64,000 nucleotides of DNA. It comes from a virus. This document shows positions 1 through 64,000 of the stretch, piece by piece. Under the pieces are notes generated by a model, which was not told where the DNA came from, did not search any database, and saw nothing but the letters and a program-made list of their open reading frames with translations. Position numbers and translations under genes: made by a program. The stretch is taken from the IMG/VR virus record IMGVR_UViG_3300009703_001822. The stretch is one strand, 5' to 3'. Positions within the stretch are counted from its first letter, which is position 1. Each line of letters begins with the position of its first letter.

Positions 1-118
1 CTGTAAAACATGTAAAGGTAAAGTCTTTTTTGTAATACTCCTGTACCATACGATACAGATTGTTTACATAATGTGGTTCGTATTTAGTGCCCCACTTGAT
101 GCATACAAAGTTCATCAT
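1..118 (-). CDS. Glycosyltransferase-like protein, N-terminal part (runs off the window)
   Basis: Not in the ORF track. The reverse strand reads MMNFVCIKWGTKYEPHYVNNLYRMVQEYYKKDFTFTCFT; the 'CIKWGTKY' start is paralogous to the adjacent GT gene. Confidence 0.7.
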   Translation of the reverse strand, partial: MMNFVCIKWGTKYEPHYVNNLYRMVQEYYKKDFTFTCFT

Positions 119-761
119 ATTCTTTTGCTATCTCCGGTCTTCTATCTAATCCATTTAATAAGCATATAGTATATTCTGGCCTATACTTTCTACCAGCAGC
201 TACATACGCATATACTTCATTATGTGGTAAGTGTTCAAATGTAAATCCTTCATGATATAAAAATGTATCATCACCATATGGATATTGTACATCATATGTT
301 TCTGGATATTTATTATAGTGATTCCATATATGTGTAGCATCTTTCCACAACATTACACTAGAATTATAGTTACTTAAAGGCCCTACAAACTCTGGTTGCC
401 ACGGAAAATCGTGTATGCTTATTTGTTTATCGCCTTTATCTTTCCACCATGTATATACAATTACGGGGTTATCTTGGCAGTAATCAAACAAATGATCTAT
501 GGGTTTTTGTATTCTTACATCTAAATCTAAGTATAATATAGTACCTAGATCCTTTAATTGAAAGAGTTTTAACTTTTCCATATTGCCGTTTGGCTCGTGT
601 TCGAGATACAATACACCTATATCTGGGTGTAATCCTTTAGGATCATCGGTTACACAGACATAGTTATACTTGCCTTCTGTATGCTCGTATATAGAATTTA
701 CAGCATCTGCGCTGTATTTCTCACCATATTTTAAAGTTAAAATAGTTTTCATTGTAATCAA
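84..761 (-). CDS. GT-A (GT8-like) glycosyltransferase
   Basis: LKYGEKY start, CVTDD, LYLDLDV (DxD), YNSSVMLW and GDD motifs. Confidence 0.75.
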   Translation of the reverse strand: MITMKTILTLKYGEKYSADAVNSIYEHTEGKYNYVCVTDDPKGLHPDIGVLYLEHEPNGNMEKLKLFQLKDLGTILYLDLDVRIQKPIDHLFDYCQDNPVIVYTWWKDKGDKQISIHDFPWQPEFVGPLSNYNSSVMLWKDATHIWNHYNKYPETYDVQYPYGDDTFLYHEGFTFEHLPHNEVYAYVAAGRKYRPEYTICLLNGLDRRPEIAKEYDELCMHQVGH

Positions 762-764
762 TAT

Positions 765-795
765 TATTTATAAATAAGAGTGTACGATATTTATA
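765..795. promoter_or_regulatory. Divergent T4-type late promoters
   Basis: Palindrome TATTTATAAATA (765-776) gives TATAAATA on both strands; a second minus-strand copy is at 788-795, between divergent genes. Confidence 0.7.
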
Positions 796-808
796 GACGA
801 AGGAACCA

Positions 809-1138
809 ATGGCAACCATTTCAAACATAGTCATAGATCAGGGCACAACATTCAGTTTGGAACTGAATTTAACGAATGATGATAATTCTGCTAAAAATTT
901 AGCAGATTATACAGTCACCTCTCAAATGAGGAAAAGTTATGAGGCAACAACAGCTACTGATTTTACTACAGCGAAAGTAGATGCTACAGGTAAAATAACA
1001 ATATCGTTGACTGCAGTACAAACGGCTGCACTCAAATCAGGACGATATGTTTACGATATAGAGATAGCATCTTCATCGGAAACATTAAGAGTCTTAGAAG
1101 GATTAGTAACCGTAACACCTAATGTTACAAGAGCTTAG
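809..1138 (+). CDS. Virion structural / baseplate-fibre adaptor-like protein
   Basis: IDQGTTF...GRYVYDIEI...RVLEG pattern typical of marine T4-like structural proteins. Confidence 0.6.
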   Translation: MATISNIVIDQGTTFSLELNLTNDDNSAKNLADYTVTSQMRKSYEATTATDFTTAKVDATGKITISLTAVQTAALKSGRYVYDIEIASSSETLRVLEGLVTVTPNVTRA

Positions 1139-1146
1139 GAGATAAT

Positions 1147-1404
1147 ATGGCAACGACAGTAAACGCATCTAATACACCTATTAAAGTTTCAACTTCTATT
1201 GGTAGTACTAGAGTCGTTTCATCTACAACCACTCAATCACAAGTAGCGACGGCTACAGAATTAGGAGATCTCACAGGCATAGATGTTTCAGGAAAACAAA
1301 ACGGATACACCTTAGTATATGATAGCGGCAGTGGTAATTGGCAAGCAAAACCGGCATCGGATGTTGCTTCATCGGTTACTTCTATTGACGGTGGCACATT
1401 TTAG
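1147..1404 (+). CDS. Short fibre-associated protein
   Basis: LGDLTGID...LVYD...W fibre repeat; C-terminal IDGGTF. Confidence 0.5.
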   Translation: MATTVNASNTPIKVSTSIGSTRVVSSTTTQSQVATATELGDLTGIDVSGKQNGYTLVYDSGSGNWQAKPASDVASSVTSIDGGTF

Positions 1405-1455
1405 TATGATATAAAGCTTTATATGATAATAAAAAATTTTACTAGGAGAAAATAA

Positions 1456-2850
1456 ATGAGCACAACAATTCAAATTAAAAGGAGCACAGGGTCAGCAGCC
1501 CCAGGCGCTTCTGATTTGGTTGAAGGCGAATTAGCGTACGCAGAAGATAGATCCGGCGACGGAGCATCTGCTAAGTTATATATTTCTTCCATTGATTCCG
1601 GCAGTAGCGAGGTAATCCAAGCAATAGGTGGTAAATACTATACAGATTTACTAGATGGTGCTACCAATGCTAACACAGCTAGCAAACTCGTAAAAAGAGA
1701 TGGCTCCGGGAACTTTAATGGTGGGACAATAACTGGAAGTACCTTAACAGACGGAACAGCAAGTATAGCATCTGGCGCTATTACAGGAGCAACAAATATA
1801 ACAGCTTCTGGAACAGTACAGTTTGGTTCAATATCTGATGGTACAATAACAGCAACTGCATTTGTAGACGAAGACAATATGTCTTCAAACAGTGCAACGC
1901 TTATTCCCACACAACAATCAGTCAAAGCTTATGTTGACGCACAAGTAACAGCAAGTGATTTAGACGCAGCTGGTGATTCTGGAACAATAGATATAGATCT
2001 AGATTCAGAAACATTTACAGTAGCAGGTGGTACAGGTATTACAACTGCAGCATCTGGCACAACTATTACAGCAACTCTAGACGATACAGCAGTTTCAGCA
2101 GGTTCATACGGTTCTACAACAGCAGTTCCAGTAATTACTGTTGACGCACAGGGTCGTATTACAGCAGCTTCAACATCAGCAATCTCAACCTCATACACAT
2201 TAGCAGCTGACTCAGGTTCTAATGATTCTGTAGCAGGTGGAGAAACAATAACATTTAGTGGTACAGCAAACGAGATTGAAACAACAGTTTCTAATAACGA
2301 AATTACAATCGGCTTACCAAACAATGTAACAATATCAGGTAACCTAACGGTTAGTGGTACAACCACAACTGTAGATTCCACAACTTTATCCGTAGCAGAT
2401 CCATTGATCTCACTAGCAACAGGTAACAATTCATCTGACGCAGTGGACATTGGTCTATATGGTTTGTATGACACTTCAGGTTCAACAGACTTGTATGGTG
2501 GTTTATTCAGAGACGCTAATGACTCTGGTAAATGGAAGTTATTTAAAGACAACCAAGCAGCACCTACTACAACTGTAAACACAGGCGGAACAGGTTACGC
2601 AGTAGCTACATTAGTAGCAAACTTAGAATCATCTAGTGTAACAATTACAGGCGGTTCTATAACAGGTATTACTGATCTGGTAGTAGCAGACGGTGGTACA
2701 GGAGCAGGAACATTTACAAGTAAAGGTATTATTTACGGTAATGGAACAGGAGCTCTACAAGTAACAGCAGCAGGCACAGATGGACAAGTCCTACAAGCAG
2801 GCTCAGGCGGAACACCAGAGTTCGGTGGAATTGATGGTGGAACATATTAA
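1456..2850 (+). CDS. Tail/head fibre protein
   Basis: N-terminal IQIKR...GELAY module, Gly/Thr/Ser-rich beta repeats, C-terminal IDGGTY. Confidence 0.7.
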   Translation: MSTTIQIKRSTGSAAPGASDLVEGELAYAEDRSGDGASAKLYISSIDSGSSEVIQAIGGKYYTDLLDGATNANTASKLVKRDGSGNFNGGTITGSTLTDGTASIASGAITGATNITASGTVQFGSISDGTITATAFVDEDNMSSNSATLIPTQQSVKAYVDAQVTASDLDAAGDSGTIDIDLDSETFTVAGGTGITTAASGTTITATLDDTAVSAGSYGSTTAVPVITVDAQGRITAASTSAISTSYTLAADSGSNDSVAGGETITFSGTANEIETTVSNNEITIGLPNNVTISGNLTVSGTTTTVDSTTLSVADPLISLATGNNSSDAVDIGLYGLYDTSGSTDLYGGLFRDANDSGKWKLFKDNQAAPTTTVNTGGTGYAVATLVANLESSSVTITGGSITGITDLVVADGGTGAGTFTSKGIIYGNGTGALQVTAAGTDGQVLQAGSGGTPEFGGIDGGTY

Positions 2851-2870
2851 TAAATTTTAAGGATTTTGAA

Positions 2871-3068
2871 ATGGATGAACAATTAATTAATGAATACATA
2901 AACAACTTGGCAAATCAGGTTAATACTCTGACCCAAGAAAATATTTTACTTAAGACTAGATTAGCTATTTTTGAGAAGAGAGAACAGGAAAAGGCTAAGG
3001 CTTCAGAAGAGTCTCAGCCTTCCTCACAAAAAGAGGAGACTCCTCCTCTCGTCTCTAAAGAGGAATAA
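2871..3068 (+). CDS. Small coiled-coil protein (possible fibre chaperone)
   Basis: Heptad pattern; RBS; lies between fibre genes. Confidence 0.5.
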   Translation: MDEQLINEYINNLANQVNTLTQENILLKTRLAIFEKREQEKAKASEESQPSSQKEETPPLVSKEE

Positions 3069-3071
3069 TAG

Positions 3072-3392
3072 ATGGCAACGGTAATCAAGATCAAAAAATC
3101 CGAAACTTCTGGTAGTGCACCTACCACTTCGGATTTAGTTGCAGGTGAGGTAGCACTCAATACTGCGGATAAGATTGCCTATGTAAGAGACTCTAGCAAT
3201 CAGATTATAAAGTTTGCAAACTTTACTGATGCAGATGAATCTTTAACATTCCCTACAGGAGATTGGGGAAGTGTAGCTTCTAGTTTAAGTACAGATGCTT
3301 TTGGACAACTTCTGGATAAAGAATATGATATGAATACAAGTATTAAATATCGTTTAGCAACAGAAGATATGGGTTCAGACTCATCAATATAA
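3072..3392 (+). CDS. Short fibre-module protein
   Basis: N-terminal IKIKK...GEVALN, paralogous to the N-terminus of 1456-2850. Confidence 0.55.
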   Translation: MATVIKIKKSETSGSAPTTSDLVAGEVALNTADKIAYVRDSSNQIIKFANFTDADESLTFPTGDWGSVASSLSTDAFGQLLDKEYDMNTSIKYRLATEDMGSDSSI

Positions 3393-3395
3393 ATA
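3388..3395 (+). promoter_or_regulatory. T4 late promoter
   Basis: TATAAATA upstream of the fibre gene. Confidence 0.7.
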
Positions 3396-3413
3396 AGAAT
3401 ATAGGAGAGAATA

Positions 3414-4784
3414 ATGCCAACACAGGTACAATTTAGAAGAGGGACAACTACACAAAACGAATCCTTCACGGGTGCTGTGGGTGAGCTTTCCGTAGATACT
3501 ACGCTAGACACAATAAGAGTACACGACGGTTCCACAGCAGGTGGTATTAGACTCGCTAAGTTTTCTGAGATACAAGCAGGAGATATTACAGCAGTCGTAG
3601 CAGGTACAGGTTTATCAGGAGGAGCAACAAGCGGTAGTGCAACGGTTAACTTGTCTCACCTGGGTTTGGAAAGTTTATCAGATCCAAATGATGATCAAAT
3701 AATTTTCTGGGACGACTCAGCAGGAGCAACAGCATTTTTAGATTTAGGCACAGGATTGTCTATATCAGGAACAACAATTTCTGTAGGAACCCTTAATCAG
3801 GATACTACAGGCAACGCAGCTACGGCAACAGCTTTAGAAACTGCAAGAACAATTCATGGTGTATCATTTGATGGTACAGCAAACATAGACTTATCCGAAG
3901 TAGTACAAGATACTGTCGGTGCTATGTTCTCAAGTAATACTGAGACAGGTATTACAGTTAGTTATGAAGATGGTGATGGTACTATTGATCTAGTGGTAGG
4001 AACACTTAACCAAAACACCACAGGTTCAGCAGCAACATTAACAACAGCAAGAACTATTAATGGTGTTAGTTTTGATGGTAGTGCTAATATAACAACATTA
4101 ACAGCAGGAACTGGTGTATCAGTTTCAGGTACAGCAGTTTCAATAGGACAAGCAGTAGCAACATCAAGTAATGTTACATTTGCAGATCTAGCAGCAACAG
4201 GTAATGTAACTATTACAGGTAACCTAGATGTAAACGGAACAACTACAACATTAGATACTACAAACTCTACAATAGCAGATAGACTAATAGAGTTAGGAAC
4301 AGGAACATCAGGAACACCAGCAAATGATATGGGTATTGTTCTTGAAAGAGGTTCTTCAGACAACGCATTTATAGGTTGGGACGAAAGTGCAGACAAGTTC
4401 CTAATGGGTACAGGCTCATTTACAGGAGCAAGCACAGGCGATCTTACAGTTACAACAGGAACACTTGTAGCAAACTTAGAAGGTAATGTTACAGGTAACT
4501 TAACAGGTAATGCAGATACAGCTACAGCACTTGCAACAGCAAGAACTTTATCGTTTACAGGAGATGTAACAGGTACAGGAGACTTTGACGGTTCAGGTAA
4601 CTTAGCAACAGCATTAACAATTGCAGCTAATAGTGTTGCATTAGGCACAGACACTACAGGTAATTATATGGCACAGGTAAGTGGAGGAGATGGTATTACT
4701 GTTTCTCACTCACAGGGAGAAGGCTCAACAGCTACAATTACAGGTACAGCAATTTATGACGCATCAGGATCAAAACTTAACTAG
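3414..4784 (+). CDS. Fibre protein with Mtd_N-like N-terminal domain
   Basis: QVQFRRGTT...GELSVDT...RVHDG N-terminus; ATALETARTI..VSFDG repeats. Confidence 0.75.
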   Translation: MPTQVQFRRGTTTQNESFTGAVGELSVDTTLDTIRVHDGSTAGGIRLAKFSEIQAGDITAVVAGTGLSGGATSGSATVNLSHLGLESLSDPNDDQIIFWDDSAGATAFLDLGTGLSISGTTISVGTLNQDTTGNAATATALETARTIHGVSFDGTANIDLSEVVQDTVGAMFSSNTETGITVSYEDGDGTIDLVVGTLNQNTTGSAATLTTARTINGVSFDGSANITTLTAGTGVSVSGTAVSIGQAVATSSNVTFADLAATGNVTITGNLDVNGTTTTLDTTNSTIADRLIELGTGTSGTPANDMGIVLERGSSDNAFIGWDESADKFLMGTGSFTGASTGDLTVTTGTLVANLEGNVTGNLTGNADTATALATARTLSFTGDVTGTGDFDGSGNLATALTIAANSVALGTDTTGNYMAQVSGGDGITVSHSQGEGSTATITGTAIYDASGSKLN

Positions 4785-4793
4785 GGGTAGAAA

Positions 4794-5771
4794 ATGGCAT
4801 TAGCTAGCAGACAAGATTTACAAGATTACGCCTTAAGAAGGCTAGGTCACCCTGTTATTGAAATAAATGTAGATGAAGGCCAACTATCAGATAGAATAGA
4901 TGACGCTCTACAATTCTTTCAGGAGTATCACTTTGATGGTGTAGAAAAAACTTATGTAAAACACCAAATAACAGGCTCAAAGTTAAAACTAACTGCTAAC
5001 CTAGCAAACAATTTTCAGAAAGCAGAAGTAATTACAGGTGGCACATCAGGAGCTACAGCAGTAGTAGATGGTGCTGACGATACAGCACAATTTATAATGT
5101 TGGAACAAACTAGAACAGGTACCTTTGTAGGTGGAGAAACTATTACAGGTGCTGAGTCAGGTGCAACAGCAACTACACACGGAACAGACACATATACAAA
5201 AGGCGATATTGAAAATGGATATTTGCCTATTAGTAATAATATACTAGGTATAACCAGAGTGTTTAACTTTGGAGGTGCAGCAACAAACAATACAAGGGAC
5301 GGACAACTATTTGATCTAATGTACCAATTTAGAATGAATGATCTGTATAACCTAATGGGTGCAGACATGATTTACTATTCAGTCGTACAAACTCACTTAA
5401 CTACATTAGAAAAACTATTAACAGGGGATAGACAAATCCGTTGGAATAGAAAAACAGATAGACTGTATATAGATACTGATTGGGATAAAACATTTAATGT
5501 TGGAGACTTTATTGTAGCAGAAGCTTATGCTATTGTAGATCCTGCTACATACACAGAAGTCTATGATGATATGTTCCTTAAAAAGTATGTAACTGCTTTA
5601 TTTAAAAAACAATGGGGTGAAAATATTAAGAAATTTGCTGGAATACAAATGCCTGGAGGAGTAACATTAGATGGACAAACTATCTATCAAGAAGCAATTC
5701 AGGAGATACAGGCAATAGAACAGGAGATGCAACTTAAATACGAACTACCACCTCAATTTATGATAGGATAA
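4794..5771 (+). CDS. gp13: Neck protein gp13
   Basis: YALRRLGHPVIEINV, YHFDG, QWGENIKKF..IQMPGGVTLDG; synteny. Confidence 0.93.
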   Translation: MALASRQDLQDYALRRLGHPVIEINVDEGQLSDRIDDALQFFQEYHFDGVEKTYVKHQITGSKLKLTANLANNFQKAEVITGGTSGATAVVDGADDTAQFIMLEQTRTGTFVGGETITGAESGATATTHGTDTYTKGDIENGYLPISNNILGITRVFNFGGAATNNTRDGQLFDLMYQFRMNDLYNLMGADMIYYSVVQTHLTTLEKLLTGDRQIRWNRKTDRLYIDTDWDKTFNVGDFIVAEAYAIVDPATYTEVYDDMFLKKYVTALFKKQWGENIKKFAGIQMPGGVTLDGQTIYQEAIQEIQAIEQEMQLKYELPPQFMIG

Positions 5772-5775
5772 ACCC

Positions 5776-6525
5776 ATGCCAACGAATAATTATTTTCAGA
5801 ACGGCGGTGGTATTGGTACAACAAACGAACAGCGCTTAATAGAAGATCTAATTATCGAGAGCCTTAAAATCTATGGCCACGATACTTTTTACTTACCTAG
5901 AACAATGGTAAATAAAGATACAATCTTTGATGAGGCACAACTTTCTTCCTTTACACAAGCATATCCTTTAGAAATGTACTTGGACAATGTCCAGGGTTTT
6001 GAAGGACAGGGAGATATATTCACAAGATTTGGTATGGAAGTTAGAGATCAAGCAACTTTCATACTAGCAAAAAGACGATGGGAGGACATGGTAACAAGAC
6101 AAGGTCCTACCGTTTCTCGTAAAGCAAGACCTGTAGAAGGAGACTTAATTTATTTTAGTAAAACGAAATCAATGTTTGAAATTAAATATGTTGATTTCCA
6201 AAATCCTTTTTATCAGGCAGGACAAATATATGTATTTAGATTGGTATGTGAATTGTTCGAATACAGTTCAGAAGATATAGATACAGGCATATCAGAAATA
6301 GATGCTATAGAAACAAAATACTCTCAAGACATGTTGGAGTATCAGTTCAAACTAGAGTCAGGAGATTTACTGTTGAAAGAAGATACAGGCTCATTAATTA
6401 CAGAAGCATATCAAACAACTGTATCTGAACCAATAGATAACGCAGACTTTGATAGCTTAATAACACTAGAAGGTATATTAGACTTTAGTGAATCTAATCC
6501 ATTTGGTGAAATAGGAGGCTCGTAA
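5776..6525 (+). CDS. gp14: Neck protein gp14
   Basis: ESLKIYG...YLPR, RPVEGDLIYF, CELFEYS, DFSESNPFG. Confidence 0.93.
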   Translation: MPTNNYFQNGGGIGTTNEQRLIEDLIIESLKIYGHDTFYLPRTMVNKDTIFDEAQLSSFTQAYPLEMYLDNVQGFEGQGDIFTRFGMEVRDQATFILAKRRWEDMVTRQGPTVSRKARPVEGDLIYFSKTKSMFEIKYVDFQNPFYQAGQIYVFRLVCELFEYSSEDIDTGISEIDAIETKYSQDMLEYQFKLESGDLLLKEDTGSLITEAYQTTVSEPIDNADFDSLITLEGILDFSESNPFGEIGGS

Positions 6526-7313
6526 TGTTTAAGAATAAAGTCTTCTATCATCAACATGTAAGAAAAGCAATTATTGCCTTTGGAACTATATTCAATGATA
6601 TAAACATTGAAAGAAAGAATAGTTCAGGTGCAGTTACACAAGCATTAAGAGTACCTTTAGCATACTCTACTAAACAAAAGTTTTTAACAAGGATTGCTAG
6701 GGTTGCAGATACAAGTACAAGAGGCGAGGTAGCAATTACATTGCCTAGAATGGGTTTTGAAATAGATGGATTGGGTTATGATCCTGCAAGAAAAGTAGCA
6801 CCTATACAAAGGAACAGAGCAATTGGCACAGGAGATGATGCCAATCAACAAAGAACAGTATTCAGTTCGGCACCATGGAACATGAATTTATCCTTATATA
6901 TATTTGCGAAGAATCAAAACGATGGATTAGCAATAATAGAACAGATACTTCCTTATTTTAATCCTGACTTTAATATAACAATAAACGATCTCCCAGAAGT
7001 GGGAATCAAAAGAGATATAAAAATAACTTTAGATAATGTTGGTTATGAAGATGAATATGAAGGCGAATTCGCTAGTAGACTAAGTGTAGTATGGACATTA
7101 AATTTTACAATGAGACTTAATTTTTACAGTCATGTTTCTAATGTAGAAACTATTAAGAAAGCGGTAGTAGACGCTTACAATGATCCTGAGCTAAACTTAA
7201 TCAAGGACCCGAATCAAAGAGTACGAGCAACAGTACAGGTTAATCCTAATACTGCTACTCCAGCCGATACATATACATTCTTGGAGGAATTTGATGAAGC
7301 ATTCGAAGACTAA
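6525..7313 (+). CDS. gp15: Tail sheath stabiliser / terminator gp15
   Basis: IIAFGTIFNDI, VPLAY, TLPRMGFE, EQILPYFNP. Confidence 0.93.
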   Translation: MFKNKVFYHQHVRKAIIAFGTIFNDINIERKNSSGAVTQALRVPLAYSTKQKFLTRIARVADTSTRGEVAITLPRMGFEIDGLGYDPARKVAPIQRNRAIGTGDDANQQRTVFSSAPWNMNLSLYIFAKNQNDGLAIIEQILPYFNPDFNITINDLPEVGIKRDIKITLDNVGYEDEYEGEFASRLSVVWTLNFTMRLNFYSHVSNVETIKKAVVDAYNDPELNLIKDPNQRVRATVQVNPNTATPADTYTFLEEFDEAFED

Positions 7314-7794
7314 AAATACTTTTGAGGAATTAGATAAGAGCTTTAATACAAAAGAAATAACAAAAGCTCTTGAAACAAACCTTAAAAAGACACAAGAAGA
7401 AAGACAACTCCCTGCAGTAGACATGTCCGAAGAGGATAAACAGGAGCTTGCAATAAAACAACAAGAAGAAGATTTACAGTATGCCAGAATGATGTTAAAA
7501 CAGGCAGAGGCATACAATGCTGAGGCTATTGAAGGCATACTACACATAGCAAGGAACTCAGATCAACCTCGTGCATACGAAGTAGCAGGTGGTTTAATTA
7601 AAAATTTACAAGACAATGCTAAAGATATGTTAGATGTACATGAGAAACAAAAGAGAATAACAGCAGACGATCCTAAGGCAAGAAATATTAAAACACAAAA
7701 TAATGTATTCGTAGGAAGTACAAAAGATTTATTAAAGGCTATAAAAGAAGACGATACTAAAACTATCGATATAGAACCAGATGCCACAACCTGA
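7294..7794 (+). CDS. gp16: Terminase small subunit gp16
   Basis: DLQYAR, PRAYEVAG.LIK, NNVFVGST.DL. Confidence 0.92.
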   Translation: MKHSKTKNTFEELDKSFNTKEITKALETNLKKTQEERQLPAVDMSEEDKQELAIKQQEEDLQYARMMLKQAEAYNAEAIEGILHIARNSDQPRAYEVAGGLIKNLQDNAKDMLDVHEKQKRITADDPKARNIKTQNNVFVGSTKDLLKAIKEDDTKTIDIEPDATT

Positions 7795-9442
7795 ACAAAC
7801 CTCATATCACGGTAATCCTAACCTTAAGCCGTTAGCATATCAACACGACTTTACAAAAGAAGAGATAAAAGAGTATGTTAAATGTAAAGAAGATCCAGTA
7901 TATTTCATAGAAAACTATGTAAAAATTATTACACTTGACTCTGGTCTACAACCATTTAAATTATACGATTGCCAAAAAGAAAAAGTAGATGTAATAATGA
8001 ATAACAGGCGTGTGGTTCTTATGGAAGGACGACAGCAAGGCAAAACAGTTACAGCAGCTGCGTGTATATTACATTATACTATATTTGAGGAAGACAAAAC
8101 AGTAGCTATAATGGCTAATAAATCAGCAGCTGCAAGAGAAGTATTAAACAGATACCAAATAATGTATGAGAACTTACCTTTATGGATGCAACAAGGTGTT
8201 AGAGTGTGGAATAAGGGTGATGTAGAATTAGAAAATAATAGTAAAGTACTAACAGCAGCAACAACAGCAGCTGCCATCAGGGGTAAATCAGTAAACTGGT
8301 TGTACATTGATGAGGCAGCAATCATACCTAATAATGTAGCAGATGAATTCTTTACATCTGTTTATCCTACCATTTCTGCTGGTGAGACAACTAAAATTCT
8401 ACTTACATCTACACCATTAGGTTACAATCACTTTTGGAAGTTCTGGAATGAGGCAGAGAAAAAAACAAATGGTTTTGAACACATGTTCATTCCTTACTAT
8501 GAGATACCAGGAAGAGATGAAAAATGGTTGGAAGAGCAGAAACAACTCTTAGGTGAGGTTAAATTTAACCAAGAGGTTATGTGTGAGTTTCTTGGTTCTA
8601 CAAATACTTTAATTAATTCTCAAACAATTGGTAGACTAAGTTCAAAGACACCAGAGTTTCAAAATAACGGATTAGATATATATGAGAACCCTGAAGAAGG
8701 ACATTACTACGCAATAGCGTGTGATACTGCTAGAGGCATAGGTGGAGATTATTCTGCTTTTGTGGTAATAGATATTACAGATATGCCTTATAAAGTGGTT
8801 GCAAAGTATCGTAAAAACGATATTGCTCCTATGTTATACCCAGATGTAATAGGCAAAGTAGGTAGAGACTATAATAATGCTTTTATATTAGTAGAGGTTA
8901 ATGATATAGGACAACAGGTTGCAGAAATACTGCACCAAGAAGTAGAATACGAAAACATTCTAAGTACGGTTACAGAACAACAGAGGCAATATGTAAGCCC
9001 TGGGTTTGGTAAAGCTACAAAGCATGGAGTAACTACTTCAAAGCAAGTAAAAAGACAAGGGTGTTTTACATTTAAGTCGTTACTTGAAGAACAAAAACTG
9101 TTGATATTTGATGAACATATAATACATGAAATATCAACTTTTATAGAGAAGGGCAATACATACCAAGCCGACGAAGGCTATCATGATGACTTGGTAATGT
9201 GTATGGTATTGTTTGGTTGGCTTACAAGTCAGAACTTCTTTAAAGATATGACAGATGTCAATGTTAGAGAAGGATTATATGGACAACAAATGGGAGAAAT
9301 AGAAAGTAACTTAACTCCATTTATAAGAGTCGACGGACAAGAACCAGAAGTAGAAGTATTAGGTAATGATGTTTGGTTATTAGAAGACGAATATCACCCT
9401 CGAAGCTTACAGAAAAAATTGAAAGACCTGATAAACAGGTAA
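7781..9442 (+). CDS. gp17: Terminase large subunit gp17
   Basis: Walker A RQQGKT, Walker B YIDEAA, TSTP.G.NHF, HDDLVM. Confidence 0.97.
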   Translation: MPQPEQTSYHGNPNLKPLAYQHDFTKEEIKEYVKCKEDPVYFIENYVKIITLDSGLQPFKLYDCQKEKVDVIMNNRRVVLMEGRQQGKTVTAAACILHYTIFEEDKTVAIMANKSAAAREVLNRYQIMYENLPLWMQQGVRVWNKGDVELENNSKVLTAATTAAAIRGKSVNWLYIDEAAIIPNNVADEFFTSVYPTISAGETTKILLTSTPLGYNHFWKFWNEAEKKTNGFEHMFIPYYEIPGRDEKWLEEQKQLLGEVKFNQEVMCEFLGSTNTLINSQTIGRLSSKTPEFQNNGLDIYENPEEGHYYAIACDTARGIGGDYSAFVVIDITDMPYKVVAKYRKNDIAPMLYPDVIGKVGRDYNNAFILVEVNDIGQQVAEILHQEVEYENILSTVTEQQRQYVSPGFGKATKHGVTTSKQVKRQGCFTFKSLLEEQKLLIFDEHIIHEISTFIEKGNTYQADEGYHDDLVMCMVLFGWLTSQNFFKDMTDVNVREGLYGQQMGEIESNLTPFIRVDGQEPEVEVLGNDVWLLEDEYHPRSLQKKLKDLINR

Positions 9443-9498
9443 TGTAAATACAAAAAATATATCGTATTTACAAAATTGAAGGTTAAAATATTGTCATG

Positions 9499-9506
9499 TA
9501 TAAATA
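9499..9506 (+). promoter_or_regulatory. T4 late promoter
   Basis: TATAAATA upstream of gp18. Confidence 0.75.
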
Positions 9507-9567
9507 GTAGGATGATAATTAATAAACTTGTGTCATTCATAAGATAATATAAACCGAGGAGAAAAAC

Positions 9568-11484
9568 ATGGCATTTCAGCTATCACCAGGTGTTCTTGTT
9601 AAAGAAACAGACCTTACTAGCGTTATCCCTGCAGTCGCAACATCAGTTGGAGCGTTTGTAGGAGATTTAGCGTGGGGTCCGGCAGGCGAGATCACAACAA
9701 TTAGTTCAGAGAACCAGCTCGTTGAGCGGTTCGGAGAGCCAAATGACACTACTGCAATAAGTTTTTTTAGTGCAGCGAGTTTCTTGGCTTATGGAAATAA
9801 CCTTAAGGTAGTCAGAGCAATAGATGATACTACAGCAGTTAATGCTGTTGCATCAGGTTCAGCAACACTGATTAAAAATGCAGATGATTACAACGAAAAC
9901 CATTCAACCGGTTCAGGTTCAAATGGTATGTGGGCAGCTAAATATCCTGGCGCTTTAGGTAATTCACTTAAAGTTGCACTAGCGGATTCTAGTAATTTTG
10001 ATACTAACTCTGTAGCATCTGCTACTATTACAGCAGCAGGATCTGGTTATTCATCAGCTCCTACTTTGACATTTGCAGCGGCACCAGCAGGCGGAACTAC
10101 TGCTACAGGTACAGCTACAGTAAGTGGCGGAGCAGTTACAGCAATCACTATTACTAATCCAGGTGAAGGATACACTTCAGCCCCAGCAATAACTTTCAGT
10201 GGCGGAGGCGGTTCTGGCGGAGCAGCTACAGCAGTCTTGTCTACTGAATGGACATATAATAACGAATTCGACAGAGCCCCTGGCACTTCTATTGGAGCAG
10301 CTAGAGTAAGTGGTTCAAATGATGAAGTTCATATTGTCGTAATTGATGAAGACGGATTGTTCTCAGGAACAATTGGTACAGTATTAGAAAGATTTGCAAA
10401 TTGTTCTAAAGCATCTGATGTTAAAGGACTAGAAGGCGGATCTATTTTCTATAAAGATGTAGTAAATACCCAGTCTAAATATGTATATTGGACAGACCAC
10501 CCAGCAAGTGATGCTACTTGGGGTGTTTCTGCTGCCAATCAAGCATTTACATCAGGGTTTACAACAGCAGAAGCAACTGTTTCATTAACAGGCGGTGTTT
10601 CTGATAGTCCTGACTCAGGAGATTTACAAACAGCATGGAGTTTGTTTGCAGACTCAGAGCAGATAGATGTAAACTTGTTAATAACAGGTGGCATCGGACT
10701 TACTGATCAAAAATATGTTCAAGACAACATTGCTAAAGTAAGAAAAGATTGCGTATCTTTCCACTCACCGCTATTTGCCTCATGCGTTAATAACGCAGGT
10801 TCAGAAGTAACAAGTATTACTACTGATAAAGGCTCACTAGCATCAACCAGTTACAGTTTCATGGATAGTAACTGGAAATATATGTACGATCGTTATAACG
10901 ATGTGTACAGATGGGTTCCACTAAATGGAGACACAGCAGGTCTTTGTGTTGCAACAGACAACGCAAGGGATGCTTGGTTCTCACCAGCAGGATTTAACAG
11001 AGGTCAAATAAGAAACGCTGTTAAATTAGCTTGGAGTCCTAGTAAGGCTAACAGAGATGACTTATACAAAATTGGAGTCAACCCTGTAATAAACAGCCCA
11101 GGAAACGGTATTGTACTGTTCGGAGATAAAACTCTATTAGCAGCACCTAGTGCGTTTGATAGAATTAATGTTCGAAGATTGTTTATTGTTCTTGAAAAAG
11201 CAATATCTACAGCAGCTAAATTCCAGCTGTTTGAGTTCAACGATGCATTTACAAGAAATCAGTTTACATCGATAGTTAATCCTTTCTTAAGGAATGTTCA
11301 AGGTCGTAGAGGAATACACGACTTTAAAGTAGTATGTAATGAAAGCAACAACACAGATCAAGTTATTTCAACTAACTCTTTTGTTGCAGACATTTTCATT
11401 AAACCTAACAGGTCAATAAACTTTATTACATTAAACTTTATTGCTACTAGAACAGGCGTTAGCTTCGAAGAAATTGGTGGTTAA
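9568..11484 (+). CDS. gp18: Tail sheath protein gp18
   Basis: SPGVLVKETD, WFSPAGFNRG, FDRINVRRLF. Confidence 0.97.
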   Translation: MAFQLSPGVLVKETDLTSVIPAVATSVGAFVGDLAWGPAGEITTISSENQLVERFGEPNDTTAISFFSAASFLAYGNNLKVVRAIDDTTAVNAVASGSATLIKNADDYNENHSTGSGSNGMWAAKYPGALGNSLKVALADSSNFDTNSVASATITAAGSGYSSAPTLTFAAAPAGGTTATGTATVSGGAVTAITITNPGEGYTSAPAITFSGGGGSGGAATAVLSTEWTYNNEFDRAPGTSIGAARVSGSNDEVHIVVIDEDGLFSGTIGTVLERFANCSKASDVKGLEGGSIFYKDVVNTQSKYVYWTDHPASDATWGVSAANQAFTSGFTTAEATVSLTGGVSDSPDSGDLQTAWSLFADSEQIDVNLLITGGIGLTDQKYVQDNIAKVRKDCVSFHSPLFASCVNNAGSEVTSITTDKGSLASTSYSFMDSNWKYMYDRYNDVYRWVPLNGDTAGLCVATDNARDAWFSPAGFNRGQIRNAVKLAWSPSKANRDDLYKIGVNPVINSPGNGIVLFGDKTLLAAPSAFDRINVRRLFIVLEKAISTAAKFQLFEFNDAFTRNQFTSIVNPFLRNVQGRRGIHDFKVVCNESNNTDQVISTNSFVADIFIKPNRSINFITLNFIATRTGVSFEEIGG

Positions 11485-11488
11485 CACT

Positions 11489-11496
11489 TATAAATA
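11489..11496 (+). promoter_or_regulatory. T4 late promoter
   Basis: TATAAATA upstream of gp19. Confidence 0.75.
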
Positions 11497-11519
11497 ACTT
11501 AAAGAATTAGGAGAAAAAG

Positions 11520-12035
11520 ATGGATGTAAATAAATTTAAGGCAGCACTAGCCCAAGGTGGCGCTCGTCCTAATCAGTTTAAAGTTACACTTGCATTTCCA
11601 AGTGTACCCGATGTTCCTAAAGTAGAGGAACAATTATTGATTAGTGGAGCAGCTTTGCCGGCTTCTACCGTTAACCCAGTTATTACACAATACAGGGGTA
11701 GGGAAGTGAAGTTTGCTGGCGAAAGAATTTTTGATCCTTGGACTATAACCGTAATTAACGATGCTAGTCAATCGTTAAGGCGTCCTTTCGAGAACTGGAT
11801 GGAGTTGATTAACAATAAAGAAGATAATTCTGGTAACCTAAATTGGACAGAGTATCAGAAACAAATTATTGTTGAACACCTAGACAGAAACGACAAAGTA
11901 TTACCAGGTGGTAAATACATATTAGAAGACGCGTTTCCTATTAATATGTCAGAAGTTGCATTACAATATGCACAGAACGACATAATTGAAGAATACACGG
12001 TTACATTCCAATATCAACATTATGAAGTATTTTAA
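11520..12035 (+). CDS. gp19: Tail tube protein gp19
   Basis: GGARPNQF, YRGREVKFAGERIFDPWTITVIND. Confidence 0.95.
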   Translation: MDVNKFKAALAQGGARPNQFKVTLAFPSVPDVPKVEEQLLISGAALPASTVNPVITQYRGREVKFAGERIFDPWTITVINDASQSLRRPFENWMELINNKEDNSGNLNWTEYQKQIIVEHLDRNDKVLPGGKYILEDAFPINMSEVALQYAQNDIIEEYTVTFQYQHYEVF

Positions 12036-12061
12036 GCAATAGTGCTTAACAGGTAAAAATT

Positions 12062-13654
12062 ATGGATTTATTTGGGTTTGAAATAAAGCGGAAAGAGCCA
12101 CAGAAGAACGATAAATCGTTCGTGGCTCCGTCCACAGACGATGCAATAGAAAGCATACGAGCCGGTGGGTATTACGGCACTTATCTAGACTTAGAAGGTG
12201 TCGCCCATACGGAAGCAGAGCTTGTAAAAAGGTATCGCGACATTGCCAATATGGCTGATGTAGATACCGCAGTAGAAGATATTATTAATGAATCTATTGC
12301 ACAGTTAGAAAACGAATCGCCTGTGGAAATAAATCTCGACAATGTAGAATTGTCGTCTGCTATTCGTAAATCAATATCCAAAGAATTTGAAGAACTTAAA
12401 AATATGATGGACTTTAAAAGTAGAGCCCAGGATTATTTTAGAAGATGGTATATAGATGGCAAATTGTTTTTTCATAAAGTCATCGATATAGACAATCCTA
12501 AACAAGGGATTACAGATATTAGATATATCGATCCTAGGAAAATTAGGAAAGTGCGTGAAGTCAAGAAGGAAAAGAATCCTACTGGCGTAATGTTTGTTAA
12601 AGATGTAGAAGAGTTTTACATCTATAATGATAAAGGAGTAACTACAAAGCCAGGTGCTTATGTAGCTCCAGAGAACCAACAAGGTTTGAAGATAACAAAA
12701 GACGCCATAGCATACGCACCAAGTGGTTTGGTAGATCACGATAAGAATATTTCACTATCGTATCTACATAAGGCAATTAGGCCTGCAAACCAGCTTCGTA
12801 TGATGGAGAATGCTGTTGTTATATATAGAATAACAAGAGCACCTGAAAGAAGGATATTTTATGTAGATGTTGGTAACTTGCCGAAGATGAAGGCAGAACA
12901 ATATCTAAAAGACATCATGGATAGATATCGTAATAAATTAGTTTACGATGCTAACACAGGTGAAATTAGAGATGATAAGAAGTTCATGTCTATGTTGGAA
13001 GACTTCTGGTTACCTAGAAGGGAAGGCGGAACAGGAACAAGTATTGATACATTGCCAGCAGGTCAAAACCTAGGGCAGATTGAAGATGTAGAATATTTTC
13101 AGCGTAAATTGTATCAGTCATTAAACATTCCTGTATCGAGATTAGAACAACAGGCTGGATTAAACTTTGGTAGAGCAGCTGAGATAAATCGAGACGAGAT
13201 GAAGTTTACAAAATTCATCATCAAGTTAAGAAGAAAGTTCTCGGTATTGTTAAGCGATCTTTTAAGAACGCAGCTCTTACTAAAAGGTGTTATAACAGAA
13301 GACGATTGGGATTCTATTAAAGATGATATAGAATACGAATTTGCTACTGATGCCTACTACACAGAATCTAAAGAACAAGAGATTTTACGAAGTAGGGTAG
13401 AAGTATTAAATGGTCTTGCTGCTTACATAGGAACATTTTTTAGTAAGCGTTACATTCAAAAGAATGTTTTAATGCTAACTGATGAGGAAATTGATACTAT
13501 TGAAACTGAATTACTAAGTGAACCACAGTATCAAAGACAATATCAATGGAGTCCATTAAGTGCCGTTCAACAAGACGGACCTCAAGGACCCGAAGGACCG
13601 GCCGGCGAAGGAGTACCTGATCCAGGACAACCTGAACCCGGACCAGACCAATAA
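12062..13654 (+). CDS. gp20: Portal protein gp20
   Basis: YRITRAPERRIFYVDVGNLPK, MLEDFWLPRREG. Confidence 0.97.
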   Translation: MDLFGFEIKRKEPQKNDKSFVAPSTDDAIESIRAGGYYGTYLDLEGVAHTEAELVKRYRDIANMADVDTAVEDIINESIAQLENESPVEINLDNVELSSAIRKSISKEFEELKNMMDFKSRAQDYFRRWYIDGKLFFHKVIDIDNPKQGITDIRYIDPRKIRKVREVKKEKNPTGVMFVKDVEEFYIYNDKGVTTKPGAYVAPENQQGLKITKDAIAYAPSGLVDHDKNISLSYLHKAIRPANQLRMMENAVVIYRITRAPERRIFYVDVGNLPKMKAEQYLKDIMDRYRNKLVYDANTGEIRDDKKFMSMLEDFWLPRREGGTGTSIDTLPAGQNLGQIEDVEYFQRKLYQSLNIPVSRLEQQAGLNFGRAAEINRDEMKFTKFIIKLRRKFSVLLSDLLRTQLLLKGVITEDDWDSIKDDIEYEFATDAYYTESKEQEILRSRVEVLNGLAAYIGTFFSKRYIQKNVLMLTDEEIDTIETELLSEPQYQRQYQWSPLSAVQQDGPQGPEGPAGEGVPDPGQPEPGPDQ

Positions 13655-13678
13655 ATATAATGATGGAGATATAAAAAT

Positions 13679-13969
13679 ATGTCAGAACAAGATAGAACAA
13701 AGGAAGTTACAGATTTAGTGAGCGATATACTAGCAGGTAATACTGCAGATGCTCAAGAAAAATTTAACGACCAAATGGCATCTAGAGCTAATGAAGTTTT
13801 AGATGACAATAGAGCAGGTATAGCAACTGATGTCTTTAATAAGCATAGTGTAGATCCTGACATGGAACCACAAGGTGTTAGTTTAGAAGACTCACTTGTG
13901 GATATAGATCAAACAACAGGCAGGCCCGTTGAGGAACCTGGAGAAGGAGAAACAAATGAAGACATTTAA
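13679..13969 (+). CDS. Prohead core protein (gp67-like)
   Basis: Small acidic protein directly after gp20. Confidence 0.55.
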   Translation: MSEQDRTKEVTDLVSDILAGNTADAQEKFNDQMASRANEVLDDNRAGIATDVFNKHSVDPDMEPQGVSLEDSLVDIDQTTGRPVEEPGEGETNEDI

Positions 13970-14255
13970 AGATTTTAGAAACGGGACTATTACCGAAAGT
14001 CCTGTAGATGGTGTCTCTAAAGGCTCACTAGAAGGCGATAAGCACATGTGCGCTAGCAAAATTTTCAAAGAAGGTTTTGGTGAGGGAACACCTATTATTG
14101 GAGAACATGCAGAACCAGTTGATGGCGAAGTGTCTTGGTATAAAGTAATGTTTGAACACGGTATCGAAACAGTTGAAGTGGATGATCCTAATGTTGAAAT
14201 TATAGAGGAAGGTTCTCACGGGAATCATGCCAAAAAACCAGCAAAAAAATATTAA
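13956..14255 (+). CDS. Head-module hypothetical protein
   Basis: ATG at 13956 with GGAG RBS; MKTFKDFR..ITE N-terminus typical of T4-like internal head proteins. Confidence 0.55.
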   Translation: MKTFKDFRNGTITESPVDGVSKGSLEGDKHMCASKIFKEGFGEGTPIIGEHAEPVDGEVSWYKVMFEHGIETVEVDDPNVEIIEEGSHGNHAKKPAKKY

Positions 14256-14271
14256 ATAAAAGGAATAACAC

Positions 14272-14697
14272 ATGGCAGTCACAGTAAACGCACTTAAATT
14301 AACCCAAGTCCAGGGTGTAATTTCTGTAAGGGGGACTGCTGCTACCGGAACAATTGCTCTAGCAACAACGCTAAAGAAATCAACTGAGACGCAAAGCTCC
14401 CCAGCAGTCAATATAAAAGGACTACATTGGACCTTGTCTAGCGGTGCTAGCGCCAAGGTGCAAAGAAACTCCGTCGTATTATTTGAGCTTATGGAAAGTG
14501 GCTCATTAGATATGTACGGGTACGCAGACAATTCAGAAAACACATCAAATATTGAAGTGGTTATAGCAGGCGGAGCAGGAGGCACAGTTATAGTAGATTG
14601 TGCTAAAATATCAGGCTATGGCTCACAACAACATCAAGATGCACCATTAGACACTAACGACTCAGGTAATGTCTATGATGGTGGTTCATTAGGTTAA
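14272..14697 (+). CDS. Head-module structural hypothetical protein
   Basis: Beta-rich; C-terminal YDGG; lies between gp20 and gp21. Confidence 0.5.
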   Translation: MAVTVNALKLTQVQGVISVRGTAATGTIALATTLKKSTETQSSPAVNIKGLHWTLSSGASAKVQRNSVVLFELMESGSLDMYGYADNSENTSNIEVVIAGGAGGTVIVDCAKISGYGSQQHQDAPLDTNDSGNVYDGGSLG

Positions 14698-14707
14698 GGA
14701 GAAATAG

Positions 14708-15367
14708 ATGAGATTAATTAAAGAATTTAACGAAACAATTAATTATTTGGTTGAAGATAGTAAAGATCCTAAGAAACCTAATGTATTCATAGAAGGTGTT
14801 TTCTTACAATCAGATTTAAAAAACAAAAACGGCAGAGTCTATCCTAGAGAGATCATGCAGAGAGAAGTCAACAGATATGTTGAAGAAAATGTAAAAACTA
14901 AAAGAGCTTACGGTGAATTAGGACACCCTGAAGGCCCTACAGTTAATTTAGATAGAGTTTCTCACATGATTACTTCACTTAAAGAGGATGGAAACAATTA
15001 TGTTGGTAGAGCCAAAATTATGGACACACCAATGGGTCGTATTGTAAAAGAACTTATTAGCGAAGGCGCTCAACTAGGTGTATCATCTAGAGGTTTGGGT
15101 AGTCTAAAAGAAAGAAATGGCATTAATGAAGTACAAGATGACTTCATGTTAGCTACAGCAGCTGACATAGTGGCAGATCCTTCAGCACCAGACGCTTTTG
15201 TTTCCGGCATAATGGAAGGGAAAGAATGGGTTTTTGTTAATGGTAAATGGACAGAACAGGATATAGAGGAGACGCATAATATAATCTCTAATACATCATC
15301 GAAAGAACTAGAAGAAGCTAAGATGGCTGTTTTTAGTAATTTCTTGAACAAACTGTCTAAATTTTAG
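14708..15367 (+). CDS. gp21: Prohead protease gp21
   Basis: NGRVYP, GELGHP, LGVSSRG.GS, DIVADPSAPDA. Confidence 0.97.
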   Translation: MRLIKEFNETINYLVEDSKDPKKPNVFIEGVFLQSDLKNKNGRVYPREIMQREVNRYVEENVKTKRAYGELGHPEGPTVNLDRVSHMITSLKEDGNNYVGRAKIMDTPMGRIVKELISEGAQLGVSSRGLGSLKERNGINEVQDDFMLATAADIVADPSAPDAFVSGIMEGKEWVFVNGKWTEQDIEETHNIISNTSSKELEEAKMAVFSNFLNKLSKF

Positions 15368-15377
15368 TAGAAATCTG

Positions 15378-15391
15378 TATAAATATAAATA
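15378..15391 (+). promoter_or_regulatory. Tandem overlapping T4 late promoters
   Basis: TATAAATATAAATA upstream of gp22. Confidence 0.7.
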
Positions 15392-15439
15392 GTTTATTAG
15401 ATTATATTACAATTTAAATAATCCTAAAAGGAGAGTAAC

Positions 15440-16798
15440 ATGGGAGTAGAATCCAAAATCAGAGAACTGCTAGAAGGTAAGTTGCAAGACGACACCGTAG
15501 CAGTTATAGACGAGCAGATTGCTGGAGATCAACAACCGCCTATGCAAGGTGGTAGTTCCAAAGCTAATTTGCCAACGTCTTCGGCGGATGCACATCGTCC
15601 TTTGGACAAGAAAAGCAACGGCGACGCTACACCTCCTACTCAAGGAAGCTCAAATCCAAATCCTGAACAGCAAGACCTAAGTGGTACAAGTAACCCAGAA
15701 GGTGGATTGACAAGCGAAGTTGGTAAAGCAGCTTCAGCTAAAGCTTCTAAAGCTCCTGGCCTAGAAGGCTCAGGCGCTGGCCAAGCTCCTAACTACACGA
15801 ACGGGCAAGATGCTCAATCAGTAGTTAATCAAAAATCTTCAGAAGGCGTTCGAGGACCTATTGGTGAAGACGAAGAAGTCGAAACCGAAGAGGACCAAGA
15901 AGTACTTGATTCAGAAGTCGAAGAGATGGAAGATCAAGAAGTAGTAGCTGAAGAAGAGCTTGAGGAAGGGGAAGTAGAGTATGTTAACGAAGGTGAAGAA
16001 GGTGATGAAGAGGAAGAATTAGTCGAGGAAGAAGAACTTGACGAAGACGAACTCGAAGCTCAAACACTATTCGAAGACGACATTGCTAACTTATTTAAAG
16101 ACGAAGAGCACCTTTCAGAAGAATTTAAAACACAAGCCGCTTCACTTTTTGAAGCAACGGTTGTGGCTCGAGTCAATCAACAAGTAGAGATCATTGAGAA
16201 CGAACTTGTTGAGGAAGCTTCTAAAGCTTTCGACGAAGCAAAAGAAAAACTTGTAGAAAATGTAGACAAATACCTCAGTTATGTAACTGAGCAATGGCTC
16301 AAAGAAAACGAGTTGGCTGTTGAATCAGGCTTACGCAACGAAATTACTGAATCATTCATTAACGGAATGAAACAGGTCTTTACAGAGCATTACATTGAAA
16401 TGCCTGAAGAGAAATACGATGTGTTAGCAGAACAACAGAACCAAATAGATGAGTTAAGATCTAAGTTAGACGAAGAGATTAACAAATCTGTTTCTATCAG
16501 CGAGGACAGAGAACAACTACAGAAGGAAAAAGTTTTTCGTTCCGTGGTTAACGATCTAGCTGAAACTGAAGTTGAAAAGTTTGCATCACTCATTGAAGAT
16601 GTTTCATACGACAATGAGGAAATGTACACTTCTAAACTTAATGTTATCAAGGAAAATTATTTTCCTAAAGCAAAATCTGATGACACAGACAAGCTAGGTG
16701 ATAGCGTTGATCAGGGAACTTTAACAGACAACACCGTGATGAGTAAATATGTACAAGGTATTTCTCAAGCAGCGAAGTTTGATAAGGTTAAAAATTAA
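15440..16798 (+). CDS. gp22: Prohead core scaffold gp22
   Basis: LSEEFK..A..LFEA, VDKYLSYV..W..EN; long acidic N-terminal extension. Confidence 0.92.
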   Translation: MGVESKIRELLEGKLQDDTVAVIDEQIAGDQQPPMQGGSSKANLPTSSADAHRPLDKKSNGDATPPTQGSSNPNPEQQDLSGTSNPEGGLTSEVGKAASAKASKAPGLEGSGAGQAPNYTNGQDAQSVVNQKSSEGVRGPIGEDEEVETEEDQEVLDSEVEEMEDQEVVAEEELEEGEVEYVNEGEEGDEEEELVEEEELDEDELEAQTLFEDDIANLFKDEEHLSEEFKTQAASLFEATVVARVNQQVEIIENELVEEASKAFDEAKEKLVENVDKYLSYVTEQWLKENELAVESGLRNEITESFINGMKQVFTEHYIEMPEEKYDVLAEQQNQIDELRSKLDEEINKSVSISEDREQLQKEKVFRSVVNDLAETEVEKFASLIEDVSYDNEEMYTSKLNVIKENYFPKAKSDDTDKLGDSVDQGTLTDNTVMSKYVQGISQAAKFDKVKN

Positions 16799-16804
16799 CA
16801 TTTT

Positions 16805-16812
16805 TATAAATA
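16805..16812 (+). promoter_or_regulatory. T4 late promoter
   Basis: TATAAATA upstream of gp23. Confidence 0.75.
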
Positions 16813-16858
16813 ATTAGGTTATAAAATATAACAAACAAAGTAAAACAAGGAGAAACTG

Positions 16859-18124
16859 ATGTATCTTTCAGAAGAACTACAAAAGAAGTGGCAACCAGTT
16901 CTTGAGCACGGTGACTTACCTGAGATTCAGGACCCGTACAAAAAAGCTGTTACCACAGTAGTACTCGAAAACCAAGAGAAGGCTCTTCGTGAAGAAAAAG
17001 AAGCTCTTTTCGAGGCTACACATGCTAACCAAACAGGTGCAGGCGTTGATAACTATGATCCTATTTTAATATCATTAGTTAGACGTGCTTTACCTAACCT
17101 TATGGCTTACGATGTTTGCGGAGTACAACCAATGTCTGGACCAACAGGTCTAATCTTCGCTATGAAGTCACACTATACTAGTCAAACTGGTACAGAGGCT
17201 TTATTTAACGAAGCAGACACTGATTTCTCAGGTGCAGGAACACATGCTGGAGCTAATCCAGTAGATGGAACTTACACTACAGGAACAGGTGTATCTACAA
17301 GCACTGCAGAAGGCTTTGGAGACAGCACTACACTAAATGAAATGGCATTCTCGATTGAGAAGACAACTGTTACTGCTAAATCAAGAGCATTGAAAGCAGA
17401 ATATACAGTTGAACTAGCTCAAGACTTGAAAGCTGTTCATGGTTTAGATGCAGAATCCGAGCTAAGTAATATCCTTTCACAGGAAATACTTGCAGAGATC
17501 AACCGTGAGGTAATTAGAACTATTTACAAAGTGGCAAAAACAGGCTCAGCCTCAACTGCTACAGCTGGAACATTTGATTTAGATGTTGACAGTAATGGTA
17601 GATGGTCAGTAGAAAGATTTAAAGGTCTTTTATTCAATATCGAGCGTGACGCTAATGTTATAGCACAAGACACCAGGCGTGGAAAAGGTAACTTCATCAT
17701 CTGTTCATCAGATGTTGCAAGTGCTCTTTCAATGTCAGGCGTACTTGACTATGCACCAGCATTATCAACTAACTTAAATGTTGATGACACAGGTAATACA
17801 TTCGCTGGTGTATTAAACGGTCGTTATAGAGTTTACATAGACCCTTATTCAGCTAACACAGGAGCTGCTAGTCAGTTCTATGTAGTTGGTTATAAAGGAA
17901 CTAGCGCATATGACGCAGGTCTTTTCTACTGTCCGTATGTACCGCTCCAAATGGTTAGGGCTATTGACCCTAGCACATTCCAACCTAAGATTGGTTTCAA
18001 AACTAGGTATGGCATGATCGCTAATCCATTTGTAATGCAGTCAGACGGAACTACAGATGCAGACACATTTACTGCAGACCGTAACCAGTACTACAGATCA
18101 GTCAAAGTTACAAACTTAATGTAA
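16859..18124 (+). CDS. gp23: Major capsid protein gp23
   Basis: GVQPMSGPTGLIFAM, SRALKAEYT.ELAQDLKAVHGLDAE, FQPKIGFKTRYG. Confidence 0.98.
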   Translation: MYLSEELQKKWQPVLEHGDLPEIQDPYKKAVTTVVLENQEKALREEKEALFEATHANQTGAGVDNYDPILISLVRRALPNLMAYDVCGVQPMSGPTGLIFAMKSHYTSQTGTEALFNEADTDFSGAGTHAGANPVDGTYTTGTGVSTSTAEGFGDSTTLNEMAFSIEKTTVTAKSRALKAEYTVELAQDLKAVHGLDAESELSNILSQEILAEINREVIRTIYKVAKTGSASTATAGTFDLDVDSNGRWSVERFKGLLFNIERDANVIAQDTRRGKGNFIICSSDVASALSMSGVLDYAPALSTNLNVDDTGNTFAGVLNGRYRVYIDPYSANTGAASQFYVVGYKGTSAYDAGLFYCPYVPLQMVRAIDPSTFQPKIGFKTRYGMIANPFVMQSDGTTDADTFTADRNQYYRSVKVTNLM

Positions 18125-18153
18125 TTTAGATCTAATTCTAGAAATAGAATTCT

Positions 18154-18184
18154 AAAAGGGCTTCAGATTTGGAGCCCTTTTTTT
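18154..18184 (+). terminator. Intrinsic terminator after gp23
   Basis: AAAAGGGCTTC-agattt-GGAGCCCTTTTTTT. Confidence 0.85.
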
Positions 18185-18204
18185 ATCTTGAAAACCTATT
18201 TTTG

Positions 18205-18212
18205 TATAAATA
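18205..18212 (+). promoter_or_regulatory. T4 late promoter driving the riboswitch/peptide cassette
   Basis: TATAAATA about 6 nt upstream of the RNA motif start. Confidence 0.75.
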
Positions 18213-18217
18213 ATTAT

Positions 18218-18333
18218 ATCGTTCATGTGTAAGTTCATTAACATACACACGGAAGTAGACCTGAAAACCTCTCACATTCGTGGGGTTAGCTAGTAGGCAG
18301 TCAGCCGAACGAGACCGAAAGTCGAAGGAACGC
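18218..18333 (+). ncRNA. Glutamine riboswitch-like RNA (glnA motif class) with expanded P3
   Basis: P1 CGTTC(18220)/GAACG(18328); P2 TGTGTA(18226)/TACACA(18244); CGGAAGTA junction/E-loop strand (18250-57); P3 GAC/GTC followed by GAAG. Confidence 0.8.
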
Positions 18334-18368
18334 ATTCTTTTAACCGTAAAAAAGTATAAGGAGGCGAT

Positions 18369-18527
18369 ATGACTTATAGAGGCATAACATACACCAAAGA
18401 AACTTTGATTACAGAAGCGAGGAAAGCTCGTGCTGGCATTTACAGAGGTGTAAAACATGGTCCTATGAAGACTGAGTCCAAGGGTATGCAACATGGCATA
18501 TACCGTGGCATCAAATGGTCTAATTAA
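18369..18527 (+). CDS. 52-aa triple-YRG peptide (DUF4278-like)
   Basis: Not in the ORF track. AAGGAGG RBS; MTYRGITYTKETLITEARKARAGIYRGVKHGPMKTESKGMQHGIYRGIKWSN*. Confidence 0.8.
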   Translation: MTYRGITYTKETLITEARKARAGIYRGVKHGPMKTESKGMQHGIYRGIKWSN

Positions 18528-18538
18528 TTAGGAACAGG

Positions 18539-18569
18539 AAAAGGGGCGATCTCGAGTCGCCCCTTTTTT
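18539..18569 (+). terminator. Intrinsic terminator after the YRG peptide
   Basis: AAAAGGGGCGA-tctcgag-TCGCCCCTTTTTT. Confidence 0.85.
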
Positions 18570-18586
18570 ATCACATAAATACAGAT

Positions 18587-19621
18587 ATGAAGTTCCATAT
18601 ATTATATAATAATGAAAAGATTATACCAAACATAAGTCAGAACATAAGAAAATGGCCAGTTAGTTATGATATAGATAATGCAGAAGTGGTTCTTACATTT
18701 AAACTTAATACATACTCTGTTACAAAAAAATTTGCTAATCTATGGGAAACTACTCACTCTAATGCACTAAGACAAAATGGAGGTAGACAGTTTGAACAAC
18801 AGCAGCAGGTGTTTACACGACCTACACCTGAAAGAATCATGCGTTCACGAGAATTATATAATAAAACATTACAAGAAATTATTCCTTTTGTAAGTAGACA
18901 AAGTGCAGCAATAATTGTAGGTGGAGATTTAAATGTAGAAATATCTACAAAGCCTTATTTAGAAAAGTTTAATAGGGCTCATGAATTGTTTGAAAAGGAA
19001 TGTGCTAGTGTTATGCCTACAGGTAATAAGTATGAAGGTTCATGGGAAAAATGGCAAATAATACATAGAAATAGATTACAGTTATTGAATTCCATAATAC
19101 ATTTTAATGAAGAAGAAATAAGACCTAATCCTTCGCCTAAATATACAACTATAATATCTACTTCATATAACAGCGATCATATGGGAGACAATAACGATTC
19201 ATTTTTAATGGCAGATCATTTTTATAGGGACATGGTACCTTCAGATTATAGAGCCTTTTCCTTTGGTAAAGCAGTGCCTGGTACTTTATATTTAGACTTT
19301 GCTACTTTAGGTAAATGTTTAACAGAAATAGCAGGTACTAATGATGTAAGATTGTTAAGAACAGAAGGACCTTCTCAACAAAAAACAATATGGCCTTGGG
19401 TAAGATATTCCTGGGAGCCACCTCAACCACTTAGAGTTAAACAATATAATAAATGGATAATAAAAAACAAAGTAGGAAAGATACTAGACTTATCTAACCC
19501 TATGTACAAACCTGGTTTACACCCTTTAGGTGTATGCACATCTCATGATTTTACAAATGCTAAACAATTTGAGGACTTTATACAAGATAGAGCTGTAGTA
19601 GGAACAGTACTAGAAAGGTAA
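18587..19621 (+). CDS. Hypothetical protein, paralogue of 60240-61010
   Basis: Long ORF after CATAAATA; shares LN..IH..E and PG.LY.....GK...EIA motifs with the paralogue. Confidence 0.6.
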   Translation: MKFHILYNNEKIIPNISQNIRKWPVSYDIDNAEVVLTFKLNTYSVTKKFANLWETTHSNALRQNGGRQFEQQQQVFTRPTPERIMRSRELYNKTLQEIIPFVSRQSAAIIVGGDLNVEISTKPYLEKFNRAHELFEKECASVMPTGNKYEGSWEKWQIIHRNRLQLLNSIIHFNEEEIRPNPSPKYTTIISTSYNSDHMGDNNDSFLMADHFYRDMVPSDYRAFSFGKAVPGTLYLDFATLGKCLTEIAGTNDVRLLRTEGPSQQKTIWPWVRYSWEPPQPLRVKQYNKWIIKNKVGKILDLSNPMYKPGLHPLGVCTSHDFTNAKQFEDFIQDRAVVGTVLER

Positions 19622-19652
19622 CATAGAGTTTGATTTTAGGTTCGCCATTTGT

Positions 19653-19660
19653 TATAAATA
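19653..19660 (+). promoter_or_regulatory. T4 late promoter
   Basis: TATAAATA upstream of iscU. Confidence 0.7.
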
Positions 19661-19681
19661 CTAATATAACTCGGAGGATAT

Positions 19682-20116
19682 ATGGCATATAGTAAAAAGG
19701 TAGTAGATAGATTTAATGATGTATTGAATAATCCACAACAGCATGGGGTAGGACGATTTGATCCTAATGACCCTAATGTTGCTACAGGAATGACTGGAGC
19801 ACCAGCATGTGGAGATGTTATGAAACTAGATCTAAAAGTAAATCCTGATACAGATGTTATAGAAGATGTTAAGTTTAAAACATATGGTTGTGGTTCAGCT
19901 ATTGCTAGTTCAACTATGTTCGTTGAAATGCTTAAAGGTATTACAATGAAACAAGCCTTAGAAATTAAGGATAAAGATATAGCAGCAGCACTTGAATTAC
20001 CACCTATTAAGTTACATTGCTCTGTACTAGCAGAAGATAGTATTAAAAGAGCATTGAAAGATTGGGACGAAAAGAAAGCACACCGTGAACACAATGGAGC
20101 GCCAGTTGCAACCTAG
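19682..20116 (+). CDS. iscU: Fe-S cluster scaffold IscU
   Basis: GAPACGDVMKL, FKTYGCGSAIASS, LELPPIKLHCSVLAED. Confidence 0.95.
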   Translation: MAYSKKVVDRFNDVLNNPQQHGVGRFDPNDPNVATGMTGAPACGDVMKLDLKVNPDTDVIEDVKFKTYGCGSAIASSTMFVEMLKGITMKQALEIKDKDIAAALELPPIKLHCSVLAEDSIKRALKDWDEKKAHREHNGAPVAT

Positions 20117-20480
20117 TACTTTTGATCCTAACAATCTTATTGCTACATCGAGACCGCCTTTGGTTGACTTTTCACCTGAGGCTCTCGAACAAGTCTTAGA
20201 TAGGTTAGATAAGAAAGGACACAAAGGAATATTCTTTGGATTAACAGGCGGTGGCTGTGCAGGTTTTTCGTATGTATTTAATTATGCTGATGGACCAAAT
20301 CAGGAAAGTGATATAGAAATAGACTTTGGTAAATTTAAAGTCTGGATGGATGTAATGTCAGAAATGTACTTAACAGGTACGGTTATATCATGGAAAGTAG
20401 AAGGTTTGAATGAGGGTTTTGAATTCGTAAATCCTGCAGAACAATCTGCTTGTGGTTGTGGTGTAAGCGTATCATTTTAG
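20085..20480 (+). CDS. iscA: A-type Fe-S carrier (IscA/ErpA/HesB)
   Basis: GGCAGFSY and NP...CGCG.S motifs. Confidence 0.9.
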   Translation: MNTMERQLQPSTFDPNNLIATSRPPLVDFSPEALEQVLDRLDKKGHKGIFFGLTGGGCAGFSYVFNYADGPNQESDIEIDFGKFKVWMDVMSEMYLTGTVISWKVEGLNEGFEFVNPAEQSACGCGVSVSF

Positions 20481-20489
20481 GAGTATATT

Positions 20490-20648
20490 ATGGCAAAATC
20501 ATGGAGTGGAAAACTCACACATACTGGTGTTAAAAAATCGACATCACAAGGACAAGGCGGTAGAGGAAGAAAAGTAAAAATTTCTACTTCTACGATGAAT
20601 AAAAATAAAAAACGATCGTATAAGAGATATAGAGGACAAGGTAAATGA
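20490..20648 (+). CDS. 52-aa highly basic peptide ending YRGQGK
   Basis: Not in the ORF track. AGGAG RBS; MAKSWSGKLTHTGVKKSTSQGQGGRGRKVKISTSTMNKNKKRSYKRYRGQGK*; ATGA overlap with gp3. Confidence 0.7.
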   Translation: MAKSWSGKLTHTGVKKSTSQGQGGRGRKVKISTSTMNKNKKRSYKRYRGQGK

Positions 20649-21235
20649 CAACAACTAATATTACGAATGTTACAGAAGCATCGTGGAGTAATAATAATCC
20701 TAATGAATTAGATTATTTGCGTCCTAACGCATTTAAATTTCAGATACATAACATTCCTAATACAAGTTATTTTTGTCAAGCAGCAAACATACCTGAAATG
20801 AATTTGCCTCCTGCTATTCAACCCAGTCCTTTAGTTGATATAGGACAACCGGGAGACAAGATAGAGTTTGGTAACTTAATGATACGATTCCTCATACAAG
20901 AGGACATGAAAAATTACAAAGAGTTATATGACTGGGTAGTTGGTTTAGGATTTCCTAAGAACCATAAACAGTTTGCAGACTATGGCCAAACACAGGAATA
21001 TAGATTTCCTGATATAGACCCTCAAAAACAAAAAAGTTTAGCACAATTTAGTGATGCTTCACTTACACTATTAGATTCAAACAATAACCCTAAAATAATA
21101 TTTAGATTTACAGATGCTTTTCCAATTAGTCTACAAGGTTTAGACTTTGAGATATCTACAGGACAAACAGATTATATGATTGGTGTAGCATTCTTTAAAT
21201 ACAGCTATTACGATATAGAAGTTTTAGGTACATAA
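20645..21235 (+). CDS. gp3: Tail tube terminator gp3
   Basis: YFCQAANIP, PGDKIEFG.L.IRFLIQEDM.NY, DAFPISL. Confidence 0.88.
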   Translation: MTTTNITNVTEASWSNNNPNELDYLRPNAFKFQIHNIPNTSYFCQAANIPEMNLPPAIQPSPLVDIGQPGDKIEFGNLMIRFLIQEDMKNYKELYDWVVGLGFPKNHKQFADYGQTQEYRFPDIDPQKQKSLAQFSDASLTLLDSNNNPKIIFRFTDAFPISLQGLDFEISTGQTDYMIGVAFFKYSYYDIEVLGT

Positions 21236-21257
21236 TACCAATTGGTACAATAACCTA

Positions 21258-21286
21258 TTGACTCTTAGTACATAAGAGCCTATAAT
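21258..21286 (+). promoter_or_regulatory. Sigma70-like early/middle promoter
   Basis: TTGACT-17nt(CTTAGTACATAAGAGCC)-TATAAT. Confidence 0.8.
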
Positions 21287-21295
21287 GTGTATATT

Positions 21296-21739
21296 ATGAT
21301 TAGTCTACAAGAATTACAAGAGATGTGGCAAGAAGACTGTAAAGTTGATCAACTCAACTTAGGACAGGAATCTACACGCATACCTGAATTACATTCTAAA
21401 TACTTAAATCATCTAACAACCTTACGACTACAATGTAGAAAGGCACAGAGTGAATTACTAAAGCACAGAAGGTTGAAGTGGAAATATTACAGAGGCGAAC
21501 TAGACCAAAAAGAACTAAATGAATTAGGTTGGGATCAATATTTAGGTAATGCACCACTCAATAATCAGATGAATGACTTCTTAGATACAGACGACGATGT
21601 AATTAAACTTACAGACAAATTAGAATATCTAAATACATGTTTAACATTCGTAGAAAGTTGCATGAAAGCTATTGGAAGTAGGTCTTTCGATATTAAAAAT
21701 GCAATTGAGTGGACAAAGTTTACAAATGGCTCTTATTAA
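21296..21739 (+). CDS. uvsY: Recombination mediator UvsY
   Basis: IPELHSKYL, KWKYYRG, IKNAIEW.KF..G. Confidence 0.9.
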   Translation: MISLQELQEMWQEDCKVDQLNLGQESTRIPELHSKYLNHLTTLRLQCRKAQSELLKHRRLKWKYYRGELDQKELNELGWDQYLGNAPLNNQMNDFLDTDDDVIKLTDKLEYLNTCLTFVESCMKAIGSRSFDIKNAIEWTKFTNGSY

Positions 21740-23198
21740 AATTATTAAGAAAGACGAAGTACATATAAAAGTAGATACAGATCCAAGTACTGCACAAGAA
21801 ATATGTGACTTCTTTACATTTGATGTACCCGGTGCCAGATTTATGCCACTATACAGAAAGAAAGTATGGGACGGCAAAGCAAGATTATTTAATGTGTATA
21901 ATAGAGAGTTATACATAGGACTATTACCGTATTTAAAAGAGTTTGCAGAAACACTTGAATACGATATTGAAGTAAACATGCCTAACATAGGCGAAGAGAT
22001 AGACATTGAACGATTCACTAATGAACTGAGGTTACAAGCTAATGGAAAACCTATCGAAATCCGAGACTATCAGAAACAAGCAGTTACACAGGCAATTACT
22101 ACGGGGAGAACTTTACTCTTATCTCCTACTGCTAGTGGGAAGTCTCTCATTATATACGCTCTTATTCGTTATCACCAACTAAAGGGAAGAAAACAATTAA
22201 TAATAGTTCCTACTACATCATTGGTAGAACAAATGTACGGAGACTTTCAAGACTATTCTACAGCCAATGGTTGGAAGGTACAGGAAAATTGTCATAGGAT
22301 ATATGGTGGCAAAGAAAAAACAAATGAATACCCTATAACAATAAGTACATGGCAATCTATATACAAGTATCCTAAAAAATGGTTTGAACAATTTGATGTT
22401 GTATATGGAGATGAGGCACACTTGTTTAAGGCAAAGTCTTTAACAACATTAATGAACAAACTTGTTGCAACACCTTATAGAGTAGGAACAACAGGCACAT
22501 TAGATGGCACAAAGACACATAGATTAGTATTAGAAGGTGTGTTTGGACAAGTACATAAGGTTACTACAACTAAAAAATTAATGGATGATAAACAACTTGC
22601 CAATCTTAAGATTGTTTGTTGTATGATTAACTGGAAGGACGCACATAGAAAAGAAGTTAAGGGTATGACTTACCAAGAAGAGATTGATTGGATAGTAACA
22701 CACCCAGATCGTAATGAAATTATAAAAAACTTAACTATTGCACAAGAAGGTAATACACTTGTCCTGTTTCAGTATGTGGAAAAGCATGGTGTAGTATTAC
22801 ATGAAATGATAAGTAAGGCAGTAAAAGCAAATAGAAAAGTGTTCTTTGTATATGGAGGCACAGATACAGAGGTTAGAGAAGAAATAAGAGCTATTACAGA
22901 GAAACAAGACGATGCTATTATAATTGCCTCATACGGCACATTTTCCACGGGTATAAATATAAGGAACCTACATAATATTGTTTTCGCCTCACCTAGTAAG
23001 AGTAGAATACGAAACTTACAAAGTATAGGAAGAGGTTTGAGAAAAGGAGACAACAAAGTTGAGTGTAGACTTTTTGATATAGGAGATGATTTATCCTGGA
23101 AGTCTAAAAAGAACTACACAATGAACCATTTAATAGAAAGGATCAAGCTTTATAATGAAGAAGGCTTCAATTATAAACTTGTTAAACTAGATGTCTGA
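21726..23198 (+). CDS. uvsW: SF2 helicase UvsW
   Basis: SPTASGKS, DEAH, STGINI.NLHN, LQSIGRGLR; ATG at 21726. Confidence 0.95.
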   Translation: MALIKIIKKDEVHIKVDTDPSTAQEICDFFTFDVPGARFMPLYRKKVWDGKARLFNVYNRELYIGLLPYLKEFAETLEYDIEVNMPNIGEEIDIERFTNELRLQANGKPIEIRDYQKQAVTQAITTGRTLLLSPTASGKSLIIYALIRYHQLKGRKQLIIVPTTSLVEQMYGDFQDYSTANGWKVQENCHRIYGGKEKTNEYPITISTWQSIYKYPKKWFEQFDVVYGDEAHLFKAKSLTTLMNKLVATPYRVGTTGTLDGTKTHRLVLEGVFGQVHKVTTTKKLMDDKQLANLKIVCCMINWKDAHRKEVKGMTYQEEIDWIVTHPDRNEIIKNLTIAQEGNTLVLFQYVEKHGVVLHEMISKAVKANRKVFFVYGGTDTEVREEIRAITEKQDDAIIIASYGTFSTGINIRNLHNIVFASPSKSRIRNLQSIGRGLRKGDNKVECRLFDIGDDLSWKSKKNYTMNHLIERIKLYNEEGFNYKLVKLDV

Positions 23199-23583
23199 AC
23201 AAATATCAATATTAAAACTTAAGGACGGAAGTACAATAGTAGGGAAGGTGAAAACTTCTGGAGATATAGTAGAAATAGAACATCCAATAGAATTGGTATC
23301 TAATGTAATGCCTTTGAGCGGAGTATTAGGAGAACAAATTAATTTAAGACCTTGGGTGGCTATATCTGAGGAAACAACATTCACAATTGAAAGGTATAAT
23401 GTTATTACAATAGCAACCTTACAGGAGAATTTTAGAGAAGGGTATGGTAGAATGGTGGAAACAATTTATCTTAATCCTCCAGATTGGGACGGTCCAATGA
23501 CAGAGGAAGAGATACAAGCATCAGAAGATATTGATACCCTAGCAGAGCTTGCCGAAGCTATGCTAAAGAACAAAATACATTAG
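23191..23583 (+). CDS. Conserved T4-like hypothetical protein (Sm-like fold)
   Basis: ILKLKDG..IVG N-terminus; conserved position between uvsW and gp55. Confidence 0.55.
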   Translation: MSEQISILKLKDGSTIVGKVKTSGDIVEIEHPIELVSNVMPLSGVLGEQINLRPWVAISEETTFTIERYNVITIATLQENFREGYGRMVETIYLNPPDWDGPMTEEEIQASEDIDTLAELAEAMLKNKIH

Positions 23584-23592
23584 GAGTATATT

Positions 23593-24198
23593 ATGGCAAA
23601 AAGACGTGACCCAAATTCGGCTCACTATATAAACAACAAGGAGTTCCTTGTGGCAATGACTGAATATAGGGAGTTAAGATTAGAAGCAGAAGAGAGTGGT
23701 GAGGATAGACCACGAGTAACCAACTATATAGGAGAGTGCTTTGTTAAAATAGCAAATCACTTAGCTTATAAATCCAATTTCGTAAATTATACATTTAGAG
23801 ATGAAATGATTTTAGACGGTATTGAAAATTGTCTTACATATATGGACAACTTTGATCCAGCAAAATCTAAAAATCCATTTGCATACTTTACACAAATTAC
23901 ATACTACGCATTCATTAGGCGTATTCAAAAAGAAAAAAGACAAATGGAGACTAAGTTCAAATATATTAAGAGCTTAGACATAGATCAAATTTTGGAACAG
24001 AGTGCAGACGGAAGTGAACACTCTAATGATTACCTTAGTTATATGAGAGGTATCATTGAACAGGCAGAGGCAGATAACGCAGCTGCTGATAAAGCTAATG
24101 AAGGTAAGAAAGTTCATAAGCGTAGACCAAAATACTTAGACGAAAAAATTAAGGCAGAAGAGGCAGAAAAGGCCAAAAAAGGTAAACAAGACTCTTGA
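23593..24198 (+). CDS. gp55: Late-transcription sigma factor gp55
   Basis: HYINNKEF, NFVNYTFRDEMILDGIEN, NPFAYFTQI.YYAF.RRI.KEK. Confidence 0.95.
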   Translation: MAKRRDPNSAHYINNKEFLVAMTEYRELRLEAEESGEDRPRVTNYIGECFVKIANHLAYKSNFVNYTFRDEMILDGIENCLTYMDNFDPAKSKNPFAYFTQITYYAFIRRIQKEKRQMETKFKYIKSLDIDQILEQSADGSEHSNDYLSYMRGIIEQAEADNAAADKANEGKKVHKRRPKYLDEKIKAEEAEKAKKGKQDS

Positions 24199-24224
24199 TA
24201 ATAGGTTCAGGTATCATATATAAT
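24195..24224 (+). promoter_or_regulatory. Possible sigma70-like promoter for the deazaguanine cluster
   Basis: TTGATA-18nt-TATAAT, ending 8 nt before the queE ATG. Confidence 0.5.
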
Positions 24225-24232
24225 ATCACACT

Positions 24233-25114
24233 ATGGCAAAGTTAAGATATAGCGAAGCATTTTATAGCGTACAAGGTGAGGGTAGATTCGTAGGTGTTCC
24301 TAGTGTCTTCCTAAGAGTCTTTGGTTGCAATTTTGAATGTAGAGGTTTTGGACAGGAACGAGGCAATATTATTCCTGTAGAAGAAATGCCCTATATGACA
24401 GACGAGCGTGCTGAAAAAACACATGAACTGGCATACAAATCCATAGAAGAACTTCCTGTTACACCTATTGGGTGTGATAGTTCTGCCTCATGGGCTATGA
24501 AATACAAACATCTACAACTAACAAAGACAACAGACGAGGTGTTTGAACATATTGTAAGTTTACTTCCTAATGGTAAATTTAATGAGAGTGAAGACATACA
24601 TCTTGTTATTACAGGTGGTGAACCTTTACTAGGTTGGCAAAGAGTATGGCCTGAATTATTAGAAATGTGTAAAGAAATAGGTTTGAAAAATGTAACCTAT
24701 GAAACAAATGGCACACAGAATTTACAACAACAATTTATTGACTACCTAAATGGAGATGGTAAAGACATACATATTACATGGTCCACATCTCCTAAATTAT
24801 CTATCTCAGGTGAAGAACAATTTGACGCACTTATACCTGAGGCACTATTAGATATGAATATGGTAAGCAATAGTCATCTATATAATAAATTTGTCGTCAG
24901 AGATATAGAAGACTTTAAAGAAGTAGATATCTTCGTGGAGGCTTACAAAGAGGCAGGTGTAAAACTAGATGCCATTTATTGTATGCCTGAAGGAGCTACA
25001 TTAGAACAACAACATTTGACGGCAAAAGGTGTTGCAGACGCTTGTATGCAGACAGGTTACAAGTATAGCCCTAGATTACATATAGATTTGTTTGGCAATG
25101 CCTGGGGAACTTAA
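24233..25114 (+). CDS. queE: 7-carboxy-7-deazaguanine synthase (radical SAM)
   Basis: E.FYSVQGEG...VFLR..GCN, TGGEP, ETNG, SPK, SPRLH. Confidence 0.92.
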   Translation: MAKLRYSEAFYSVQGEGRFVGVPSVFLRVFGCNFECRGFGQERGNIIPVEEMPYMTDERAEKTHELAYKSIEELPVTPIGCDSSASWAMKYKHLQLTKTTDEVFEHIVSLLPNGKFNESEDIHLVITGGEPLLGWQRVWPELLEMCKEIGLKNVTYETNGTQNLQQQFIDYLNGDGKDIHITWSTSPKLSISGEEQFDALIPEALLDMNMVSNSHLYNKFVVRDIEDFKEVDIFVEAYKEAGVKLDAIYCMPEGATLEQQHLTAKGVADACMQTGYKYSPRLHIDLFGNAWGT

Positions 25115-25116
25115 TT

Positions 25117-25317
25117 ATGAAATGGTGGAAAATACTATGGCAACAAAATCCTGAAAAGGATATTGATACATACAAAGAACCTGATCCAGATGAAGTAACA
25201 ATAGACAATGCTTACAAGACAAGATGGATTTGGTATCATACTATATTAGCAGTAGAATTATTATTGGTTGTTATTATACAACTTTGTATATTACTATTAT
25301 TGGCGGTAAAACTTTGA
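25117..25317 (+). CDS. Small membrane protein
   Basis: C-terminal hydrophobic helix. Confidence 0.5.
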   Translation: MKWWKILWQQNPEKDIDTYKEPDPDEVTIDNAYKTRWIWYHTILAVELLLVVIIQLCILLLLAVKL

Positions 25318-25568
25318 GTGTCAATTTAGTAAAATTAAATAATGGAGAACTCGTGTACGGTGAGAAAGAGGAAATAAAAGAATACTGTGAACAAAAGGAA
25401 ACAGATGTAGAAACTTGGTATAACTATGTTGCTCCTAGTACGGTACAATCTCATTTCACATACATAGGTAAAAGAATGTGTGATCCTTATTCAATAGCAA
25501 GACCTATTTACCAAAGAGATGAGAATGGAGAGTATGTAGGTCTTACGGAGTTTAAAGAAAAATGGTAG
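25314..25568 (+). CDS. Hypothetical protein
   Basis: Probable TTG start overlapping the upstream stop; fills the operon gap. Confidence 0.45.
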   Translation: MSVNLVKLNNGELVYGEKEEIKEYCEQKETDVETWYNYVAPSTVQSHFTYIGKRMCDPYSIARPIYQRDENGEYVGLTEFKEKW

Positions 25569-25987
25569 GTGACGCAATAAAACTTTATGTATCATGGGAT
25601 GATGTTAATGCCATGGTCTTCAAATTATACAAACAATTAAAGAATGAGAACATAGACAAAGTGGTAGGTATATCACGAGGTGGATTGATACCAGGTGTTA
25701 TGCTTTCTCATTGGCTAGATGCTGGCTTTGAACCTCTTGAATGGCAAACCAGAGATGGAGAGTTTCAGGATAAGATTAAAGCTAACGGGTTCAACAAAAA
25801 TTTAAGAGGCACCATTTTTGTTGATGATATTTGTGATAGTGCCTTAACAATTAATCAGATCAAGGAAATTATTCCAAAGAGCCGGTGGGCTGTATTACAC
25901 CAAAAAGCTGATATAGAGCTTGACTTTGTAGCCGAAAGACTGCATAATAACGACAAAAGATGGATAATTTACCCTTGGGAGGAGTAA
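25562..25987 (+). CDS. Type I phosphoribosyltransferase (Gpt-like)
   Basis: GISRGG, IFVDDICDS PRPP motif, WIIYPWE. Confidence 0.85.
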   Translation: MVGDAIKLYVSWDDVNAMVFKLYKQLKNENIDKVVGISRGGLIPGVMLSHWLDAGFEPLEWQTRDGEFQDKIKANGFNKNLRGTIFVDDICDSALTINQIKEIIPKSRWAVLHQKADIELDFVAERLHNNDKRWIIYPWEE

Positions 25988-26005
25988 TCTCATACAGGAG
26001 AAAAT

Positions 26006-26686
26006 ATGATTAGTAAAGAGATAATAGCAAGACTAAAGGACAAAGGCAAACGCTTTTATGCTGGTGATAATATATCAGAAGTCCTAGAGCCTGGCGACAA
26101 GGAGAAACTAATTGACGAACTACAAGGCAAGTTCTATGAAGTTCTAAAGTCATTAGTTATTGATACAGAAAACGATCCTAACAGTATGGACACACCTAGG
26201 CGATTAGCAAAGATGTATGTTAATGAAATTATGTCAGGTAGGTATAACACTATGCCTAACCCTAATGCTTTTCCTAATTATGTGGAAGGCGGATATGAAG
26301 GCATGTTGGTAGTGAGAAGTGAATTAAAAAGTATGTGTTCACATCATCATCAACCTGTTACAGGTATTGCATACATAGGAATAATTGCTGGTGATAAACT
26401 ATTAGGTTTATCTAAATACACAAGGATAGCACAATGGTGTGCTAGACGAGGTACATTACAAGAAGAACTTAATGTAATGATAGCAGATGAAATCCAGAGG
26501 CAATGTGAAACAGAACATGTAGGAGTCTATATACAGGCAACACATGGTTGTTGCGAGAATAGAGGCATAATGGCTAACAGTTCTTTAACACAGACTACTG
26601 TTTTACGAGGTGGTTTTAAGAAAGAAGACTTGAAGAAAGAATTCTTTGATAATATAACACAACAACAAATGGTATCACCTAGATAA
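26006..26686 (+). CDS. folE: GTP cyclohydrolase I
   Basis: TPRRLAKMY, SMCSHH, GLSKY.R, LQEE, HGC...RG. Confidence 0.95.
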   Translation: MISKEIIARLKDKGKRFYAGDNISEVLEPGDKEKLIDELQGKFYEVLKSLVIDTENDPNSMDTPRRLAKMYVNEIMSGRYNTMPNPNAFPNYVEGGYEGMLVVRSELKSMCSHHHQPVTGIAYIGIIAGDKLLGLSKYTRIAQWCARRGTLQEELNVMIADEIQRQCETEHVGVYIQATHGCCENRGIMANSSLTQTTVLRGGFKKEDLKKEFFDNITQQQMVSPR

Positions 26687-27195
26687 TGGATATTAATAGT
26701 AAACATATAGTAGTAGATTTAGAAACTTTAAGTACACATTCTAATGCGTGTATAGTTTCTATTGGAGCGTGTCTTGTAGAAAATTTAGAAATTACAGACA
26801 CATTTTATATTAATGTAAACGGAGTCGAAGGACGACAGGCAGGATTACATGTTGAAACGGAAACGATTAAGTGGTGGGAAGAACAACCTAAAGAGGCAAG
26901 AGAGGCATGGCAACGAGATCCACAACCTCTCAAAGATTCTTTGGAGTCTTTCAGTAAGTATTATGGCATTGATTCTATTCCTATTTGGGGTTATGGCGCT
27001 AACTTTGATGTAGTCATATTAGAAAATGCTTACAGAGCTATGGGTATGCAAATACCTTGGAAGTTCTGGGACATATACTGTTTAAGAACTCTAATGAATG
27101 TATTAGATAGGAGACTCCCTAAGGCAAATAATCATAATGCTTTGGACGATGCAACAGCCCAAGCAAATATGTTAATTGAAATATTGAAAACATGA
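26686..27195 (+). CDS. DEDDh 3'-5' exonuclease (DexA/DUF5051-like)
   Basis: VDLETL, W..GANFD..IL, HNALDDA. Confidence 0.85.
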   Translation: MDINSKHIVVDLETLSTHSNACIVSIGACLVENLEITDTFYINVNGVEGRQAGLHVETETIKWWEEQPKEAREAWQRDPQPLKDSLESFSKYYGIDSIPIWGYGANFDVVILENAYRAMGMQIPWKFWDIYCLRTLMNVLDRRLPKANNHNALDDATAQANMLIEILKT

Positions 27196-28460
27196 GTAGA
27201 CAATTAGATTATGTAGTTTCAGGCACTTCCTATATGAGGTTTAGTAACCCTGGGATTGCTAAGGACGAAACAAATTCACAGATTATTAATATGTTACTAG
27301 ATAAATTGGTAACAGGCGTGCATTCACACAAATTTTCTATGCTATACAACGGACATACAGAGTCTAGTTTTGGAGAAAGATTCCTAGCATATAAAGATCA
27401 TGTACATAGTATCCATGCAGACTCAGGTGGCTTACAAATTGTTACACAAGGTATGACTATTACTGATGAACTCAAAGATAAAGTATATGAGAACCAAGCA
27501 GAGTGGGCAGATGTAGGTATGTGTTTTGATGAGATACCTGTAATACTTACAGGCGATAGATCAGACAGAAACGATACTAAACAAAGGTTCTTTGACTTTG
27601 AAAACTACGAAGAGCTAGCTAGGAAAACAGGTCGTAATATAAAACGACAACTAGAAGTATTTGATAGTAAGGAAAGCACTTGCAAACCTTATATTATTCT
27701 ACAAGGTAATTGTGTAGACACATATTTAAGATGGTATGAACTATTGTTAGAACAGATACCTGCAGAGTGGCATGATAGAATAGGTGGTGTGGCAATGGGA
27801 GCAGCAGCACTAGGTACAGGTCCTTTAGAAGATGTAAAAAGAGCTTTTATTGCTAGTGAAATTGCTAAGTTCTGGCCACAAGATAAAATGCACTTACATG
27901 TATTAGGTGTAGGTAGTATTAGGCGTATAATTCCTTATCTAGTCTTTTGTCAGAACGGTTTATATGATAATGTAGATATATCATATGACTCTACAACTCA
28001 TAGTAGGGCGGTTGAGACAGGGTTATATTACATGGGACAAGGCACAACTAAGTTCAGTAGAAAAATGTCCAATTTGTATCGAGAAATGTACGATAATGTG
28101 CAGGAAACTGTCCAATTGGGAGTAGATTTAGACGAATTTCACACTATTATGAACACACCTAGCATGAAGGCAAAAGAGAAATATGGCAACTTGAACAAGT
28201 GGATATATGTTAGAACAGCATTTATCCTTATGTCCATACAAAACTTTATGAAACACCTAGAAACTATGATGTTAGATGAAGAAGCACTAATTAAATTTAC
28301 GGGTAAGATGAAACTTGACGGACAGTTCAGGAACCTCTATAATGTACGCAATAAAGATGATTTTAACTATTGGGAGAACAACCAATACTTAGGTGGAGCA
28401 ATGAAATCTATGGCAGTAGGTAGTGAACCACCAGCAAGTTTAGAGGATTTATTTACATGA
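27192..28460 (+). CDS. dpdA: DNA guanine transglycosylase (DpdA-like, TGT fold)
   Basis: ADSGG.Q, FDEIP, LQG, HLHVLG, SYDST TGT-family motifs; located in a folE/queD/queE cluster. Confidence 0.75.
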   Translation: MSRQLDYVVSGTSYMRFSNPGIAKDETNSQIINMLLDKLVTGVHSHKFSMLYNGHTESSFGERFLAYKDHVHSIHADSGGLQIVTQGMTITDELKDKVYENQAEWADVGMCFDEIPVILTGDRSDRNDTKQRFFDFENYEELARKTGRNIKRQLEVFDSKESTCKPYIILQGNCVDTYLRWYELLLEQIPAEWHDRIGGVAMGAAALGTGPLEDVKRAFIASEIAKFWPQDKMHLHVLGVGSIRRIIPYLVFCQNGLYDNVDISYDSTTHSRAVETGLYYMGQGTTKFSRKMSNLYREMYDNVQETVQLGVDLDEFHTIMNTPSMKAKEKYGNLNKWIYVRTAFILMSIQNFMKHLETMMLDEEALIKFTGKMKLDGQFRNLYNVRNKDDFNYWENNQYLGGAMKSMAVGSEPPASLEDLFT

Positions 28461-29014
28461 ACATATTTTTACTACATGAAAATCCTGTACTATGTGCAGA
28501 ACAGCATTGTGATAAACATGTCGTTAAAATGGTTATTGAGTACGCACAGCTCATGTCAACAGCACACCGGGTATTAGACGGAGATCTATATGAAGACAAA
28601 ACAGCAGCAGGAAGACGAATTAAAAGATGGCGACATCCTAATTCTAATATGGAGGCTACACTTTACAAGGCTAGCCACATCAATCACCCAGATGGTATAT
28701 GGGTTAGAAGCAGTGATGCCAATTATAATTACCTATATAATCTATGGTGTAGGTTATCTGAGGAATATACTCACAGGTATGGTAGGACACACTTGACACA
28801 GGAAAAACTAGAAAATTTACTTAGGTTTGCTCCTAAGAATATTGAACATGCACCAATGGCAGATGTCCATGGCTTGCCACTTGCTATGCCAGATGATGTA
28901 AAAGGTAAGAGTGTAGTAAAATCTTATCGTAGGTATTACAACAAATACAAAATTGACTTTGCTAAATATACAAACAGAGAGGAACCAGAATGGCTATTAA
29001 GAACAGGTACATAA
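28457..29014 (+). CDS. Pyrimidine-dimer DNA glycosylase (DenV-like) family protein
   Basis: MNIF.L...P..CA..HCDKHVVKM..E.AQL, NHP..IW, EYTHRYG..H. Confidence 0.75.
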   Translation: MNIFLLHENPVLCAEQHCDKHVVKMVIEYAQLMSTAHRVLDGDLYEDKTAAGRRIKRWRHPNSNMEATLYKASHINHPDGIWVRSSDANYNYLYNLWCRLSEEYTHRYGRTHLTQEKLENLLRFAPKNIEHAPMADVHGLPLAMPDDVKGKSVVKSYRRYYNKYKIDFAKYTNREEPEWLLRTGT

Positions 29015-29376
29015 AAGTATCATTTCAAAGAGAAGGAATACATAAGTTTCCAGGAGCAGATACAAATCCTGATTATGCTACAGGTGACTGGCGAGATGTT
29101 AGTTTCCTAGGTTATCCTCATAGGCATATCTTTTATTTTTATGTAACACTAGGTGTTTCTCATAACGATAGAGATGTAGAGTTCATACAATTTAAGCGAG
29201 AACTAGAAAGACAGTTTGAACAAGGAACATTACAACTAGATTACCAGTCTTGTGAGATGATAGCAGAGTCTCTTATAAATTATATAGAAGAGAAGTATCC
29301 TAATCGTGCAGTAAGAGTTGAAGTGTATGAAGATAATGAAAATGGAGGCATACTAGAGAATGATTTATTTAATTGA
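28990..29376 (+). CDS. T-fold protein, candidate CDG decarboxylase (DpdL-like)
   Basis: LGYPHRHIF (LxxxHRHxF), EFIQFK, SCEMIA QueD-like elements; a second T-fold gene in the cluster. Confidence 0.6.
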   Translation: MAIKNRYIKVSFQREGIHKFPGADTNPDYATGDWRDVSFLGYPHRHIFYFYVTLGVSHNDRDVEFIQFKRELERQFEQGTLQLDYQSCEMIAESLINYIEEKYPNRAVRVEVYEDNENGGILENDLFN

Positions 29377-30424
29377 TTTAGAATATGTCGAGACACGATA
29401 CACAGCACAATGGAAAACAGAATTTCCTCAGCAAATAGCAGATCAAACAGGACAAGATATAACAGTTATTGAAGGTCCAGAAGATATTGCAGCGTGTACA
29501 ACACCAGGTGCCTTCTTAAACTTTGCAGGCACAAACATATACAAATCAGAACAAGTAAAACTTCTTGCAGAATATTTTAACAACAATGAGATTAAGAACG
29601 GAGATCATTTTGTCTTTGCAGACGCTTGGCATCCAGGTATTCTTAATCTTAAATACATGTTAGATTTATTTCAGATAGATGCAACAATACATGCACTATG
29701 GCATGCAGGCAGTTATGATCCTCAGGATTTTTTAGGTAGATTAATAGGAAATAAACCTTGGGTTAGGCATACAGAACTAGCTTTCTTTGATGCTATAGAT
29801 AAAAACTATTTTGCTAGTAACTTTCATATTGAATTATTTGTTAATACAATGTTTCCTGGCAATAATGATCCTGAATATTTAAATAGTAAAATTGTTAGAA
29901 CAGGTTGGCCTATGGAATACTTAGGCAACTATATACAACCTCAAAGATTAGTGAAAGAAGATATTATTTTGTTTCCTCACAGGGACGCACCCGAGAAACA
30001 ATTAAATATATTTCAAGACTTGGCAAAAGAATTGCCACAGTATAAATGGATTAATTGTAATGAATTGAATCTTACGAAACCAGAATACAATTCATTATTG
30101 GAACAATCTAAAATGGTTTTCTCAGCAAACTTACAAGAGACATTAGGTATTAGCTGTTATGAAATACTAATGGCAGGTGGTATTCCACTTGTACCTAACA
30201 GACTTTCTTATGTAGAAATGTATGAGGATATATTTAAGTATCCTTCTATTTGTACATTAGACTGGAAAGGCTATCAGGATAATAAACAAATGCTTATAGG
30301 AAAGATAGAAACAATGATGGAAAATTTCCAAGCAGAAGAAATACAAACGGCAATTAAGAATAATAGAACAATGTTGCAGGAGGAATACTTTACGGCAACA
30401 AACTTATATCAGGAGTTAAGATGA
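29360..30424 (+). CDS. GT-B glycosyltransferase
   Basis: LFPHR.APEKQ, ETLGIS..E...G.IP.VP (GT4-like ExxG..xxE), WHAG. Confidence 0.75.
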   Translation: MIYLIDLEYVETRYTAQWKTEFPQQIADQTGQDITVIEGPEDIAACTTPGAFLNFAGTNIYKSEQVKLLAEYFNNNEIKNGDHFVFADAWHPGILNLKYMLDLFQIDATIHALWHAGSYDPQDFLGRLIGNKPWVRHTELAFFDAIDKNYFASNFHIELFVNTMFPGNNDPEYLNSKIVRTGWPMEYLGNYIQPQRLVKEDIILFPHRDAPEKQLNIFQDLAKELPQYKWINCNELNLTKPEYNSLLEQSKMVFSANLQETLGISCYEILMAGGIPLVPNRLSYVEMYEDIFKYPSICTLDWKGYQDNKQMLIGKIETMMENFQAEEIQTAIKNNRTMLQEEYFTATNLYQELR

Positions 30425-30876
30425 GAGATTACAAATACTACTCAACAAAAACCTATGGACATGAAGAAGGTCTTTCATGTATGTTTAGACAACCTTTAGC
30501 AACGCATAGTCATTGTAGTTTACTACATGGTTACGCTTTGTCTTTTAGTTTCAAGTTTGGTTGTAACCACCTTGACGATAAAAATTGGGTAGTTGATTTT
30601 GGAGATTTAAAAGACTTAAAGGCATGGTTAAAAGATTCTTTTGATCACAAACATGCAGTGGCTAAAGACGATCCTGAACTACAAGAGTTTTTATTAATAG
30701 AACAAAAAGGATTATCAGAAGTAAGAGTAATGAACGGAGTAGGATGTGAAAAGTTTGCAGAACAAGCTTTCCATTTTGCTAATGATTTAGTAAGCAAAAA
30801 AAGTAATGGTAGATGTTATTGCGTATCATGTGAAGTTCGAGAACACGGAGCTAACAGCGCAATATACGAGGGCTAA
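30421..30876 (+). CDS. queD: 6-carboxy-tetrahydropterin synthase (variant)
   Basis: HC.LLHGY, VVDFGDLK, FDHK, CEKFA, EVRE...NSA.Y. Confidence 0.85.
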   Translation: MRDYKYYSTKTYGHEEGLSCMFRQPLATHSHCSLLHGYALSFSFKFGCNHLDDKNWVVDFGDLKDLKAWLKDSFDHKHAVAKDDPELQEFLLIEQKGLSEVRVMNGVGCEKFAEQAFHFANDLVSKKSNGRCYCVSCEVREHGANSAIYEG

Positions 30877-30878
30877 TT

Positions 30879-31940
30879 ATGAAAGTAGCCCTTGTTACAG
30901 ACACCCATTTTGGTGCCAGATCAGATAGTTTAGCATTTGATGCTTACTTTGCCAAATTTTATGATGAATGTTTCTTTCCTTACTTAGAGAAGGAAGGTAT
31001 AAAAACAGTATGTCATTTAGGTGATATATTTGATAGGCGTAAGTATATAAATTTTAATACTTTGAAGTCTTGTAAAAGATATTTCTTTCAGAAGGCACAG
31101 GATTTAGGTATTGAAATACACATGATTCCAGGTAATCATGATACTTATTTTAAAAATACAAATGATGTAAACAGCCCTGACTTATTGTTAGGAGAATACA
31201 ATAACATAATATTATATCAGGAACCTACTGAGATAATGTTAGACAGACATAAGGTATTATATTTACCTTGGATATGTGGAGAAAATTATGACAGGACTAT
31301 GGCCAAAATTAAAGAGTCTGACGCAAAGACTTGCTTCGGACATTTCGAATTCGCAGGTTACTTCCTTCTGCCTGGAATGCCTAATCTCCATGGCATGGAT
31401 ACTGACGCTTTTACTGATTTTAATCTTGTGGTCAGTGGCCACTTTCATCATCGTCATAGCAGAGGCAATATTACATACATGGGAAACCCTTATGAAATCA
31501 CTTGGTCTGACTACAAAGACCCTCGTGGATTCGCCTTATTCGATACGGTTAAAGGAGATTTGGAATACATCAACAACCCGTTTAGAATCTTCCACAAAGT
31601 TTATTACGACGATTCAGATTTCGAAGGTAGCAATGCTCTTAGCAATTTTGATTTTAATAGTATTGTTGGTGGTAGTGTTAAATTAATAGTAACAAAGAAA
31701 ACAGACTTCTCTAAATTTGATAACTTCGTAGATAAATTATATACATGTAATCTAATTGATCTTAAAATTATAGAAGACTTCTCAGAGTTTGAAGACGAAG
31801 CTCTAGGAGAAGATATAGATTTAGAGGATACAATGACACTACTAAAAGAATATGTAGATGTTGTTGAAACAGATTTAGATAAACAAAGGATTAAGAACTT
31901 ACTACAAAGCCTCTACATCGAGGCACAAGATACAGTATGA
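30879..31940 (+). CDS. gp47: Recombination nuclease gp47 (Mre11/SbcD-like)
   Basis: TDTHFG, LGD.FD.R, GNHD, SGHFH. Confidence 0.95.
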   Translation: MKVALVTDTHFGARSDSLAFDAYFAKFYDECFFPYLEKEGIKTVCHLGDIFDRRKYINFNTLKSCKRYFFQKAQDLGIEIHMIPGNHDTYFKNTNDVNSPDLLLGEYNNIILYQEPTEIMLDRHKVLYLPWICGENYDRTMAKIKESDAKTCFGHFEFAGYFLLPGMPNLHGMDTDAFTDFNLVVSGHFHHRHSRGNITYMGNPYEITWSDYKDPRGFALFDTVKGDLEYINNPFRIFHKVYYDDSDFEGSNALSNFDFNSIVGGSVKLIVTKKTDFSKFDNFVDKLYTCNLIDLKIIEDFSEFEDEALGEDIDLEDTMTLLKEYVDVVETDLDKQRIKNLLQSLYIEAQDTV

Positions 31941-33634
31941 TACATTTTAAAAATATTAAATGGAAGAACTTCCTATCTACAGGTAATGCATGGACAGAGA
32001 TAGATTTAGATAAGAGTCCTAGTACATTAATTGTAGGAGAGAACGGCTCTGGTAAATCCACTTTACTAGATGCTTTGACTTTTGCACTATTTAATAAACC
32101 TTTTAGAAATGTCTCGAAGCCTCAACTAATAAACACAATTAATAATAAAAATTGCCGTGTGGAAATTAACTTCCAAATAGGTAGCAAAAACTATTGTATA
32201 AAAAGAGGATTACAACCTAGAGTATTTGATATAGAAATAAATGGAGACAAGCTCGATAAGAATGCTAACATACGAGACTTCCAAAAATACCTAGAAGAGA
32301 ACATTTTAAAACTTAACTATAAGAGTTTTACTCAGATAGTTATGTTAGGTAGTGCGTCTTTTACACCCTTCATGCAGTTGCACTTAGGTGCTAGGCGTGA
32401 GATTATTGAGGACATATTGGACATCAGTATTTTTACAAGTATGAACTCTGTCCTTAAAACAAAATTAGTTCAATTAGAAAATGATAAAAGAATATTAGAA
32501 GGCGAAATAGAAGTAGCAAAGCAGAAAGCAAATATTCAAGAACAATATATACAAACACTAGAGGATGATAAGTCTTCTAAAATTTCAGTAATCCAACAAT
32601 CTATTAAGGAAGCAGATGAACAGATCACGGTTTCAACGGCAACAAAGAATGCTCTCGATGAGGAGAAGGCGGGTTTACATGATCCATCACATAAAAAACA
32701 ACAGCTCGAACAATACAGGACAAAGTTCGAAAGTCAAATCCAAAAGCACAGAAGAGACTTAGACTTCTTCCATAATACAGACGAGTGTCCTACATGCCAG
32801 CAAGGTATAGAGCATGATCATAAAGAGATTATGACACAAAGAGATGAGAATAAAATTTCAGAACTGGAGTCTGCTCTAATAGAACTGGATACGCAGTATA
32901 GCGAGGTAGAACAACTTGTTAAACAAGCTCTAGAGTTGGATGAAAAGATCATGGAAACTAATAATGAAATGATTACTCAACAAAGAATTATACAACGCTT
33001 ACAATTAGAGCTTAGTGATACTCAAACTAAGACAGGAAATATAACAGACGAAAAAGATAAGCTAAAGAAACTTGCAAAGAAAACATTAGGCAAAGTACAA
33101 GACAAAACTACATTAACAGAAAATGAACATTATTATGATGTAGCAAAATCTATGTTACAGGATACCGGAATCAAGACTAAAATTATAAAAGCATACTTGC
33201 CTATAATAAATAAGTTGGTTAACAAATATCTACAGGCAATGGATTTCTTTGTTCAGTTTGATTTAGATGAAACATTTAAAGAAACTATTAAGAGTAGACA
33301 CAGAGATAAATTTAGTTACGCATCCTTTAGTGAAGGCGAGAAACAAAGAATAGATCTAGCATTAGTGTTTACTTGGAGAACTATTGCTAAGATGAAAAAC
33401 TCTGCCAGCACTAACATACTATTATTAGATGAAGTGTTTGATAGCAGTTTAGACAACCAGGGTACAGACTATGTAATGTCCTTGTTGAACACAATAGGCG
33501 ATGACACGAATGTCTTCGTAATCTCGCACAAGGGTGATCAACTGTTTGACAAATTTAGATCTGTAATTAGATTTGAGAAAAGACAGAACTATTCTGTTTT
33601 AGAAAATCGGAAAAGAGAAAATGAAATTAACTAA
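31937..33634 (+). CDS. gp46: Recombination ATPase gp46 (Rad50/SbcC-like)
   Basis: GENGSGKS, CPTC hook, FSEGE, LDEVFD. Confidence 0.95.
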   Translation: MIHFKNIKWKNFLSTGNAWTEIDLDKSPSTLIVGENGSGKSTLLDALTFALFNKPFRNVSKPQLINTINNKNCRVEINFQIGSKNYCIKRGLQPRVFDIEINGDKLDKNANIRDFQKYLEENILKLNYKSFTQIVMLGSASFTPFMQLHLGARREIIEDILDISIFTSMNSVLKTKLVQLENDKRILEGEIEVAKQKANIQEQYIQTLEDDKSSKISVIQQSIKEADEQITVSTATKNALDEEKAGLHDPSHKKQQLEQYRTKFESQIQKHRRDLDFFHNTDECPTCQQGIEHDHKEIMTQRDENKISELESALIELDTQYSEVEQLVKQALELDEKIMETNNEMITQQRIIQRLQLELSDTQTKTGNITDEKDKLKKLAKKTLGKVQDKTTLTENEHYYDVAKSMLQDTGIKTKIIKAYLPIINKLVNKYLQAMDFFVQFDLDETFKETIKSRHRDKFSYASFSEGEKQRIDLALVFTWRTIAKMKNSASTNILLLDEVFDSSLDNQGTDYVMSLLNTIGDDTNVFVISHKGDQLFDKFRSVIRFEKRQNYSVLENRKRENEIN

Positions 33635-33845
33635 AACATTTTTACCATTAATATTATTTTTAACAGGCTGTAACTCACAAGGTTATTCTACTGTAGGAGA
33701 CTATACATTAGGACCTGATGAAATTAAATGTCCTGACAGTCATTTTGCCTATTGTGAAGGTAACACACCTAACAATATGGAATGTCAATGTGTAGATAGA
33801 AAGTATCAGCGAGATGTTTTCGACAGGCTGAGTGGTGGCTGGTAA
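33621..33845 (+). CDS. Small Cys-rich lipoprotein
   Basis: Signal peptide with LTG-C lipobox and four further Cys. Confidence 0.6.
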   Translation: MKLTKTFLPLILFLTGCNSQGYSTVGDYTLGPDEIKCPDSHFAYCEGNTPNNMECQCVDRKYQRDVFDRLSGGW

Positions 33846-34131
33846 AGGAAGTAAGCGTAGACCTGGAAAAGGATATGCAGATGGTTGGGATAGAATTTTT
33901 AAAAGGAAAGATATGATTACAATATATGGAAAACCAAGATGTCCTTTTTGTGATAGAGCAAAAGCATTATGTGAACAAAAAGGATTGGATTACGAATACA
34001 AAATGTTAGATGCAGATTATACTGCTGAGGAACTGTTTGAAAAAGTTCCTAATGCTAGAACATTTCCACAGATTTTTATCAATGATGAGCCTATAGGAGG
34101 CTATACAGACTTGGAGAAATTACATGGCTGA
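33832..34131 (+). CDS. Glutaredoxin (internal ATG 33913) with an in-frame basic N-terminal peptide
   Basis: CPFC, TFPQIFI...IGGY; second RBS AAGGA before 33913. Confidence 0.88.
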   Translation: MVAGKGSKRRPGKGYADGWDRIFKRKDMITIYGKPRCPFCDRAKALCEQKGLDYEYKMLDADYTAEELFEKVPNARTFPQIFINDEPIGGYTDLEKLHG

Positions 34132-34471
34132 TTTTACAGGTACAGGATATATTCCTTTACCATCTAGTCTAAACATAAAAGACAGTCCTATCCATGGACA
34201 AGGTCTTTTTGCTAAGACAGATATAAATTCAGATACTGAACTAGGAGAGTCCCATGTATTTCTTATGCAAGACTGGGACGGAGAAGAGTTCAAAAGAAAA
34301 GAATGGTTGCGTACTGCTTTAGGTGCATTTATAAATCATAGTAATACACCAAACTGTTCTGTAGAAATAAGATATAATGTAGGAGCACTTATTACATTAC
34401 AAGAAATACAAGCAGGAGATGAAATTACTGTGACATACGATGAAGAGGCATTTAAAGAATTAGGACTATGA
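34124..34471 (+). CDS. SET-domain protein 1
   Basis: SPIHGQGLFA, FINHSNTPNC, IQAGDEITVTY. Confidence 0.85.
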   Translation: MADFTGTGYIPLPSSLNIKDSPIHGQGLFAKTDINSDTELGESHVFLMQDWDGEEFKRKEWLRTALGAFINHSNTPNCSVEIRYNVGALITLQEIQAGDEITVTYDEEAFKELGL

Positions 34472-34818
34472 GTTTTGATAAAGACACTTATCGTCCTTTA
34501 CCAAAAGGTTTAACGATAAAAGAATCTAAAATAGATGGATTAGGATTACATGCTTCTATACCTCATAGTGCAGGTACAAAGTTTGGCGAGACACATGTAT
34601 TAGTACATAGTAGAGATAGACACGAGTGGGTAAGAACACCCTTAGGAGGTTTTATAAATCATAGTAATAATCCTAATTGTTTTATAACAACAGAAGCAGG
34701 TGATAGAACATTATATGCTATAAAACCTATTAAAAAAGGAGATGAGCTAACAGTCTTTTATAGGTTCAAAGGTTATGATGGAATAATAAATAGTGACATA
34801 CAACCAGATGTAGGATAA
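34468..34818 (+). CDS. SET-domain protein 2
   Basis: SKIDGLGLHA, FINHSNNPNC, IKKGDELTVFY. Confidence 0.85.
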   Translation: MSFDKDTYRPLPKGLTIKESKIDGLGLHASIPHSAGTKFGETHVLVHSRDRHEWVRTPLGGFINHSNNPNCFITTEAGDRTLYAIKPIKKGDELTVFYRFKGYDGIINSDIQPDVG

Positions 34819-35393
34819 TGAAAAAAGAAACTATAACAGAGACAAAAGAAGTAACAGCAGTAGATGAATTACATTTATTGCCTTTTAACGACCCTTTATT
34901 AAAAAGAAAGCCAGAGCCTTTTGACTTTGACAAACAAGATGCCAAAGATATTAAACAAAAATTACTTAATAAGATGATGGATCTCGGAGGCGTAGGGTTG
35001 TCTGCAAACCAAGTAGGTTTAGATATGGCAGTCTTTGTAATAGGTGATGGCCAAATAGACGGAATGCAAAAAGCATTCTTTAATCCTATGATTATAGGTG
35101 TAGGTGATGAAACAGATTCAATGAGAGAAGGTTGTTTATCTTTTCCTGGAGTGTGGTTAATGGTTAACAGACCTAAACAGGCAATGATCAAGTACTATGA
35201 TGAAGAAGGTGAAGAACAAATGGAAACCTATGAAGGTGTAACGAGTCGTGTAATACAACACGAATACGATCACATGCTAGGGTTAAACTTCACAATGAGA
35301 GTATCTAAACTCAAATTGGATAGAGCAATGAAGGCTATAGATAAGAAGGTTAAGAAGTACCAAAGAGCCAAGAAACGCTCTAAACAAATATAA
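34818..35393 (+). CDS. def: Peptide deformylase
   Basis: GVGLSANQVG, EGCLS, QHEYDH. Confidence 0.95.
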   Translation: MKKETITETKEVTAVDELHLLPFNDPLLKRKPEPFDFDKQDAKDIKQKLLNKMMDLGGVGLSANQVGLDMAVFVIGDGQIDGMQKAFFNPMIIGVGDETDSMREGCLSFPGVWLMVNRPKQAMIKYYDEEGEEQMETYEGVTSRVIQHEYDHMLGLNFTMRVSKLKLDRAMKAIDKKVKKYQRAKKRSKQI

Positions 35394-35396
35394 ATA
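35389..35396 (+). promoter_or_regulatory. T4 late promoter
   Basis: TATAAATA. Confidence 0.6.
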
Positions 35397-35415
35397 GTAT
35401 TAAAGGAGACGAACA

Positions 35416-35769
35416 ATGGCAGAAGATTTTGATTTTGGTTTTACAGCTGTTGATGAGCCCGAAGATCGTGGCACACCAACACAAGTCCAGCCTTCTGTAA
35501 ATAACGACGAAGTACTTGATGAGATTAAGAAGTTAGAAGCTAAGCTTTTACAGATTGATAACTCAGGTATGGTAGACGAACATAAGGCACTCGTTGAACA
35601 AGATGTGGCAACAAAACTTCGTGATGTAGAGGATCTTGTCCTCCCTTTACTTTACAATTTACAAAAAAATCCTGAAAAGGAATACATTCATTGGCCTAAT
35701 AGAACGGCTATTATTGATAAACAAATTGAAAAGATAAAGGCGGTAACAAGATACTATGAGCGAGTCTAA
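35416..35769 (+). CDS. Hypothetical protein
   Basis: AAGGAG RBS; FDFGFTAVD and PLL.NL.KNP...YI.WPNR patterns. Confidence 0.6.
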   Translation: MAEDFDFGFTAVDEPEDRGTPTQVQPSVNNDEVLDEIKKLEAKLLQIDNSGMVDEHKALVEQDVATKLRDVEDLVLPLLYNLQKNPEKEYIHWPNRTAIIDKQIEKIKAVTRYYERV

Positions 35770-36361
35770 TAATAATTTAAATAAGAACCAAGTAGGAAAC
35801 GCATACCAAAGACCAGTAGCAAATATTTATGATTTGTATCTCACAGGTGCGATTGGAGATGCAAAAGAATATCAAGACTGGAATCAAATGATGAGAGCAG
35901 CTGGAGAGAATGATGCTGTTTATCTACATATTAATTCTAATGGCGGTGAGATATTTAGCGCTATACAGTTGATGAGAACGATGCAGGAAACACAAGCAAC
36001 AGTTATTGCCTCAGTAGAAGGTATGTGTATGTCAGCAGCAACTCTTATTTTCCTAACAGCAGATGTATGTGAAATATCAGAACATAGTCATTTCATGTTC
36101 CATACATACAGTTCAGGTAATTGGGGTAAAGGTAGTGAACAATTAGCAGGTGTTATGGCAGATGATAAGTGGGCTAGGCATTTGTTCAATACAGTTTACA
36201 AAGGATTCTTAGAGCCTAAAGAAATTAAGGAAATGATAGATGGTAAAGACTTTTGGATGAATCCAGCAGAAGTAAACAAAAGACTTGAAGCCAGGAATAA
36301 GAAACTTAGCGTACCAAAAGGGAGACAAAAAGCTTTACTTCGTCCTAAAAAGGCTTCATAA
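35756..36361 (+). CDS. ClpP-like serine protease
   Basis: LHINS.GG, G.C.SAAT, FMFH, DFW. Confidence 0.8.
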   Translation: MSESNNNLNKNQVGNAYQRPVANIYDLYLTGAIGDAKEYQDWNQMMRAAGENDAVYLHINSNGGEIFSAIQLMRTMQETQATVIASVEGMCMSAATLIFLTADVCEISEHSHFMFHTYSSGNWGKGSEQLAGVMADDKWARHLFNTVYKGFLEPKEIKEMIDGKDFWMNPAEVNKRLEARNKKLSVPKGRQKALLRPKKAS

Positions 36362-36382
36362 TAAGCAATAAAGGAGAAGACT

Positions 36383-36850
36383 ATGAAAGAATTTTTACAG
36401 TTTATCAGCGTAATGATTATATTTGCTTTGGTGGCAGGCTTTTCACCTAAAGCAGAGGCAGCAGATACAAGTGATGTAATTGCTGGAATAATTTTTGGAG
36501 GAATATTAGGATCTCAGATTGAGAAGAATAAAGATAACTCAACTGAATATGCAACTATTGTTCTTCCTAATGGAACATTAGTAGTCCCACAGAGGGACAC
36601 TAATCAAAAGTGTTATTTCCGTTTAGACAGAGATGGATTGCCTAAGTATGCAACACCAGAATGTTTTGACAGTGGAGATGATAATACCTATTGGGGTAAG
36701 AAAAGAAATAATTCTTACTACAATAGACACCGTAACTATATGACACCCGAGGAACATTTTAGACATAATTTTCCTTGTGGTTCAGAGTGGGGTTATGGAT
36801 GTGGGAAATTAATTGAAAAATTAAAGGACCCAAATTTCAGTTTTAAATAA
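36383..36850 (+). CDS. Exported/membrane protein with glycine zipper
   Basis: AEA-A signal peptide, AGIIFGGILG. Confidence 0.55.
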   Translation: MKEFLQFISVMIIFALVAGFSPKAEAADTSDVIAGIIFGGILGSQIEKNKDNSTEYATIVLPNGTLVVPQRDTNQKCYFRLDRDGLPKYATPECFDSGDDNTYWGKKRNNSYYNRHRNYMTPEEHFRHNFPCGSEWGYGCGKLIEKLKDPNFSFK

Positions 36851-36858
36851 GGAGTGAT

Positions 36859-38406
36859 GTGAAATTTAATATGAAACGGAAGTATGTCGTAATACTAGGC
36901 ATACTTTTTTTATCTTTGATGGCCACGGAAGCAGTAGGAGAAGAGATAGAAGAAATAATAGTAGTAGGAGCTAATGAAACATTTGCTTCATCACAACCAG
37001 AGTATGATAATTCAGTACTAGAAGCGGTAAATGTTTTTAGTGTATATCAGGCTGGGGGACGAGGAGGTTTTGCAGCAGTTTCTAGCAATGGAACAGATGT
37101 AAAACATACAGCAGTTTATAGAAACGGAATACCAGTAAACGATCCAGGAGGTGGTTGGTTTGATTTTGGAACTGAGCTGCCTACCTTCCAAGACTTTACT
37201 ATCATATCAGGATCTAATAGTGTATTGTTCGGCAGTTCAGCAATGGCAGGAACAGTACTTATGGAGGACACATTCTCCCCACACTTTTTTACTAAAGTAG
37301 GCAGTAATAGGTATTTAATATCTGGTGGTAATGAATATGTACAATTATCATCTTACAAAGGTTCCGATGGCTCTGCACGAACAGACAACAATGAGAAAGA
37401 TTGGTTTGAAAATACAACACTAAAAACTAATTACCAGGCAGGTGATTGGAAATTTGTATCTGTATATCAGGATTATACTTATGATTATGACAACTGTTGG
37501 TTTGGAGTTGACGGTAATGATTGTGTACAAGAGGGTGAGAAAGTTGATATGTCAATTAGAAATAGTTGGCTCACAGTAGGCTATGGACAAAATGATATTG
37601 AACATAATACAGGTTGGGAAGCTAAAAGCAAAAGATATTTTGTAGATGCTAATGAAGAAATTTTACCTGGATTAATTGTAGGTGCACAAGCACACAGACA
37701 AGAGTATAATGAATATTGGTATCAGCATTATGCTACCTATGTAAATTATTCTACAGAAAACCATAGCATTGGTTGGAGAGTAGAAAACGACGATCATGTA
37801 ATTAGATATGGTTATGAGAAAGATCAATTTAGATTTTCAGTAGGTAACAGTATTAGAATGCCTAATCTATATGAAAGGTATGGTGATGATTGGGTTGCAG
37901 CTAATCCAGATATAAAAGCAGAAAAGGGTAAAGGTATTACAATAGGATATGGTTTCTTTTCAGCATTTTATTATGACTTCTCAGAAAGTATAGATTTTGA
38001 TATGAACACTTATGGTTATGTCAACTCAGGAGGATATGAATCCAAAGGAATTAGTTTTCAAAGGCATTATCTATATGATGTAGGTGCTTTTCATATATCA
38101 ACTTCATATACTGATACAGATCAAATTAGAGCTGCCAAATACCAAACAAAAGTATCTTGGTTCAGTACAATACAAGGCTGGGACTATCTGATATCATATG
38201 TAGGACAATACGACAGAGGTAATGACTTTGACGGAACACCTATTGATGATGTATCAACCTTTGATTTTAATATAGGATACTATCCAAAGCCAGGATTGCG
38301 TTTTGCAGTCGAGATTAGGGACATTTTGAACAGGAAATTCGAGATTTTACCCTATTATGGCGCTGGTGGAAGGGAAATAAATCTCACCTTACACCTAAGT
38401 TATTGA
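36859..38406 (+). CDS. Compact TonB-dependent receptor (BtuB-like)
   Basis: Signal peptide, EEIIVVG TonB-box-like, NGIPVND and S.LFGS.AMAG plug motifs, R.PNLYE.Y, NPD.KAEK, C-terminal GREINLTLHLSY beta-signal. Confidence 0.8.
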   Translation: MKFNMKRKYVVILGILFLSLMATEAVGEEIEEIIVVGANETFASSQPEYDNSVLEAVNVFSVYQAGGRGGFAAVSSNGTDVKHTAVYRNGIPVNDPGGGWFDFGTELPTFQDFTIISGSNSVLFGSSAMAGTVLMEDTFSPHFFTKVGSNRYLISGGNEYVQLSSYKGSDGSARTDNNEKDWFENTTLKTNYQAGDWKFVSVYQDYTYDYDNCWFGVDGNDCVQEGEKVDMSIRNSWLTVGYGQNDIEHNTGWEAKSKRYFVDANEEILPGLIVGAQAHRQEYNEYWYQHYATYVNYSTENHSIGWRVENDDHVIRYGYEKDQFRFSVGNSIRMPNLYERYGDDWVAANPDIKAEKGKGITIGYGFFSAFYYDFSESIDFDMNTYGYVNSGGYESKGISFQRHYLYDVGAFHISTSYTDTDQIRAAKYQTKVSWFSTIQGWDYLISYVGQYDRGNDFDGTPIDDVSTFDFNIGYYPKPGLRFAVEIRDILNRKFEILPYYGAGGREINLTLHLSY

Positions 38407-38436
38407 AATAAATAATAAAAAGATTTAAAAAAATGC

Positions 38437-38465
38437 TTGACTCTTGGTTCGCCAGAGTGCATAAT
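38437..38465 (+). promoter_or_regulatory. Sigma70-like early promoter (duplicate of 41049)
   Basis: TTGACT-CTTGGTTCGCCAGAGTG-CATAAT with upstream A-tract. Confidence 0.85.
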
Positions 38466-38501
38466 GTATGTATATTAAATAAAAAGTGAGGACTTTATAA
38501 T

Positions 38502-41021
38502 ATGCCAAACCAAATAGAAGTAAAATCAGTATTAGCGAAACTACTAGCGACAGAGGATATTGACATTGTTCATGATGCCAAAGCTCCAACTGCAGCATTT
38601 GATGTAAAGAATCGTAAACTGTATTTACCTGTTTGGAAAAACATGTCTAACTCCATGTACGATTTATTCATCGGACATGAAGTAGGACATGCACATGAAA
38701 CTCCTGAAGAAGGATGGCATGATGCGGTTATTGATAACCCTTCACTAAAAGCATTCTACAATATTATAGAAGACGCTAGGATTGAAAGAAAAGTAAAAGA
38801 AAGATATCCTGGTCTTGTTAAGTCATTCCACAGAGGTTACCAAGAATTATTCGACAAAGACTTTTTTGGTGTTAAGAATAGAGACTTAACTACACTTCCA
38901 TTCGTTGACAGAGTAAACTTACACTTCAAGATTGGACACTTACTAGGTCTTAAATTTACAGAAACAGAACAAACTTTCCTAGACAGAGTTTCTAAAACAG
39001 AAACATGGAACGATGTTAAAGAACTAGCACATGAGTTAGCAGACATTTCCAAGAAAGAAGCTGAGGAAAGAGCAGACGAATTAGAGCCACTCCAACAGAT
39101 GTTAGATGACTTGATGTCAGATATGGATCAAGCAGAATCCGAGACACCTGATTGGAATAACTACATGCCAGATCATATGAAAGAAGATGAGGAGTCAGAA
39201 GATGACGGAGAAGGCGAAGGTGAAGGCGAAGGTGAAGGTGAAGCTCAAGAAGATGACACCAAAGATGAATACGGAAATCCAAAACCAGGAACACCAGGTG
39301 GTGGTCAAGGTGAGGATGAAACAGATGAAGACTACACCGAGCGTAAGCAAAAAGAATGGGACGCAGAACAGAAAAAATGGGAAGAAGATCGTAAGCGTAG
39401 ACAAGCAGAATACGACGCAGAACAAAAAGCTCGTGAACTGTTTGAAGAAGATGTAGCTAAGAACGAAGAAAAGAAATTAGAATTATCAGAAGCTATTGAA
39501 GAAGTTGAAAAGATGCATGGCTTCCTAGACGGCGAAGGCCAAAAGTCAATTACAGATGACGCTTTCAGAGATAACGAAAAGTCACTTGTTGATACAGACG
39601 CTCAAGAAATTGTTTACCTTAAGCAACAGAAGTTGCACAAGGCAAGCGAGTGGATTGTTCCAATGAACGAACTATATAATTGGGACGAGTGCATAGAGAT
39701 ACAAGGACATACAGATGATGGTTACTTCGATTACGATAAGCCAATGCCTAAGGACTTGATGATAGCAGAAGGTAAGAAAATGTATAAAACATTCTTATCC
39801 AACACTCAACCAATCATTAACTCAATGGCACAGACTTTCGAGATGAAGAAGGCAGCACAGGCTAACAAGAAAGCACAGATTGCCAAGACAGGTAAGTTGA
39901 ATGAGGACAGACTTTGGGCTTACCAATTGACTGAAGACTTATTCCAAAAGAACATGATTGTTCCTAACGGTAAGAACCATGGTATCATAATGTATGTTGA
40001 TTTATCAGGTAGCATGAACAGACAGATGCCTGGTACACTAGAACAGATGATGAATATGGCATTGTTCTGCAGAAAGGTTAACATTCCATTTGATGTATAT
40101 GGTTTCTCAAATTGCAGATATGGTGAGAGACATCCTACTCCTTGGAGTGAGAACAAAGACATGAACAGAAGTATCTTAGAGGGTCTTGAAGACGGCGAAA
40201 TGGTAATTACAGATTCTAACTTTGCTCTTGTCCACATGCTAAGCTCTACTTGTAAGAAGTCAGACTTTGATAACGCAATGGCATACTTATTACTAATGAA
40301 GTTAGGTTATGAGAACAGAGGTTACTGGAGTGAAGGATTGTATGGTTACATACAGAACGATTACTTTAGACTAGGTGGTACTCCACTTAACTCAGCTCTT
40401 ATTCTAGCTCCACAGATTGCCAAAGAGTTCCAGAAGACTTACAATGTAGAGAAGTTGACTACGGTATTCCTAACAGACGGTGGCGCTACAGACTCTATTA
40501 CATACAGAGACTCAACCAGAGAACACAGAGCAGTAGCTAGTGTATATGGTGAGCCAATAGCTATTAAGCACCAAGGCAGCACTACACAGCTCCCTAATAA
40601 GAAAGGATACAGCCGTAGAGATGGTGTTACTACATTGACCCTTGTAGAGTTCTACAAGAACATCACAGGCAGTACTCTTATTAACTTCCACATAGTAGAC
40701 GGCAAGCGTGATAACTTCTACAGCGAGTATGTATCCACAGACTGGATGGAAGGCAAAGAGCCAGCTCACTATGTAACAAATGAATTCATGGACGGTACTT
40801 GGAAAGAAGTACTTAAGAACAAATTTACAGTCGTAGAACCAGCATTTGGATACGACGCTAGGTTCCTACTCAAAGGACAAAAGGATCTAGAGATAAAGAA
40901 CGAAGAATTGGAAGTAAAATCCAACAAAAAAGGCGATTTATTGAGAGGATTCAAGAAGTTTTCTAAAGGAAAAAGCACTTCTAGAACTTTCCTTAATCAA
41001 ATCATAGAGTTAGTAGCATAA
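38502..41021 (+). CDS. Metallopeptidase-like / vWA (CobT-like) partner of a MoxR ATPase
   Basis: HEVGH, NIIED.RIE, acidic linker, MIDAS DLSGSM, GGTP, LTDG. Confidence 0.85.
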   Translation: MPNQIEVKSVLAKLLATEDIDIVHDAKAPTAAFDVKNRKLYLPVWKNMSNSMYDLFIGHEVGHAHETPEEGWHDAVIDNPSLKAFYNIIEDARIERKVKERYPGLVKSFHRGYQELFDKDFFGVKNRDLTTLPFVDRVNLHFKIGHLLGLKFTETEQTFLDRVSKTETWNDVKELAHELADISKKEAEERADELEPLQQMLDDLMSDMDQAESETPDWNNYMPDHMKEDEESEDDGEGEGEGEGEGEAQEDDTKDEYGNPKPGTPGGGQGEDETDEDYTERKQKEWDAEQKKWEEDRKRRQAEYDAEQKARELFEEDVAKNEEKKLELSEAIEEVEKMHGFLDGEGQKSITDDAFRDNEKSLVDTDAQEIVYLKQQKLHKASEWIVPMNELYNWDECIEIQGHTDDGYFDYDKPMPKDLMIAEGKKMYKTFLSNTQPIINSMAQTFEMKKAAQANKKAQIAKTGKLNEDRLWAYQLTEDLFQKNMIVPNGKNHGIIMYVDLSGSMNRQMPGTLEQMMNMALFCRKVNIPFDVYGFSNCRYGERHPTPWSENKDMNRSILEGLEDGEMVITDSNFALVHMLSSTCKKSDFDNAMAYLLLMKLGYENRGYWSEGLYGYIQNDYFRLGGTPLNSALILAPQIAKEFQKTYNVEKLTTVFLTDGGATDSITYRDSTREHRAVASVYGEPIAIKHQGSTTQLPNKKGYSRRDGVTTLTLVEFYKNITGSTLINFHIVDGKRDNFYSEYVSTDWMEGKEPAHYVTNEFMDGTWKEVLKNKFTVVEPAFGYDARFLLKGQKDLEIKNEELEVKSNKKGDLLRGFKKFSKGKSTSRTFLNQIIELVA
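39209..39243 (+). repeat. GAAGGY hexamer tandem repeat (EG)n
   Basis: gaaggcgaaggtgaaggcgaaggtgaaggtgaa in the acidic linker. Confidence 0.7.
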
Positions 41022-41048
41022 AAATGTTGAAATCTTTTGAAAAAATGC

Positions 41049-41077
41049 TTGACTCTTGGTTCGCCAGAGTGCATAAT
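41049..41077 (+). promoter_or_regulatory. Sigma70-like early promoter (duplicate of 38437)
   Basis: Identical TTGACT-CTTGGTTCGCCAGAGTG-CATAAT. Confidence 0.85.
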
Positions 41078-41114
41078 AACGGTATATTAAATAATAAAAG
41101 TGAGGACTTATAAT

Positions 41115-42299
41115 ATGAAAGCAATTGATAGAGAAAACTTAATCCAGGCGTTACAGTCACAGGACAACGGCACTGGAGTTTTTACCCGTAAACAAATCAT
41201 TGAAACTGCCAAGTCAATTGGCTTAGGTTTCCCAGCTTGGTTGGTTAACGGAAAACCAGAAGTCAAAGTAGACAGAGGTGTCTATAACCTGACTTCAATG
41301 TTTGGAGGCCAAGTGGCTAACGCACAACCAATTGAACCAGCAACACAGCAGGTTCCATTGGCGGTTGTTGAAACACAACCTAGAGAATTGGTACAGGCAC
41401 AACTAAGAGTTGATGTCGAGAATCTAGTTCCTGAGAAGGACGCTACATTCGTTCCATTTGGCTTTTACAAAGACTTGAAAAAAGTTTTAAGCTCAAGTAT
41501 GTTTTACCCAATATTCATTTCAGGCTTATCAGGTAATGGTAAGACCACAATGGTAGAACAGGTTTGTGCTAATCTTAAGCGTGAAGCTATAAGAGTAAAT
41601 ATTAGTATTGAAACTGATGAGGATGATTTAATCGGTGGCAATACATTAGTTGACGGTAATGTCGTCTACAGAGAAGGGCCCGTCCTCACCGCGATGAAGC
41701 GGGGCGCTGTTCTCATACTTGATGAAGTGGATAGGGGTTCGAACAAGTTGATGTGCTTACAAGCCATCCTTGAGGGGAAGCCTTACTTCAACAAGAAGAC
41801 TGGCGAAACCGTAACTCCTGCTCCTGGATTTAACTTAGTAGCAACAGCTAACACTAAGGGTCGAGGATCAGATGATGGCAAATTTATTTCAGCCAACATA
41901 CTCGACGAGGCATTCCTAGAAAGGTTTGCAATCACAGTTGAGCAGGAGTACCCTACATTAGCTACCGAGAAAAAGATAGTGATCAAGAAGATGGAAAAGG
42001 TCAATAACATTGACGAAGACTTCGCGACACACCTTGTTACTTGGAGTGATGTTATTCGTAAAACTTATTACGAGGGTGCAATCGACGAACTTATTTCAAC
42101 AAGAAGGTTGGAGCATATTGTAAATGCGTTTGCCGTGTTTGGTGACAAGCAAAAGGCAGTTCAACTTTGTGTTAATAGGTTCGACGAAGACACAAAAGAG
42201 GCATTCATAGACTTGTATGCCAAAGTTGATCCTAGTGTAGAACTAGCAGAGTCAACTGAAGAAACTGAACAGGAGATACACGAAGATGGCGAAAGCTAA
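41115..42299 (+). CDS. MoxR/CobS-like AAA+ ATPase
   Basis: GLSGNGKT, DEDDLIGG, LDEVD, ATANTKG.G, AFLERF; ATG at 41115 after GAGG RBS. Confidence 0.9.
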   Translation: MKAIDRENLIQALQSQDNGTGVFTRKQIIETAKSIGLGFPAWLVNGKPEVKVDRGVYNLTSMFGGQVANAQPIEPATQQVPLAVVETQPRELVQAQLRVDVENLVPEKDATFVPFGFYKDLKKVLSSSMFYPIFISGLSGNGKTTMVEQVCANLKREAIRVNISIETDEDDLIGGNTLVDGNVVYREGPVLTAMKRGAVLILDEVDRGSNKLMCLQAILEGKPYFNKKTGETVTPAPGFNLVATANTKGRGSDDGKFISANILDEAFLERFAITVEQEYPTLATEKKIVIKKMEKVNNIDEDFATHLVTWSDVIRKTYYEGAIDELISTRRLEHIVNAFAVFGDKQKAVQLCVNRFDEDTKEAFIDLYAKVDPSVELAESTEETEQEIHEDGES

Positions 42300-42594
42300 A
42301 AGTCCTCAGTATAAGTTCAACGAAGGAGCTCTCATAGAAGAGCTCCGTCGTTATATCGACGCCACTTATACAGGACATTATAGTCGAAACAATTTCCAAT
42401 CCACAGAATTCATTAGTGATTGTGGCCACGGTATAGGATTTGCAATAGGCAATATTCTAAAGTATGCACAACGATATGGTAGGAAGGGCAATCCTGAGGA
42501 CCATAGAAAGGACCTACAAAAGGTTTTGCATTATGCCATTATTGCACTTAATGAACACGACAAGAGTACTACAAAGCACTATCTAGAAGACTAA
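42286..42594 (+). CDS. DUF3310-like conserved phage protein
   Basis: TY..HY, GF.IGNILKY..RYG.K, DL.K..HY. Confidence 0.7.
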   Translation: MAKAKSPQYKFNEGALIEELRRYIDATYTGHYSRNNFQSTEFISDCGHGIGFAIGNILKYAQRYGRKGNPEDHRKDLQKVLHYAIIALNEHDKSTTKHYLED

Positions 42595-42605
42595 TAAATA
42601 CTGGT

Positions 42606-44162
42606 ATGAGAGGAATCATACTAGGATGTCTACAAGCAAATCCAGGCTGGCAAGGACCACTAGGTCTAATGAACCCAGACTGGATTAACCTTAAAAGATC
42701 AGGAGGCGCACACAAGATTGCAACCTACATGCGTAGCGAAGGATGGGATATTGAAGTCCTGGATTATTGGCTGGCGTTTACTGATGAAGAGTTCAAAGAA
42801 TTTTGCCGTTCAAGAATAACAAATGATACAAAGTTCATAGGTGTTAGTGTAACCTTTGGATATAAAGGAAACATTCTTAAAAGAGCACAAGATAATCTTA
42901 CATGGTTAAAACAAACCTATCCAGATATCATGATCGTTGCAGGATCAAAAGCACTGGTTGATACTATGGCCTTACCATGTGATTATTACATAACAGGTTA
43001 TGGAGAGTTTGGTTTAATAAAACTCTTACAGGGAGAGGCAAAAGTAATAGAGTGTATGGGTAAACAGGTTGTATTATCAGACACATATCACCCTTGTTTC
43101 CCTAGTAAGGACCTTGTAGTAAACTATGAGGACAGAGACTTTATACAACCCTCAGACAACCTCACATTAGAACTCTCCCGTGGGTGTAAGTTTAAATGTA
43201 AGTTCTGTTCATACAATGCAATAGGTATGAGAGGAGACTTAACTAGGGACATGAGTACATTACATGGAGAGATGTTAGAAAATTATGAGAGATGGGGTGT
43301 AACGAGTTATCATGTAGCAGACGAAACAACAAATGATAATCAGGAAAAAATAAAACTAGCAGGACAGGAGATACAAAGATTACCTTTCATGCCTAATCTT
43401 ACAGGTTTTGTTAGAGCAGATTTAATTGCAAGAAGGCCAGAGGATAAAGTTTATTTAGCTGAGATGGGATTCTGGGCTCACTACTATGGCATAGAAACTT
43501 TTAATCAAGATGCAGGAAGAGTAGTAGGTAAAGGTATAAATCCTGAAGAACTAAAAGCAGGATTATTAGAAGTAAAAGATTATTTTAAAAAGCATTGCGG
43601 TAGATACAGATCAACGGCAAGTTTAATATTAGGATTGCCATATGAAACAACAGAGAGCCTCTATGATGGTTTAACCTGGTACAGAAGTAATATGCCTGAG
43701 GAGAACTTAATACTTCAACCATTGTTTATTAATAAACATGTTGATCCTAACTTAGGAACATCATCAGAGTTTGCAAGGACATGGAGAGAAGGTAAACACT
43801 TTCATTCCGAAGCTCCCAGAGAAGAATTTACACAAGAAGAATTAGATTTATTTGACGGCAACCCTTTAACATTACAATATTTAAAAAGATTACATGACGG
43901 TCCTCATTGGGTAAACTGGAGTCATGATACATTTACTTGGAAGTCAGCAATATTAGAGTTAGGCAAATTTATATTAAAAGATGGGTATAACTATAACAAT
44001 AATAGAATAATGACATGGGATTTATTTAACTTTGTGACGCCTGGAACATATAATTGGGACAATGTTTTGGACCTTACGATTGTTAATTATGATTGGAAAA
44101 AACTAGCATCTGATACAGATGAATACCTCCAAAATTACAAAAATTCCAAATTGGGCTTATAA
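42606..44162 (+). CDS. B12-binding-type radical SAM enzyme
   Basis: N-terminal Rossmann-like domain (IGVSV, GYGE), SRGCKFKCKFC, DET.N, GIET, ILGLP.ET. Confidence 0.8.
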   Translation: MRGIILGCLQANPGWQGPLGLMNPDWINLKRSGGAHKIATYMRSEGWDIEVLDYWLAFTDEEFKEFCRSRITNDTKFIGVSVTFGYKGNILKRAQDNLTWLKQTYPDIMIVAGSKALVDTMALPCDYYITGYGEFGLIKLLQGEAKVIECMGKQVVLSDTYHPCFPSKDLVVNYEDRDFIQPSDNLTLELSRGCKFKCKFCSYNAIGMRGDLTRDMSTLHGEMLENYERWGVTSYHVADETTNDNQEKIKLAGQEIQRLPFMPNLTGFVRADLIARRPEDKVYLAEMGFWAHYYGIETFNQDAGRVVGKGINPEELKAGLLEVKDYFKKHCGRYRSTASLILGLPYETTESLYDGLTWYRSNMPEENLILQPLFINKHVDPNLGTSSEFARTWREGKHFHSEAPREEFTQEELDLFDGNPLTLQYLKRLHDGPHWVNWSHDTFTWKSAILELGKFILKDGYNYNNNRIMTWDLFNFVTPGTYNWDNVLDLTIVNYDWKKLASDTDEYLQNYKNSKLGL

Positions 44163-44174
44163 ATAATATAAATA
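44158..44174 (+). promoter_or_regulatory. Two T4 late promoters
   Basis: TATAAATA at 44158 and 44167. Confidence 0.7.
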
Positions 44175-44197
44175 GTAAACAAGATTGGAGAACAATA

Positions 44198-44524
44198 ATG
44201 GCATATACAGTAACATGGACACTTACTAGACCTGACGAGTCAACAACTATCCCTACGATAGATAGTGTTTCTGGTACCAACAAAGCAGCTAGTGATAATA
44301 TACTAGCTAGTCATGGTGTGTCTAAGACTTATCAAGTCGACGGGTTAACAACTAGAGTAATTTATGAGGCAGCAGATAAGGCAACTTACGATACCGCTAA
44401 AGCAGAAGTAGATGCTATTTCTGATGAAGCTACAGTTAAATCACAACTAAAGACTCAAATGGAAGCAGCAGGTATAGCTCTTTCGGTTGTGGATTCTGAT
44501 GGTACTAACATAGCAAGTTTCTAA
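44198..44524 (+). CDS. Hypothetical late protein
   Basis: GGAG RBS; structural-gene-like composition. Confidence 0.55.
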   Translation: MAYTVTWTLTRPDESTTIPTIDSVSGTNKAASDNILASHGVSKTYQVDGLTTRVIYEAADKATYDTAKAEVDAISDEATVKSQLKTQMEAAGIALSVVDSDGTNIASF

Positions 44525-44541
44525 AACAACAGGTTTATATT

Positions 44542-45300
44542 ATGAATTTTGGTGAGAGAATAACTTACGAACTAGACAATCATGTCGCCGTTTTAACGAT
44601 AAATGGCGTCGGTCCACTCAACTTAATAGACAGACCTTTTTATCAAGGTTACAACGACGCCCTAGTAGAATTCAGAGAAGATGATTCTAGAGTTCTACTT
44701 ATCAAGTCAGGAAATAAACATCACTTTACAGCAGGTTTTGAAGTAGACACAATTATTGATGCTTTGAAAACAGGATACGGCAATACAATTACAGACAATG
44801 ATATGGTTACATCTAAACCTATTGTATCAGCAGTCAAAGGTTTTTGTATTGGAGAAGGTGTAGGTGTAATGTTAGCAAGTGATTTTGTATTCGCAGATAA
44901 AACATTAAAAATATCTTGTCCTGAAACTAAATTAGGTTTCAATGCAGTTACAATGCAGGTTAAATTCGCTCAAAGAATTGGACACAATAGAACAATGGAA
45001 TTTATGATGGGAGACTTACATGGTGCTGATTGGTTAGATAAAGTAGGATTATGTACAAAGATATGTGATGGAGATGCTGACGAACAAGCATTAGCATATG
45101 CACATAAGATTGCTAATAACAATGCACCAATTGCAGTTAGAGGAACAAAAGGTGCCATATGGCATACAGTAAACTCTCATAAGGACGAAGCAATAGACTT
45201 TGCCTTGTGGGCAAAGGACATGACACTAGACTCTAAGGATATAGAGGAAGGCGTTGCAGCATTTTTAGAAAAAAGATCGCCTGATTTTAAAGATGAATGA
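44542..45300 (+). CDS. Crotonase / enoyl-CoA hydratase-family protein
   Basis: VAVLTIN, FTAG, KPIVSAVKG.CIG.G, PETKLG, D.EEGVAAFLEKR.PDF. Confidence 0.88.
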   Translation: MNFGERITYELDNHVAVLTINGVGPLNLIDRPFYQGYNDALVEFREDDSRVLLIKSGNKHHFTAGFEVDTIIDALKTGYGNTITDNDMVTSKPIVSAVKGFCIGEGVGVMLASDFVFADKTLKISCPETKLGFNAVTMQVKFAQRIGHNRTMEFMMGDLHGADWLDKVGLCTKICDGDADEQALAYAHKIANNNAPIAVRGTKGAIWHTVNSHKDEAIDFALWAKDMTLDSKDIEEGVAAFLEKRSPDFKDE

Positions 45301-46240
45301 ACAAGATAAAAGTATAAACAGATTAAAATATCAAAAAGGTGTTGTTTCTTATGAAGGTAAATCAGGCGTGCCTTACAAATGGATGATGCATGAGAACAAA
45401 GGCTGGTTTGAAAACGCAAAAAGAATACAAGGTGATGATTGGTATTGGGGATCTGATAAATCGCCTGAAATAACCTATGTATTAGATGATTTAGGTTTTA
45501 GAAATGATAGGAACATAGAAGAAGTAAGTAAAAATCCTAATTGGTGGTTAATAGATGGAGCATGTCCTTGTTTAGGGCCTGGAATAGATAAAGCTCGTAC
45601 TACACCTGCATTGATAGAACAATATACAGACATAAAGGTTTACGATATAAGTTTATTTGGTGTAAGGCCTGAATTTCAAATAGGTAATTTATTAGAATTA
45701 TCTAAAAGATGGATTAATCCTCCTAAAAGAGTATTATTACTTCTTCCTGAAAATCCTACAGGCACTTTCCAATTGACAGACGACGACAAAATAATGAATA
45801 TAGATTATGCAGGTGCAACATTAAGAAATACACCTGAATTTAATTTTTTTAAAGACTTCGAGGAACAGAAAATATCAGAAGGACAACATAGGTATTTTAT
45901 AAAAACCACCATAAAATTATGTGAAGTTTTGAACTTACCTTTAACATGGCTTTTTGTAGGTAAAGTAGCAGATCATTCTCCTGTACATTATATGGAGAAT
46001 CAGGATATTTTATATCATGAACATGCTTCTATTATGCACTCAAATAGCAAAGATACTTATGAAGATAGAATAATGAAGATTAAAAAAGGTGCTGTTCCTC
46101 CTATGAGAAATGGTGTGAAAGCATCTGGTGTGGATATAGACGATGTGGGTAGAGATTTATTTCACCCAGGATTAAAACCACACAAACTTTTTGCTCAAAA
46201 AATATGCAATCATTTTTTAGAGACGAAAAGAAACTTTTAA
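45293..46240 (+). CDS. SGNH-like hypothetical protein
   Basis: Y..D.LGFR, G.C...G.G, C-terminal RD..HPG...H. Confidence 0.5.
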   Translation: MNEQDKSINRLKYQKGVVSYEGKSGVPYKWMMHENKGWFENAKRIQGDDWYWGSDKSPEITYVLDDLGFRNDRNIEEVSKNPNWWLIDGACPCLGPGIDKARTTPALIEQYTDIKVYDISLFGVRPEFQIGNLLELSKRWINPPKRVLLLLPENPTGTFQLTDDDKIMNIDYAGATLRNTPEFNFFKDFEEQKISEGQHRYFIKTTIKLCEVLNLPLTWLFVGKVADHSPVHYMENQDILYHEHASIMHSNSKDTYEDRIMKIKKGAVPPMRNGVKASGVDIDDVGRDLFHPGLKPHKLFAQKICNHFLETKRNF

Positions 46241-46256
46241 ATGGTCCTATAGACCA

Positions 46257-46285
46257 TTGACTTTTAGTATGAAATCACCTATAAT
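46257..46285 (+). promoter_or_regulatory. Sigma70-like promoter for gp45
   Basis: TTGACT-17nt-TATAAT. Confidence 0.75.
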
Positions 46286-46310
46286 GTATAGGTAAATTTG
46301 GAGATATATT

Positions 46311-46967
46311 ATGAAATTAAGCAAACAAGCTCTTGATGTACTCAAGAACTTCGCAACAATTAACACGAACATTCTAGTTCGTGAGGGTAATACACTTTCT
46401 ACAATTAGCACAGGTAAAAATATATTTGCTCGTGCTGAGATAACGGAAGCGTTCCCTAAAGAATTTGCAGTCTATGATTTAAATAGCCTGCTTTCCCTAC
46501 TTACTGTGATGGAAGATACTGATATTGACTTTGGAGATGAGAGTCTTACAGTTAGCAAAGGTAATGCTAAGTTTGAATACTTTTATGCAGATCCTAATAT
46601 TATTGTTAGTGCCCCTGATAAAAGTATTGAAGTAGATAACTTCTTTCAGTTTGACTTATCCAAAGATGACATTGACATGATCCTTAAGGCAGCAGCTATT
46701 ACAGCAGCGCCTATGTTAAGCGTGATTGGTGATGGATCTGAGGTAGTTATTACAGTAGGTGACCCTGCTACACCTAAGTCTAATTCCTTTAGACAAGTTA
46801 TAGGCACAACAGACAAAACATTCGATGCTAGACTAGCGGTAGAAAACTTTAAGGTTGTTCCTGAGGGTTATACAGTTATCCTATCCCAGAAGAAGTTTAT
46901 GTTCCTGGAGAGTAGCAAAGGTGACTTAAAGTATTGGTTGGCGCTTGAGCGTTCTTCCACAATATAG
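46311..46967 (+). CDS. gp45: Sliding clamp gp45
   Basis: MKLS......LKNFATIN, FAVYDLN, YWLALE. Confidence 0.93.
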   Translation: MKLSKQALDVLKNFATINTNILVREGNTLSTISTGKNIFARAEITEAFPKEFAVYDLNSLLSLLTVMEDTDIDFGDESLTVSKGNAKFEYFYADPNIIVSAPDKSIEVDNFFQFDLSKDDIDMILKAAAITAAPMLSVIGDGSEVVITVGDPATPKSNSFRQVIGTTDKTFDARLAVENFKVVPEGYTVILSQKKFMFLESSKGDLKYWLALERSSTI

Positions 46968-46976
46968 GAGACTGGC

Positions 46977-47159
46977 ATGAATGAAGATATGTTAGAAGTC
47001 ACAATCCGTGAGGCAACCAATGGATGGATTGTTGAACTTAATAAGGAAGGGGAGACGGTAGAGTATATATTTACACGACCTAACCCTGCAATTAATTTGG
47101 TTAGAAAAGTAATGAAAGGGGAACTAGATCCTTTCAATTTGGAGGAAGATAATGGCTAG
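46977..47159 (+). CDS. Small hypothetical protein
   Basis: AGGAG RBS; I.EATNGWIV motif. Confidence 0.55.
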   Translation: MNEDMLEVTIREATNGWIVELNKEGETVEYIFTRPNPAINLVRKVMKGELDPFNLEEDNG

Positions 47160-47760
47160 TTTAACACCAGTGGTTCCTGACTTTGAGATAAAGAAACTTT
47201 TATTTACAAGTTCAGGAGAAAATAGATGGGTGTCTATGACAAAGGAACAACTATTTACAGACAAGCGTGTCGTTGTATTTGGTTTGCCTGGTGCGTTTAC
47301 ACCTACATGTTCTACTCAGCAATTGCCTGGGTATGAAGAACTGTATTCTCAATTTAGAGATGCAGGTATTGATGACATTTATTGCGTTACAGTTAATGAT
47401 ACTTTCGTTTGTAGAGAGTGGACATTAGCTAATGAGATTAGAAATGTCAAAGTTATTCCTGATGGTAGTGCAGAGTTTACTATTAAGATGGGAATGGATG
47501 TTCGTAAGGACAACTTAGGATTTGGAATTCGCTCTTGGAGATATGCAGCTATTGTTGATAATAGTAATGTCATACAAGAATTTGTTGAAGAAGGTTTCCA
47601 AGACAACATGGATGGAGATCCTTATGAGGTTAGTGCACCTGAAAATGTACTAGACAATGTAAAGGCATATGGATGGCCAAGCAAGTATGAAGGTGACGAA
47701 GGTAAGCATATAGAACTAGACTTCTCAGAAACGACAGATGTCAAGGAGAAATTATCCTAG
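47152..47760 (+). CDS. Type II peroxiredoxin (Prx5-like)
   Basis: LPGAFTPTCS, VND.FV, PDG...F, RSWRYA. Confidence 0.92.
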   Translation: MASLTPVVPDFEIKKLLFTSSGENRWVSMTKEQLFTDKRVVVFGLPGAFTPTCSTQQLPGYEELYSQFRDAGIDDIYCVTVNDTFVCREWTLANEIRNVKVIPDGSAEFTIKMGMDVRKDNLGFGIRSWRYAAIVDNSNVIQEFVEEGFQDNMDGDPYEVSAPENVLDNVKAYGWPSKYEGDEGKHIELDFSETTDVKEKLS

Positions 47761-47768
47761 ACCTTTTT

Positions 47769-48605
47769 ACCCTCGGAAAATATGGCCGACATTTTGGAGC
47801 AAAAAAAGTTCGCCAAATAATTAGGGAGACAGTATGACAACACCACAACAATTTTTATGGGTAGAGAAATATAGACCCACGACAATAGGAGATTGTATCT
47901 TACCTGAGAGTGTAAAGAAACAGTTCCAACAATTTATAGCAAAGGGAGAAGTTCCTAATCTATTATTAAGTGGAACAGCAGGCACAGGTAAAACAACTAT
48001 TGCACGCGCTTTATGTAATGAACTGAATTGTGATTACATTGTTATTAATGGTAGTGATGAAGGTAGGCAAATAGATACCCTCAGAACTAAGATTAAGCAG
48101 TTTGCGTCAGCAGTATCGTTTGAGGGTAAGACTAAGGTTGTTATACTAGATGAGGCGGACTATATGAACAGAGATAGTGTCCAGCCGGCCCTCAGAGGGT
48201 TCATAGAACACTTTGCTGAGAACTGTAGGTTTATATTTACATGTAACTATTCCAACAGGCTTATAGACCCGTTGCACAGTAGAACAACGGTAATAGACTT
48301 CAAATTAGCACCCTCAGATCGCCCTGTATTAGCCTCTAAGTTCCTAAAAAGGATGGAGTATATACTTACAAATGAGGGTGTAGAGTACAATCAGAGGGTG
48401 CTCGCTGAGCTCCTAAACAAGCATTTTCCCGATTATAGAAGGGTTATAAACGAGTTACAGCGTTATTCTGTAGGGGGAAATATTGATGAAGGCATACTAT
48501 CCAACTTCCAAGAAGTTAATGCTAAGGCCCTTTTAGAGGGTCTGAGAGAGAAGGACTGGCGTAAGATGAGGCAATGGGTAGCAAACAATGTAGACACTGA
48601 CCCTC
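47769..48605. repeat. Dispersed ACCCTC/GAGGGT hexamer cluster
   Basis: Exact copies at 47769, 48077, 48122, 48195, 48310, 48374, 48394, 48536 and 48600, in both orientations. Confidence 0.6.
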
Positions 48606-48775
48606 AGGCTATATTTAGGCAGATATATGATATACTGCTCCCTGAGGTTAAAAGTCCAGCTAGGCTAGTATTGGATATTGCAGATTATCAGTACAAAGCA
48701 GCTTTCGTAGCAGATCAAGAGATTAACTTGACTGCTTGTTTAACACAGATAATGGTAGATTCGGAGTTTAAGTAA
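47834..48775 (+). CDS. gp44: Clamp loader large subunit gp44
   Basis: LWVEKYRP, GTAGTGKTT, LDEAD, PLHSR, FPDYR. Confidence 0.96.
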   Translation: MTTPQQFLWVEKYRPTTIGDCILPESVKKQFQQFIAKGEVPNLLLSGTAGTGKTTIARALCNELNCDYIVINGSDEGRQIDTLRTKIKQFASAVSFEGKTKVVILDEADYMNRDSVQPALRGFIEHFAENCRFIFTCNYSNRLIDPLHSRTTVIDFKLAPSDRPVLASKFLKRMEYILTNEGVEYNQRVLAELLNKHFPDYRRVINELQRYSVGGNIDEGILSNFQEVNAKALLEGLREKDWRKMRQWVANNVDTDPQAIFRQIYDILLPEVKSPARLVLDIADYQYKAAFVADQEINLTACLTQIMVDSEFK

Positions 48776-48873
48776 TGGCACAACCACAACAACAACAAGA
48801 ACCAAGATACACTCCTCAGGAGTGGGAAATAATTAAAAAACAACAACAAGATCCGAGGCATAATCAAGAATAA
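48775..48873 (+). CDS. 32-aa Gln-rich peptide
   Basis: Not in the ORF track. TAATG coupling at both ends; MAQPQQQQEPRYTPQEWEIIKKQQQDPRHNQE*. Confidence 0.5.
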   Translation: MAQPQQQQEPRYTPQEWEIIKKQQQDPRHNQE

Positions 48874-49025
48874 TGGCAAAAGACGCTTGGGTACAAATTC
48901 GTGTAGAAAAGGCCAAAAGAGAAGAAATTAAACAAGAGGCCAAAAAAAGGAACATTAGCGTTTCTGAGCTAATGTTGGAAGGATATGAAACACTCAAAGA
49001 AGGCAAATATATTGACTTTAAGTAG
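48873..49025 (+). CDS. 50-aa ribbon-helix-helix DNA-binding protein
   Basis: Not in the ORF track. MAKDAWVQIRVEKAKREEIKQEAKKRNISVSELMLEGYETLKEGKYIDFK*: alternating beta strand, helix, then SVSEL helix (Arc/CopG pattern). Confidence 0.7.
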   Translation: MAKDAWVQIRVEKAKREEIKQEAKKRNISVSELMLEGYETLKEGKYIDFK

Positions 49026-49176
49026 ATTATGGAGATTGTGGTGTTTATCATTAGGCGACAAAGCAAGTGATGATTCCAATGAAGCAGATCAGATTGCTAT
49101 TATGAGGACTATTGTAGTTTTAGTAAATTTTGCTACATGTTTCTTTATTGTAGCAGGTGTATTAAGGCATTGGTAA
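48985..49176 (+). CDS. Small membrane protein (true start probably later)
   Basis: WRLW..SLG.KA.....EAD.IA..RT plus hydrophobic C-terminus. Confidence 0.55.
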   Translation: MKHSKKANILTLSRLWRLWCLSLGDKASDDSNEADQIAIMRTIVVLVNFATCFFIVAGVLRHW

Positions 49177-49177
49177 T

Positions 49178-49636
49178 ATGACAGACGCAATATTAGAAGG
49201 ATTTGGCGATCCTATTAAAGAAATAGATGAAAGTGAGTTTGAACACAAACTCAAGAAGATATCTCCTTTTGATTATGCTAATAGTATCTACAATAAAGAT
49301 AATTTAATGATTGATGAAAGGACAGAAAAAGAATATAATCCGTTTATTGTAAATCGTGCAATGGGCTTTGGTAAAGACACATGCATTGCCGCTAATGAAA
49401 TGAATTCCAGACCACATTTAGATAATAAACTACAATATGACTTTCTTATGGATGTCGTAAGGAAAGGCAAGCGTTATAATAAGTGGCTAAAAAGTGAAGA
49501 AGAAAATATAGAAGCAATACAAAAATTCTTCGGTTATTCGTTTATTAAGGCAAAGGAAACACTAAATCTGTTAAGTGATACACAGATTGATATCATAAAA
49601 GTATATTTGGAGAACTCAAAAGGCGGAAAGGCATAA
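49178..49636 (+). CDS. gp62: Clamp loader small subunit gp62
   Basis: YNPFIVNR, ANEMN, QYDFL, KRYNKWLK, C-terminal KGG. Confidence 0.92.
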   Translation: MTDAILEGFGDPIKEIDESEFEHKLKKISPFDYANSIYNKDNLMIDERTEKEYNPFIVNRAMGFGKDTCIAANEMNSRPHLDNKLQYDFLMDVVRKGKRYNKWLKSEEENIEAIQKFFGYSFIKAKETLNLLSDTQIDIIKVYLENSKGGKA

Positions 49637-49685
49637 ATACCTGTAGTAACTTAATTATTTAAAAACATACAGGCAATTTATTGAA

Positions 49686-50105
49686 ATGAGTGATCAAGAG
49701 AATTACTTTAACATAGACTATCCAGGGTATTCACCCCTAGAAGTTTCCTTAAATGACTCAGAAGATTTTTTGAAAGTCAGGGAAACTTTATCTCGGATTG
49801 GAGTAGCTTCTAAAAAGGACAAGGTCCTTTATCAGTCATGCCATATTCTACACAAGAAAGGTAGGTACTTTATAACACACTTTAAAGAACTATTTGCTCT
49901 TGATGGCAAGGAAGCAGACTTTCAAGATAACGATTTACAAAGACGAAATACTATTGCTAAACTTTTACAAGATTGGGGTTTAGTAAGTATTATGACAGAG
50001 GTAGAAGATTACGCACCTCTAAGTCAGATTAAGATTATATCGTTTAAAGAGAAAGGTGAGTGGGAGCTAATCCCCAAATACAACATTGGAAAGAAAGTTA
50101 AATAA
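49686..50105 (+). CDS. regA: Translational repressor RegA
   Basis: DFLKVRETLSRIG, LYQSCHILHK.GRY.I.HFKE. Confidence 0.96.
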   Translation: MSDQENYFNIDYPGYSPLEVSLNDSEDFLKVRETLSRIGVASKKDKVLYQSCHILHKKGRYFITHFKELFALDGKEADFQDNDLQRRNTIAKLLQDWGLVSIMTEVEDYAPLSQIKIISFKEKGEWELIPKYNIGKKVK

Positions 50106-51369
50106 AAACCAGATACAAGCCCTTCAAATCATAAAGGACGAACAGGACAATGTAGGGCCTGGTTTCTGCGTGCTAAAATGGTATCATTTAGAAATGCACT
50201 TAGGAACAGGCGAAAGTCATTCTTGTTATCATTGCCCCACACAAAAAATTCCACTAGGAGCTGACTTACACAATACACCTCAAAAAATAGAAAAAAGAGC
50301 TGAGATGTTGCAAGGCAACAAACCTTCAGAGTGCTCTTATTGTTGGGAGGTAGAGGATCTTGATTTAATCTCAGATAGACAAACTCTTGCAGTACAATTT
50401 TTTAAACATAATCGAGATATAGTAAAAGAGGCAACTGATGCTGGCTTAGGTTATGTTTATCCTAAATATTTAGAATTATCTTTCACCAATAAATGTCAAA
50501 TGGCATGCAGTTATTGTGGACCTACATTTAGCACAGCATGGGGAAAAGAAATAGATGAGCATGGACCTTATAATTTATCTAAACCTTATAATTTACCTCA
50601 AACACCACAACTAGAAAACTCTCCCTATGTATCTAAGTTTTGGAAATGGTTTCCACAAGCATACGAACATTTATTTACTCTTAGAGTAACAGGAGGTGAA
50701 CCTTTATTAGATAAGAATACATATAAACTTCTAGAATATGTTAAAGAGCATCCTAGAAAAGGATTAACATTTCATTGTAATTCTAATCTTATGGTTTCAG
50801 CAAATAGAGTACAAAAATATATTGACCTAGTAAAAGATGTGCCTAATACAAAACTTTATGCCAGTGTTGACTCATGGGGAAAAGAAGCAGAGTATATTAG
50901 ACATGGTTTAGACATAGATCATTTTGAGGAAAATTTAATTAGATTATTAGCACAAGGAATACATGTAGGTATTATGTGTACATTTAATTTTTTATCTATT
51001 CCTAATCTTAGTGGTTTTATATTTAAGATGGCAGAACTTAAAATACAATTTGGAGATTTAATAACAATTGATATGCCTTATATGGTTTCTCCAGCACACC
51101 TTTCAGCACAAATTTCTGATGATACTCATATAAGTATAATGGAAGAAGGATTAAAAGAAATGCAACTTTATCCTTTTTCTTTAGGCGAAATAGAAAAATT
51201 TAAAAAGACTGTAGGTTGGATAAAGGCAAATAGATTTCAAGATTTAGAACTACTAAAACACAGAAGAGATTTTTGGCATTTTGTATATGAACATGATAAA
51301 AGAAGAGGCACAAATATTAAAGATGCCTTTCCTGATTTAGGATTTGATAATGATAAACTTCGAGGGTAA
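50086..51369 (+). CDS. Radical SAM protein with Twitch-like N-terminal Cys domain
   Basis: FC..KW, SCYHC, CSYCW, NKCQMACSYC, TGGEP, YIR.G. Confidence 0.82.
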   Translation: MERKLNKNQIQALQIIKDEQDNVGPGFCVLKWYHLEMHLGTGESHSCYHCPTQKIPLGADLHNTPQKIEKRAEMLQGNKPSECSYCWEVEDLDLISDRQTLAVQFFKHNRDIVKEATDAGLGYVYPKYLELSFTNKCQMACSYCGPTFSTAWGKEIDEHGPYNLSKPYNLPQTPQLENSPYVSKFWKWFPQAYEHLFTLRVTGGEPLLDKNTYKLLEYVKEHPRKGLTFHCNSNLMVSANRVQKYIDLVKDVPNTKLYASVDSWGKEAEYIRHGLDIDHFEENLIRLLAQGIHVGIMCTFNFLSIPNLSGFIFKMAELKIQFGDLITIDMPYMVSPAHLSAQISDDTHISIMEEGLKEMQLYPFSLGEIEKFKKTVGWIKANRFQDLELLKHRRDFWHFVYEHDKRRGTNIKDAFPDLGFDNDKLRG

Positions 51370-52021
51370 ATACTCAATATATAGCGCTAACAATCCTTTT
51401 ATAGCAGTGGTAGATAATTTACTACCTGATGATGTAATAGATGAATTAGCAAAAGATATAGATGAGCAGTGTAATTTTGAAAGAGCAAAGGTAGTATCAG
51501 AAGATGGTGGTTCTAAAGAGCATTATAGTAGGACAAATAAAGTAGCCAATAATTCACTTGACTACAACAAATCTCAAGCAGCACAAAACTTTTTAAAAAT
51601 TGCGAGTATGCTTATTCGCTTACACCCTTCACAGGCAGAACCTTTACAGATAGTCAAATATGATTTAGGTGAACAATACGAACCTCATAGTGATTGCTTT
51701 ACACAAGAAACATTAACAAAAAACAAACCAGAAGCAGGACAAAGAATAGCAACAGTATTATTATATTTAAATGATGTTGTAGAGGGAGGTTATACATCAT
51801 TCCCTAATATGAATATATCTGTAGAACCTAGAAAAGGTAGAGCTATAGTCTTTACTACAACACATACAGGAACAGAAAAACCTCTTGATTTAGCCAATCA
51901 TGGCGCTGAAATGGTTATTAGAGGTGAAAAAACAGCAGTAAATTTATGGTTTAGAACTGGTGTATATAACCAGGAACTCTACCAAAAAATGGAAGAACAA
52001 AGTGCAAACTCTTATAAATAG
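51344..52021 (+). CDS. 2OG-Fe(II) prolyl-4-hydroxylase-like oxygenase
   Basis: EPLQIVKY, HSD, R.AT.LLYLNDV.EGG.T.FP, H....V..GEK. Confidence 0.88.
   Translation: MIMINFEGKYSIYSANNPFIAVVDNLLPDDVIDELAKDIDEQCNFERAKVVSEDGGSKEHYSRTNKVANNSLDYNKSQAAQNFLKIASMLIRLHPSQAEPLQIVKYDLGEQYEPHSDCFTQETLTKNKPEAGQRIATVLLYLNDVVEGGYTSFPNMNISVEPRKGRAIVFTTTHTGTEKPLDLANHGAEMVIRGEKTAVNLWFRTGVYNQELYQKMEEQSANSYK
52013..52020 (+). promoter_or_regulatory. T4 late promoter for hsp20
   Basis: TATAAATA. Confidence 0.7.
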
Positions 52022-52029
52022 TAATTGGA

Positions 52030-52165
52030 AAGGAAGGAATACCTTGTTTTTAGATGCCGTCGCTTTCGAGCATAGGATTCTTTTAACTTGGGCGTCCTTC
52101 TGGACCACTAGATGCCGAAAGGGTCTTGGTATATTAACCTTGCTAACTAATAGGAGGAAACTAAA
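52030..52165 (+). ncRNA. Structured hsp20 leader, ROSE-like RNA thermometer
   Basis: Hairpins GAAGGA/TCCTTC, GCT-TTCG-AGC and ACCA..GCC-GAAA-GG..TGGT; final CCTTGCT(52138)/AGGAGG(52152) sequesters the SD. Confidence 0.65.
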
Positions 52166-52612
52166 ATGGTAAGATTAAACACGACTAACTGGAACGATTT
52201 TGTTTCAGCATTCCCACAAGTAGAAAGTAGATTGATTGGATTTGACAGAGTATTTGATGCTGTTACCAAACTTCACACCGTTGAAGGCGGACAATCTAAT
52301 TCTTTCCCACCTTATAATATTAAAAAACTAGACGCTGAGAATTATGAAATTCAAATTGCTCTTGCAGGCTTTAGTAAGTCTGAATTAGATATTGTTGTGG
52401 AAGACGGCAACCTTGTCGTTAAAGGTGAACAAGAGAAATCAGAAGATGAATTCTTGCACAAAGGAATTGCAGAACGCAATTTCACTAGAACATGGGCATT
52501 AGCAGATGATGTTAAAGTTACAAGTTCTAAATTGAAAGATGGAGTATTATCTATTTCTTTGGTACATGAAATACCTGAGGAAAAGAAACCTACTTCGATA
52601 GAAATTAAATAA
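52166..52612 (+). CDS. hsp20: Small heat-shock protein (IbpA-like)
   Basis: IGFDR, FPPYNI, ALAGF, LHKGIA.R.F.R, IPEEKKP..IEI. Confidence 0.95.
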   Translation: MVRLNTTNWNDFVSAFPQVESRLIGFDRVFDAVTKLHTVEGGQSNSFPPYNIKKLDAENYEIQIALAGFSKSELDIVVEDGNLVVKGEQEKSEDEFLHKGIAERNFTRTWALADDVKVTSSKLKDGVLSISLVHEIPEEKKPTSIEIK

Positions 52613-52631
52613 TTAATAGGAGAGAAGGAGC

Positions 52632-52982
52632 ATGTCAAACATTCAAATCGTTAAACTTACAACAGGCGAGGATTTAATAGGTGATGTTACTGAATCTGAA
52701 ATAGACGGAAGAGGTTTTCTAGTTATAGATAAACCTGCAATTATCATGATGATGCCTAAACCTGGAAGTGATACTGATTTTGGCGTGGGACTTGCTCCTT
52801 ACGCTCCCTTCAGTAAAGATCACAAAGTACCAATTTTTCCAACTCATGTAGTGTCTATATATGATCCCGGTAAAGAAATGCTAAACTCATACAATTCCAA
52901 ATATGGATCAGGACTTGTTCAGCCAGACTTTATAAATAAAAAGGTGTTGAACGAGGCGAAAGCCAATCCTAAAGGAAAGTAA
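52632..52982 (+). CDS. Conserved T4-like hypothetical protein (Sm-like)
   Basis: IVKLTTGEDLI, Y...YGSGLV. Confidence 0.6.
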   Translation: MSNIQIVKLTTGEDLIGDVTESEIDGRGFLVIDKPAIIMMMPKPGSDTDFGVGLAPYAPFSKDHKVPIFPTHVVSIYDPGKEMLNSYNSKYGSGLVQPDFINKKVLNEAKANPKGK

Positions 52983-53384
52983 ATGTATGAATACAGAATA
53001 AATATTGCTAAAATAATAGACGGAGATACAGTAGATGTGGACATTGACCTCGGTTTCGGTGTCTGGCTCAAGAAGCAGAGAATACGATTGTATGGGATTG
53101 ATACTCCCGAAAGTAGAACCCGTGACCTCGACGAAAAAAGATATGGACTCATGGCGAAGAAGTTCCTTACGGAACAAATCAAAGATGGAGCTATACTCAA
53201 AACAAGGCTCGATAAAAAAGGAAAATACGGTAGGATACTTGGTGAATTTATTAGTTTAGATGGTAATACAAATATCAATGAACTAATGATACACAAACAT
53301 CATGCTGTTTCTTATCATGGCGCAAGTAAAGCAGATATAGCAGAAGGCCACTTGCGTAATAGGACCAGAGTTAAAGAAATCTAA
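52983..53384 (+). CDS. Thermonuclease (SNase)-family nuclease
   Basis: IIDGDT.DV.IDLGF, RIRL.GIDTPE, GKYGRIL. Confidence 0.88.
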   Translation: MYEYRINIAKIIDGDTVDVDIDLGFGVWLKKQRIRLYGIDTPESRTRDLDEKRYGLMAKKFLTEQIKDGAILKTRLDKKGKYGRILGEFISLDGNTNINELMIHKHHAVSYHGASKADIAEGHLRNRTRVKEI

Positions 53385-53413
53385 TTGACTCTAGGTTCGA
53401 AAGAGCCTATAAT
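53385..53413 (+). promoter_or_regulatory. Sigma70-like promoter for gp43
   Basis: TTGACT-CTAGGTTCGAAAGAGCC-TATAAT. Confidence 0.8.
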
Positions 53414-53439
53414 GTGTATATTATGATTAAGGTGTTGTT

Positions 53440-55941
53440 ATGAACTTTTATACTTATGCTAGACATTACGGGGACAAAATATTGTTCCGAGGTGTCGACT
53501 CAGATGGTAGTAGAGTAACTGCCAGACGAGATTTTAGACCTACATTATTTGTTAAGTCTGACAAACCCTCTAAATACAGATCTATATATGGCGAACAAGT
53601 GTCGCCTATTAGCTTCGACAATAATAAGGAGGCAACTGCCTTCTTTGACAGATACAAAGATGTGGAAAACTATCCTATCTTTGGACAAAACTATTACGCA
53701 TACCAATACATCACCGAGAAATATCCTGGTGTTGTAGCATGGGATGCTAAGCACATAGCCATTTACTCTATTGATATTGAAACAACGAGTGAAGGTGGCT
53801 TCCCGAATGTGGACTCTCCTAGCGAGAAGGTGTTAGTTATAACTCTACAAAACAACAACACCAAGAAGATAACAACCTTTGGTCTGGGAGAGTTCACTCC
53901 AACTGAAACTACAAGTCATTTAGATATAGATTATATCAAGTGTGAAACTGAGGCAGAATTATTAGAATCTTTCCTCTCATGGTGGGAGGATAATTGTCCT
54001 GATATTATTACAGGTTGGAATAGTAATTTGTTTGACATGCCTTATCTTATTACAAGAACAGTTAGGGTACTAGGTGAGAACGAACACAAAAGATTCTCTC
54101 CTTTTAAGTTAATTAACAAACGCCCTATTAGGTTTGCAGCAGGTAGGGAGATGACAGCATTTGAAATTACAGGTGTTGCACAATTAGATTATTTAGACTT
54201 ATATAAGAAGTTTACTTATGTGACTCGAGAGTCTTATAAACTAGACTTTATTGCAGAGACAGAACTAGGTAAAAGAAAACTAGAGTCAGGCTTTGACACA
54301 TTTAAAGAGTTCTATGAGAAAGATTGGAATAGGTTTGTAGAATATAATATTATAGATACAGTTCTTGTTGATGAGTTAGAAGATAAAATGAAACTTATTG
54401 AACTTGCTATTACAATGGCATATGATGCCAAGTGTAATTATAATGATGTATTCTCAGCAGTTAGAACCTGGGATAGTTTACTCTACAATCATTTGTGGGA
54501 GAAGGACATTGTTATACACCAAGGTGGTGGTAGAAAAGATAGACAAATAGAAGGTGCTTTTGTACAAGAACCTGTCCCTGGAGGTTATGATTGGGTGGCA
54601 AGTTTCGATGCTACAAGTCTATATCCTTCTATCCTTATGCAACATAACATGAGTCCTGAAACTATTGTTCCTGGATTTAAATATGATGTAACAGTAGACG
54701 ATCAACTAGATAGATATCAGTTAGATAAACTTAAGGAAAAGAACTATACTATGGCAGGCAATGGTTCCTGTTATACAAGGGACAAGCGAGGTTTGTTTCC
54801 TGAGATTGTACAAAAGTTCTTTGATGACAGATTAAGATACAAGAAACTAATGCAGAAGGCACAAGCAGACTTTCAAGAAACAGGTGCCTTACATCACAAG
54901 AATGAGATATCTAAATACAACAATTTCCAGATGGCTAGAAAGATTCAACTAAACAGCTTATATGGTGCCCTTGCTAATCAGTATTTTAGATTCTATGATG
55001 ATAGAATAGCAGAAGGCATTACAATGTCAGGACAATTAATTATTCGAGATACTGCTAAGGCTCTCGATGCCTATATGAACAAAGTATGTGGCACAGATGA
55101 CAAAGTATATTCTTTTTATAGTGATACTGACTCTTGCTATGTAACTTGTAAGAACATGGTAGATAACTTCTTCCCTGACAAGGATACTTCTAAAATTACA
55201 GAACTCCTAGATAAGATAGGAACAGATAAGATAGAGCCTGCTATAGATCAGGCAATGATTAAACTTGCTAATTACACTAATGCCTTTGAAAAGAAAATAT
55301 TCTTCAAGCGTGAGGTTATCGCAGACAAAGGTGTGTTTGTGGCAAAGAAAAGATATGCCTTGAATGTATTAGATGATGAAGGACTAAGACTAAAAGATCC
55401 TAAACTAAAGGTTATGGGTTTAGAAATTGTAAGGTCCTCGACACCAGGTCCTGTTCGAGATAGTTTGAAAGAGGCAGTTCGTCTTGTACTTACTTCTGAG
55501 GAAGAGGAGTTACATGATTATATCGAGAAAACAAAAGCAGAGTTCAACGCCCTGGCAGCTGAGGATATTGCCTTTCCTAGAGGTTGTAATAATTTGCGGA
55601 AGTACTATTCTTCCTCAGATATTTACACAAAAGGCACACCTATACATGTCCGAGGCAGTTTACTCTACAACAATCTAATTAAGAAAAATAATTTGTTTGT
55701 TAAGTATGAACAGATACAAGAAGGTGATAAGATTAAATTCTTATACTTGAAGGAACCTAACAATATAGGCGAGAATACTATTGCCTTTGTTACAAAACTA
55801 CCTTCAGAGTTTGATGTTCATAAGTATGTAGACTATGATTTAATATTTGAAAAAGCATTTGTGGAACCTTTAAAGAACATTCTCAATCCTATAGGCTGGA
55901 ATACAGAACCACAAGCAACATTGGAGGACTTGTTTAGATGA
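53440..55941 (+). CDS. gp43: DNA polymerase gp43 (family B)
   Basis: DIET, SFDATSLYPS, KIQLNSLYG, YSDTDS, KKRY, C-terminal LEDLF clamp motif. Confidence 0.98.
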   Translation: MNFYTYARHYGDKILFRGVDSDGSRVTARRDFRPTLFVKSDKPSKYRSIYGEQVSPISFDNNKEATAFFDRYKDVENYPIFGQNYYAYQYITEKYPGVVAWDAKHIAIYSIDIETTSEGGFPNVDSPSEKVLVITLQNNNTKKITTFGLGEFTPTETTSHLDIDYIKCETEAELLESFLSWWEDNCPDIITGWNSNLFDMPYLITRTVRVLGENEHKRFSPFKLINKRPIRFAAGREMTAFEITGVAQLDYLDLYKKFTYVTRESYKLDFIAETELGKRKLESGFDTFKEFYEKDWNRFVEYNIIDTVLVDELEDKMKLIELAITMAYDAKCNYNDVFSAVRTWDSLLYNHLWEKDIVIHQGGGRKDRQIEGAFVQEPVPGGYDWVASFDATSLYPSILMQHNMSPETIVPGFKYDVTVDDQLDRYQLDKLKEKNYTMAGNGSCYTRDKRGLFPEIVQKFFDDRLRYKKLMQKAQADFQETGALHHKNEISKYNNFQMARKIQLNSLYGALANQYFRFYDDRIAEGITMSGQLIIRDTAKALDAYMNKVCGTDDKVYSFYSDTDSCYVTCKNMVDNFFPDKDTSKITELLDKIGTDKIEPAIDQAMIKLANYTNAFEKKIFFKREVIADKGVFVAKKRYALNVLDDEGLRLKDPKLKVMGLEIVRSSTPGPVRDSLKEAVRLVLTSEEEELHDYIEKTKAEFNALAAEDIAFPRGCNNLRKYYSSSDIYTKGTPIHVRGSLLYNNLIKKNNLFVKYEQIQEGDKIKFLYLKEPNNIGENTIAFVTKLPSEFDVHKYVDYDLIFEKAFVEPLKNILNPIGWNTEPQATLEDLFR

Positions 55942-56516
55942 TTAAAAGTTTTTGGCCTAATGAGTGGCCGTTTGAACAAATTGTAAGTCAGTTACCTGAT
56001 AAAGGTAATCTAATTGAAATAGGAACTTATTTAGGTAAATCTGCTATAGCATGGGCTGATGAGTTTAACAAAGCAGATAAAGATTGGAATATTCATACTA
56101 TTGATTCCTTTAGTGGTATTCCTAATGTTTGGAGTGAAGACAATCCTAACATAGAATTTTTCAAGAGCTTAGTAATAAGTGGAGAGGAACAATTAAAACA
56201 GTTTAAGGAAAATATAGAAGGTAAAGATAACATTACATGGGAAAAAATATTTTGGACACCAGATTACAAAACAGATGAATGGTATGATGTTTTATTTTAT
56301 GATGGCGCTCACGGATATGGAAACTGTAAACAAGCATTAGAATATTGGGTAGACAGAACAGAATGTATGGTTATAGATGATTACGATACAAAGCATCCAG
56401 GTACAATGGAGGCAGTAGATGAAGTATATGCTTCTATGAGAGATCCTAAAGAGTTTGAACAAATTTGTGTTGAAGGAAAACAAATAGCAGTAATTTGGAG
56501 TATAAAAATACCATGA
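55938..56516 (+). CDS. Class I SAM methyltransferase (Methyltransf_24-like)
   Basis: IEIGTYLGKS, IDSF, FYDGAH.Y, IDDY. Confidence 0.8.
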   Translation: MIKSFWPNEWPFEQIVSQLPDKGNLIEIGTYLGKSAIAWADEFNKADKDWNIHTIDSFSGIPNVWSEDNPNIEFFKSLVISGEEQLKQFKENIEGKDNITWEKIFWTPDYKTDEWYDVLFYDGAHGYGNCKQALEYWVDRTECMVIDDYDTKHPGTMEAVDEVYASMRDPKEFEQICVEGKQIAVIWSIKIP

Positions 56517-56683
56517 AAAATAAAGACGAAAGAGATAGCCACTTCATATATAGCATATGGAAAAGTGGTTTTAGAGTAGGCGGTTGTGTGATACCATTTG
56601 TATTCATGGAACCATGGGCATGGCAAGTATTTTTAGGAGCATTTTTTGTTGCTGAAATACTAGGAATTATTGAGGAGATATAA
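56513..56683 (+). CDS. Small membrane protein
   Basis: HF..S..KS..R and AE.LGI.EE patterns; hydrophobic. Confidence 0.55.
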   Translation: MKNKDERDSHFIYSIWKSGFRVGGCVIPFVFMEPWAWQVFLGAFFVAEILGIIEEI

Positions 56684-56865
56684 TGGGAACAAGAGCGTGG
56701 TATAAAAAAGGCATAAATGCTAGAAGGGAGGGTGCTTTAGAAAGACTTAGAGCATCTAAATTTACACCAAAAATTGTAAAAGGAAAAGAACGCAATGAAA
56801 AGAACTGGACAAAGAAGAAAGAGGAACAAATTGAAACTCTTGAATCCAGAACTAGAATCTCATAA
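56683..56865 (+). CDS. Small basic hypothetical protein
   Basis: Coupled start, GAGGAG RBS. Confidence 0.55.
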   Translation: MGTRAWYKKGINARREGALERLRASKFTPKIVKGKERNEKNWTKKKEEQIETLESRTRIS

Positions 56866-56919
56866 GATTAAATTTCAGGATAAGTGTCTTAAAGATCAAC
56901 AAAGTGAGATAGATAAACA

Positions 56920-57717
56920 ATGGAAGGAAATACAAAAAAAGTTGCAATCATCGGATACGGATTTGTAGGTAAAGCTACAGAGTTTTTATTGGATGAGTTC
57001 TTTCCTGGAACTGAAATCCTAATACATGATCCTGAACAAGGTGAGGAAATAGAAAATTGGAAAGGTATCCAATATGCTTTTATTTGTGTTCCAACTAACC
57101 TAAAGGACGGAAAATTAGACGACTCTATTATAGATAAAGTATTAAATGATTTAACTAAAAGATCATGTGCAGATACAGTATTACCTGTAATACGAAGTAC
57201 AATAGGTCCTGATCAGGCAACAATTTTTGTTAGAAAATATGGTGCAATAATTATGCCAGAATTTTTGAGAGAGAAACATTGGAAGGAGGATGTTTTAGAT
57301 AATAAGATACCTCTTCTTATAGGTGCCATACCTAATACACACCAAGATTTCTTATTGTGGATGGGGAGTAGTTTTACAGCTGGAACTTTAAAACAAAGAT
57401 TTATTACATCTCCAGGCGTAGCATCTACAATAAAAATATACAGGAATGCTTTTCTTGCAGTTAATGTAGGATTAGCAAATGATATAAAAGGAGTCTGCGA
57501 TATATACGATCTAGATTATCGTGATGTCAAAGAATTCTTTATGTCAGATAAAACATTGGGCAATCATTGGCAAGTTCCTGGACCAGATGGAAAGTCAGGT
57601 TTTGGGGGAACTTGTTTACCAAAAGATTTGACCCATGCTTCTTCATTATGCTATAATGAGAACAATATTATGAAAACGGCCTTAGAGGCCAACAAAAGTA
57701 GGAGAGATGATGAGTAA
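56920..57717 (+). CDS. UDP-glucose/GDP-mannose dehydrogenase-family protein (short form)
   Basis: IIGYGFVG, FICVPT, IRST, PEFLRE, GFGGTCLPKD. Confidence 0.85.
   Translation: MEGNTKKVAIIGYGFVGKATEFLLDEFFPGTEILIHDPEQGEEIENWKGIQYAFICVPTNLKDGKLDDSIIDKVLNDLTKRSCADTVLPVIRSTIGPDQATIFVRKYGAIIMPEFLREKHWKEDVLDNKIPLLIGAIPNTHQDFLLWMGSSFTAGTLKQRFITSPGVASTIKIYRNAFLAVNVGLANDIKGVCDIYDLDYRDVKEFFMSDKTLGNHWQVPGPDGKSGFGGTCLPKDLTHASSLCYNENNIMKTALEANKSRRDDE
57628..57657 (+). promoter_or_regulatory. Possible sigma70-like promoter for uvsX
   Basis: TTGACC-18nt-TATAAT with extended TG. Confidence 0.5.
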
Positions 57718-58780
57718 ATTACTTGATAGAATAAAGCAAAATTCTACTATTCGTGAAACAGATATCCTTACTGAATCTAAATTCTTTAATGAAAAAGATT
57801 TGATACAGACATCTGTTCCAGCAGTGAATGTTGCTTTGAGTGGTAAGTTAGACGGTGGTCTAACACCAGGTCTAACAGTATTTGCCGGTCCTAGTAAACA
57901 CTTTAAAACAGCGTTTGCTATGTTATTGGCAAAAGCATATTTAGACAAATATGACGATGGTGTCGTATTATTTTATGATAGTGAGTTTGGAGCTCCTCAG
58001 TCTTATTTTGAAACATTTGATATAGATACAAAAAGAGTGGTACATAGTCCTATCTCAGATATTGAACAGTTGAAACATGATGTAATGCAACAGTTAAATA
58101 ACTTTGAAAGAGACGATCATGTCATGATTATTGTAGACTCTGTAGGTAACTTAGCTTCTAAGAAAGAAGTAGAAGATGCCTTAGAAGGTAAGAGTGTTGC
58201 TGATATGACAAGAGCTAAACAAATGAAGTCACTGTTTAGAATGATTACACCTCATTTAACAATTAAAGATATACCTGCAATCGTAGTTAATCACACATAT
58301 AAAGAGATAGGATTGTTTCCTAAAGATGTGGTTAGTGGTGGTACAGGTATTTACTATTCTGCAGATAATATTTTTATTATTGGTAGGAGACAACAAAAGA
58401 CAGGAACAGAAGTTACAGGTTATGAATTTGTAATTAATGTTGAAAAGTCCAGGTTTGTTAGAGAGAAATCTAAAATTCCTGTAGAAGTTACATGGGAAGA
58501 TGGTATTAGTAGATGGTCTGGATTATTAGACATGGCACTAGCATCTGGTTATGTAATTAAACCTAGTAATGGTTGGTATCAGAGAGTTGATATGGAAACA
58601 GGTGAGGCAGTAGATCCTAAAGTAAGAGCTAAGGACTTAGGTAAAGACTTTTGGATACCTATATTATCAGACAAGAAGTTTGGTCAATGGGTACAGAAAC
58701 AATATACAGTCGGTTCTGTAGAAATGATGGCAGACGACTTGAGTGAGGAAGATGTCCAAGCAGAATACGATAAAGTGTGA
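57707..58780 (+). CDS. uvsX: RecA-like recombinase UvsX
   Basis: AGPSKHFKT, FYDSEFG, DSVGNLASKKE, SGGTG..YSA. Confidence 0.96.
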   Translation: MMSKLLDRIKQNSTIRETDILTESKFFNEKDLIQTSVPAVNVALSGKLDGGLTPGLTVFAGPSKHFKTAFAMLLAKAYLDKYDDGVVLFYDSEFGAPQSYFETFDIDTKRVVHSPISDIEQLKHDVMQQLNNFERDDHVMIIVDSVGNLASKKEVEDALEGKSVADMTRAKQMKSLFRMITPHLTIKDIPAIVVNHTYKEIGLFPKDVVSGGTGIYYSADNIFIIGRRQQKTGTEVTGYEFVINVEKSRFVREKSKIPVEVTWEDGISRWSGLLDMALASGYVIKPSNGWYQRVDMETGEAVDPKVRAKDLGKDFWIPILSDKKFGQWVQKQYTVGSVEMMADDLSEEDVQAEYDKV

Positions 58781-58904
58781 TAGGTGTGAAAAACCTATAG
58801 AAGAAAAAGATAAGGCTTACTGTTTTCACAATGAAGAAGGAGAGGTGTATATTTGTGCACCTTGTGTTGTAGAAGTTTATAATGAGTACAAGGAAGAAGT
58901 TTAA
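58752..58904 (+). CDS. 50-aa C4 zinc-finger protein
   Basis: Not in the ORF track. GAGG RBS; MSKQNTIKCDRCEKPIEEKDKAYCFHNEEGEVYICAPCVVEVYNEYKEEV*; TAATG-coupled to gp41. Confidence 0.7.
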   Translation: MSKQNTIKCDRCEKPIEEKDKAYCFHNEEGEVYICAPCVVEVYNEYKEEV

Positions 58905-60259
58905 TGCTTGATACTGTAATTCTAGTTAATCTAGTTAAAAACGAAAAGTATGTTAGGAAAGTATTGCCTTTTATAAAGGCTGAATATTTTTCTGACGCAG
59001 ATCATAAGTATGCGTTTGAACAGATTAAAAATTATATAGAACAATATAATAATCCTCCTACAATAGAGGCAATGTCTGTTGCATTTGATAGAGCTACAGA
59101 AGAACAAAGAGGTTTACTAAAAACAGTATTTGAATATGAACAAGAACCTCAGGAATTACAATGGCTCGTAGATCAAACAGAAAAGTTCTGTAAAGATAAA
59201 GCAGTATTTAATGCAGTATTAGAAGGCATACAAATTATTGATGGTAAGAGTAAGGATAAGACTCCTGATGCTTTACCTGAGATGTTGACTGAGGCATTAC
59301 AAGTAGGGTTTGATACTAATGTAGGACACGACTTTATAGAAGATGCTGATAAACGATATGATTTCTACAATAGACTAGAAGAAAAAGTTCCTTTTGACTT
59401 AGATTTGTTTAATAAAATTACAGAAGGTGGTTTATCTAACAAGACATTAAACATAGCATTAGCAGGCACAGGTGTAGGTAAATCCCTGTTTATGTGTCAT
59501 ATGGCGTCTGCTAACATTGCAGCAGGCAAGAGTGTACTCTATATTACATTAGAAATGGCAGAAGAGAGAATAGCAGAAAGAATAGATGCTAATCTTATGA
59601 ATATTCCTATTATGGATTTGAAAGACTTATCTAAACCTATGTACCAGGATAGAATACAAACATTAAAAGACAAGTATGAAGGTAGATTAATTGTTAAAGA
59701 ATATCCTACAGCATCTGCACATAGTGGACATTTTAAAGCATTATTAAATGAACTTAAACTAAAAAGAAACTTTCATCCAGATATTATTTTTATAGACTAC
59801 TTAAACATATGCACAAGTTCTCGATTTAGGCCTGGTAGTAGTGCTAATTCATATACAATTATTAAGAGTATTGCAGAAGAACTTAGAGGACTAGCAGTAG
59901 AACAGGATGTTCCTATTTTTAGTGCTACACAAACAACAAGAGGTGGTTATAACAGCAGTGATGTAGATTTGACAGACACCTCAGAAAGTTTTGGTTTGCC
60001 TGCTACAGCAGACTTAATGTTTGCTATTATTAGTACAGAAGAACTAGAACAATTAGGGCAGTTTATGATTAAACAGTTAAAAAACAGATATGCTGATCCT
60101 ACAAGAAATAAAAGATTTATGATAGGTGTTGATAGAGCTAAGATGAAATTATATGATTTAGAAGACTCAGCACAACAGGCTATAACAGATTCTAATATAG
60201 ATGTACCAGTATTCGATAGAGGACAATCTGGAGATAAATATGACGACATTAAATTTTAA
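58904..60259 (+). CDS. gp41: Replicative helicase gp41
   Basis: AGTGVGKS, ITLEM.EE, IDYLNI, ATQTTR, SESFGLP.TAD, QLKNRY. Confidence 0.97.
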   Translation: MLDTVILVNLVKNEKYVRKVLPFIKAEYFSDADHKYAFEQIKNYIEQYNNPPTIEAMSVAFDRATEEQRGLLKTVFEYEQEPQELQWLVDQTEKFCKDKAVFNAVLEGIQIIDGKSKDKTPDALPEMLTEALQVGFDTNVGHDFIEDADKRYDFYNRLEEKVPFDLDLFNKITEGGLSNKTLNIALAGTGVGKSLFMCHMASANIAAGKSVLYITLEMAEERIAERIDANLMNIPIMDLKDLSKPMYQDRIQTLKDKYEGRLIVKEYPTASAHSGHFKALLNELKLKRNFHPDIIFIDYLNICTSSRFRPGSSANSYTIIKSIAEELRGLAVEQDVPIFSATQTTRGGYNSSDVDLTDTSESFGLPATADLMFAIISTEELEQLGQFMIKQLKNRYADPTRNKRFMIGVDRAKMKLYDLEDSAQQAITDSNIDVPVFDRGQSGDKYDDIKF

Positions 60260-61010
60260 TGATATTGAGTTCGAGGTATTAGATACCTTGGTGGCAAAAA
60301 GATTTGCTAAATTTTTAGATGAGAATATCCATGAGAGTAGAGAGTTTTACTTTATGGGAGAACAAAAGGAAGAAATAAAATCTGAGATAGATAAAATTGT
60401 TTACATGTTAGGCAAAGAACCTACAAATGATTTGAATGCCTTGCATGAATATTTTGCAGATAATGAGGATGATCCTGAGATGTCAAGGTTAAATAATCTT
60501 ATTCATTATTATGAATTAGTAGACAAAGGGTATCCACCTAGATGGGGATATATGGCAGGAAATACTACAATGCAACTATTTTCTCCAGACTTTGATAGTT
60601 TTACATTGACTAGATTGCCTGGTTATTTGTATATAAATTATCCTCATGTAGGAAAGCATTTTGCAGAGATTGCTTTTTCTGAGGACTATGACATTAAAAA
60701 AGAACAGTATGTACCACAGGATATATGCAGACCTAGTTTCTTTTGCTGGTTAGGAGAAGAAGTATCTCCTAATAATGCAGTTTGGGAGAAAATTGAGGAA
60801 GCACATATAAGATTAAAAGATAAACTAGAATTACCTAATTTATTAGAAAGCAATATGCTACCTACTAAAATTAATCCAGAGATGAGATTAGGGTATATTC
60901 CGTTTGCCAGGCTCTCAGGTGATATAAATACTAATGAACTTACAAATCATTTATTGAAGTGTAAGCGAAAAAGTAAAAATCAATGGGAGTTATTTACAAA
61001 TGGCAGATAG
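60240..61010 (+). CDS. Hypothetical protein, paralogue of 18587-19621
   Basis: ATG at 60240 after GGAG; shared motifs with the paralogue. Confidence 0.6.
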   Translation: MTTLNFNDIEFEVLDTLVAKRFAKFLDENIHESREFYFMGEQKEEIKSEIDKIVYMLGKEPTNDLNALHEYFADNEDDPEMSRLNNLIHYYELVDKGYPPRWGYMAGNTTMQLFSPDFDSFTLTRLPGYLYINYPHVGKHFAEIAFSEDYDIKKEQYVPQDICRPSFFCWLGEEVSPNNAVWEKIEEAHIRLKDKLELPNLLESNMLPTKINPEMRLGYIPFARLSGDINTNELTNHLLKCKRKSKNQWELFTNGR

Positions 61011-61350
61011 AAATTCAGATGTAAATTTAAGTTTAGAAGAATACGAAGCACTAAAAGCACAGATACCTGGAGACGAACCAGAAGCACCAGCAGCAAAACC
61101 TTGGTGGAGTGCACCTGACGATAGAGGTTGGATTTGGATTGCACCAGAGTATTTTAGTAGATGGAGATTATTTCCTCGTGCATTTATTAGCATGTATATC
61201 TACTTATTATATGAAGTAACAAACTGGTTCATGGCATTACCATCACCAGGAGCAGAACAAGCAGGGCTTGTTAGTGTGGTTGTAGGAGCAGGGGCTGCTT
61301 GGTTTGGATTGTATGTAAACAGTACAAGTACAGACCACAGTAAAAATTAA
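61000..61350 (+). CDS. Two-TM membrane protein (holin-like?)
   Basis: WRLFPR...WFM.L..P...QAGLVSVVVGA..AWFGLY. Confidence 0.5.
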   Translation: MADRNSDVNLSLEEYEALKAQIPGDEPEAPAAKPWWSAPDDRGWIWIAPEYFSRWRLFPRAFISMYIYLLYEVTNWFMALPSPGAEQAGLVSVVVGAGAAWFGLYVNSTSTDHSKN

Positions 61351-61763
61351 TGCCCACAATCGAACTAAGCGCATACTATATAGAGTTTATAGGTTTCCTA
61401 CTAACTCTTATAGTCGGGTTATCTATACGGGACGCAGCATCATCTTTTGTTAAAGGTGCTAAGTTCCGTTTTAACCCTGCCTTTAAAGAAGGCGACAAGG
61501 TAATATTAGATGGTAGTCCTGCCTTGATAGTAAAAATAGGATTATCAGAAACAGTATTTGGTGTATATGGAGACGATGGTTATACCTGGAGATATGTCCC
61601 TAACACCCGTATAGAATTTTTGAAGTTAGAGAAGATAGTTGATCCTGACTTACACAGAGACACAGATCAAGAGAGGGCACAAAAATTAGTTGACGCTATG
61701 CAAGATGCCAAGATTAAAACTAACGGAGAGGAGATTAGCAAACTAAAAAATGGAGAAAAGTGA
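61350..61763 (+). CDS. Minimal MscS-like membrane protein
   Basis: TM helix, then F..GD.V.LDG...IG...T...YVPN beta domain. Confidence 0.6.
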   Translation: MPTIELSAYYIEFIGFLLTLIVGLSIRDAASSFVKGAKFRFNPAFKEGDKVILDGSPALIVKIGLSETVFGVYGDDGYTWRYVPNTRIEFLKLEKIVDPDLHRDTDQERAQKLVDAMQDAKIKTNGEEISKLKNGEK

Positions 61764-61996
61764 TGCCCGCAAAATTCAAACCCAGCGAGAAAGAATATAT
61801 TAAGAATAAAGACGGAAGAAATACAAACAGGTGGAGATGGAAACATCACTACTGCAAAAACACCTCAACCGAGGAACTTATAAAAGCCATAAACACTGGC
61901 AAACCGAAGCATAAAAACAAATTTATCAATGAATTGACCCGTAGAGGGGTGAAATTAGTGTGGAAAACACCAAAAGAAATCGAAGAAAAAGCCTAA
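61760..61996 (+). CDS. Small basic hypothetical protein
   Basis: GGAG RBS; coupled to the upstream gene. Confidence 0.55.
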   Translation: MMPAKFKPSEKEYIKNKDGRNTNRWRWKHHYCKNTSTEELIKAINTGKPKHKNKFINELTRRGVKLVWKTPKEIEEKA

Positions 61997-62034
61997 GTTA
62001 CTGATATAACAGCGAAAAAGAGTTGAAAAAAAGG

Positions 62035-62063
62035 TTGACTTTTGGTTCCTCAGAGTGCATAAT
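62035..62063 (+). promoter_or_regulatory. Sigma70-like early promoter
   Basis: TTGACT-TTTGGTTCCTCAGAGTG-CATAAT, same family as 38437/41049. Confidence 0.8.
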
Positions 62064-62094
62064 AGTACTATAAACTAAAAAAGTGAGGAAAAAT

Positions 62095-62457
62095 ATGTTA
62101 ATAGTTGAAACAAAATCAAAAATCGAAGTTAATGAAGTATGTGAATTATCACAAGATTCTTATTACACTAGAAATCCTGAAGATTCAGCAGTTACTGGTG
62201 ATATTGGACCTAACAGTCCAGAGTCGATTTTTGTTAAATCCATTGAAATTATCAAATATGAAGATAAAGCAGATGGAGATGTTTGGTACCACGCTAAAGT
62301 AGAACATGATGGTATTTGGGAAATCTACACAGATACAGCAGTAGGCCCATTTATTGATCTAAAACTACAAAATGCAGGTCACAACTTTAGCAGTGTAGAT
62401 TTTTCAGAACAAGGTATGCAACAAAACGGTTTAGCAGACCTTGATTTAGTAGCTTAA
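62095..62457 (+). CDS. Early hypothetical protein
   Basis: GTGAGG RBS; IYTD and FSEQGMQ motifs. Confidence 0.6.
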   Translation: MLIVETKSKIEVNEVCELSQDSYYTRNPEDSAVTGDIGPNSPESIFVKSIEIIKYEDKADGDVWYHAKVEHDGIWEIYTDTAVGPFIDLKLQNAGHNFSSVDFSEQGMQQNGLADLDLVA

Positions 62458-62475
62458 TTAGTTTAGGAGAACTTT

Positions 62476-62862
62476 ATGAGAACTTGGGAAGAATTATCAG
62501 AAAAAGAACAGTTACTGACTTATATCAGTGATGTCCATAAGGACGCTAGGGGTTTTAGGCCTCGTGGTATGTACAATGATCTTTCAGTCCCAGAGCTTGA
62601 AAAAGTTCTTGACGATCTCTCTGAGGAGTCTCATCAAGAGGCTCTTCGTATGGAGAGAATGCAAACTGAGAACTGGAAGGAGCTTAAAGAGCACCTTGCA
62701 GGTCTTGTGGATATAGGCGCAAAAGATTTCAGGCAAGCCCTTGCTTGGGATATTCAAGCCGAGGATTGTAAACATGAAGGCTGGACAGATTATGGCTTTT
62801 ATTGTTACAAAAAAGGTATTGCGTATCGTAAGGAAAGGGTGCTAACTAGATTAGCAGCTTGA
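62476..62862 (+). CDS. Early hypothetical protein
   Basis: AGGAG RBS; ISD.HKDA.GFRPR motif. Confidence 0.6.
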   Translation: MRTWEELSEKEQLLTYISDVHKDARGFRPRGMYNDLSVPELEKVLDDLSEESHQEALRMERMQTENWKELKEHLAGLVDIGAKDFRQALAWDIQAEDCKHEGWTDYGFYCYKKGIAYRKERVLTRLAA

Positions 62863-62883
62863 TGCTTTTGGTCCTATTAAAGG

Positions 62884-62912
62884 TTGACTCTTGGTTAACA
62901 AGAGTCTATAAT
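62884..62912 (+). promoter_or_regulatory. Sigma70-like early promoter with perfect inverted repeat
   Basis: TTGACT-17nt-TATAAT; GACTCTTG-gttaa-CAAGAGTC. Confidence 0.8.
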
Positions 62913-62946
62913 ATGGTTATATTTAAAAAAATGGAGAAACGCTGTT

Positions 62947-63276
62947 ATGACTGATCAACTATTTAAATATGCAGGCTATTCTGTTACTGAAACAGGCCAA
63001 ACAAAGGCTAGGTTCGGTAACGATATGGTATCTCGCATTAAGAAACTTACGGCCAAAGGCAACCAAGATACTTGGTTCGCTGAATTGCCGGAAGCTATGA
63101 CCAAGAAGGATGCTTCTACTTTTCTTCTCGAAAGAGAGGACATCAAGACTAATTTTGATGTTAGAGACGCACTCCAGAAGGTCGTATATCGGAATGTACC
63201 TAAGGGAACGACTCGCATCGTGAACGAAGGTGCAAACTTAAACGGCAATGGTGCCGACAACAATATGGAGAGCTAA
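62947..63276 (+). CDS. Early hypothetical protein
   Basis: GGAG RBS; K.RF.ND...RIK.L...G...ELP..MTK pattern. Confidence 0.6.
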   Translation: MTDQLFKYAGYSVTETGQTKARFGNDMVSRIKKLTAKGNQDTWFAELPEAMTKKDASTFLLEREDIKTNFDVRDALQKVVYRNVPKGTTRIVNEGANLNGNGADNNMES

Positions 63277-63277
63277 T

Positions 63278-63529
63278 ATGGCAACTCGTAAAGTGAGCCA
63301 AACTCAAAAGGTTTTAAACTTTTTGAATAAAGGCAATAGCTTAAGCAATGCAGTAGCAACGCACAAGCTAAAAGTAAATAGACTTCCTGCTAAGATTCAT
63401 GTTCTTAGAGGACAGGGATATCCTATTTACACCAATACCAATTCTCAAGGTAATCCTACCTACAGAATGGGTACTCCTAGCAGAGCGATGATAGCAGCAG
63501 CTTTTAAAGCTGGCGTATCATTTAGCTAG
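63278..63529 (+). CDS. Small winged-HTH DNA-binding protein
   Basis: Q..KVL..L..G..L......RLPA.I..LR..GY.I, YRMGTP. Confidence 0.65.
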   Translation: MATRKVSQTQKVLNFLNKGNSLSNAVATHKLKVNRLPAKIHVLRGQGYPIYTNTNSQGNPTYRMGTPSRAMIAAAFKAGVSFS

Positions 63530-63538
63530 GCTAAGTGT

Positions 63539-63757
63539 TATGGAGCACTATAAGTCGGGAACTAGCGCATGTGCTCCATATTTTTAGGTCATATAATAAT
63601 TCAAACAGACCTAACAGAGAGGTTTGGTACACCGAGGTCGTCAGAGGCCAAAAGACCAACTATAAATAAAAGGAGAGAGGGAAGGACCTCGTTAAAAACC
63701 TGGAACATAAAACATATATCTGTCCTGGGTACGACAGATGAAATAAAAGACCCAACT
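63539..63757 (+). ncRNA. Candidate structured RNA (hairpin plus several H-type pseudoknots)
   Basis: 10-bp hairpin 63539/63571; pseudoknots at 63584-63626, 63677-63701 and 63718-63754. Confidence 0.45.
63661..63668 (+). promoter_or_regulatory. T4 late promoter
   Basis: TATAAATA. Confidence 0.55.
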
Positions 63758-63777
63758 AATTTAAAGGACAAGAGTCA

Positions 63778-64000
63778 ATGGCAAATACACAAATAGGTAA
63801 AGAACTTATAGAAGCACTGGAACAACAATACAGAGGCAACATAGCCTCAGCAAAAGCCAATGTTAGGGTATATTTAGAAAACCCTGCAGGTATAGGCGAG
63901 CATCCAGATGTAGTACAAGCCCTTGATACACAAATTGCTATTATAGCAGAGAACCAGGAGAAACTGGACATACTTAATAGCAGAAGGTTCAACTTTGCAG
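63778..64000 (+). CDS. Hypothetical protein (partial, runs off the window)
   Basis: MANTQIGKELIEALEQQYRGNIASAKANVRVYLENPAGIGEHPDVV...; AAGGA RBS. Confidence 0.65.
   Translation, partial: MANTQIGKELIEALEQQYRGNIASAKANVRVYLENPAGIGEHPDVVQALDTQIAIIAENQEKLDILNSRRFNFA

Follow-up and report, generated by a model that had tools for sequence, protein, structure and literature searches.

Why is the major capsid gene of a marine T4-like phage followed directly by an RNA of the glutamine riboswitch class and a small gene of its own? The locus lies in a viral DNA stretch of 64,000 nucleotides, hereafter the window, and the cassette, gp23 and the gp55-like gene described below are on its plus strand. Our explanation, which we consider rather probable as a whole, is that the region is a stand-alone late transcription unit with terminators at both ends; the cassette would then be a host-type nitrogen-status effector that has been placed under a late promoter. 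The gp23 major capsid gene (16859-18124; Pfam Gp23, E 4e-143) is immediately upstream. A terminator scan places its intrinsic terminator, made of a 12-bp stem and a U run behind it, at 18154-18188, with the hairpin (18154-18181) folding at -16.7 kcal/mol (z -3.9). Then come a T4-type late promoter box TATAAATA (18205-18212), a type-1 glutamine riboswitch aptamer, or glnA RNA (18218-18336), an expression platform (18331-18366) defined by the leader fold and by a hairpin that covaries in relatives, and the Shine-Dalgarno (SD) sequence AAGGAGG (18358-18364), 4 bases upstream of an ATG at 18369. This ATG opens a reading frame for a basic 52-aa peptide with three YRG motifs (18369-18527). The cassette closes with its own intrinsic terminator (18537-18569), whose fold of -21.1 kcal/mol (z -4.5) was reached by 0 of 200 shuffles. 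The same order, from the gp23 terminator through TATAAATA, the RNA, AAGGAGG and the 52-aa frame to the final terminator, had been proposed in an earlier note on this DNA, and every element was found in the position given there. With a single Rfam match, a DUF4278 match and relatives that share the latter, the cassette is beyond chance.

The window also supports the late, gp55-dependent transcription that had been proposed for the cassette, as it encodes a gp55-like late sigma factor (23593-24198) with 59% identity to the gp55 of phage Melnitz over 152 aa (tblastn, E 2e-50). A gp33 homologue was not found within the window using the Melnitz query. By the T4 rule, the start predicted from TATAAATA falls on the first base of the aptamer, at about 18218, and the RNA made from this gp55-type late promoter would open directly with the type-1 glutamine riboswitch. 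The window contains 19 TATAAATA boxes against 10.1 expected, a number that no shuffle attained. Seventeen of the 19 are on the plus strand, and 12 of these 17 lie 19-62 nt upstream of ORF starts, including those of gp22, gp23 and iscU. Additionally, a TAAATA box is located 7-9 nt upstream of P1 in at least 11 related phage variants.

The assignment of the RNA to the glnA class, first made by eye, was borne out by Rfam cmscan, which matched RF01739 at 18218-18336 with 46.3 bits against a gathering score of 35 (E 6e-7). The match spans the full model (positions 1-53 of 53) and is the only one above the gathering score in the whole window. Both the glnA and the Downstream-peptide models had been suggested as checks; the former matched, but the type-2 model RF01704 gave no match. 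P1 pairs CGTTC with GAACG (18220-18224 with 18328-18332) and P2 pairs TGTGTA with TACACA (18226-18231 with 18244-18249, the helix spanning 18226-18249), both seen in the sequence and in the RF01739 alignment, which also places the junction CGGAAGUA at 18250-18257. Both helices, CGGAAGTA at 18250-18257 and GAAG at 18324-18327 had been read off previously, and each is present. The structural hallmarks of type 1 were all found, namely P1, P2, P3, the conserved junction ACGGAAGUA and return strand CGAAGGAACGC, which are the E-loop strands, and then the 3' C. Across 83 relatives, P2 and P3 vary in a compensatory manner. With its end 32 nt upstream of the peptide ATG, the aptamer occupies a 5'-leader position with an expression platform. 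On these grounds we infer that the aptamer senses glutamine. A degenerate tandem aptamer, considered as a cause of the long match, was ruled out, as true tandems in other loci look different.

The length of the match is accounted for by 58 nt that Rfam handles as a loop insertion and that proved to be a conserved, covarying three-way domain inside P3 (18258-18323). The outer P3 helix, GAC/GUC (18258-18260 with 18321-18323), covaries and encloses the strand AAAACC (18264-18269), which is invariant in the SAR86 copies as well, hairpin H1 (18270-18285), a J2 strand ending in AGUA (18286-18295), hairpin H2 (18296-18306) and the J3 strand GAACGAGACCGA (18307-18318). Covariation was seen in H1, in H2 and between the J2 and J3 strands. 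The domain is present in 75 distinct sequences; 99.2% of cells were paired at the 8 H1/H2 pairs tested, compared with 74% in shuffles, and H1/H2 double changes numbered 122 against 25.5, with 0 of 500 shuffles attaining the real value. Neither this structured 58-nt domain nor the SAR86-type cassette described below was part of the earlier reading.

In the leader fold, the last two bases of P1, the linchpin C18333 and the anti-SD run UUCUUUU (together 18331-18341) can pair with the SD region AAGGAGGCG (18358-18366). The resulting SD-sequestering hairpin starts at the linchpin C after P1, has an energy of -6.1 kcal/mol and shows compensatory changes in the leaders of related phages (CAUC/GAUG, CACC/GGUG, CACU/AGUG and CAAUC/GAUUG). 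In a full-leader ensemble, a model that ignores tertiary structure, the probability of an unpaired SD was 0.12 for the free leader and 0.41-0.44 with the aptamer enforced. A covarying SD hairpin that begins at the linchpin C, taken together with this folding, favours a translational ON switch. When glutamine is scarce, the SD would be paired with the last two P1 bases on the 3' strand, the linchpin C and the U-rich anti-SD run, and translation would be blocked; at high glutamine, the folded aptamer would take P1 and the linchpin C for itself, the sequestering hairpin would weaken and the 52-aa peptide would be made. By analogy with gifB of Synechocystis, the same ON direction is likely here, since glutamine-induced translation has been demonstrated for the same leader architecture in gifB/DUF4278 (Klaehn et al. 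2018, PMC6212724).

The opposite direction is also conceivable, as pairing of the anti-SD run with the SD-like aptamer strand GAAGGAA could invert the logic of the switch. In the absence of glutamine, GAAGGAA would hold the anti-SD run and leave the SD free, and in its presence the aptamer would reclaim GAAGGAA and allow the anti-SD run to close the SD. The minimum-energy form of the short leader is indeed the GAAGGAA:UUCUUUU hairpin, which at -6.8 kcal/mol is about as stable as the SD-sequestering hairpin, and in SAR86 there are simple aptamers upstream of glnA and glnII as well, genes for which repression by glutamine would be a sensible outcome. However, enforcing the aptamer in the full-leader ensemble makes the SD more accessible, the linchpin C is exactly where the covarying hairpin starts, and the single homologous design that has been tested, that of the gifB/DUF4278 leaders, is induced by glutamine (PMC6212724). 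We therefore regard an OFF switch as unlikely and retain the ON direction.

The peptide had been claimed as a DUF4278/YRG protein, and it does pass the Pfam PF14105 cut-off, marginally, with 26.3 bits against 25.3. All 44 of its aligned relatives match DUF4278 too (best E 4.6e-9). Only the three YRG motifs, spaced about 20 residues apart, are invariant in the family. Between the peptide gene and its closest relative (L006), the differences at codon positions 1, 2 and 3 number 4, 3 and 14, and several synonymous codons are used for the Arg and Gly that are invariant; this is substitution of the coding type. A 103-aa minus-strand ORF at 18183-18494 was ruled out, the conservation across it being explained by RNA covariation and plus-strand codon-position bias. 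The best DUF4278 alignment places peptide residues 1-28 on profile positions 3-31 of 57, which is the N-terminal part of the domain, and no further domain is present in the 52 aa. A tblastn search with the peptide against 50,697 phage records returned no match at E 1, although a query this short does not exclude distant relatives, and megablast of 16859-19621 against the same collection returned none. A profile of the peptide family run against PDB sequences gave nothing meaningful.

The distribution of the cassette points away from cyanobacteria. A pattern scan of 185,579 species genomes for the P3-insertion variant together with a triple-YRG peptide yielded 48 loci, 42 of them labelled SAR86, 5 in Gammaproteobacteria MAGs and 1 on a phage-like contig binned as Flavobacteriales. 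A complete triple-YRG ORF of 52-55 aa is present in 44 of the 48, and amtB is a neighbour in 28 of the 48, at no more than 340 nt in 16 of them and at some 2.3 kb in the other 12. Being found almost only in SAR86, the cassette appears to be native to this group and not to cyanobacteria. RF01739 matches occur in 72 of 121 SAR86-order genomes, and some genomes of the order have a type I glnA behind a riboswitch of its own. Among phages, at least 25 T4-like contigs in IMG/VR carry the cassette directly 3' of gp23.

The T-loop of GlnK carries a YRG motif, and its Arg47 plugs AmtB. The peptide may mimic the YRG-bearing T-loop of PII/GlnK and act on one of the trimeric targets of PII, for example AmtB, stopping uptake at high glutamine, and in SAR86 it may replace the missing GlnD-based sensing of glutamine; we hold this to be unlikely. 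The three YRG motifs as the sole invariant residues, at intervals of some 20 residues, the adjacency to glnK-amtB in three different arrangements at the 28 SAR86 loci, and the fact that neither GlnD nor GlnE was found in the five SAR86 genomes searched are consistent with such mimicry. However, the likeness is one of three residues, the profile search of solved structures gave no PII match, and gene neighbourhood alone is weak evidence. No DUF4278 peptide of cyanobacteria is known to act on Amt. A complex prediction for SAR86 AmtB (two copies) with the neighbouring YRG peptide, run without controls, gave a median score of 0.27 against a mark of 0.32, a value that carries no weight either way on binding. 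In its full form, the proposal would have the peptide as a three-pronged T-loop mimic on an AmtB-like trimer, SAR86 sensing glutamine through RNA, and the phage copy shutting down ammonium uptake or assimilation of the host late in infection when glutamine is ample, a combination we consider distinctly improbable. As part of the same proposal, the P3 insertion could be a second functional module (a decoy partner of P1 or a second input) and not a passive scaffold.

An alternative taken from the cyanobacterial systems, already raised in the earlier note as a possible tuning of host glutamine synthetase, is that the peptide is an inactivating factor of the IF17 type that binds and inhibits this enzyme. 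The peptide falls in DUF4278, the N-terminal domain of IF17 (PMC6212724), and the pairing of riboswitch and peptide is that of gifB. However, the match is confined to the N-terminal part of the DUF4278 profile, and the IF7-like C-terminal part of IF17, which Klaehn et al. describe as crucial for binding glutamine synthetase (PMC6212724), is absent, as a peptide of 52 aa has no room for it. Moreover, the search of five SAR86 genomes turned up a GlnII-type enzyme alone and not the type I enzyme targeted by IF7 and IF17. The proposal thus fared badly, and we judge inhibition of the synthetase by the peptide to be quite unlikely. Some role of the phage cassette in nitrogen metabolism seems probable to us.

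As for the phage itself, its nearest gp23 relatives are Melnitz, HTVC008M and Mosig (tblastn identity of 71% to Melnitz, 69% to HTVC008M and about 62%, with a range of 61-65%, to cyanophages), and its gp23 groups in a well-supported clade with cassette-bearing contigs. Its closest phages are Melnitz and the pelagimyophages rather than the cyanophages, in agreement with the previous observation that the window shows no cyanophage markers. Scanned against Pfam, 56 of the ORFs at 20.6-63.3 kb, most of those in this non-structural part, contained no photosynthesis family. An ordinary cyanophage cassette, with Synechococcus or Prochlorococcus as host, is very improbable: glutamine riboswitches have been reported in T4-like cyanophages (PMC9964418) and the window gp23 retains the identity to cyanophage gp23 given above, but this gp23 lies outside the cyanophage clade, none of the 56 non-structural ORFs scanned matched a photosynthesis family, the 185,579-genome scan found the P3-insertion variant in no cyanobacterial species genome, and no RF01739 match lies beside gp23 in any of six cyanomyovirus-type records, of which five are cultured cyanophages and one is a single-cell-derived marine virus. 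SAR86 is a plausible host and the most likely clade, the only ground for it being the shared type of cassette. Glutamine riboswitches are found in Melnitz, which infects OM43, and in Mosig, which infects SAR11, yet OM43 itself lacks them (PMC9004378); this counts against inferring a host from the cassette. The IscU of the window is 57-58% identical to SAR86 IscU and is uninformative on the host, and its TonB-plug protein had no match in the five SAR86 genomes. T4-like gp23 contigs are present in 4 of 266 SAR86-order assemblies, all without the cassette, and two of them group with S-SKS1.

Glutamine riboswitches are mostly regarded as a cyanobacterial feature, and Klaehn et al. called them exclusive to cyanobacteria in 2018 (PMC6212724); examples in phages have been published. 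New here are the structured P3 domain, the SAR86 cassette type, the placement after gp23 in many phages and the covarying SD hairpin. The extended-P3 riboswitch with its YRG peptide belongs to SAR86, which is among the most abundant heterotrophs of the surface ocean, and extends the picture beyond cyanobacteria; RNA may stand in for GlnD and GlnE when SAR86 reads its nitrogen status. The cassette recurs at a fixed site behind the capsid gene in many uncultured T4-like phages, and for phages without a cultured host it offers a sequence-based host clue. It also provides a compact, testable case of a virus that would gate a late protein on a host metabolite, and the target of the peptide, once found, would inform the many orphan YRG peptides of Prochlorococcus.

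Among known systems, the type-2 riboswitch (Downstream-peptide motif, RF01704) with the yfr6 YRG peptides of Prochlorococcus and marine Synechococcus likewise puts a short YRG/DUF4278 peptide behind a leader that senses glutamine (PMC2864571, PMC6212724), but it is cyanobacterial, has a pseudoknot in place of P1 and lacks the P3 domain. Melnitz, a Methylophilales phage, and Mosig, a Pelagibacter phage (PMC9004378), are of the same lineage by gp23 (67-71% identity) and have RF01739 matches of 52.8 and 50.0 bits. Mosig even repeats the series of late-promoter-like box, aptamer, SD and small basic ORF, whereas the aptamers of both phages are simple, without the P3 insertion, and are located elsewhere in the genome upstream of non-YRG peptides; they were assigned to control of ssrA, with no downstream peptide mentioned, by Buchholz et al. 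2022 (PMC9004378). In the gifB (IF17) leader of Synechocystis sp. PCC 6803 (PMC6212724), as in the window, RF01739 lies upstream of a DUF4278 coding region, and the bases that follow P1 on its 3' side are able to pair with the ribosome-binding site. The gifB leader differs in its promoter, which is controlled by NtcA and not of the T4 late type; in the window, moreover, P3 contains the conserved three-way domain (about 60 nt), the encoded peptide, with 52 aa and three YRG motifs, lacks the C-terminal synthetase-binding part of IF17, and the carrier is a phage. Sequences of the P3-insertion variant can be found, without comment, in the glnA.sto alignment that Weinberg et al. published in 2010 (PMC2864571, Additional file 4). 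The closest counterpart is the chromosomal cassette of SAR86 (loci L126-L173), with the same P3-insertion variant, the same invariant strands AAAACC, AGC-AGUA and GAACGAGACCGA, and triple-YRG peptides of 52-55 aa that are about 50% identical to that of the window. In SAR86, the cassette is preceded by a sigma-70-like promoter, its platform is longer by about 30 nt and includes an extra hairpin, and glnK-amtB is often next to it, whereas the phage copy combines a late promoter with a minimal SD hairpin and a position after gp23. In view of the shared variant, the related peptides and the frequent glnK-amtB neighbourhood, the phage copy is best read as a host-type nitrogen-status effector that was probably rewired to a late promoter.

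The cassette proved genuine and well formed, and the earlier note had read its structure correctly: all of the elements it had named were found in place in the window. The gp23 ORF (16859-18124; Pfam Gp23, E 4e-143) is followed by a terminator consisting of a 12-bp hairpin and a U run (18154-18188). After this come the late-promoter box TATAAATA (18205-18212), a structured leader, the Shine-Dalgarno (SD) sequence AAGGAGG (18358-18364), a 52-aa ORF with three YRG motifs (18369-18527) and a second strong terminator (18537-18569; -21.1 kcal/mol, z -4.5). The proposed glnA-class riboswitch was borne out by Rfam, in which the glutamine riboswitch family RF01739 matched 18218-18336 over the full model with 46.3 bits against a gathering score of 35 (E 6e-7), and was the single family above its gathering score when cmscan was run on the entire 64-kb window. 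The ORF likewise matched DUF4278, at 26.3 bits against a Pfam cut-off of 25.3. Within the riboswitch, 58 nt of the P3 loop were treated by the RF01739 model as inserted sequence.

Comparative evidence indicates that this "loop" has been conserved as a domain. At least 119 loci in IMG/VR matched a pattern with both conserved aptamer strands 50-80 nt apart, and the loci listed fall into two classes, true tandem aptamers and insertion variants like that of the window. In the window variant, a three-way junction caps a lengthened P3 and consists, in order, of the strand AAAACC, hairpin H1, a strand ending in AGC-N-AGUA, hairpin H2 and the strand GAACGAGACCGA. Both hairpins were recovered by RNAalifold from 75 distinct insertion sequences of phage and bacterial origin. 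Across eight tested H1/H2 pairs in this set, 99.2% of cells were paired, compared with 74% in shuffles, and both-side changes occurred in 122 cells as against 25.5, a level reached by none of 500 shuffles; shifting the partner by 1-3 columns lowered pairing to 37-66%. Under explicit segmentation, H1 pairs 3-6 alternate between U-A, C-G, A-U and G-C, and H2 pairs 1-2 between C-G, G-C, A-U and U-A; the basal U-G and C-G pairs of H1 are invariant. The outer P3 helix varies in length and sequence in complementary fashion, and the junction strands co-vary, GCGAGUA occurring together with GAAAGAGA and GCUAAGUA being accompanied by GAACAGAGA. The AGUA/GAA pair beside H2 presumably resembles a loop-E module like that of the aptamer core. 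The P1 5' strand CGUUC (18220-18224) is also able to pair with GAACG in the insertion (18307-18311), a decoy used by the unconstrained minimum-energy fold; variants with GAAAG at this site would lose it. The insertion variant had already been present in published raw data: the glnA.sto alignment of Weinberg et al. 2010 (PMC2864571) has 12-13 examples of it, drawn from ocean metagenomes, in which the insertion was left unaligned and the start of the YRG ORF can be seen. The main text of that paper contains no discussion of the variant.

Downstream of the aptamer, the last two P1 bases, C18333 and UUCUUUU are able to pair with the SD-covering AAGGAGGCG. A hairpin from the same post-P1 C into the SD is found in related short-platform leaders and in all tandem-type phage leaders, with compensatory changes at its base (CAUC/GAUG, CACC/GGUG, CACU/AGUG, CAAUC/GAUUG). 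The Synechocystis gifB leader has the same arrangement: the C after P1 makes a ligand-dependent long-range pair while its neighbours mask the ribosome-binding site, and glutamine-induced translation has been demonstrated for one type 1 and one type 2 leader (Klaehn et al., PMC6212724). In a partition-function model of 18216-18400, the mean unpaired probability of the SD was 0.12 when unconstrained and 0.41-0.44 with P1 and P3 enforced. OFF logic, or participation of the insertion in switching, may also apply, since GAAGGAA, an SD-like strand of the aptamer, is another possible partner of the anti-SD run and the unconstrained fold pairs the P1 5' strand with GAACG inside the insertion. The compensatory changes in the post-P1 C hairpin, the gifB precedent and the modelled SD accessibility favour an ON switch.

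The cassette recurs in other phages. At least 25 IMG/VR loci carry the insertion type 100-150 nt 3' of a gp23 that is 59-79% identical to the window's, and tandem-aptamer cassettes occupy the same post-gp23 site in other contigs. No RF01739 match was found beside gp23 in five cultured cyanomyoviruses and the single-cell-derived marine virus AG-345-F15. Phages Melnitz and Mosig have one simple aptamer apiece, elsewhere in the genome; riboswitches of this lineage have already been published by Buchholz et al. 2022 (PMC9004378), who assigned them to ssrA control and did not mention a peptide. In Mosig (MT647606.1; locus L005:1329-1554, minus strand), a CATAAATA box, the aptamer and AAGGAG precede the 51-aa basic ORF Mosig_00116 (hypothetical), and in Melnitz (MZ577097.1, 46398-46567; locus L004:1501-1670) the aptamer stands directly before an unannotated small basic ORF of ~32 aa. 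An SD is present at both of these ORFs, and peptide gating is a better-fitting reading of the two riboswitches than tmRNA (ssrA) control.

Tandem-aptamer contigs of marine T4-like phages (loci L009, L018, L022, L025, L027, L039-L043, L057, L072, L076, L081, L093, L104-L106, L120-L124) show late-promoter boxes followed by other small basic peptide families. One such peptide starts with MTKYQ and ends with ITDNPFYP, others are similar to those of Mosig and Melnitz, and some are triple-YRG. All of these loci share the SD hairpin from the post-P1 C, and several of the cassettes lie directly 3' of gp23.

An exact-pattern scan of 185,579 prokaryote species, with one genome per species, returned 48 loci with the insertion-type pattern, 42 labelled SAR86, five in Gammaproteobacteria MAGs and one on a 24.9-kb Flavobacteriales-binned contig (NZWA01000048.1, L169). 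With its short platform and phage-type CTAAATA box, the last is probably a misbinned phage fragment. The SAR86 loci combine the same insertion-type aptamer with a sigma-70-like promoter (TTGnnn, ~17 nt, TATAAT) and a platform that is ~30 nt longer than the window's, with an additional hairpin. A complete triple-YRG ORF of 52-55 aa, ~50% identical to the window's, was obtained from 44 of the 48 loci. amtB lies 120-340 nt away, co-directional or convergent, in 16 of the 48, and 12 others have glnK-amtB at a distance of ~2.3 kb. In five SAR86 genomes (1.2-1.3 Mb), GlnD and GlnE were not found, both being detected in control genomes, and the sole glutamine synthetase match was of GlnII type. RF01739 matched in 72 of 121 SAR86-order genomes; many of the matches are simple or tandem aptamers (60-71 bits), which in the cases inspected stand ahead of glnA, glnII, a porin-like gene or a small basic peptide. 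This riboswitch may be the principal means by which SAR86 senses its nitrogen status. The literature searched names SAR86 and the glutamine riboswitch together in a single passing mention (PMC12379486), and Klaehn et al. (PMC6212724) describe the riboswitch as exclusive to cyanobacteria. Individual SAR86-order genomes (G001-G122) have up to six RF01739 matches, many tandem, and genes downstream at loci L182-L193 include those for a 198-aa porin-like protein and a 43-aa basic peptide.

Within the window, TATAAATA occurs 19 times (10.1 expected; no shuffle got to 19), with 17 of the 19 boxes on the coding strand and 12 of these 17 lying 19-62 nt ahead of ORF starts, including gp22, gp23 and iscU. 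The leader that follows the 18205 box is 157 nt long and is filled by the riboswitch. In T4, the late box spans -13 to -6; by this rule, transcription is predicted to start at ~18218, where the Rfam match begins. At least 11 different variants from phages have a TAAATA box 7-9 nt 5' of P1, in contrast to the sigma-70 signals of the SAR86 copies. This difference argues that the cassette has been rewired for late phage transcription.

Codon-level comparison indicates that the 52-aa ORF is a real gene. Its closest relative, at an IMG/VR locus (L006), has 85% amino-acid identity, with 4, 3 and 14 nucleotide differences at codon positions 1, 2 and 3, and several synonymous codons encode the invariant YRG Arg and Gly among 87 distinct family ORFs. 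Alignment of 44 members of the family, all of which match DUF4278, left the three YRG motifs, ~20 residues apart, as the sole invariant columns. The window peptide is basic (11 Lys/Arg versus 3 Glu). Action on host glutamine synthetase, as the earlier note had suggested, found no support. The peptide has the N-terminal DUF4278 part in common with IF17 (GifB, the cyanobacterial glutamine synthetase inactivating factor) and nothing more, missing the region named as crucial for glutamine synthetase binding (Klaehn et al., PMC6212724), and the cassette-bearing SAR86 genomes searched have a GlnII-type enzyme. Participation in ammonium uptake or in PII signalling is at least as likely as glutamine synthetase inhibition, given the glnK-amtB adjacency, the regular spacing of the three YRG units and the absence of GlnD/GlnE. 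YRG might mimic the PII T-loop, an idea built on a three-residue motif; a profile search with the peptide family found no match among solved-structure sequences. A second 52-aa ORF (20490-20648, + strand), after an IscA/HesB-type gene, is very basic and Gly/Lys/Arg-rich, ends in KRYRGQGK and has no Pfam match.

No close DNA relative of the window was found among 50,697 phage records. Its gp23 is 71% identical to that of Methylophilales phage Melnitz, 69% to Pelagibacter phage HTVC008M, 67% to Mosig, 65% to S-SKS1 and ~62% to other cyanomyoviruses. In the gp23 tree, the window and uncultured contigs with the same cassette form a well-supported clade (99/98) that adjoins the Melnitz/pelagimyophage group and is not part of the cyanophage clade. 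The remark that cyanophage markers are absent was fair for the window, because Pfam placed none of the 56 ORFs scanned, which are most of those at 20.6-63.3 kb, in a photosynthesis family. The genes present include T4-like ones for the head, replication and recombination and one for a gp55 homologue, together with IscU, an IscA/HesB-type protein, FolE, a PTPS/QueD-like protein, radical-SAM proteins, glutaredoxin, two SET proteins, peptide deformylase, a ClpP-like protease, a TonB-plug protein, a CobS-like ATPase, enoyl-CoA hydratase, peroxiredoxin and Hsp20. Of these, IscU, the IscA/HesB-type Fe-S protein, FolE, the PTPS/QueD-like, radical-SAM and SET proteins and the TonB-plug protein (19682-20480, 24233-27195, 30421-30876, 34124-34818, 36859-38406) make up an auxiliary set that is unusual for a T4-like phage; the FolE, PTPS/QueD-like and radical-SAM genes possibly form a 7-deazaguanine pathway, the two SET-domain genes are adjacent, and the TonB protein (515 aa) has a TonB-receptor plug as its sole domain.

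SAR86 is our best guess for the host, and one towards which we lean slightly, because among cellular genomes this cassette type is essentially confined to SAR86. Relatives infecting OM43 and SAR11 carry glutamine riboswitches, which OM43 is without (PMC9004378). T4-like gp23 contigs (L194-L201) occur in four of 266 SAR86-order assemblies (G102, G118, G250, G045); their gp23 is 69-74% identical to the window's, no riboswitch follows it, and in the gp23 tree two of the contigs fall together with Synechococcus phage S-SKS1.

Set against known systems, the cassette is a variant of an established pairing, that of a type 1 glutamine riboswitch with a DUF4278 peptide, and is distinguished by its structured P3 domain, its rewiring to a late promoter, its conserved site after gp23 and its link to SAR86 rather than to cyanobacteria.

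Follow-up and report, generated by a model that had tools for sequence, protein, structure and literature searches.

The locus studied here, from an uncultured marine T4-like phage, raises the question of which base is made by a 7-deazaguanine gene set with an embedded glycosyltransferase (GT), and whether the GT belongs to the pathway. It lies at positions 24233 to 30876 of a 64,000-nucleotide stretch of DNA (IMG/VR record IMGVR_UViG_3300009703_001822), hereafter the window. The best overall explanation, to which we give an even chance, is that an early operon puts a 7-deazaguanine derivative in place of guanine in the DNA of the phage itself, and that the GT adds a sugar to this derivative.

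Gene content of the cluster

The cluster is a single, tightly overlapping run of plus-strand genes flanked by the T4 core genes gp55 and gp47. All nine genes named in a previous sequence-only reading lie where it placed them on that strand, and the overlaps it described are real, the GT sharing 17 nt with dpdL and 4 nt with queD.

24195..24224, plus strand: sigma-70-like promoter-like site (TTGATA-18-TATAAT, 11/12) in the 34-nt gp55-queE gap; a consensus match only
24233..25114, plus strand: QueE, 7-carboxy-7-deazaguanine synthase, radical SAM (phrog_2076, E 3.7e-52)
25117..25317, plus strand: small hydrophobic ORF, 66 aa, with a hydrophobic C-terminus; also a called gene in identical contigs
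25224..25568, plus strand: ORF, 114 aa if read from its first ATG; the gene call in identical contigs gives 94 aa
25562..25987, plus strand: Gpt-like (xanthine/guanine type) phosphoribosyltransferase, PRTase (PF00156, E 1.7e-6; phrog_8995, E 1.3e-28)
26006..26686, plus strand: FolE, GTP cyclohydrolase I (PF01227, E 2.5e-37)
26686..27195, plus strand: DEDD-type 3'-5' exonuclease, Rv2179c-like (PF16473, E 7.5e-40; phrog_255)
27192..28460, plus strand: DpdA2-like DNA guanine transglycosylase (37% identity, E 3e-56, to VH7D DpdA2; tail ...EPPASLEDLFT)
28457..29014, plus strand: basic phrog_624 protein (E 3.6e-52; pI 8.9), a distant T4 endonuclease V (Pyr_excise)-like lead
28990..29376, plus strand: DpdL, QueD paralogue, proposed CDG decarboxylase (LGYPHRHIF; homology to phiST CGPG_00067 and ACP17 DpdL)
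29360..30424, plus strand: GT4-like retaining GT-B glycosyltransferase (AF2 pLDDT 94.6; best fold matches GT4 enzymes)
30421..30876, plus strand: QueD, 6-carboxytetrahydropterin synthase (PF01242, E 9e-14; phrog_2389, E 2.5e-38)

Sigma-70-like consensus sites overall are not enriched across the cluster region. The T4 late-promoter motif TATAAATA is absent from 22960 to 35388, which fits early expression of the cluster. QueE gives weak Pfam matches (Fer4_12 and Radical_SAM) and matches several NCBIfam QueE models at ~1e-10. The best NCBIfam match of the PRTase is a Gpt-type xanthine PRTase (PRK09177, E 2e-14, under the model's cut-off), and the ORF at 25224..25568 gave no match in Pfam, PHROG and NCBIfam searches. 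The exonuclease is retained within the cluster only by the T4-like subgroup and BUCT-ZZ01. The gene previously called DenV-like stands only as a lead: it has no Pfam match, the nearest Atlas clusters have PF03013 in 10-13% of their members, and of the 101 IMG/VR loci that have a GT homologue, only 27 contain the gene.

The description of the locus as a DpdL-type 7-deazaguanine DNA-modification set, queC-less within the window, holds. The LGYPHRHIF noticed earlier in the T-fold gene conforms to the DpdL signature LxxxHRHxF, and the motif was found in 80/80 homologues. The protein is 36% identical to phiST DpdL, and the best fold match of its AF2 model (pLDDT 93) is E. coli QueD. By homology, DpdL is shown to be a QueD paralogue that marks queC-less pathways. 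Its role as the enzyme that turns 7-carboxy-7-deazaguanine (CDG) into 7-deazaguanine is so far a proposal (PMC10516641).

The DpdL-type dDG system of Cellulophaga phage phiST consists of FolE, QueD, QueE, DpdL and DpdA3 (Cui, Hutinet et al., NAR 2023, PMC10516641). Like the window, phiST has a queC-less FolE/QueD/QueE set, a DpdL with LxxxHRHxF and a DpdA-family transglycosylase, adjoining replication genes. Unlike phiST, the window has a DpdA2-like rather than a DpdA3 enzyme and adds the GT4 glycosyltransferase, the Gpt-like PRTase, the exonuclease and the EndoV-like gene; phiST has no GT homologue and carries MazG-like and kinase-like genes instead. Acidovorax phage ACP17, named as a DpdL phage in the same study (PMC10516641), has a core in common with the window: QueD, FolE, a DpdA2-like enzyme, GT, DpdL and QueE (identities of 35% for GT, 47% for DpdL and 33% for DpdA). 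It differs in gene order, and the PRTase, exonuclease and EndoV-like genes are missing from its cluster. In the main text of PMC10516641, no word starts with 'glycosyl'.

A polymerase-like tail on the transglycosylase

The TGT-like gene at 27192-28460 has no match in Pfam or NCBIfam. Its DSGGLQ and SYDS..H motifs are invariant, Atlas leads point to TGT and DpdA clusters, and its closest experimentally validated relative is DpdA2 of Vibrio phage VH7D. The enzyme is DpdA2-like and not of the DpdA3 type found in the dDG phage phiST. The VH7D DpdA2 pathway yields preQ1 and mdPreQ1 (PMC10516641). VH7D is unlike the window in having QueC, QueF and DpdM, in lacking DpdL and GT, and in a DpdA2 without a polymerase-like tail.

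That tail, which is new here, bears on two replication proteins of the window.

46311..46967, plus strand: gp45-type sliding clamp (phrog_223, E 1.7e-61), presumed docking partner of the DpdA tail
53440..55941, plus strand: gp43 DNA polymerase (phrog_262), with a C-terminal tail, ...EPQATLEDLFR, that matches the one on DpdA

Among 282 ORFs, only gp43 and DpdA end in an LEDLF-type tail. In ACP17 and X1, the DpdA tail changes along with the phage's own polymerase tail, the two matching each other in ACP17. The common tail and its co-variation suggest that DpdA is tethered to the sliding clamp. Docked on gp45 in this way, DpdA would act just behind the replication fork.

The glycosyltransferase and its linkage to DpdL

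The Foldseek matches of the GT include BshA, MshA, PimA and PglA, down to E 3e-11. In an alignment of 41 diverse homologues, conservation is at least 90% at R208, K213 and E260, and E268 is invariant, E260 and E268 forming the EX7E motif. With donor and catalytic motifs intact, the GT is a real and probably active enzyme, judging from its alignment and structural model. The family is large: it forms 1078 clusters at 50% identity, and IMG/VR holds at least 600 stretches that match it.

The sequence-only reading took the GT as probably part of the pathway, and the distribution of the family bears this out: each homologue examined lies in a cluster of this kind and, with few exceptions, next to DpdL. 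The two genes share a locus in 99 of the 101 IMG/VR loci, mostly with a gap below 300 bp, and in the other two the GT is at the contig edge. The tie also holds in six cultured phage groups with varying gene order. GT and DpdL are neighbours in ACP17, PA5oct-type phages, Phosso and BUCT-ZZ01, though not always in the same order; in X1, dpdA sits between them. Even a metagenomic GT of 29% identity has DpdL immediately upstream.

The nucleotide-sugar dehydrogenase at 56920, suggested as a supplier of the sugar donor, finds no support in this role: it has no C-terminal domain, and its relatives in the phage database are not the GT-bearing phages. The cluster GT is the sole Glycos_transf_1 (PF00534)-like match of a 99%-complete relative. 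A target of the T-even kind is unlikely, since no ThyA-type hydroxymethylase was found in that genome. Judged from its sequence, there is no rival acceptor pathway for the GT in this relative.

Proposed pathway

As homology shows, FolE, QueD and QueE would convert GTP to CDG, and the DpdA2-like transglycosylase would exchange the base into DNA. DpdL would first convert CDG to 7-deazaguanine, as proposed for phiST. Guanine released by DpdA could be salvaged to GMP, and hence to GTP for FolE, by the Gpt-like PRTase. The GT4-type enzyme would move a sugar from a nucleotide sugar onto the deazaguanine, either as the free base next to DpdL or after insertion. The end base would then be a glycosylated 7-deazaguanine instead of plain dDG.

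In T-even phages, hmC is glucosylated by alpha- and beta-glucosyltransferases of the GT-B fold. By analogy, the sugar step may be an optional layer on a dDG-type core, and here, too, a GT-B enzyme of a T4-like phage possibly adds a second, sugar layer to a non-canonical base. The enzymes belong to different families: the window GT is GT4-like with EX7E, and the T4 enzymes are outside its top 50 fold matches. The systems also differ in that the near-complete relative has no hydroxymethylase and in that the base would be a purine analogue, with no hydroxymethyl group to serve as a handle. Galactosyl- and mannosyl-queuosine are made in animal tRNA by QTGAL and QTMAN (PMC12518689), and no other sugar-bearing 7-deazaguanine bases in nucleic acid were found in the literature. 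These are in RNA rather than DNA, with the sugar on the cyclopentenediol hydroxyls of queuosine, beyond the reach of the window pathway.

In hundreds of phages the GT is locked to the deazaguanine genes, and this linkage predicts that their DNA has a sugar-bearing purine; within the searchable literature, such a purine was found in no paper. The enzyme-resistance pattern of PA5oct virion DNA suggests some modification of G (PMC12191111), which we count in favor of a sugar. In E. coli, ACP17 dpdL and dpdA gave no dDG, and Cui et al. suggest that other enzymes may be needed (PMC10516641).

7-Deazaguanine and CDG have no ordinary hydroxyl acceptor, so that a sugar would need N2, O6, the carboxyl or a carbon. 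We count this against a sugar, together with the acidic, tail-less GT, the nested GT-less DpdL phages, the lineage's QueC-like gene elsewhere and a DpdL activity that is itself only proposed.

Alternative explanations

The DNA might instead carry plain dDG (or dCDG), as in phiST, with the GT acting on another pathway-tied acceptor, for instance a protein, a by-product that is to be detoxified or exported, or an intermediate that is glycosylated only transiently. We consider this unlikely, if deserving of serious attention. phiST reaches ~100% dDG with DpdL and no GT homologue, and in the DpdL tree GT-less phages are nested among GT-bearing ones, indicating that the core pathway can do without the GT. 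The enzyme is acidic (pI 4.7), has few conserved basic residues in its N-terminal half (R13 and K62 in the alignment) and lacks the clamp tail of DpdA, so its sequence does not favor a DNA acceptor; BshA and MshA, the closest to it among solved folds, add sugars to small molecules. However, a GT with an unrelated acceptor is not expected beside DpdL in nearly all loci and six cultured groups despite rearrangements. In addition, further sugar genes gather in sister clusters: BUCT-ZZ01 has a second GT, and one PA5oct-type phage has an epimerase-like gene. The polymerase-like clamp tail of that second GT points to sugar chemistry on DNA. Since DpdL also occurs without GT, as in phiST with its plain dDG, the GT looks like an optional add-on step over a dDG-type core.

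An improbable alternative is that a QueC-like gene completes the route from CDG to ADG or preQ0, and that the DpdA2-like enzyme inserts the known dADG or dPreQ0, nothing new. The earlier statement that queC and queF are missing is true of the window, where tblastn with VH7D QueC and QueF gave no match and SGGxDS is absent from every frame, but relatives of the phage have a strongly divergent QueC-like PP-loop gene ~53 kb downstream of the GT, a finding that is new here. It lies 52-54 kb from the GT in 4/4 relatives with contigs reaching that far, which would fall outside the window. The 227-aa ORF is collinear with QueC and combines an SGGFDS PP-loop with a zinc motif of the QueC type, C-x8-C-x2-C-x2-C, and VH7D DpdA2 inserts preQ0, preQ1 and, weakly, CDG (PMC10516641). 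However, its score with the QueC equivalog model is 34 bits (cut-off 150), only its last ~60 residues align to solved and phage QueC, and its neighbor is nrdB, a long way from the cluster. The gene is missing from five genomes with the GT-DpdL module (BUCT-ZZ01, ACP17, Phosso, a PA5oct-type phage and a 100%-complete 364-kb viral genome) and therefore does not explain the module. QueF is absent, and both DpdL and the GT would be left unexplained.

We give equally little credence to entry at the nucleotide level, in which the PRTase makes a DG or CDG ribonucleotide, the GT acts on the nucleotide or nucleoside, and the polymerase at least partly incorporates the product. In deazapurine antibiotic pathways, TubE and ToyH turn a deazapurine base into a ribonucleotide. 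The PRTase recurs in 65 of the 101 GT loci as well as in BUCT-ZZ01 and PA5oct-type phages, a distant GT homologue adjoins a PRTase, a NUDIX hydrolase and a second GT4, and GT-less clusters have kinase-like and MazG-like genes, all of which would suit this route. However, the clusters of ACP17 and X1 contain the GT-DpdL pair but no PRTase, the clamp-tailed DpdA2-like base-exchange enzyme suffices for insertion, and guanine salvage is the simpler account of the PRTase.

A deazaguanine cluster in an uncultured marine T4-like phage

All genes of the window (64 kb, ~36% G+C) lie on the + strand, and by gene content it holds the core genes for replication and late control in a T4-like phage.

Core genes and central cluster genes (called by family search unless another basis is given)
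23593-24198, + strand: gp55 late sigma factor
27192-28460, + strand: TGT-like gene, DpdA2-like transglycosylase (homology to VH7D DpdA2)
28457-29014, + strand: member of phrog_624
28990-29376, + strand: DpdL, the T-fold gene (LGYPHRHIF motif, homology, structure model)
29360-30424, + strand: GT, a GT4-like retaining GT-B glycosyltransferase (fold and motifs)
30879-33634, + strand: gp47/gp46
46311-46967, + strand: gp45 clamp
53440-55941, + strand: gp43 polymerase
Elsewhere in the window, + strand: gp44/gp62 clamp loader, RegA, UvsX, gp41

The best cultured relatives of the gp43 polymerase, marine cyanomyophages, are only 49% identical to it, and identical copies of the cluster are found on marine metagenome contigs, so the window comes from a marine T4-like lineage that has not been cultured. 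When the cluster was compared by Megablast with 50,697 phage records, nothing matched. As a stand-in for the whole genome we used G001, a 99%-complete relative of 170 kb with the same gene order and a GT that is 89% identical.

The sequence-only reading had described a run of nine genes, and all nine ORFs lie exactly where it had placed them. Family searches confirmed QueE, a phosphoribosyltransferase (PRTase), FolE, a DEDD exonuclease, and QueD. FolE, QueD, and QueE, which serve the synthesis of 7-carboxy-7-deazaguanine (CDG), are thus co-encoded (PF01227, PF01242, and phrog_2076/QueE models). The four remaining genes (TGT-like, phrog_624, T-fold, and GT) have no Pfam match reaching the gathering score, and for DpdA, DpdL, and the phrog_624 protein nothing was returned from either Pfam or NCBIfam. 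As had been noticed, the GT gene overlaps both of its neighbours, DpdL (17 nt) and queD (4 nt), and the DpdA gene overlaps the exonuclease and phrog_624 genes by 4 nt each. The gene once called DenV-like belongs to phrog_624; its DenV likeness stays a lead, the sole support being Pyr_excise in 10-13% of the members of its nearest Atlas clusters. The PRTase is Gpt-like and recurs across loci of the module. In its simplest role it would salvage the guanine expelled by DpdA and return GTP to FolE; alternatively, it might make a deazapurine nucleotide.

Of the 19 copies of the T4 late-promoter motif TATAAATA in the window (10.1 expected), 17 are on the + strand and none falls within 22960-35388, the stretch that holds the cluster. 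Since a near-consensus sigma-70-like site also lies in the gap upstream of queE, these consensus matches fit an early operon.

DpdL and the glycosyltransferase

The LGYPHRHIF motif of the T-fold gene matches the published DpdL signature LxxxHRHxF, which replaces CxxxHGH of QueD and is present in 80 of 80 DpdL homologues. The protein is 36% identical to phiST DpdL (CGPG_00067) and 47% identical to that of ACP17, and its model (pLDDT 93) is a T-fold with E. coli QueD as the best structural match.

The AF2 model of the GT (pLDDT 94.6, pTM 0.92) shows the two Rossmann domains of a GT-B fold, and its best Foldseek matches are the retaining GT4 enzymes BshA, MshA, PimA, and PglA (E 3e-11 to 1e-8, TM ~0.6-0.69). 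Among 41 aligned homologues, with identities as low as 26%, R208, K213, and E260 are at least 90% conserved and E268 is invariant; we take these to be the donor-binding R/K pair and the EX7E motif of the GT4 C-terminal domain. A profile of the family matches the solved glycosyltransferase 8xsg (E 1.7e-4), and a search of PDB sequences with the single GT sequence gave noise only. Because the score against Pfam Glycos_transf_1 is 15.6 bits, short of the gathering cut-off of 26.4, we file the GT as GT4-like by predicted fold and motifs, and not as a Pfam member.

Overlapping genes had suggested that the GT works in the deazaguanine pathway, and its distribution bears this out: as far as genomics tells, it is a member. 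The cultured-phage database holds 22 records with GT matches, and in each neighbourhood opened (ACP17, X1, Phosso, and a PA5oct-type phage) the GT belongs to a FolE/QueE cluster that includes DpdL. In BUCT-ZZ01 the same position is taken by a more distant homologue. The adjacency of GT and DpdL is kept despite differing gene order, X1 alone having dpdA in between. In IMG/VR, DpdL lies in the same locus at 99 of 101 GT loci (52-92% identity), and at the two exceptions the GT is at the contig edge. A metagenomic GT of 29% identity has DpdL directly upstream. The family is large: grouping at 50% identity gives 1078 clusters, and at least 600 stretches in IMG/VR match.

Four phages that possess DpdL (phiST, RHph_I1_18, Bakedbeans, and Ahp1_CNU-2021) gave no match to the GT profile. 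In a tree of DpdL proteins, those of the GT-less phages Ahp1 and RHph_I1_18 are placed inside groups of GT-linked ones, which implies repeated gain or loss of the GT. The interleaving also means that the presence of a GT probably makes no difference to the chemistry of DpdL. Since the DNA of phiST is fully dDG, the 2'-deoxy nucleoside of 7-deazaguanine (PMC10516641), the simplest picture from these comparisons is a dDG-type core plus a sugar step that is optional. Another possibility is that the pterin, at an earlier step, might be the substrate of DpdL, whereupon QueE would yield a 7-hydroxyalkyl deazaguanine and so give the GT a hydroxyl. However, the plain dDG of phiST and the interleaved tree both speak against a distinct chemistry in GT-bearing phages. 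The phiST system itself combines DpdA3 with no GT, whereas the window cluster has a DpdA2-like enzyme and a GT.

Several neighbourhoods depart from this arrangement. On a metagenome contig (L052:845-6333), a GT homologue of 33% identity stands beside a second GT4, a PurT-like ATP-grasp enzyme, a PRTase, and a NUDIX hydrolase, which may be another branch of the pathway. In Bakedbeans gp176 (L046:6212-7363), a protein of 383 aa, DpdL makes up the C-terminal third and the N-terminal ~255 residues match no Pfam family; this genome lacks a homologue of the GT. In phiST an AAA_18 kinase-like gene (CGPG_00066, L044:7326-7805) lies beside DpdL and adjoins a MazG-like gene, and in Ahp1 a dNMP kinase gene (L047:8310-8879) lies beside DpdL. 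By annotation, the kinase-like genes of these two GT-less clusters hint at nucleotide-level steps there.

A polymerase-like tail on DpdA

The TGT-like protein shares 37% identity (E 3e-56) with the VH7D protein encoded between folE and queF, which experiment has proven to be a DpdA2 transglycosylase (Cui et al., PMC10516641). Assigned by this homology, it is DpdA2-like and not DpdA3 of the dDG phage phiST. The DSGGLQ and SYDS..H motifs of DpdA are invariant in 14 homologues, and the family profile had no match among PDB sequences.

Only 2 of the 282 window ORFs of at least 40 aa end in a LEDLF-type C-terminal tail, the gp43 polymerase (...EPQATLEDLFR, 55921-55941) and DpdA (...EPPASLEDLFT, 28440-28460). 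The corresponding ends are ...PSLDDLFE and ...TTLDELFE in ACP17, and ...SSLESLFG and ...QSLEELFG in X1, polymerase first. In both phages, therefore, the DpdA tail co-varies with the tail of the phage's own polymerase (stretches L001, L002, and L003 compared). In BUCT-ZZ01 it is found on DpdA and on a second GT (L002:5665-7008). It is never present on the DpdL-linked GT, and the C-terminus of VH7D DpdA2 has no polymerase-like tail. In T4 and RB69, gp43 attaches to the gp45 clamp through its extreme C-terminus. Because the DpdA tail resembles this C-terminus and gp45 is encoded in the window, the tail suggests that DpdA would ride the gp45 clamp, exchanging bases just behind the fork. This would explain how a post-replicative base exchanger stays at the replication fork.

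The acceptor of the glycosyltransferase

The GT has no such tail, is acidic (pI 4.7), and shows few conserved basic residues in the N-terminal half of the alignment. On this thin basis the balance tilts slightly towards a free base as acceptor, modified next to DpdL and then inserted by DpdA. Modelling of a complex of GT and DpdL gave no answer (score 0.00), which counts neither for nor against binding.

A QueC-like gene outside the window

The window has neither queC nor queF, as the sequence had first suggested. Beyond it the search for queC gave a divided result: relatives carry a very divergent QueC-like gene, and the other module phages searched have none.

L039:1015-1698 (a stretch of G001; G001 contig 153351-154031): QueC-like PP-loop protein, 227 aa, called by its motifs; adjoins nrdB

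The gene lies 54 kb downstream of the GT in G001 (about 53 kb among the relatives) and is present in all four relatives with contigs long enough; in the window phage it would be near coordinate 83 kb, beyond the window. Its product has an SGGFDS PP-loop and a zinc motif C-x8-C-x2-C-x2-C, collinear with QueC. It matches PF06508 with 36 bits at profile positions 154-209 only, and the C-terminal ~60-80 residues alone can be aligned to solved or phage QueC (~80 for VH7D QueC). A homologue of 30% identity occurs in the Ralstonia jumbo phage RsoM2USA. No QueC was found in the GT-DpdL phages BUCT-ZZ01, ACP17, Phosso, and the PA5oct-type phage, or in a 100%-complete viral genome of 364 kb that carries the module too. 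Since these phages have the module without any QueC, we conclude from gene content that the QueC-like gene is lineage-specific and does not explain the module. In the window phage its product may still contribute, for example to an amide or nitrile derivative. The standard QueC/QueF route is unlikely, given a TIGR00364 score of 34 bits against the equivalog cut-off of 150, the absence of QueF from G001, and the QueC-less module phages.

A candidate sugar-bearing purine in phage DNA

Overall, the system is a variation on the DpdL-type deazaguanine pathway already known. The GT is locked to DpdL across hundreds of phage lineages, and this predicts a sugar-bearing purine in DNA. We tentatively propose, with a confidence that falls just short of even, that the DpdL-linked GT4 enzyme glycosylates 7-deazaguanine and that the resulting purine analogue is installed in phage DNA at the fork by clamp-tethered DpdA. 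If so, the carriers would form a large, widely distributed group of marine T4-like and jumbo phages, and the product would be a new chemical class among anti-restriction DNA modifications. Modification-dependent defences, among them the END nucleases by which PA5oct is restricted, would also gain a new class of target. A sugar on hydroxymethyl pyrimidines is unlikely, since the T-even hmC system needs a dCMP/dUMP hydroxymethylase and G001 has no match to the ThyA-type family (PF00303). The cluster GT is the sole Glycos_transf_1 (PF00534)-like match of G001.

Cui et al. 2023 named DpdL, counted ACP17 among the DpdL phages, and covered eight small 7-substituted bases as phage 7-deazaguanine derivatives; no word starting with 'glycosyl' occurs in the main text (PMC10516641). 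In their work, dpdL and dpdA of ACP17 or phiST gave no dDG in E. coli, and a possible need for further enzymes was suggested (PMC10516641). A requirement for the GT may account for the absent product in the case of ACP17. The restriction resistance pattern of PA5oct DNA points to a modified G, and QueE and PTPS genes were noted (2025 preprint, PMC12191111). This 'modified G', the base not named, is all that the literature on PA5oct and on glycosylated deazaguanine in phage DNA yielded, and the literature searched holds no report of a glycosylated deazaguanine or any glycosylated purine in DNA. Among natural compounds, the closest analogues are the galactosyl- and mannosyl-queuosine of tRNA (PMC12518689), sugar-bearing deazaguanines in RNA, and actinomycete metabolites such as huimycin, made with a glycosyltransferase for a preQ0 derivative. 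The product is testable now, because the module is present in at least five cultured phage groups and close GT-less relatives can serve as controls.

Donor sugar and neighbouring genes

Further sugar genes occur in sister clusters. The second GT of BUCT-ZZ01 lies directly upstream of dpdA, and the cluster of the PA5oct-type phage has an epimerase-like gene. A nucleotide-sugar dehydrogenase at 56920 had been put forward as the supplier of the donor.

Within 55938-57717: nucleotide-sugar dehydrogenase-like gene, 265 aa, without the C-terminal domain

We reject this candidate as unsupported: the protein is truncated, does not co-occur with the GT, and has its phage-database relatives in phages that do not bear the GT. 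It follows a TylF/Methyltransf_24-like methyltransferase gene (55938-56516), directly 3' of gp43, and two small ORFs. Between regA and the polymerase region (50086-52021), the gene of a radical SAM protein (427 aa) overlaps the next one, which encodes a 2OG-Fe(II) oxygenase. Downstream of gp46 (34124-34818), two tandem SET-domain (PF00856) genes encode proteins of 115 and 116 aa and are followed by a peptide deformylase and a ClpP-like protease; the SET-domain and neighbour calls were taken from identical contigs.
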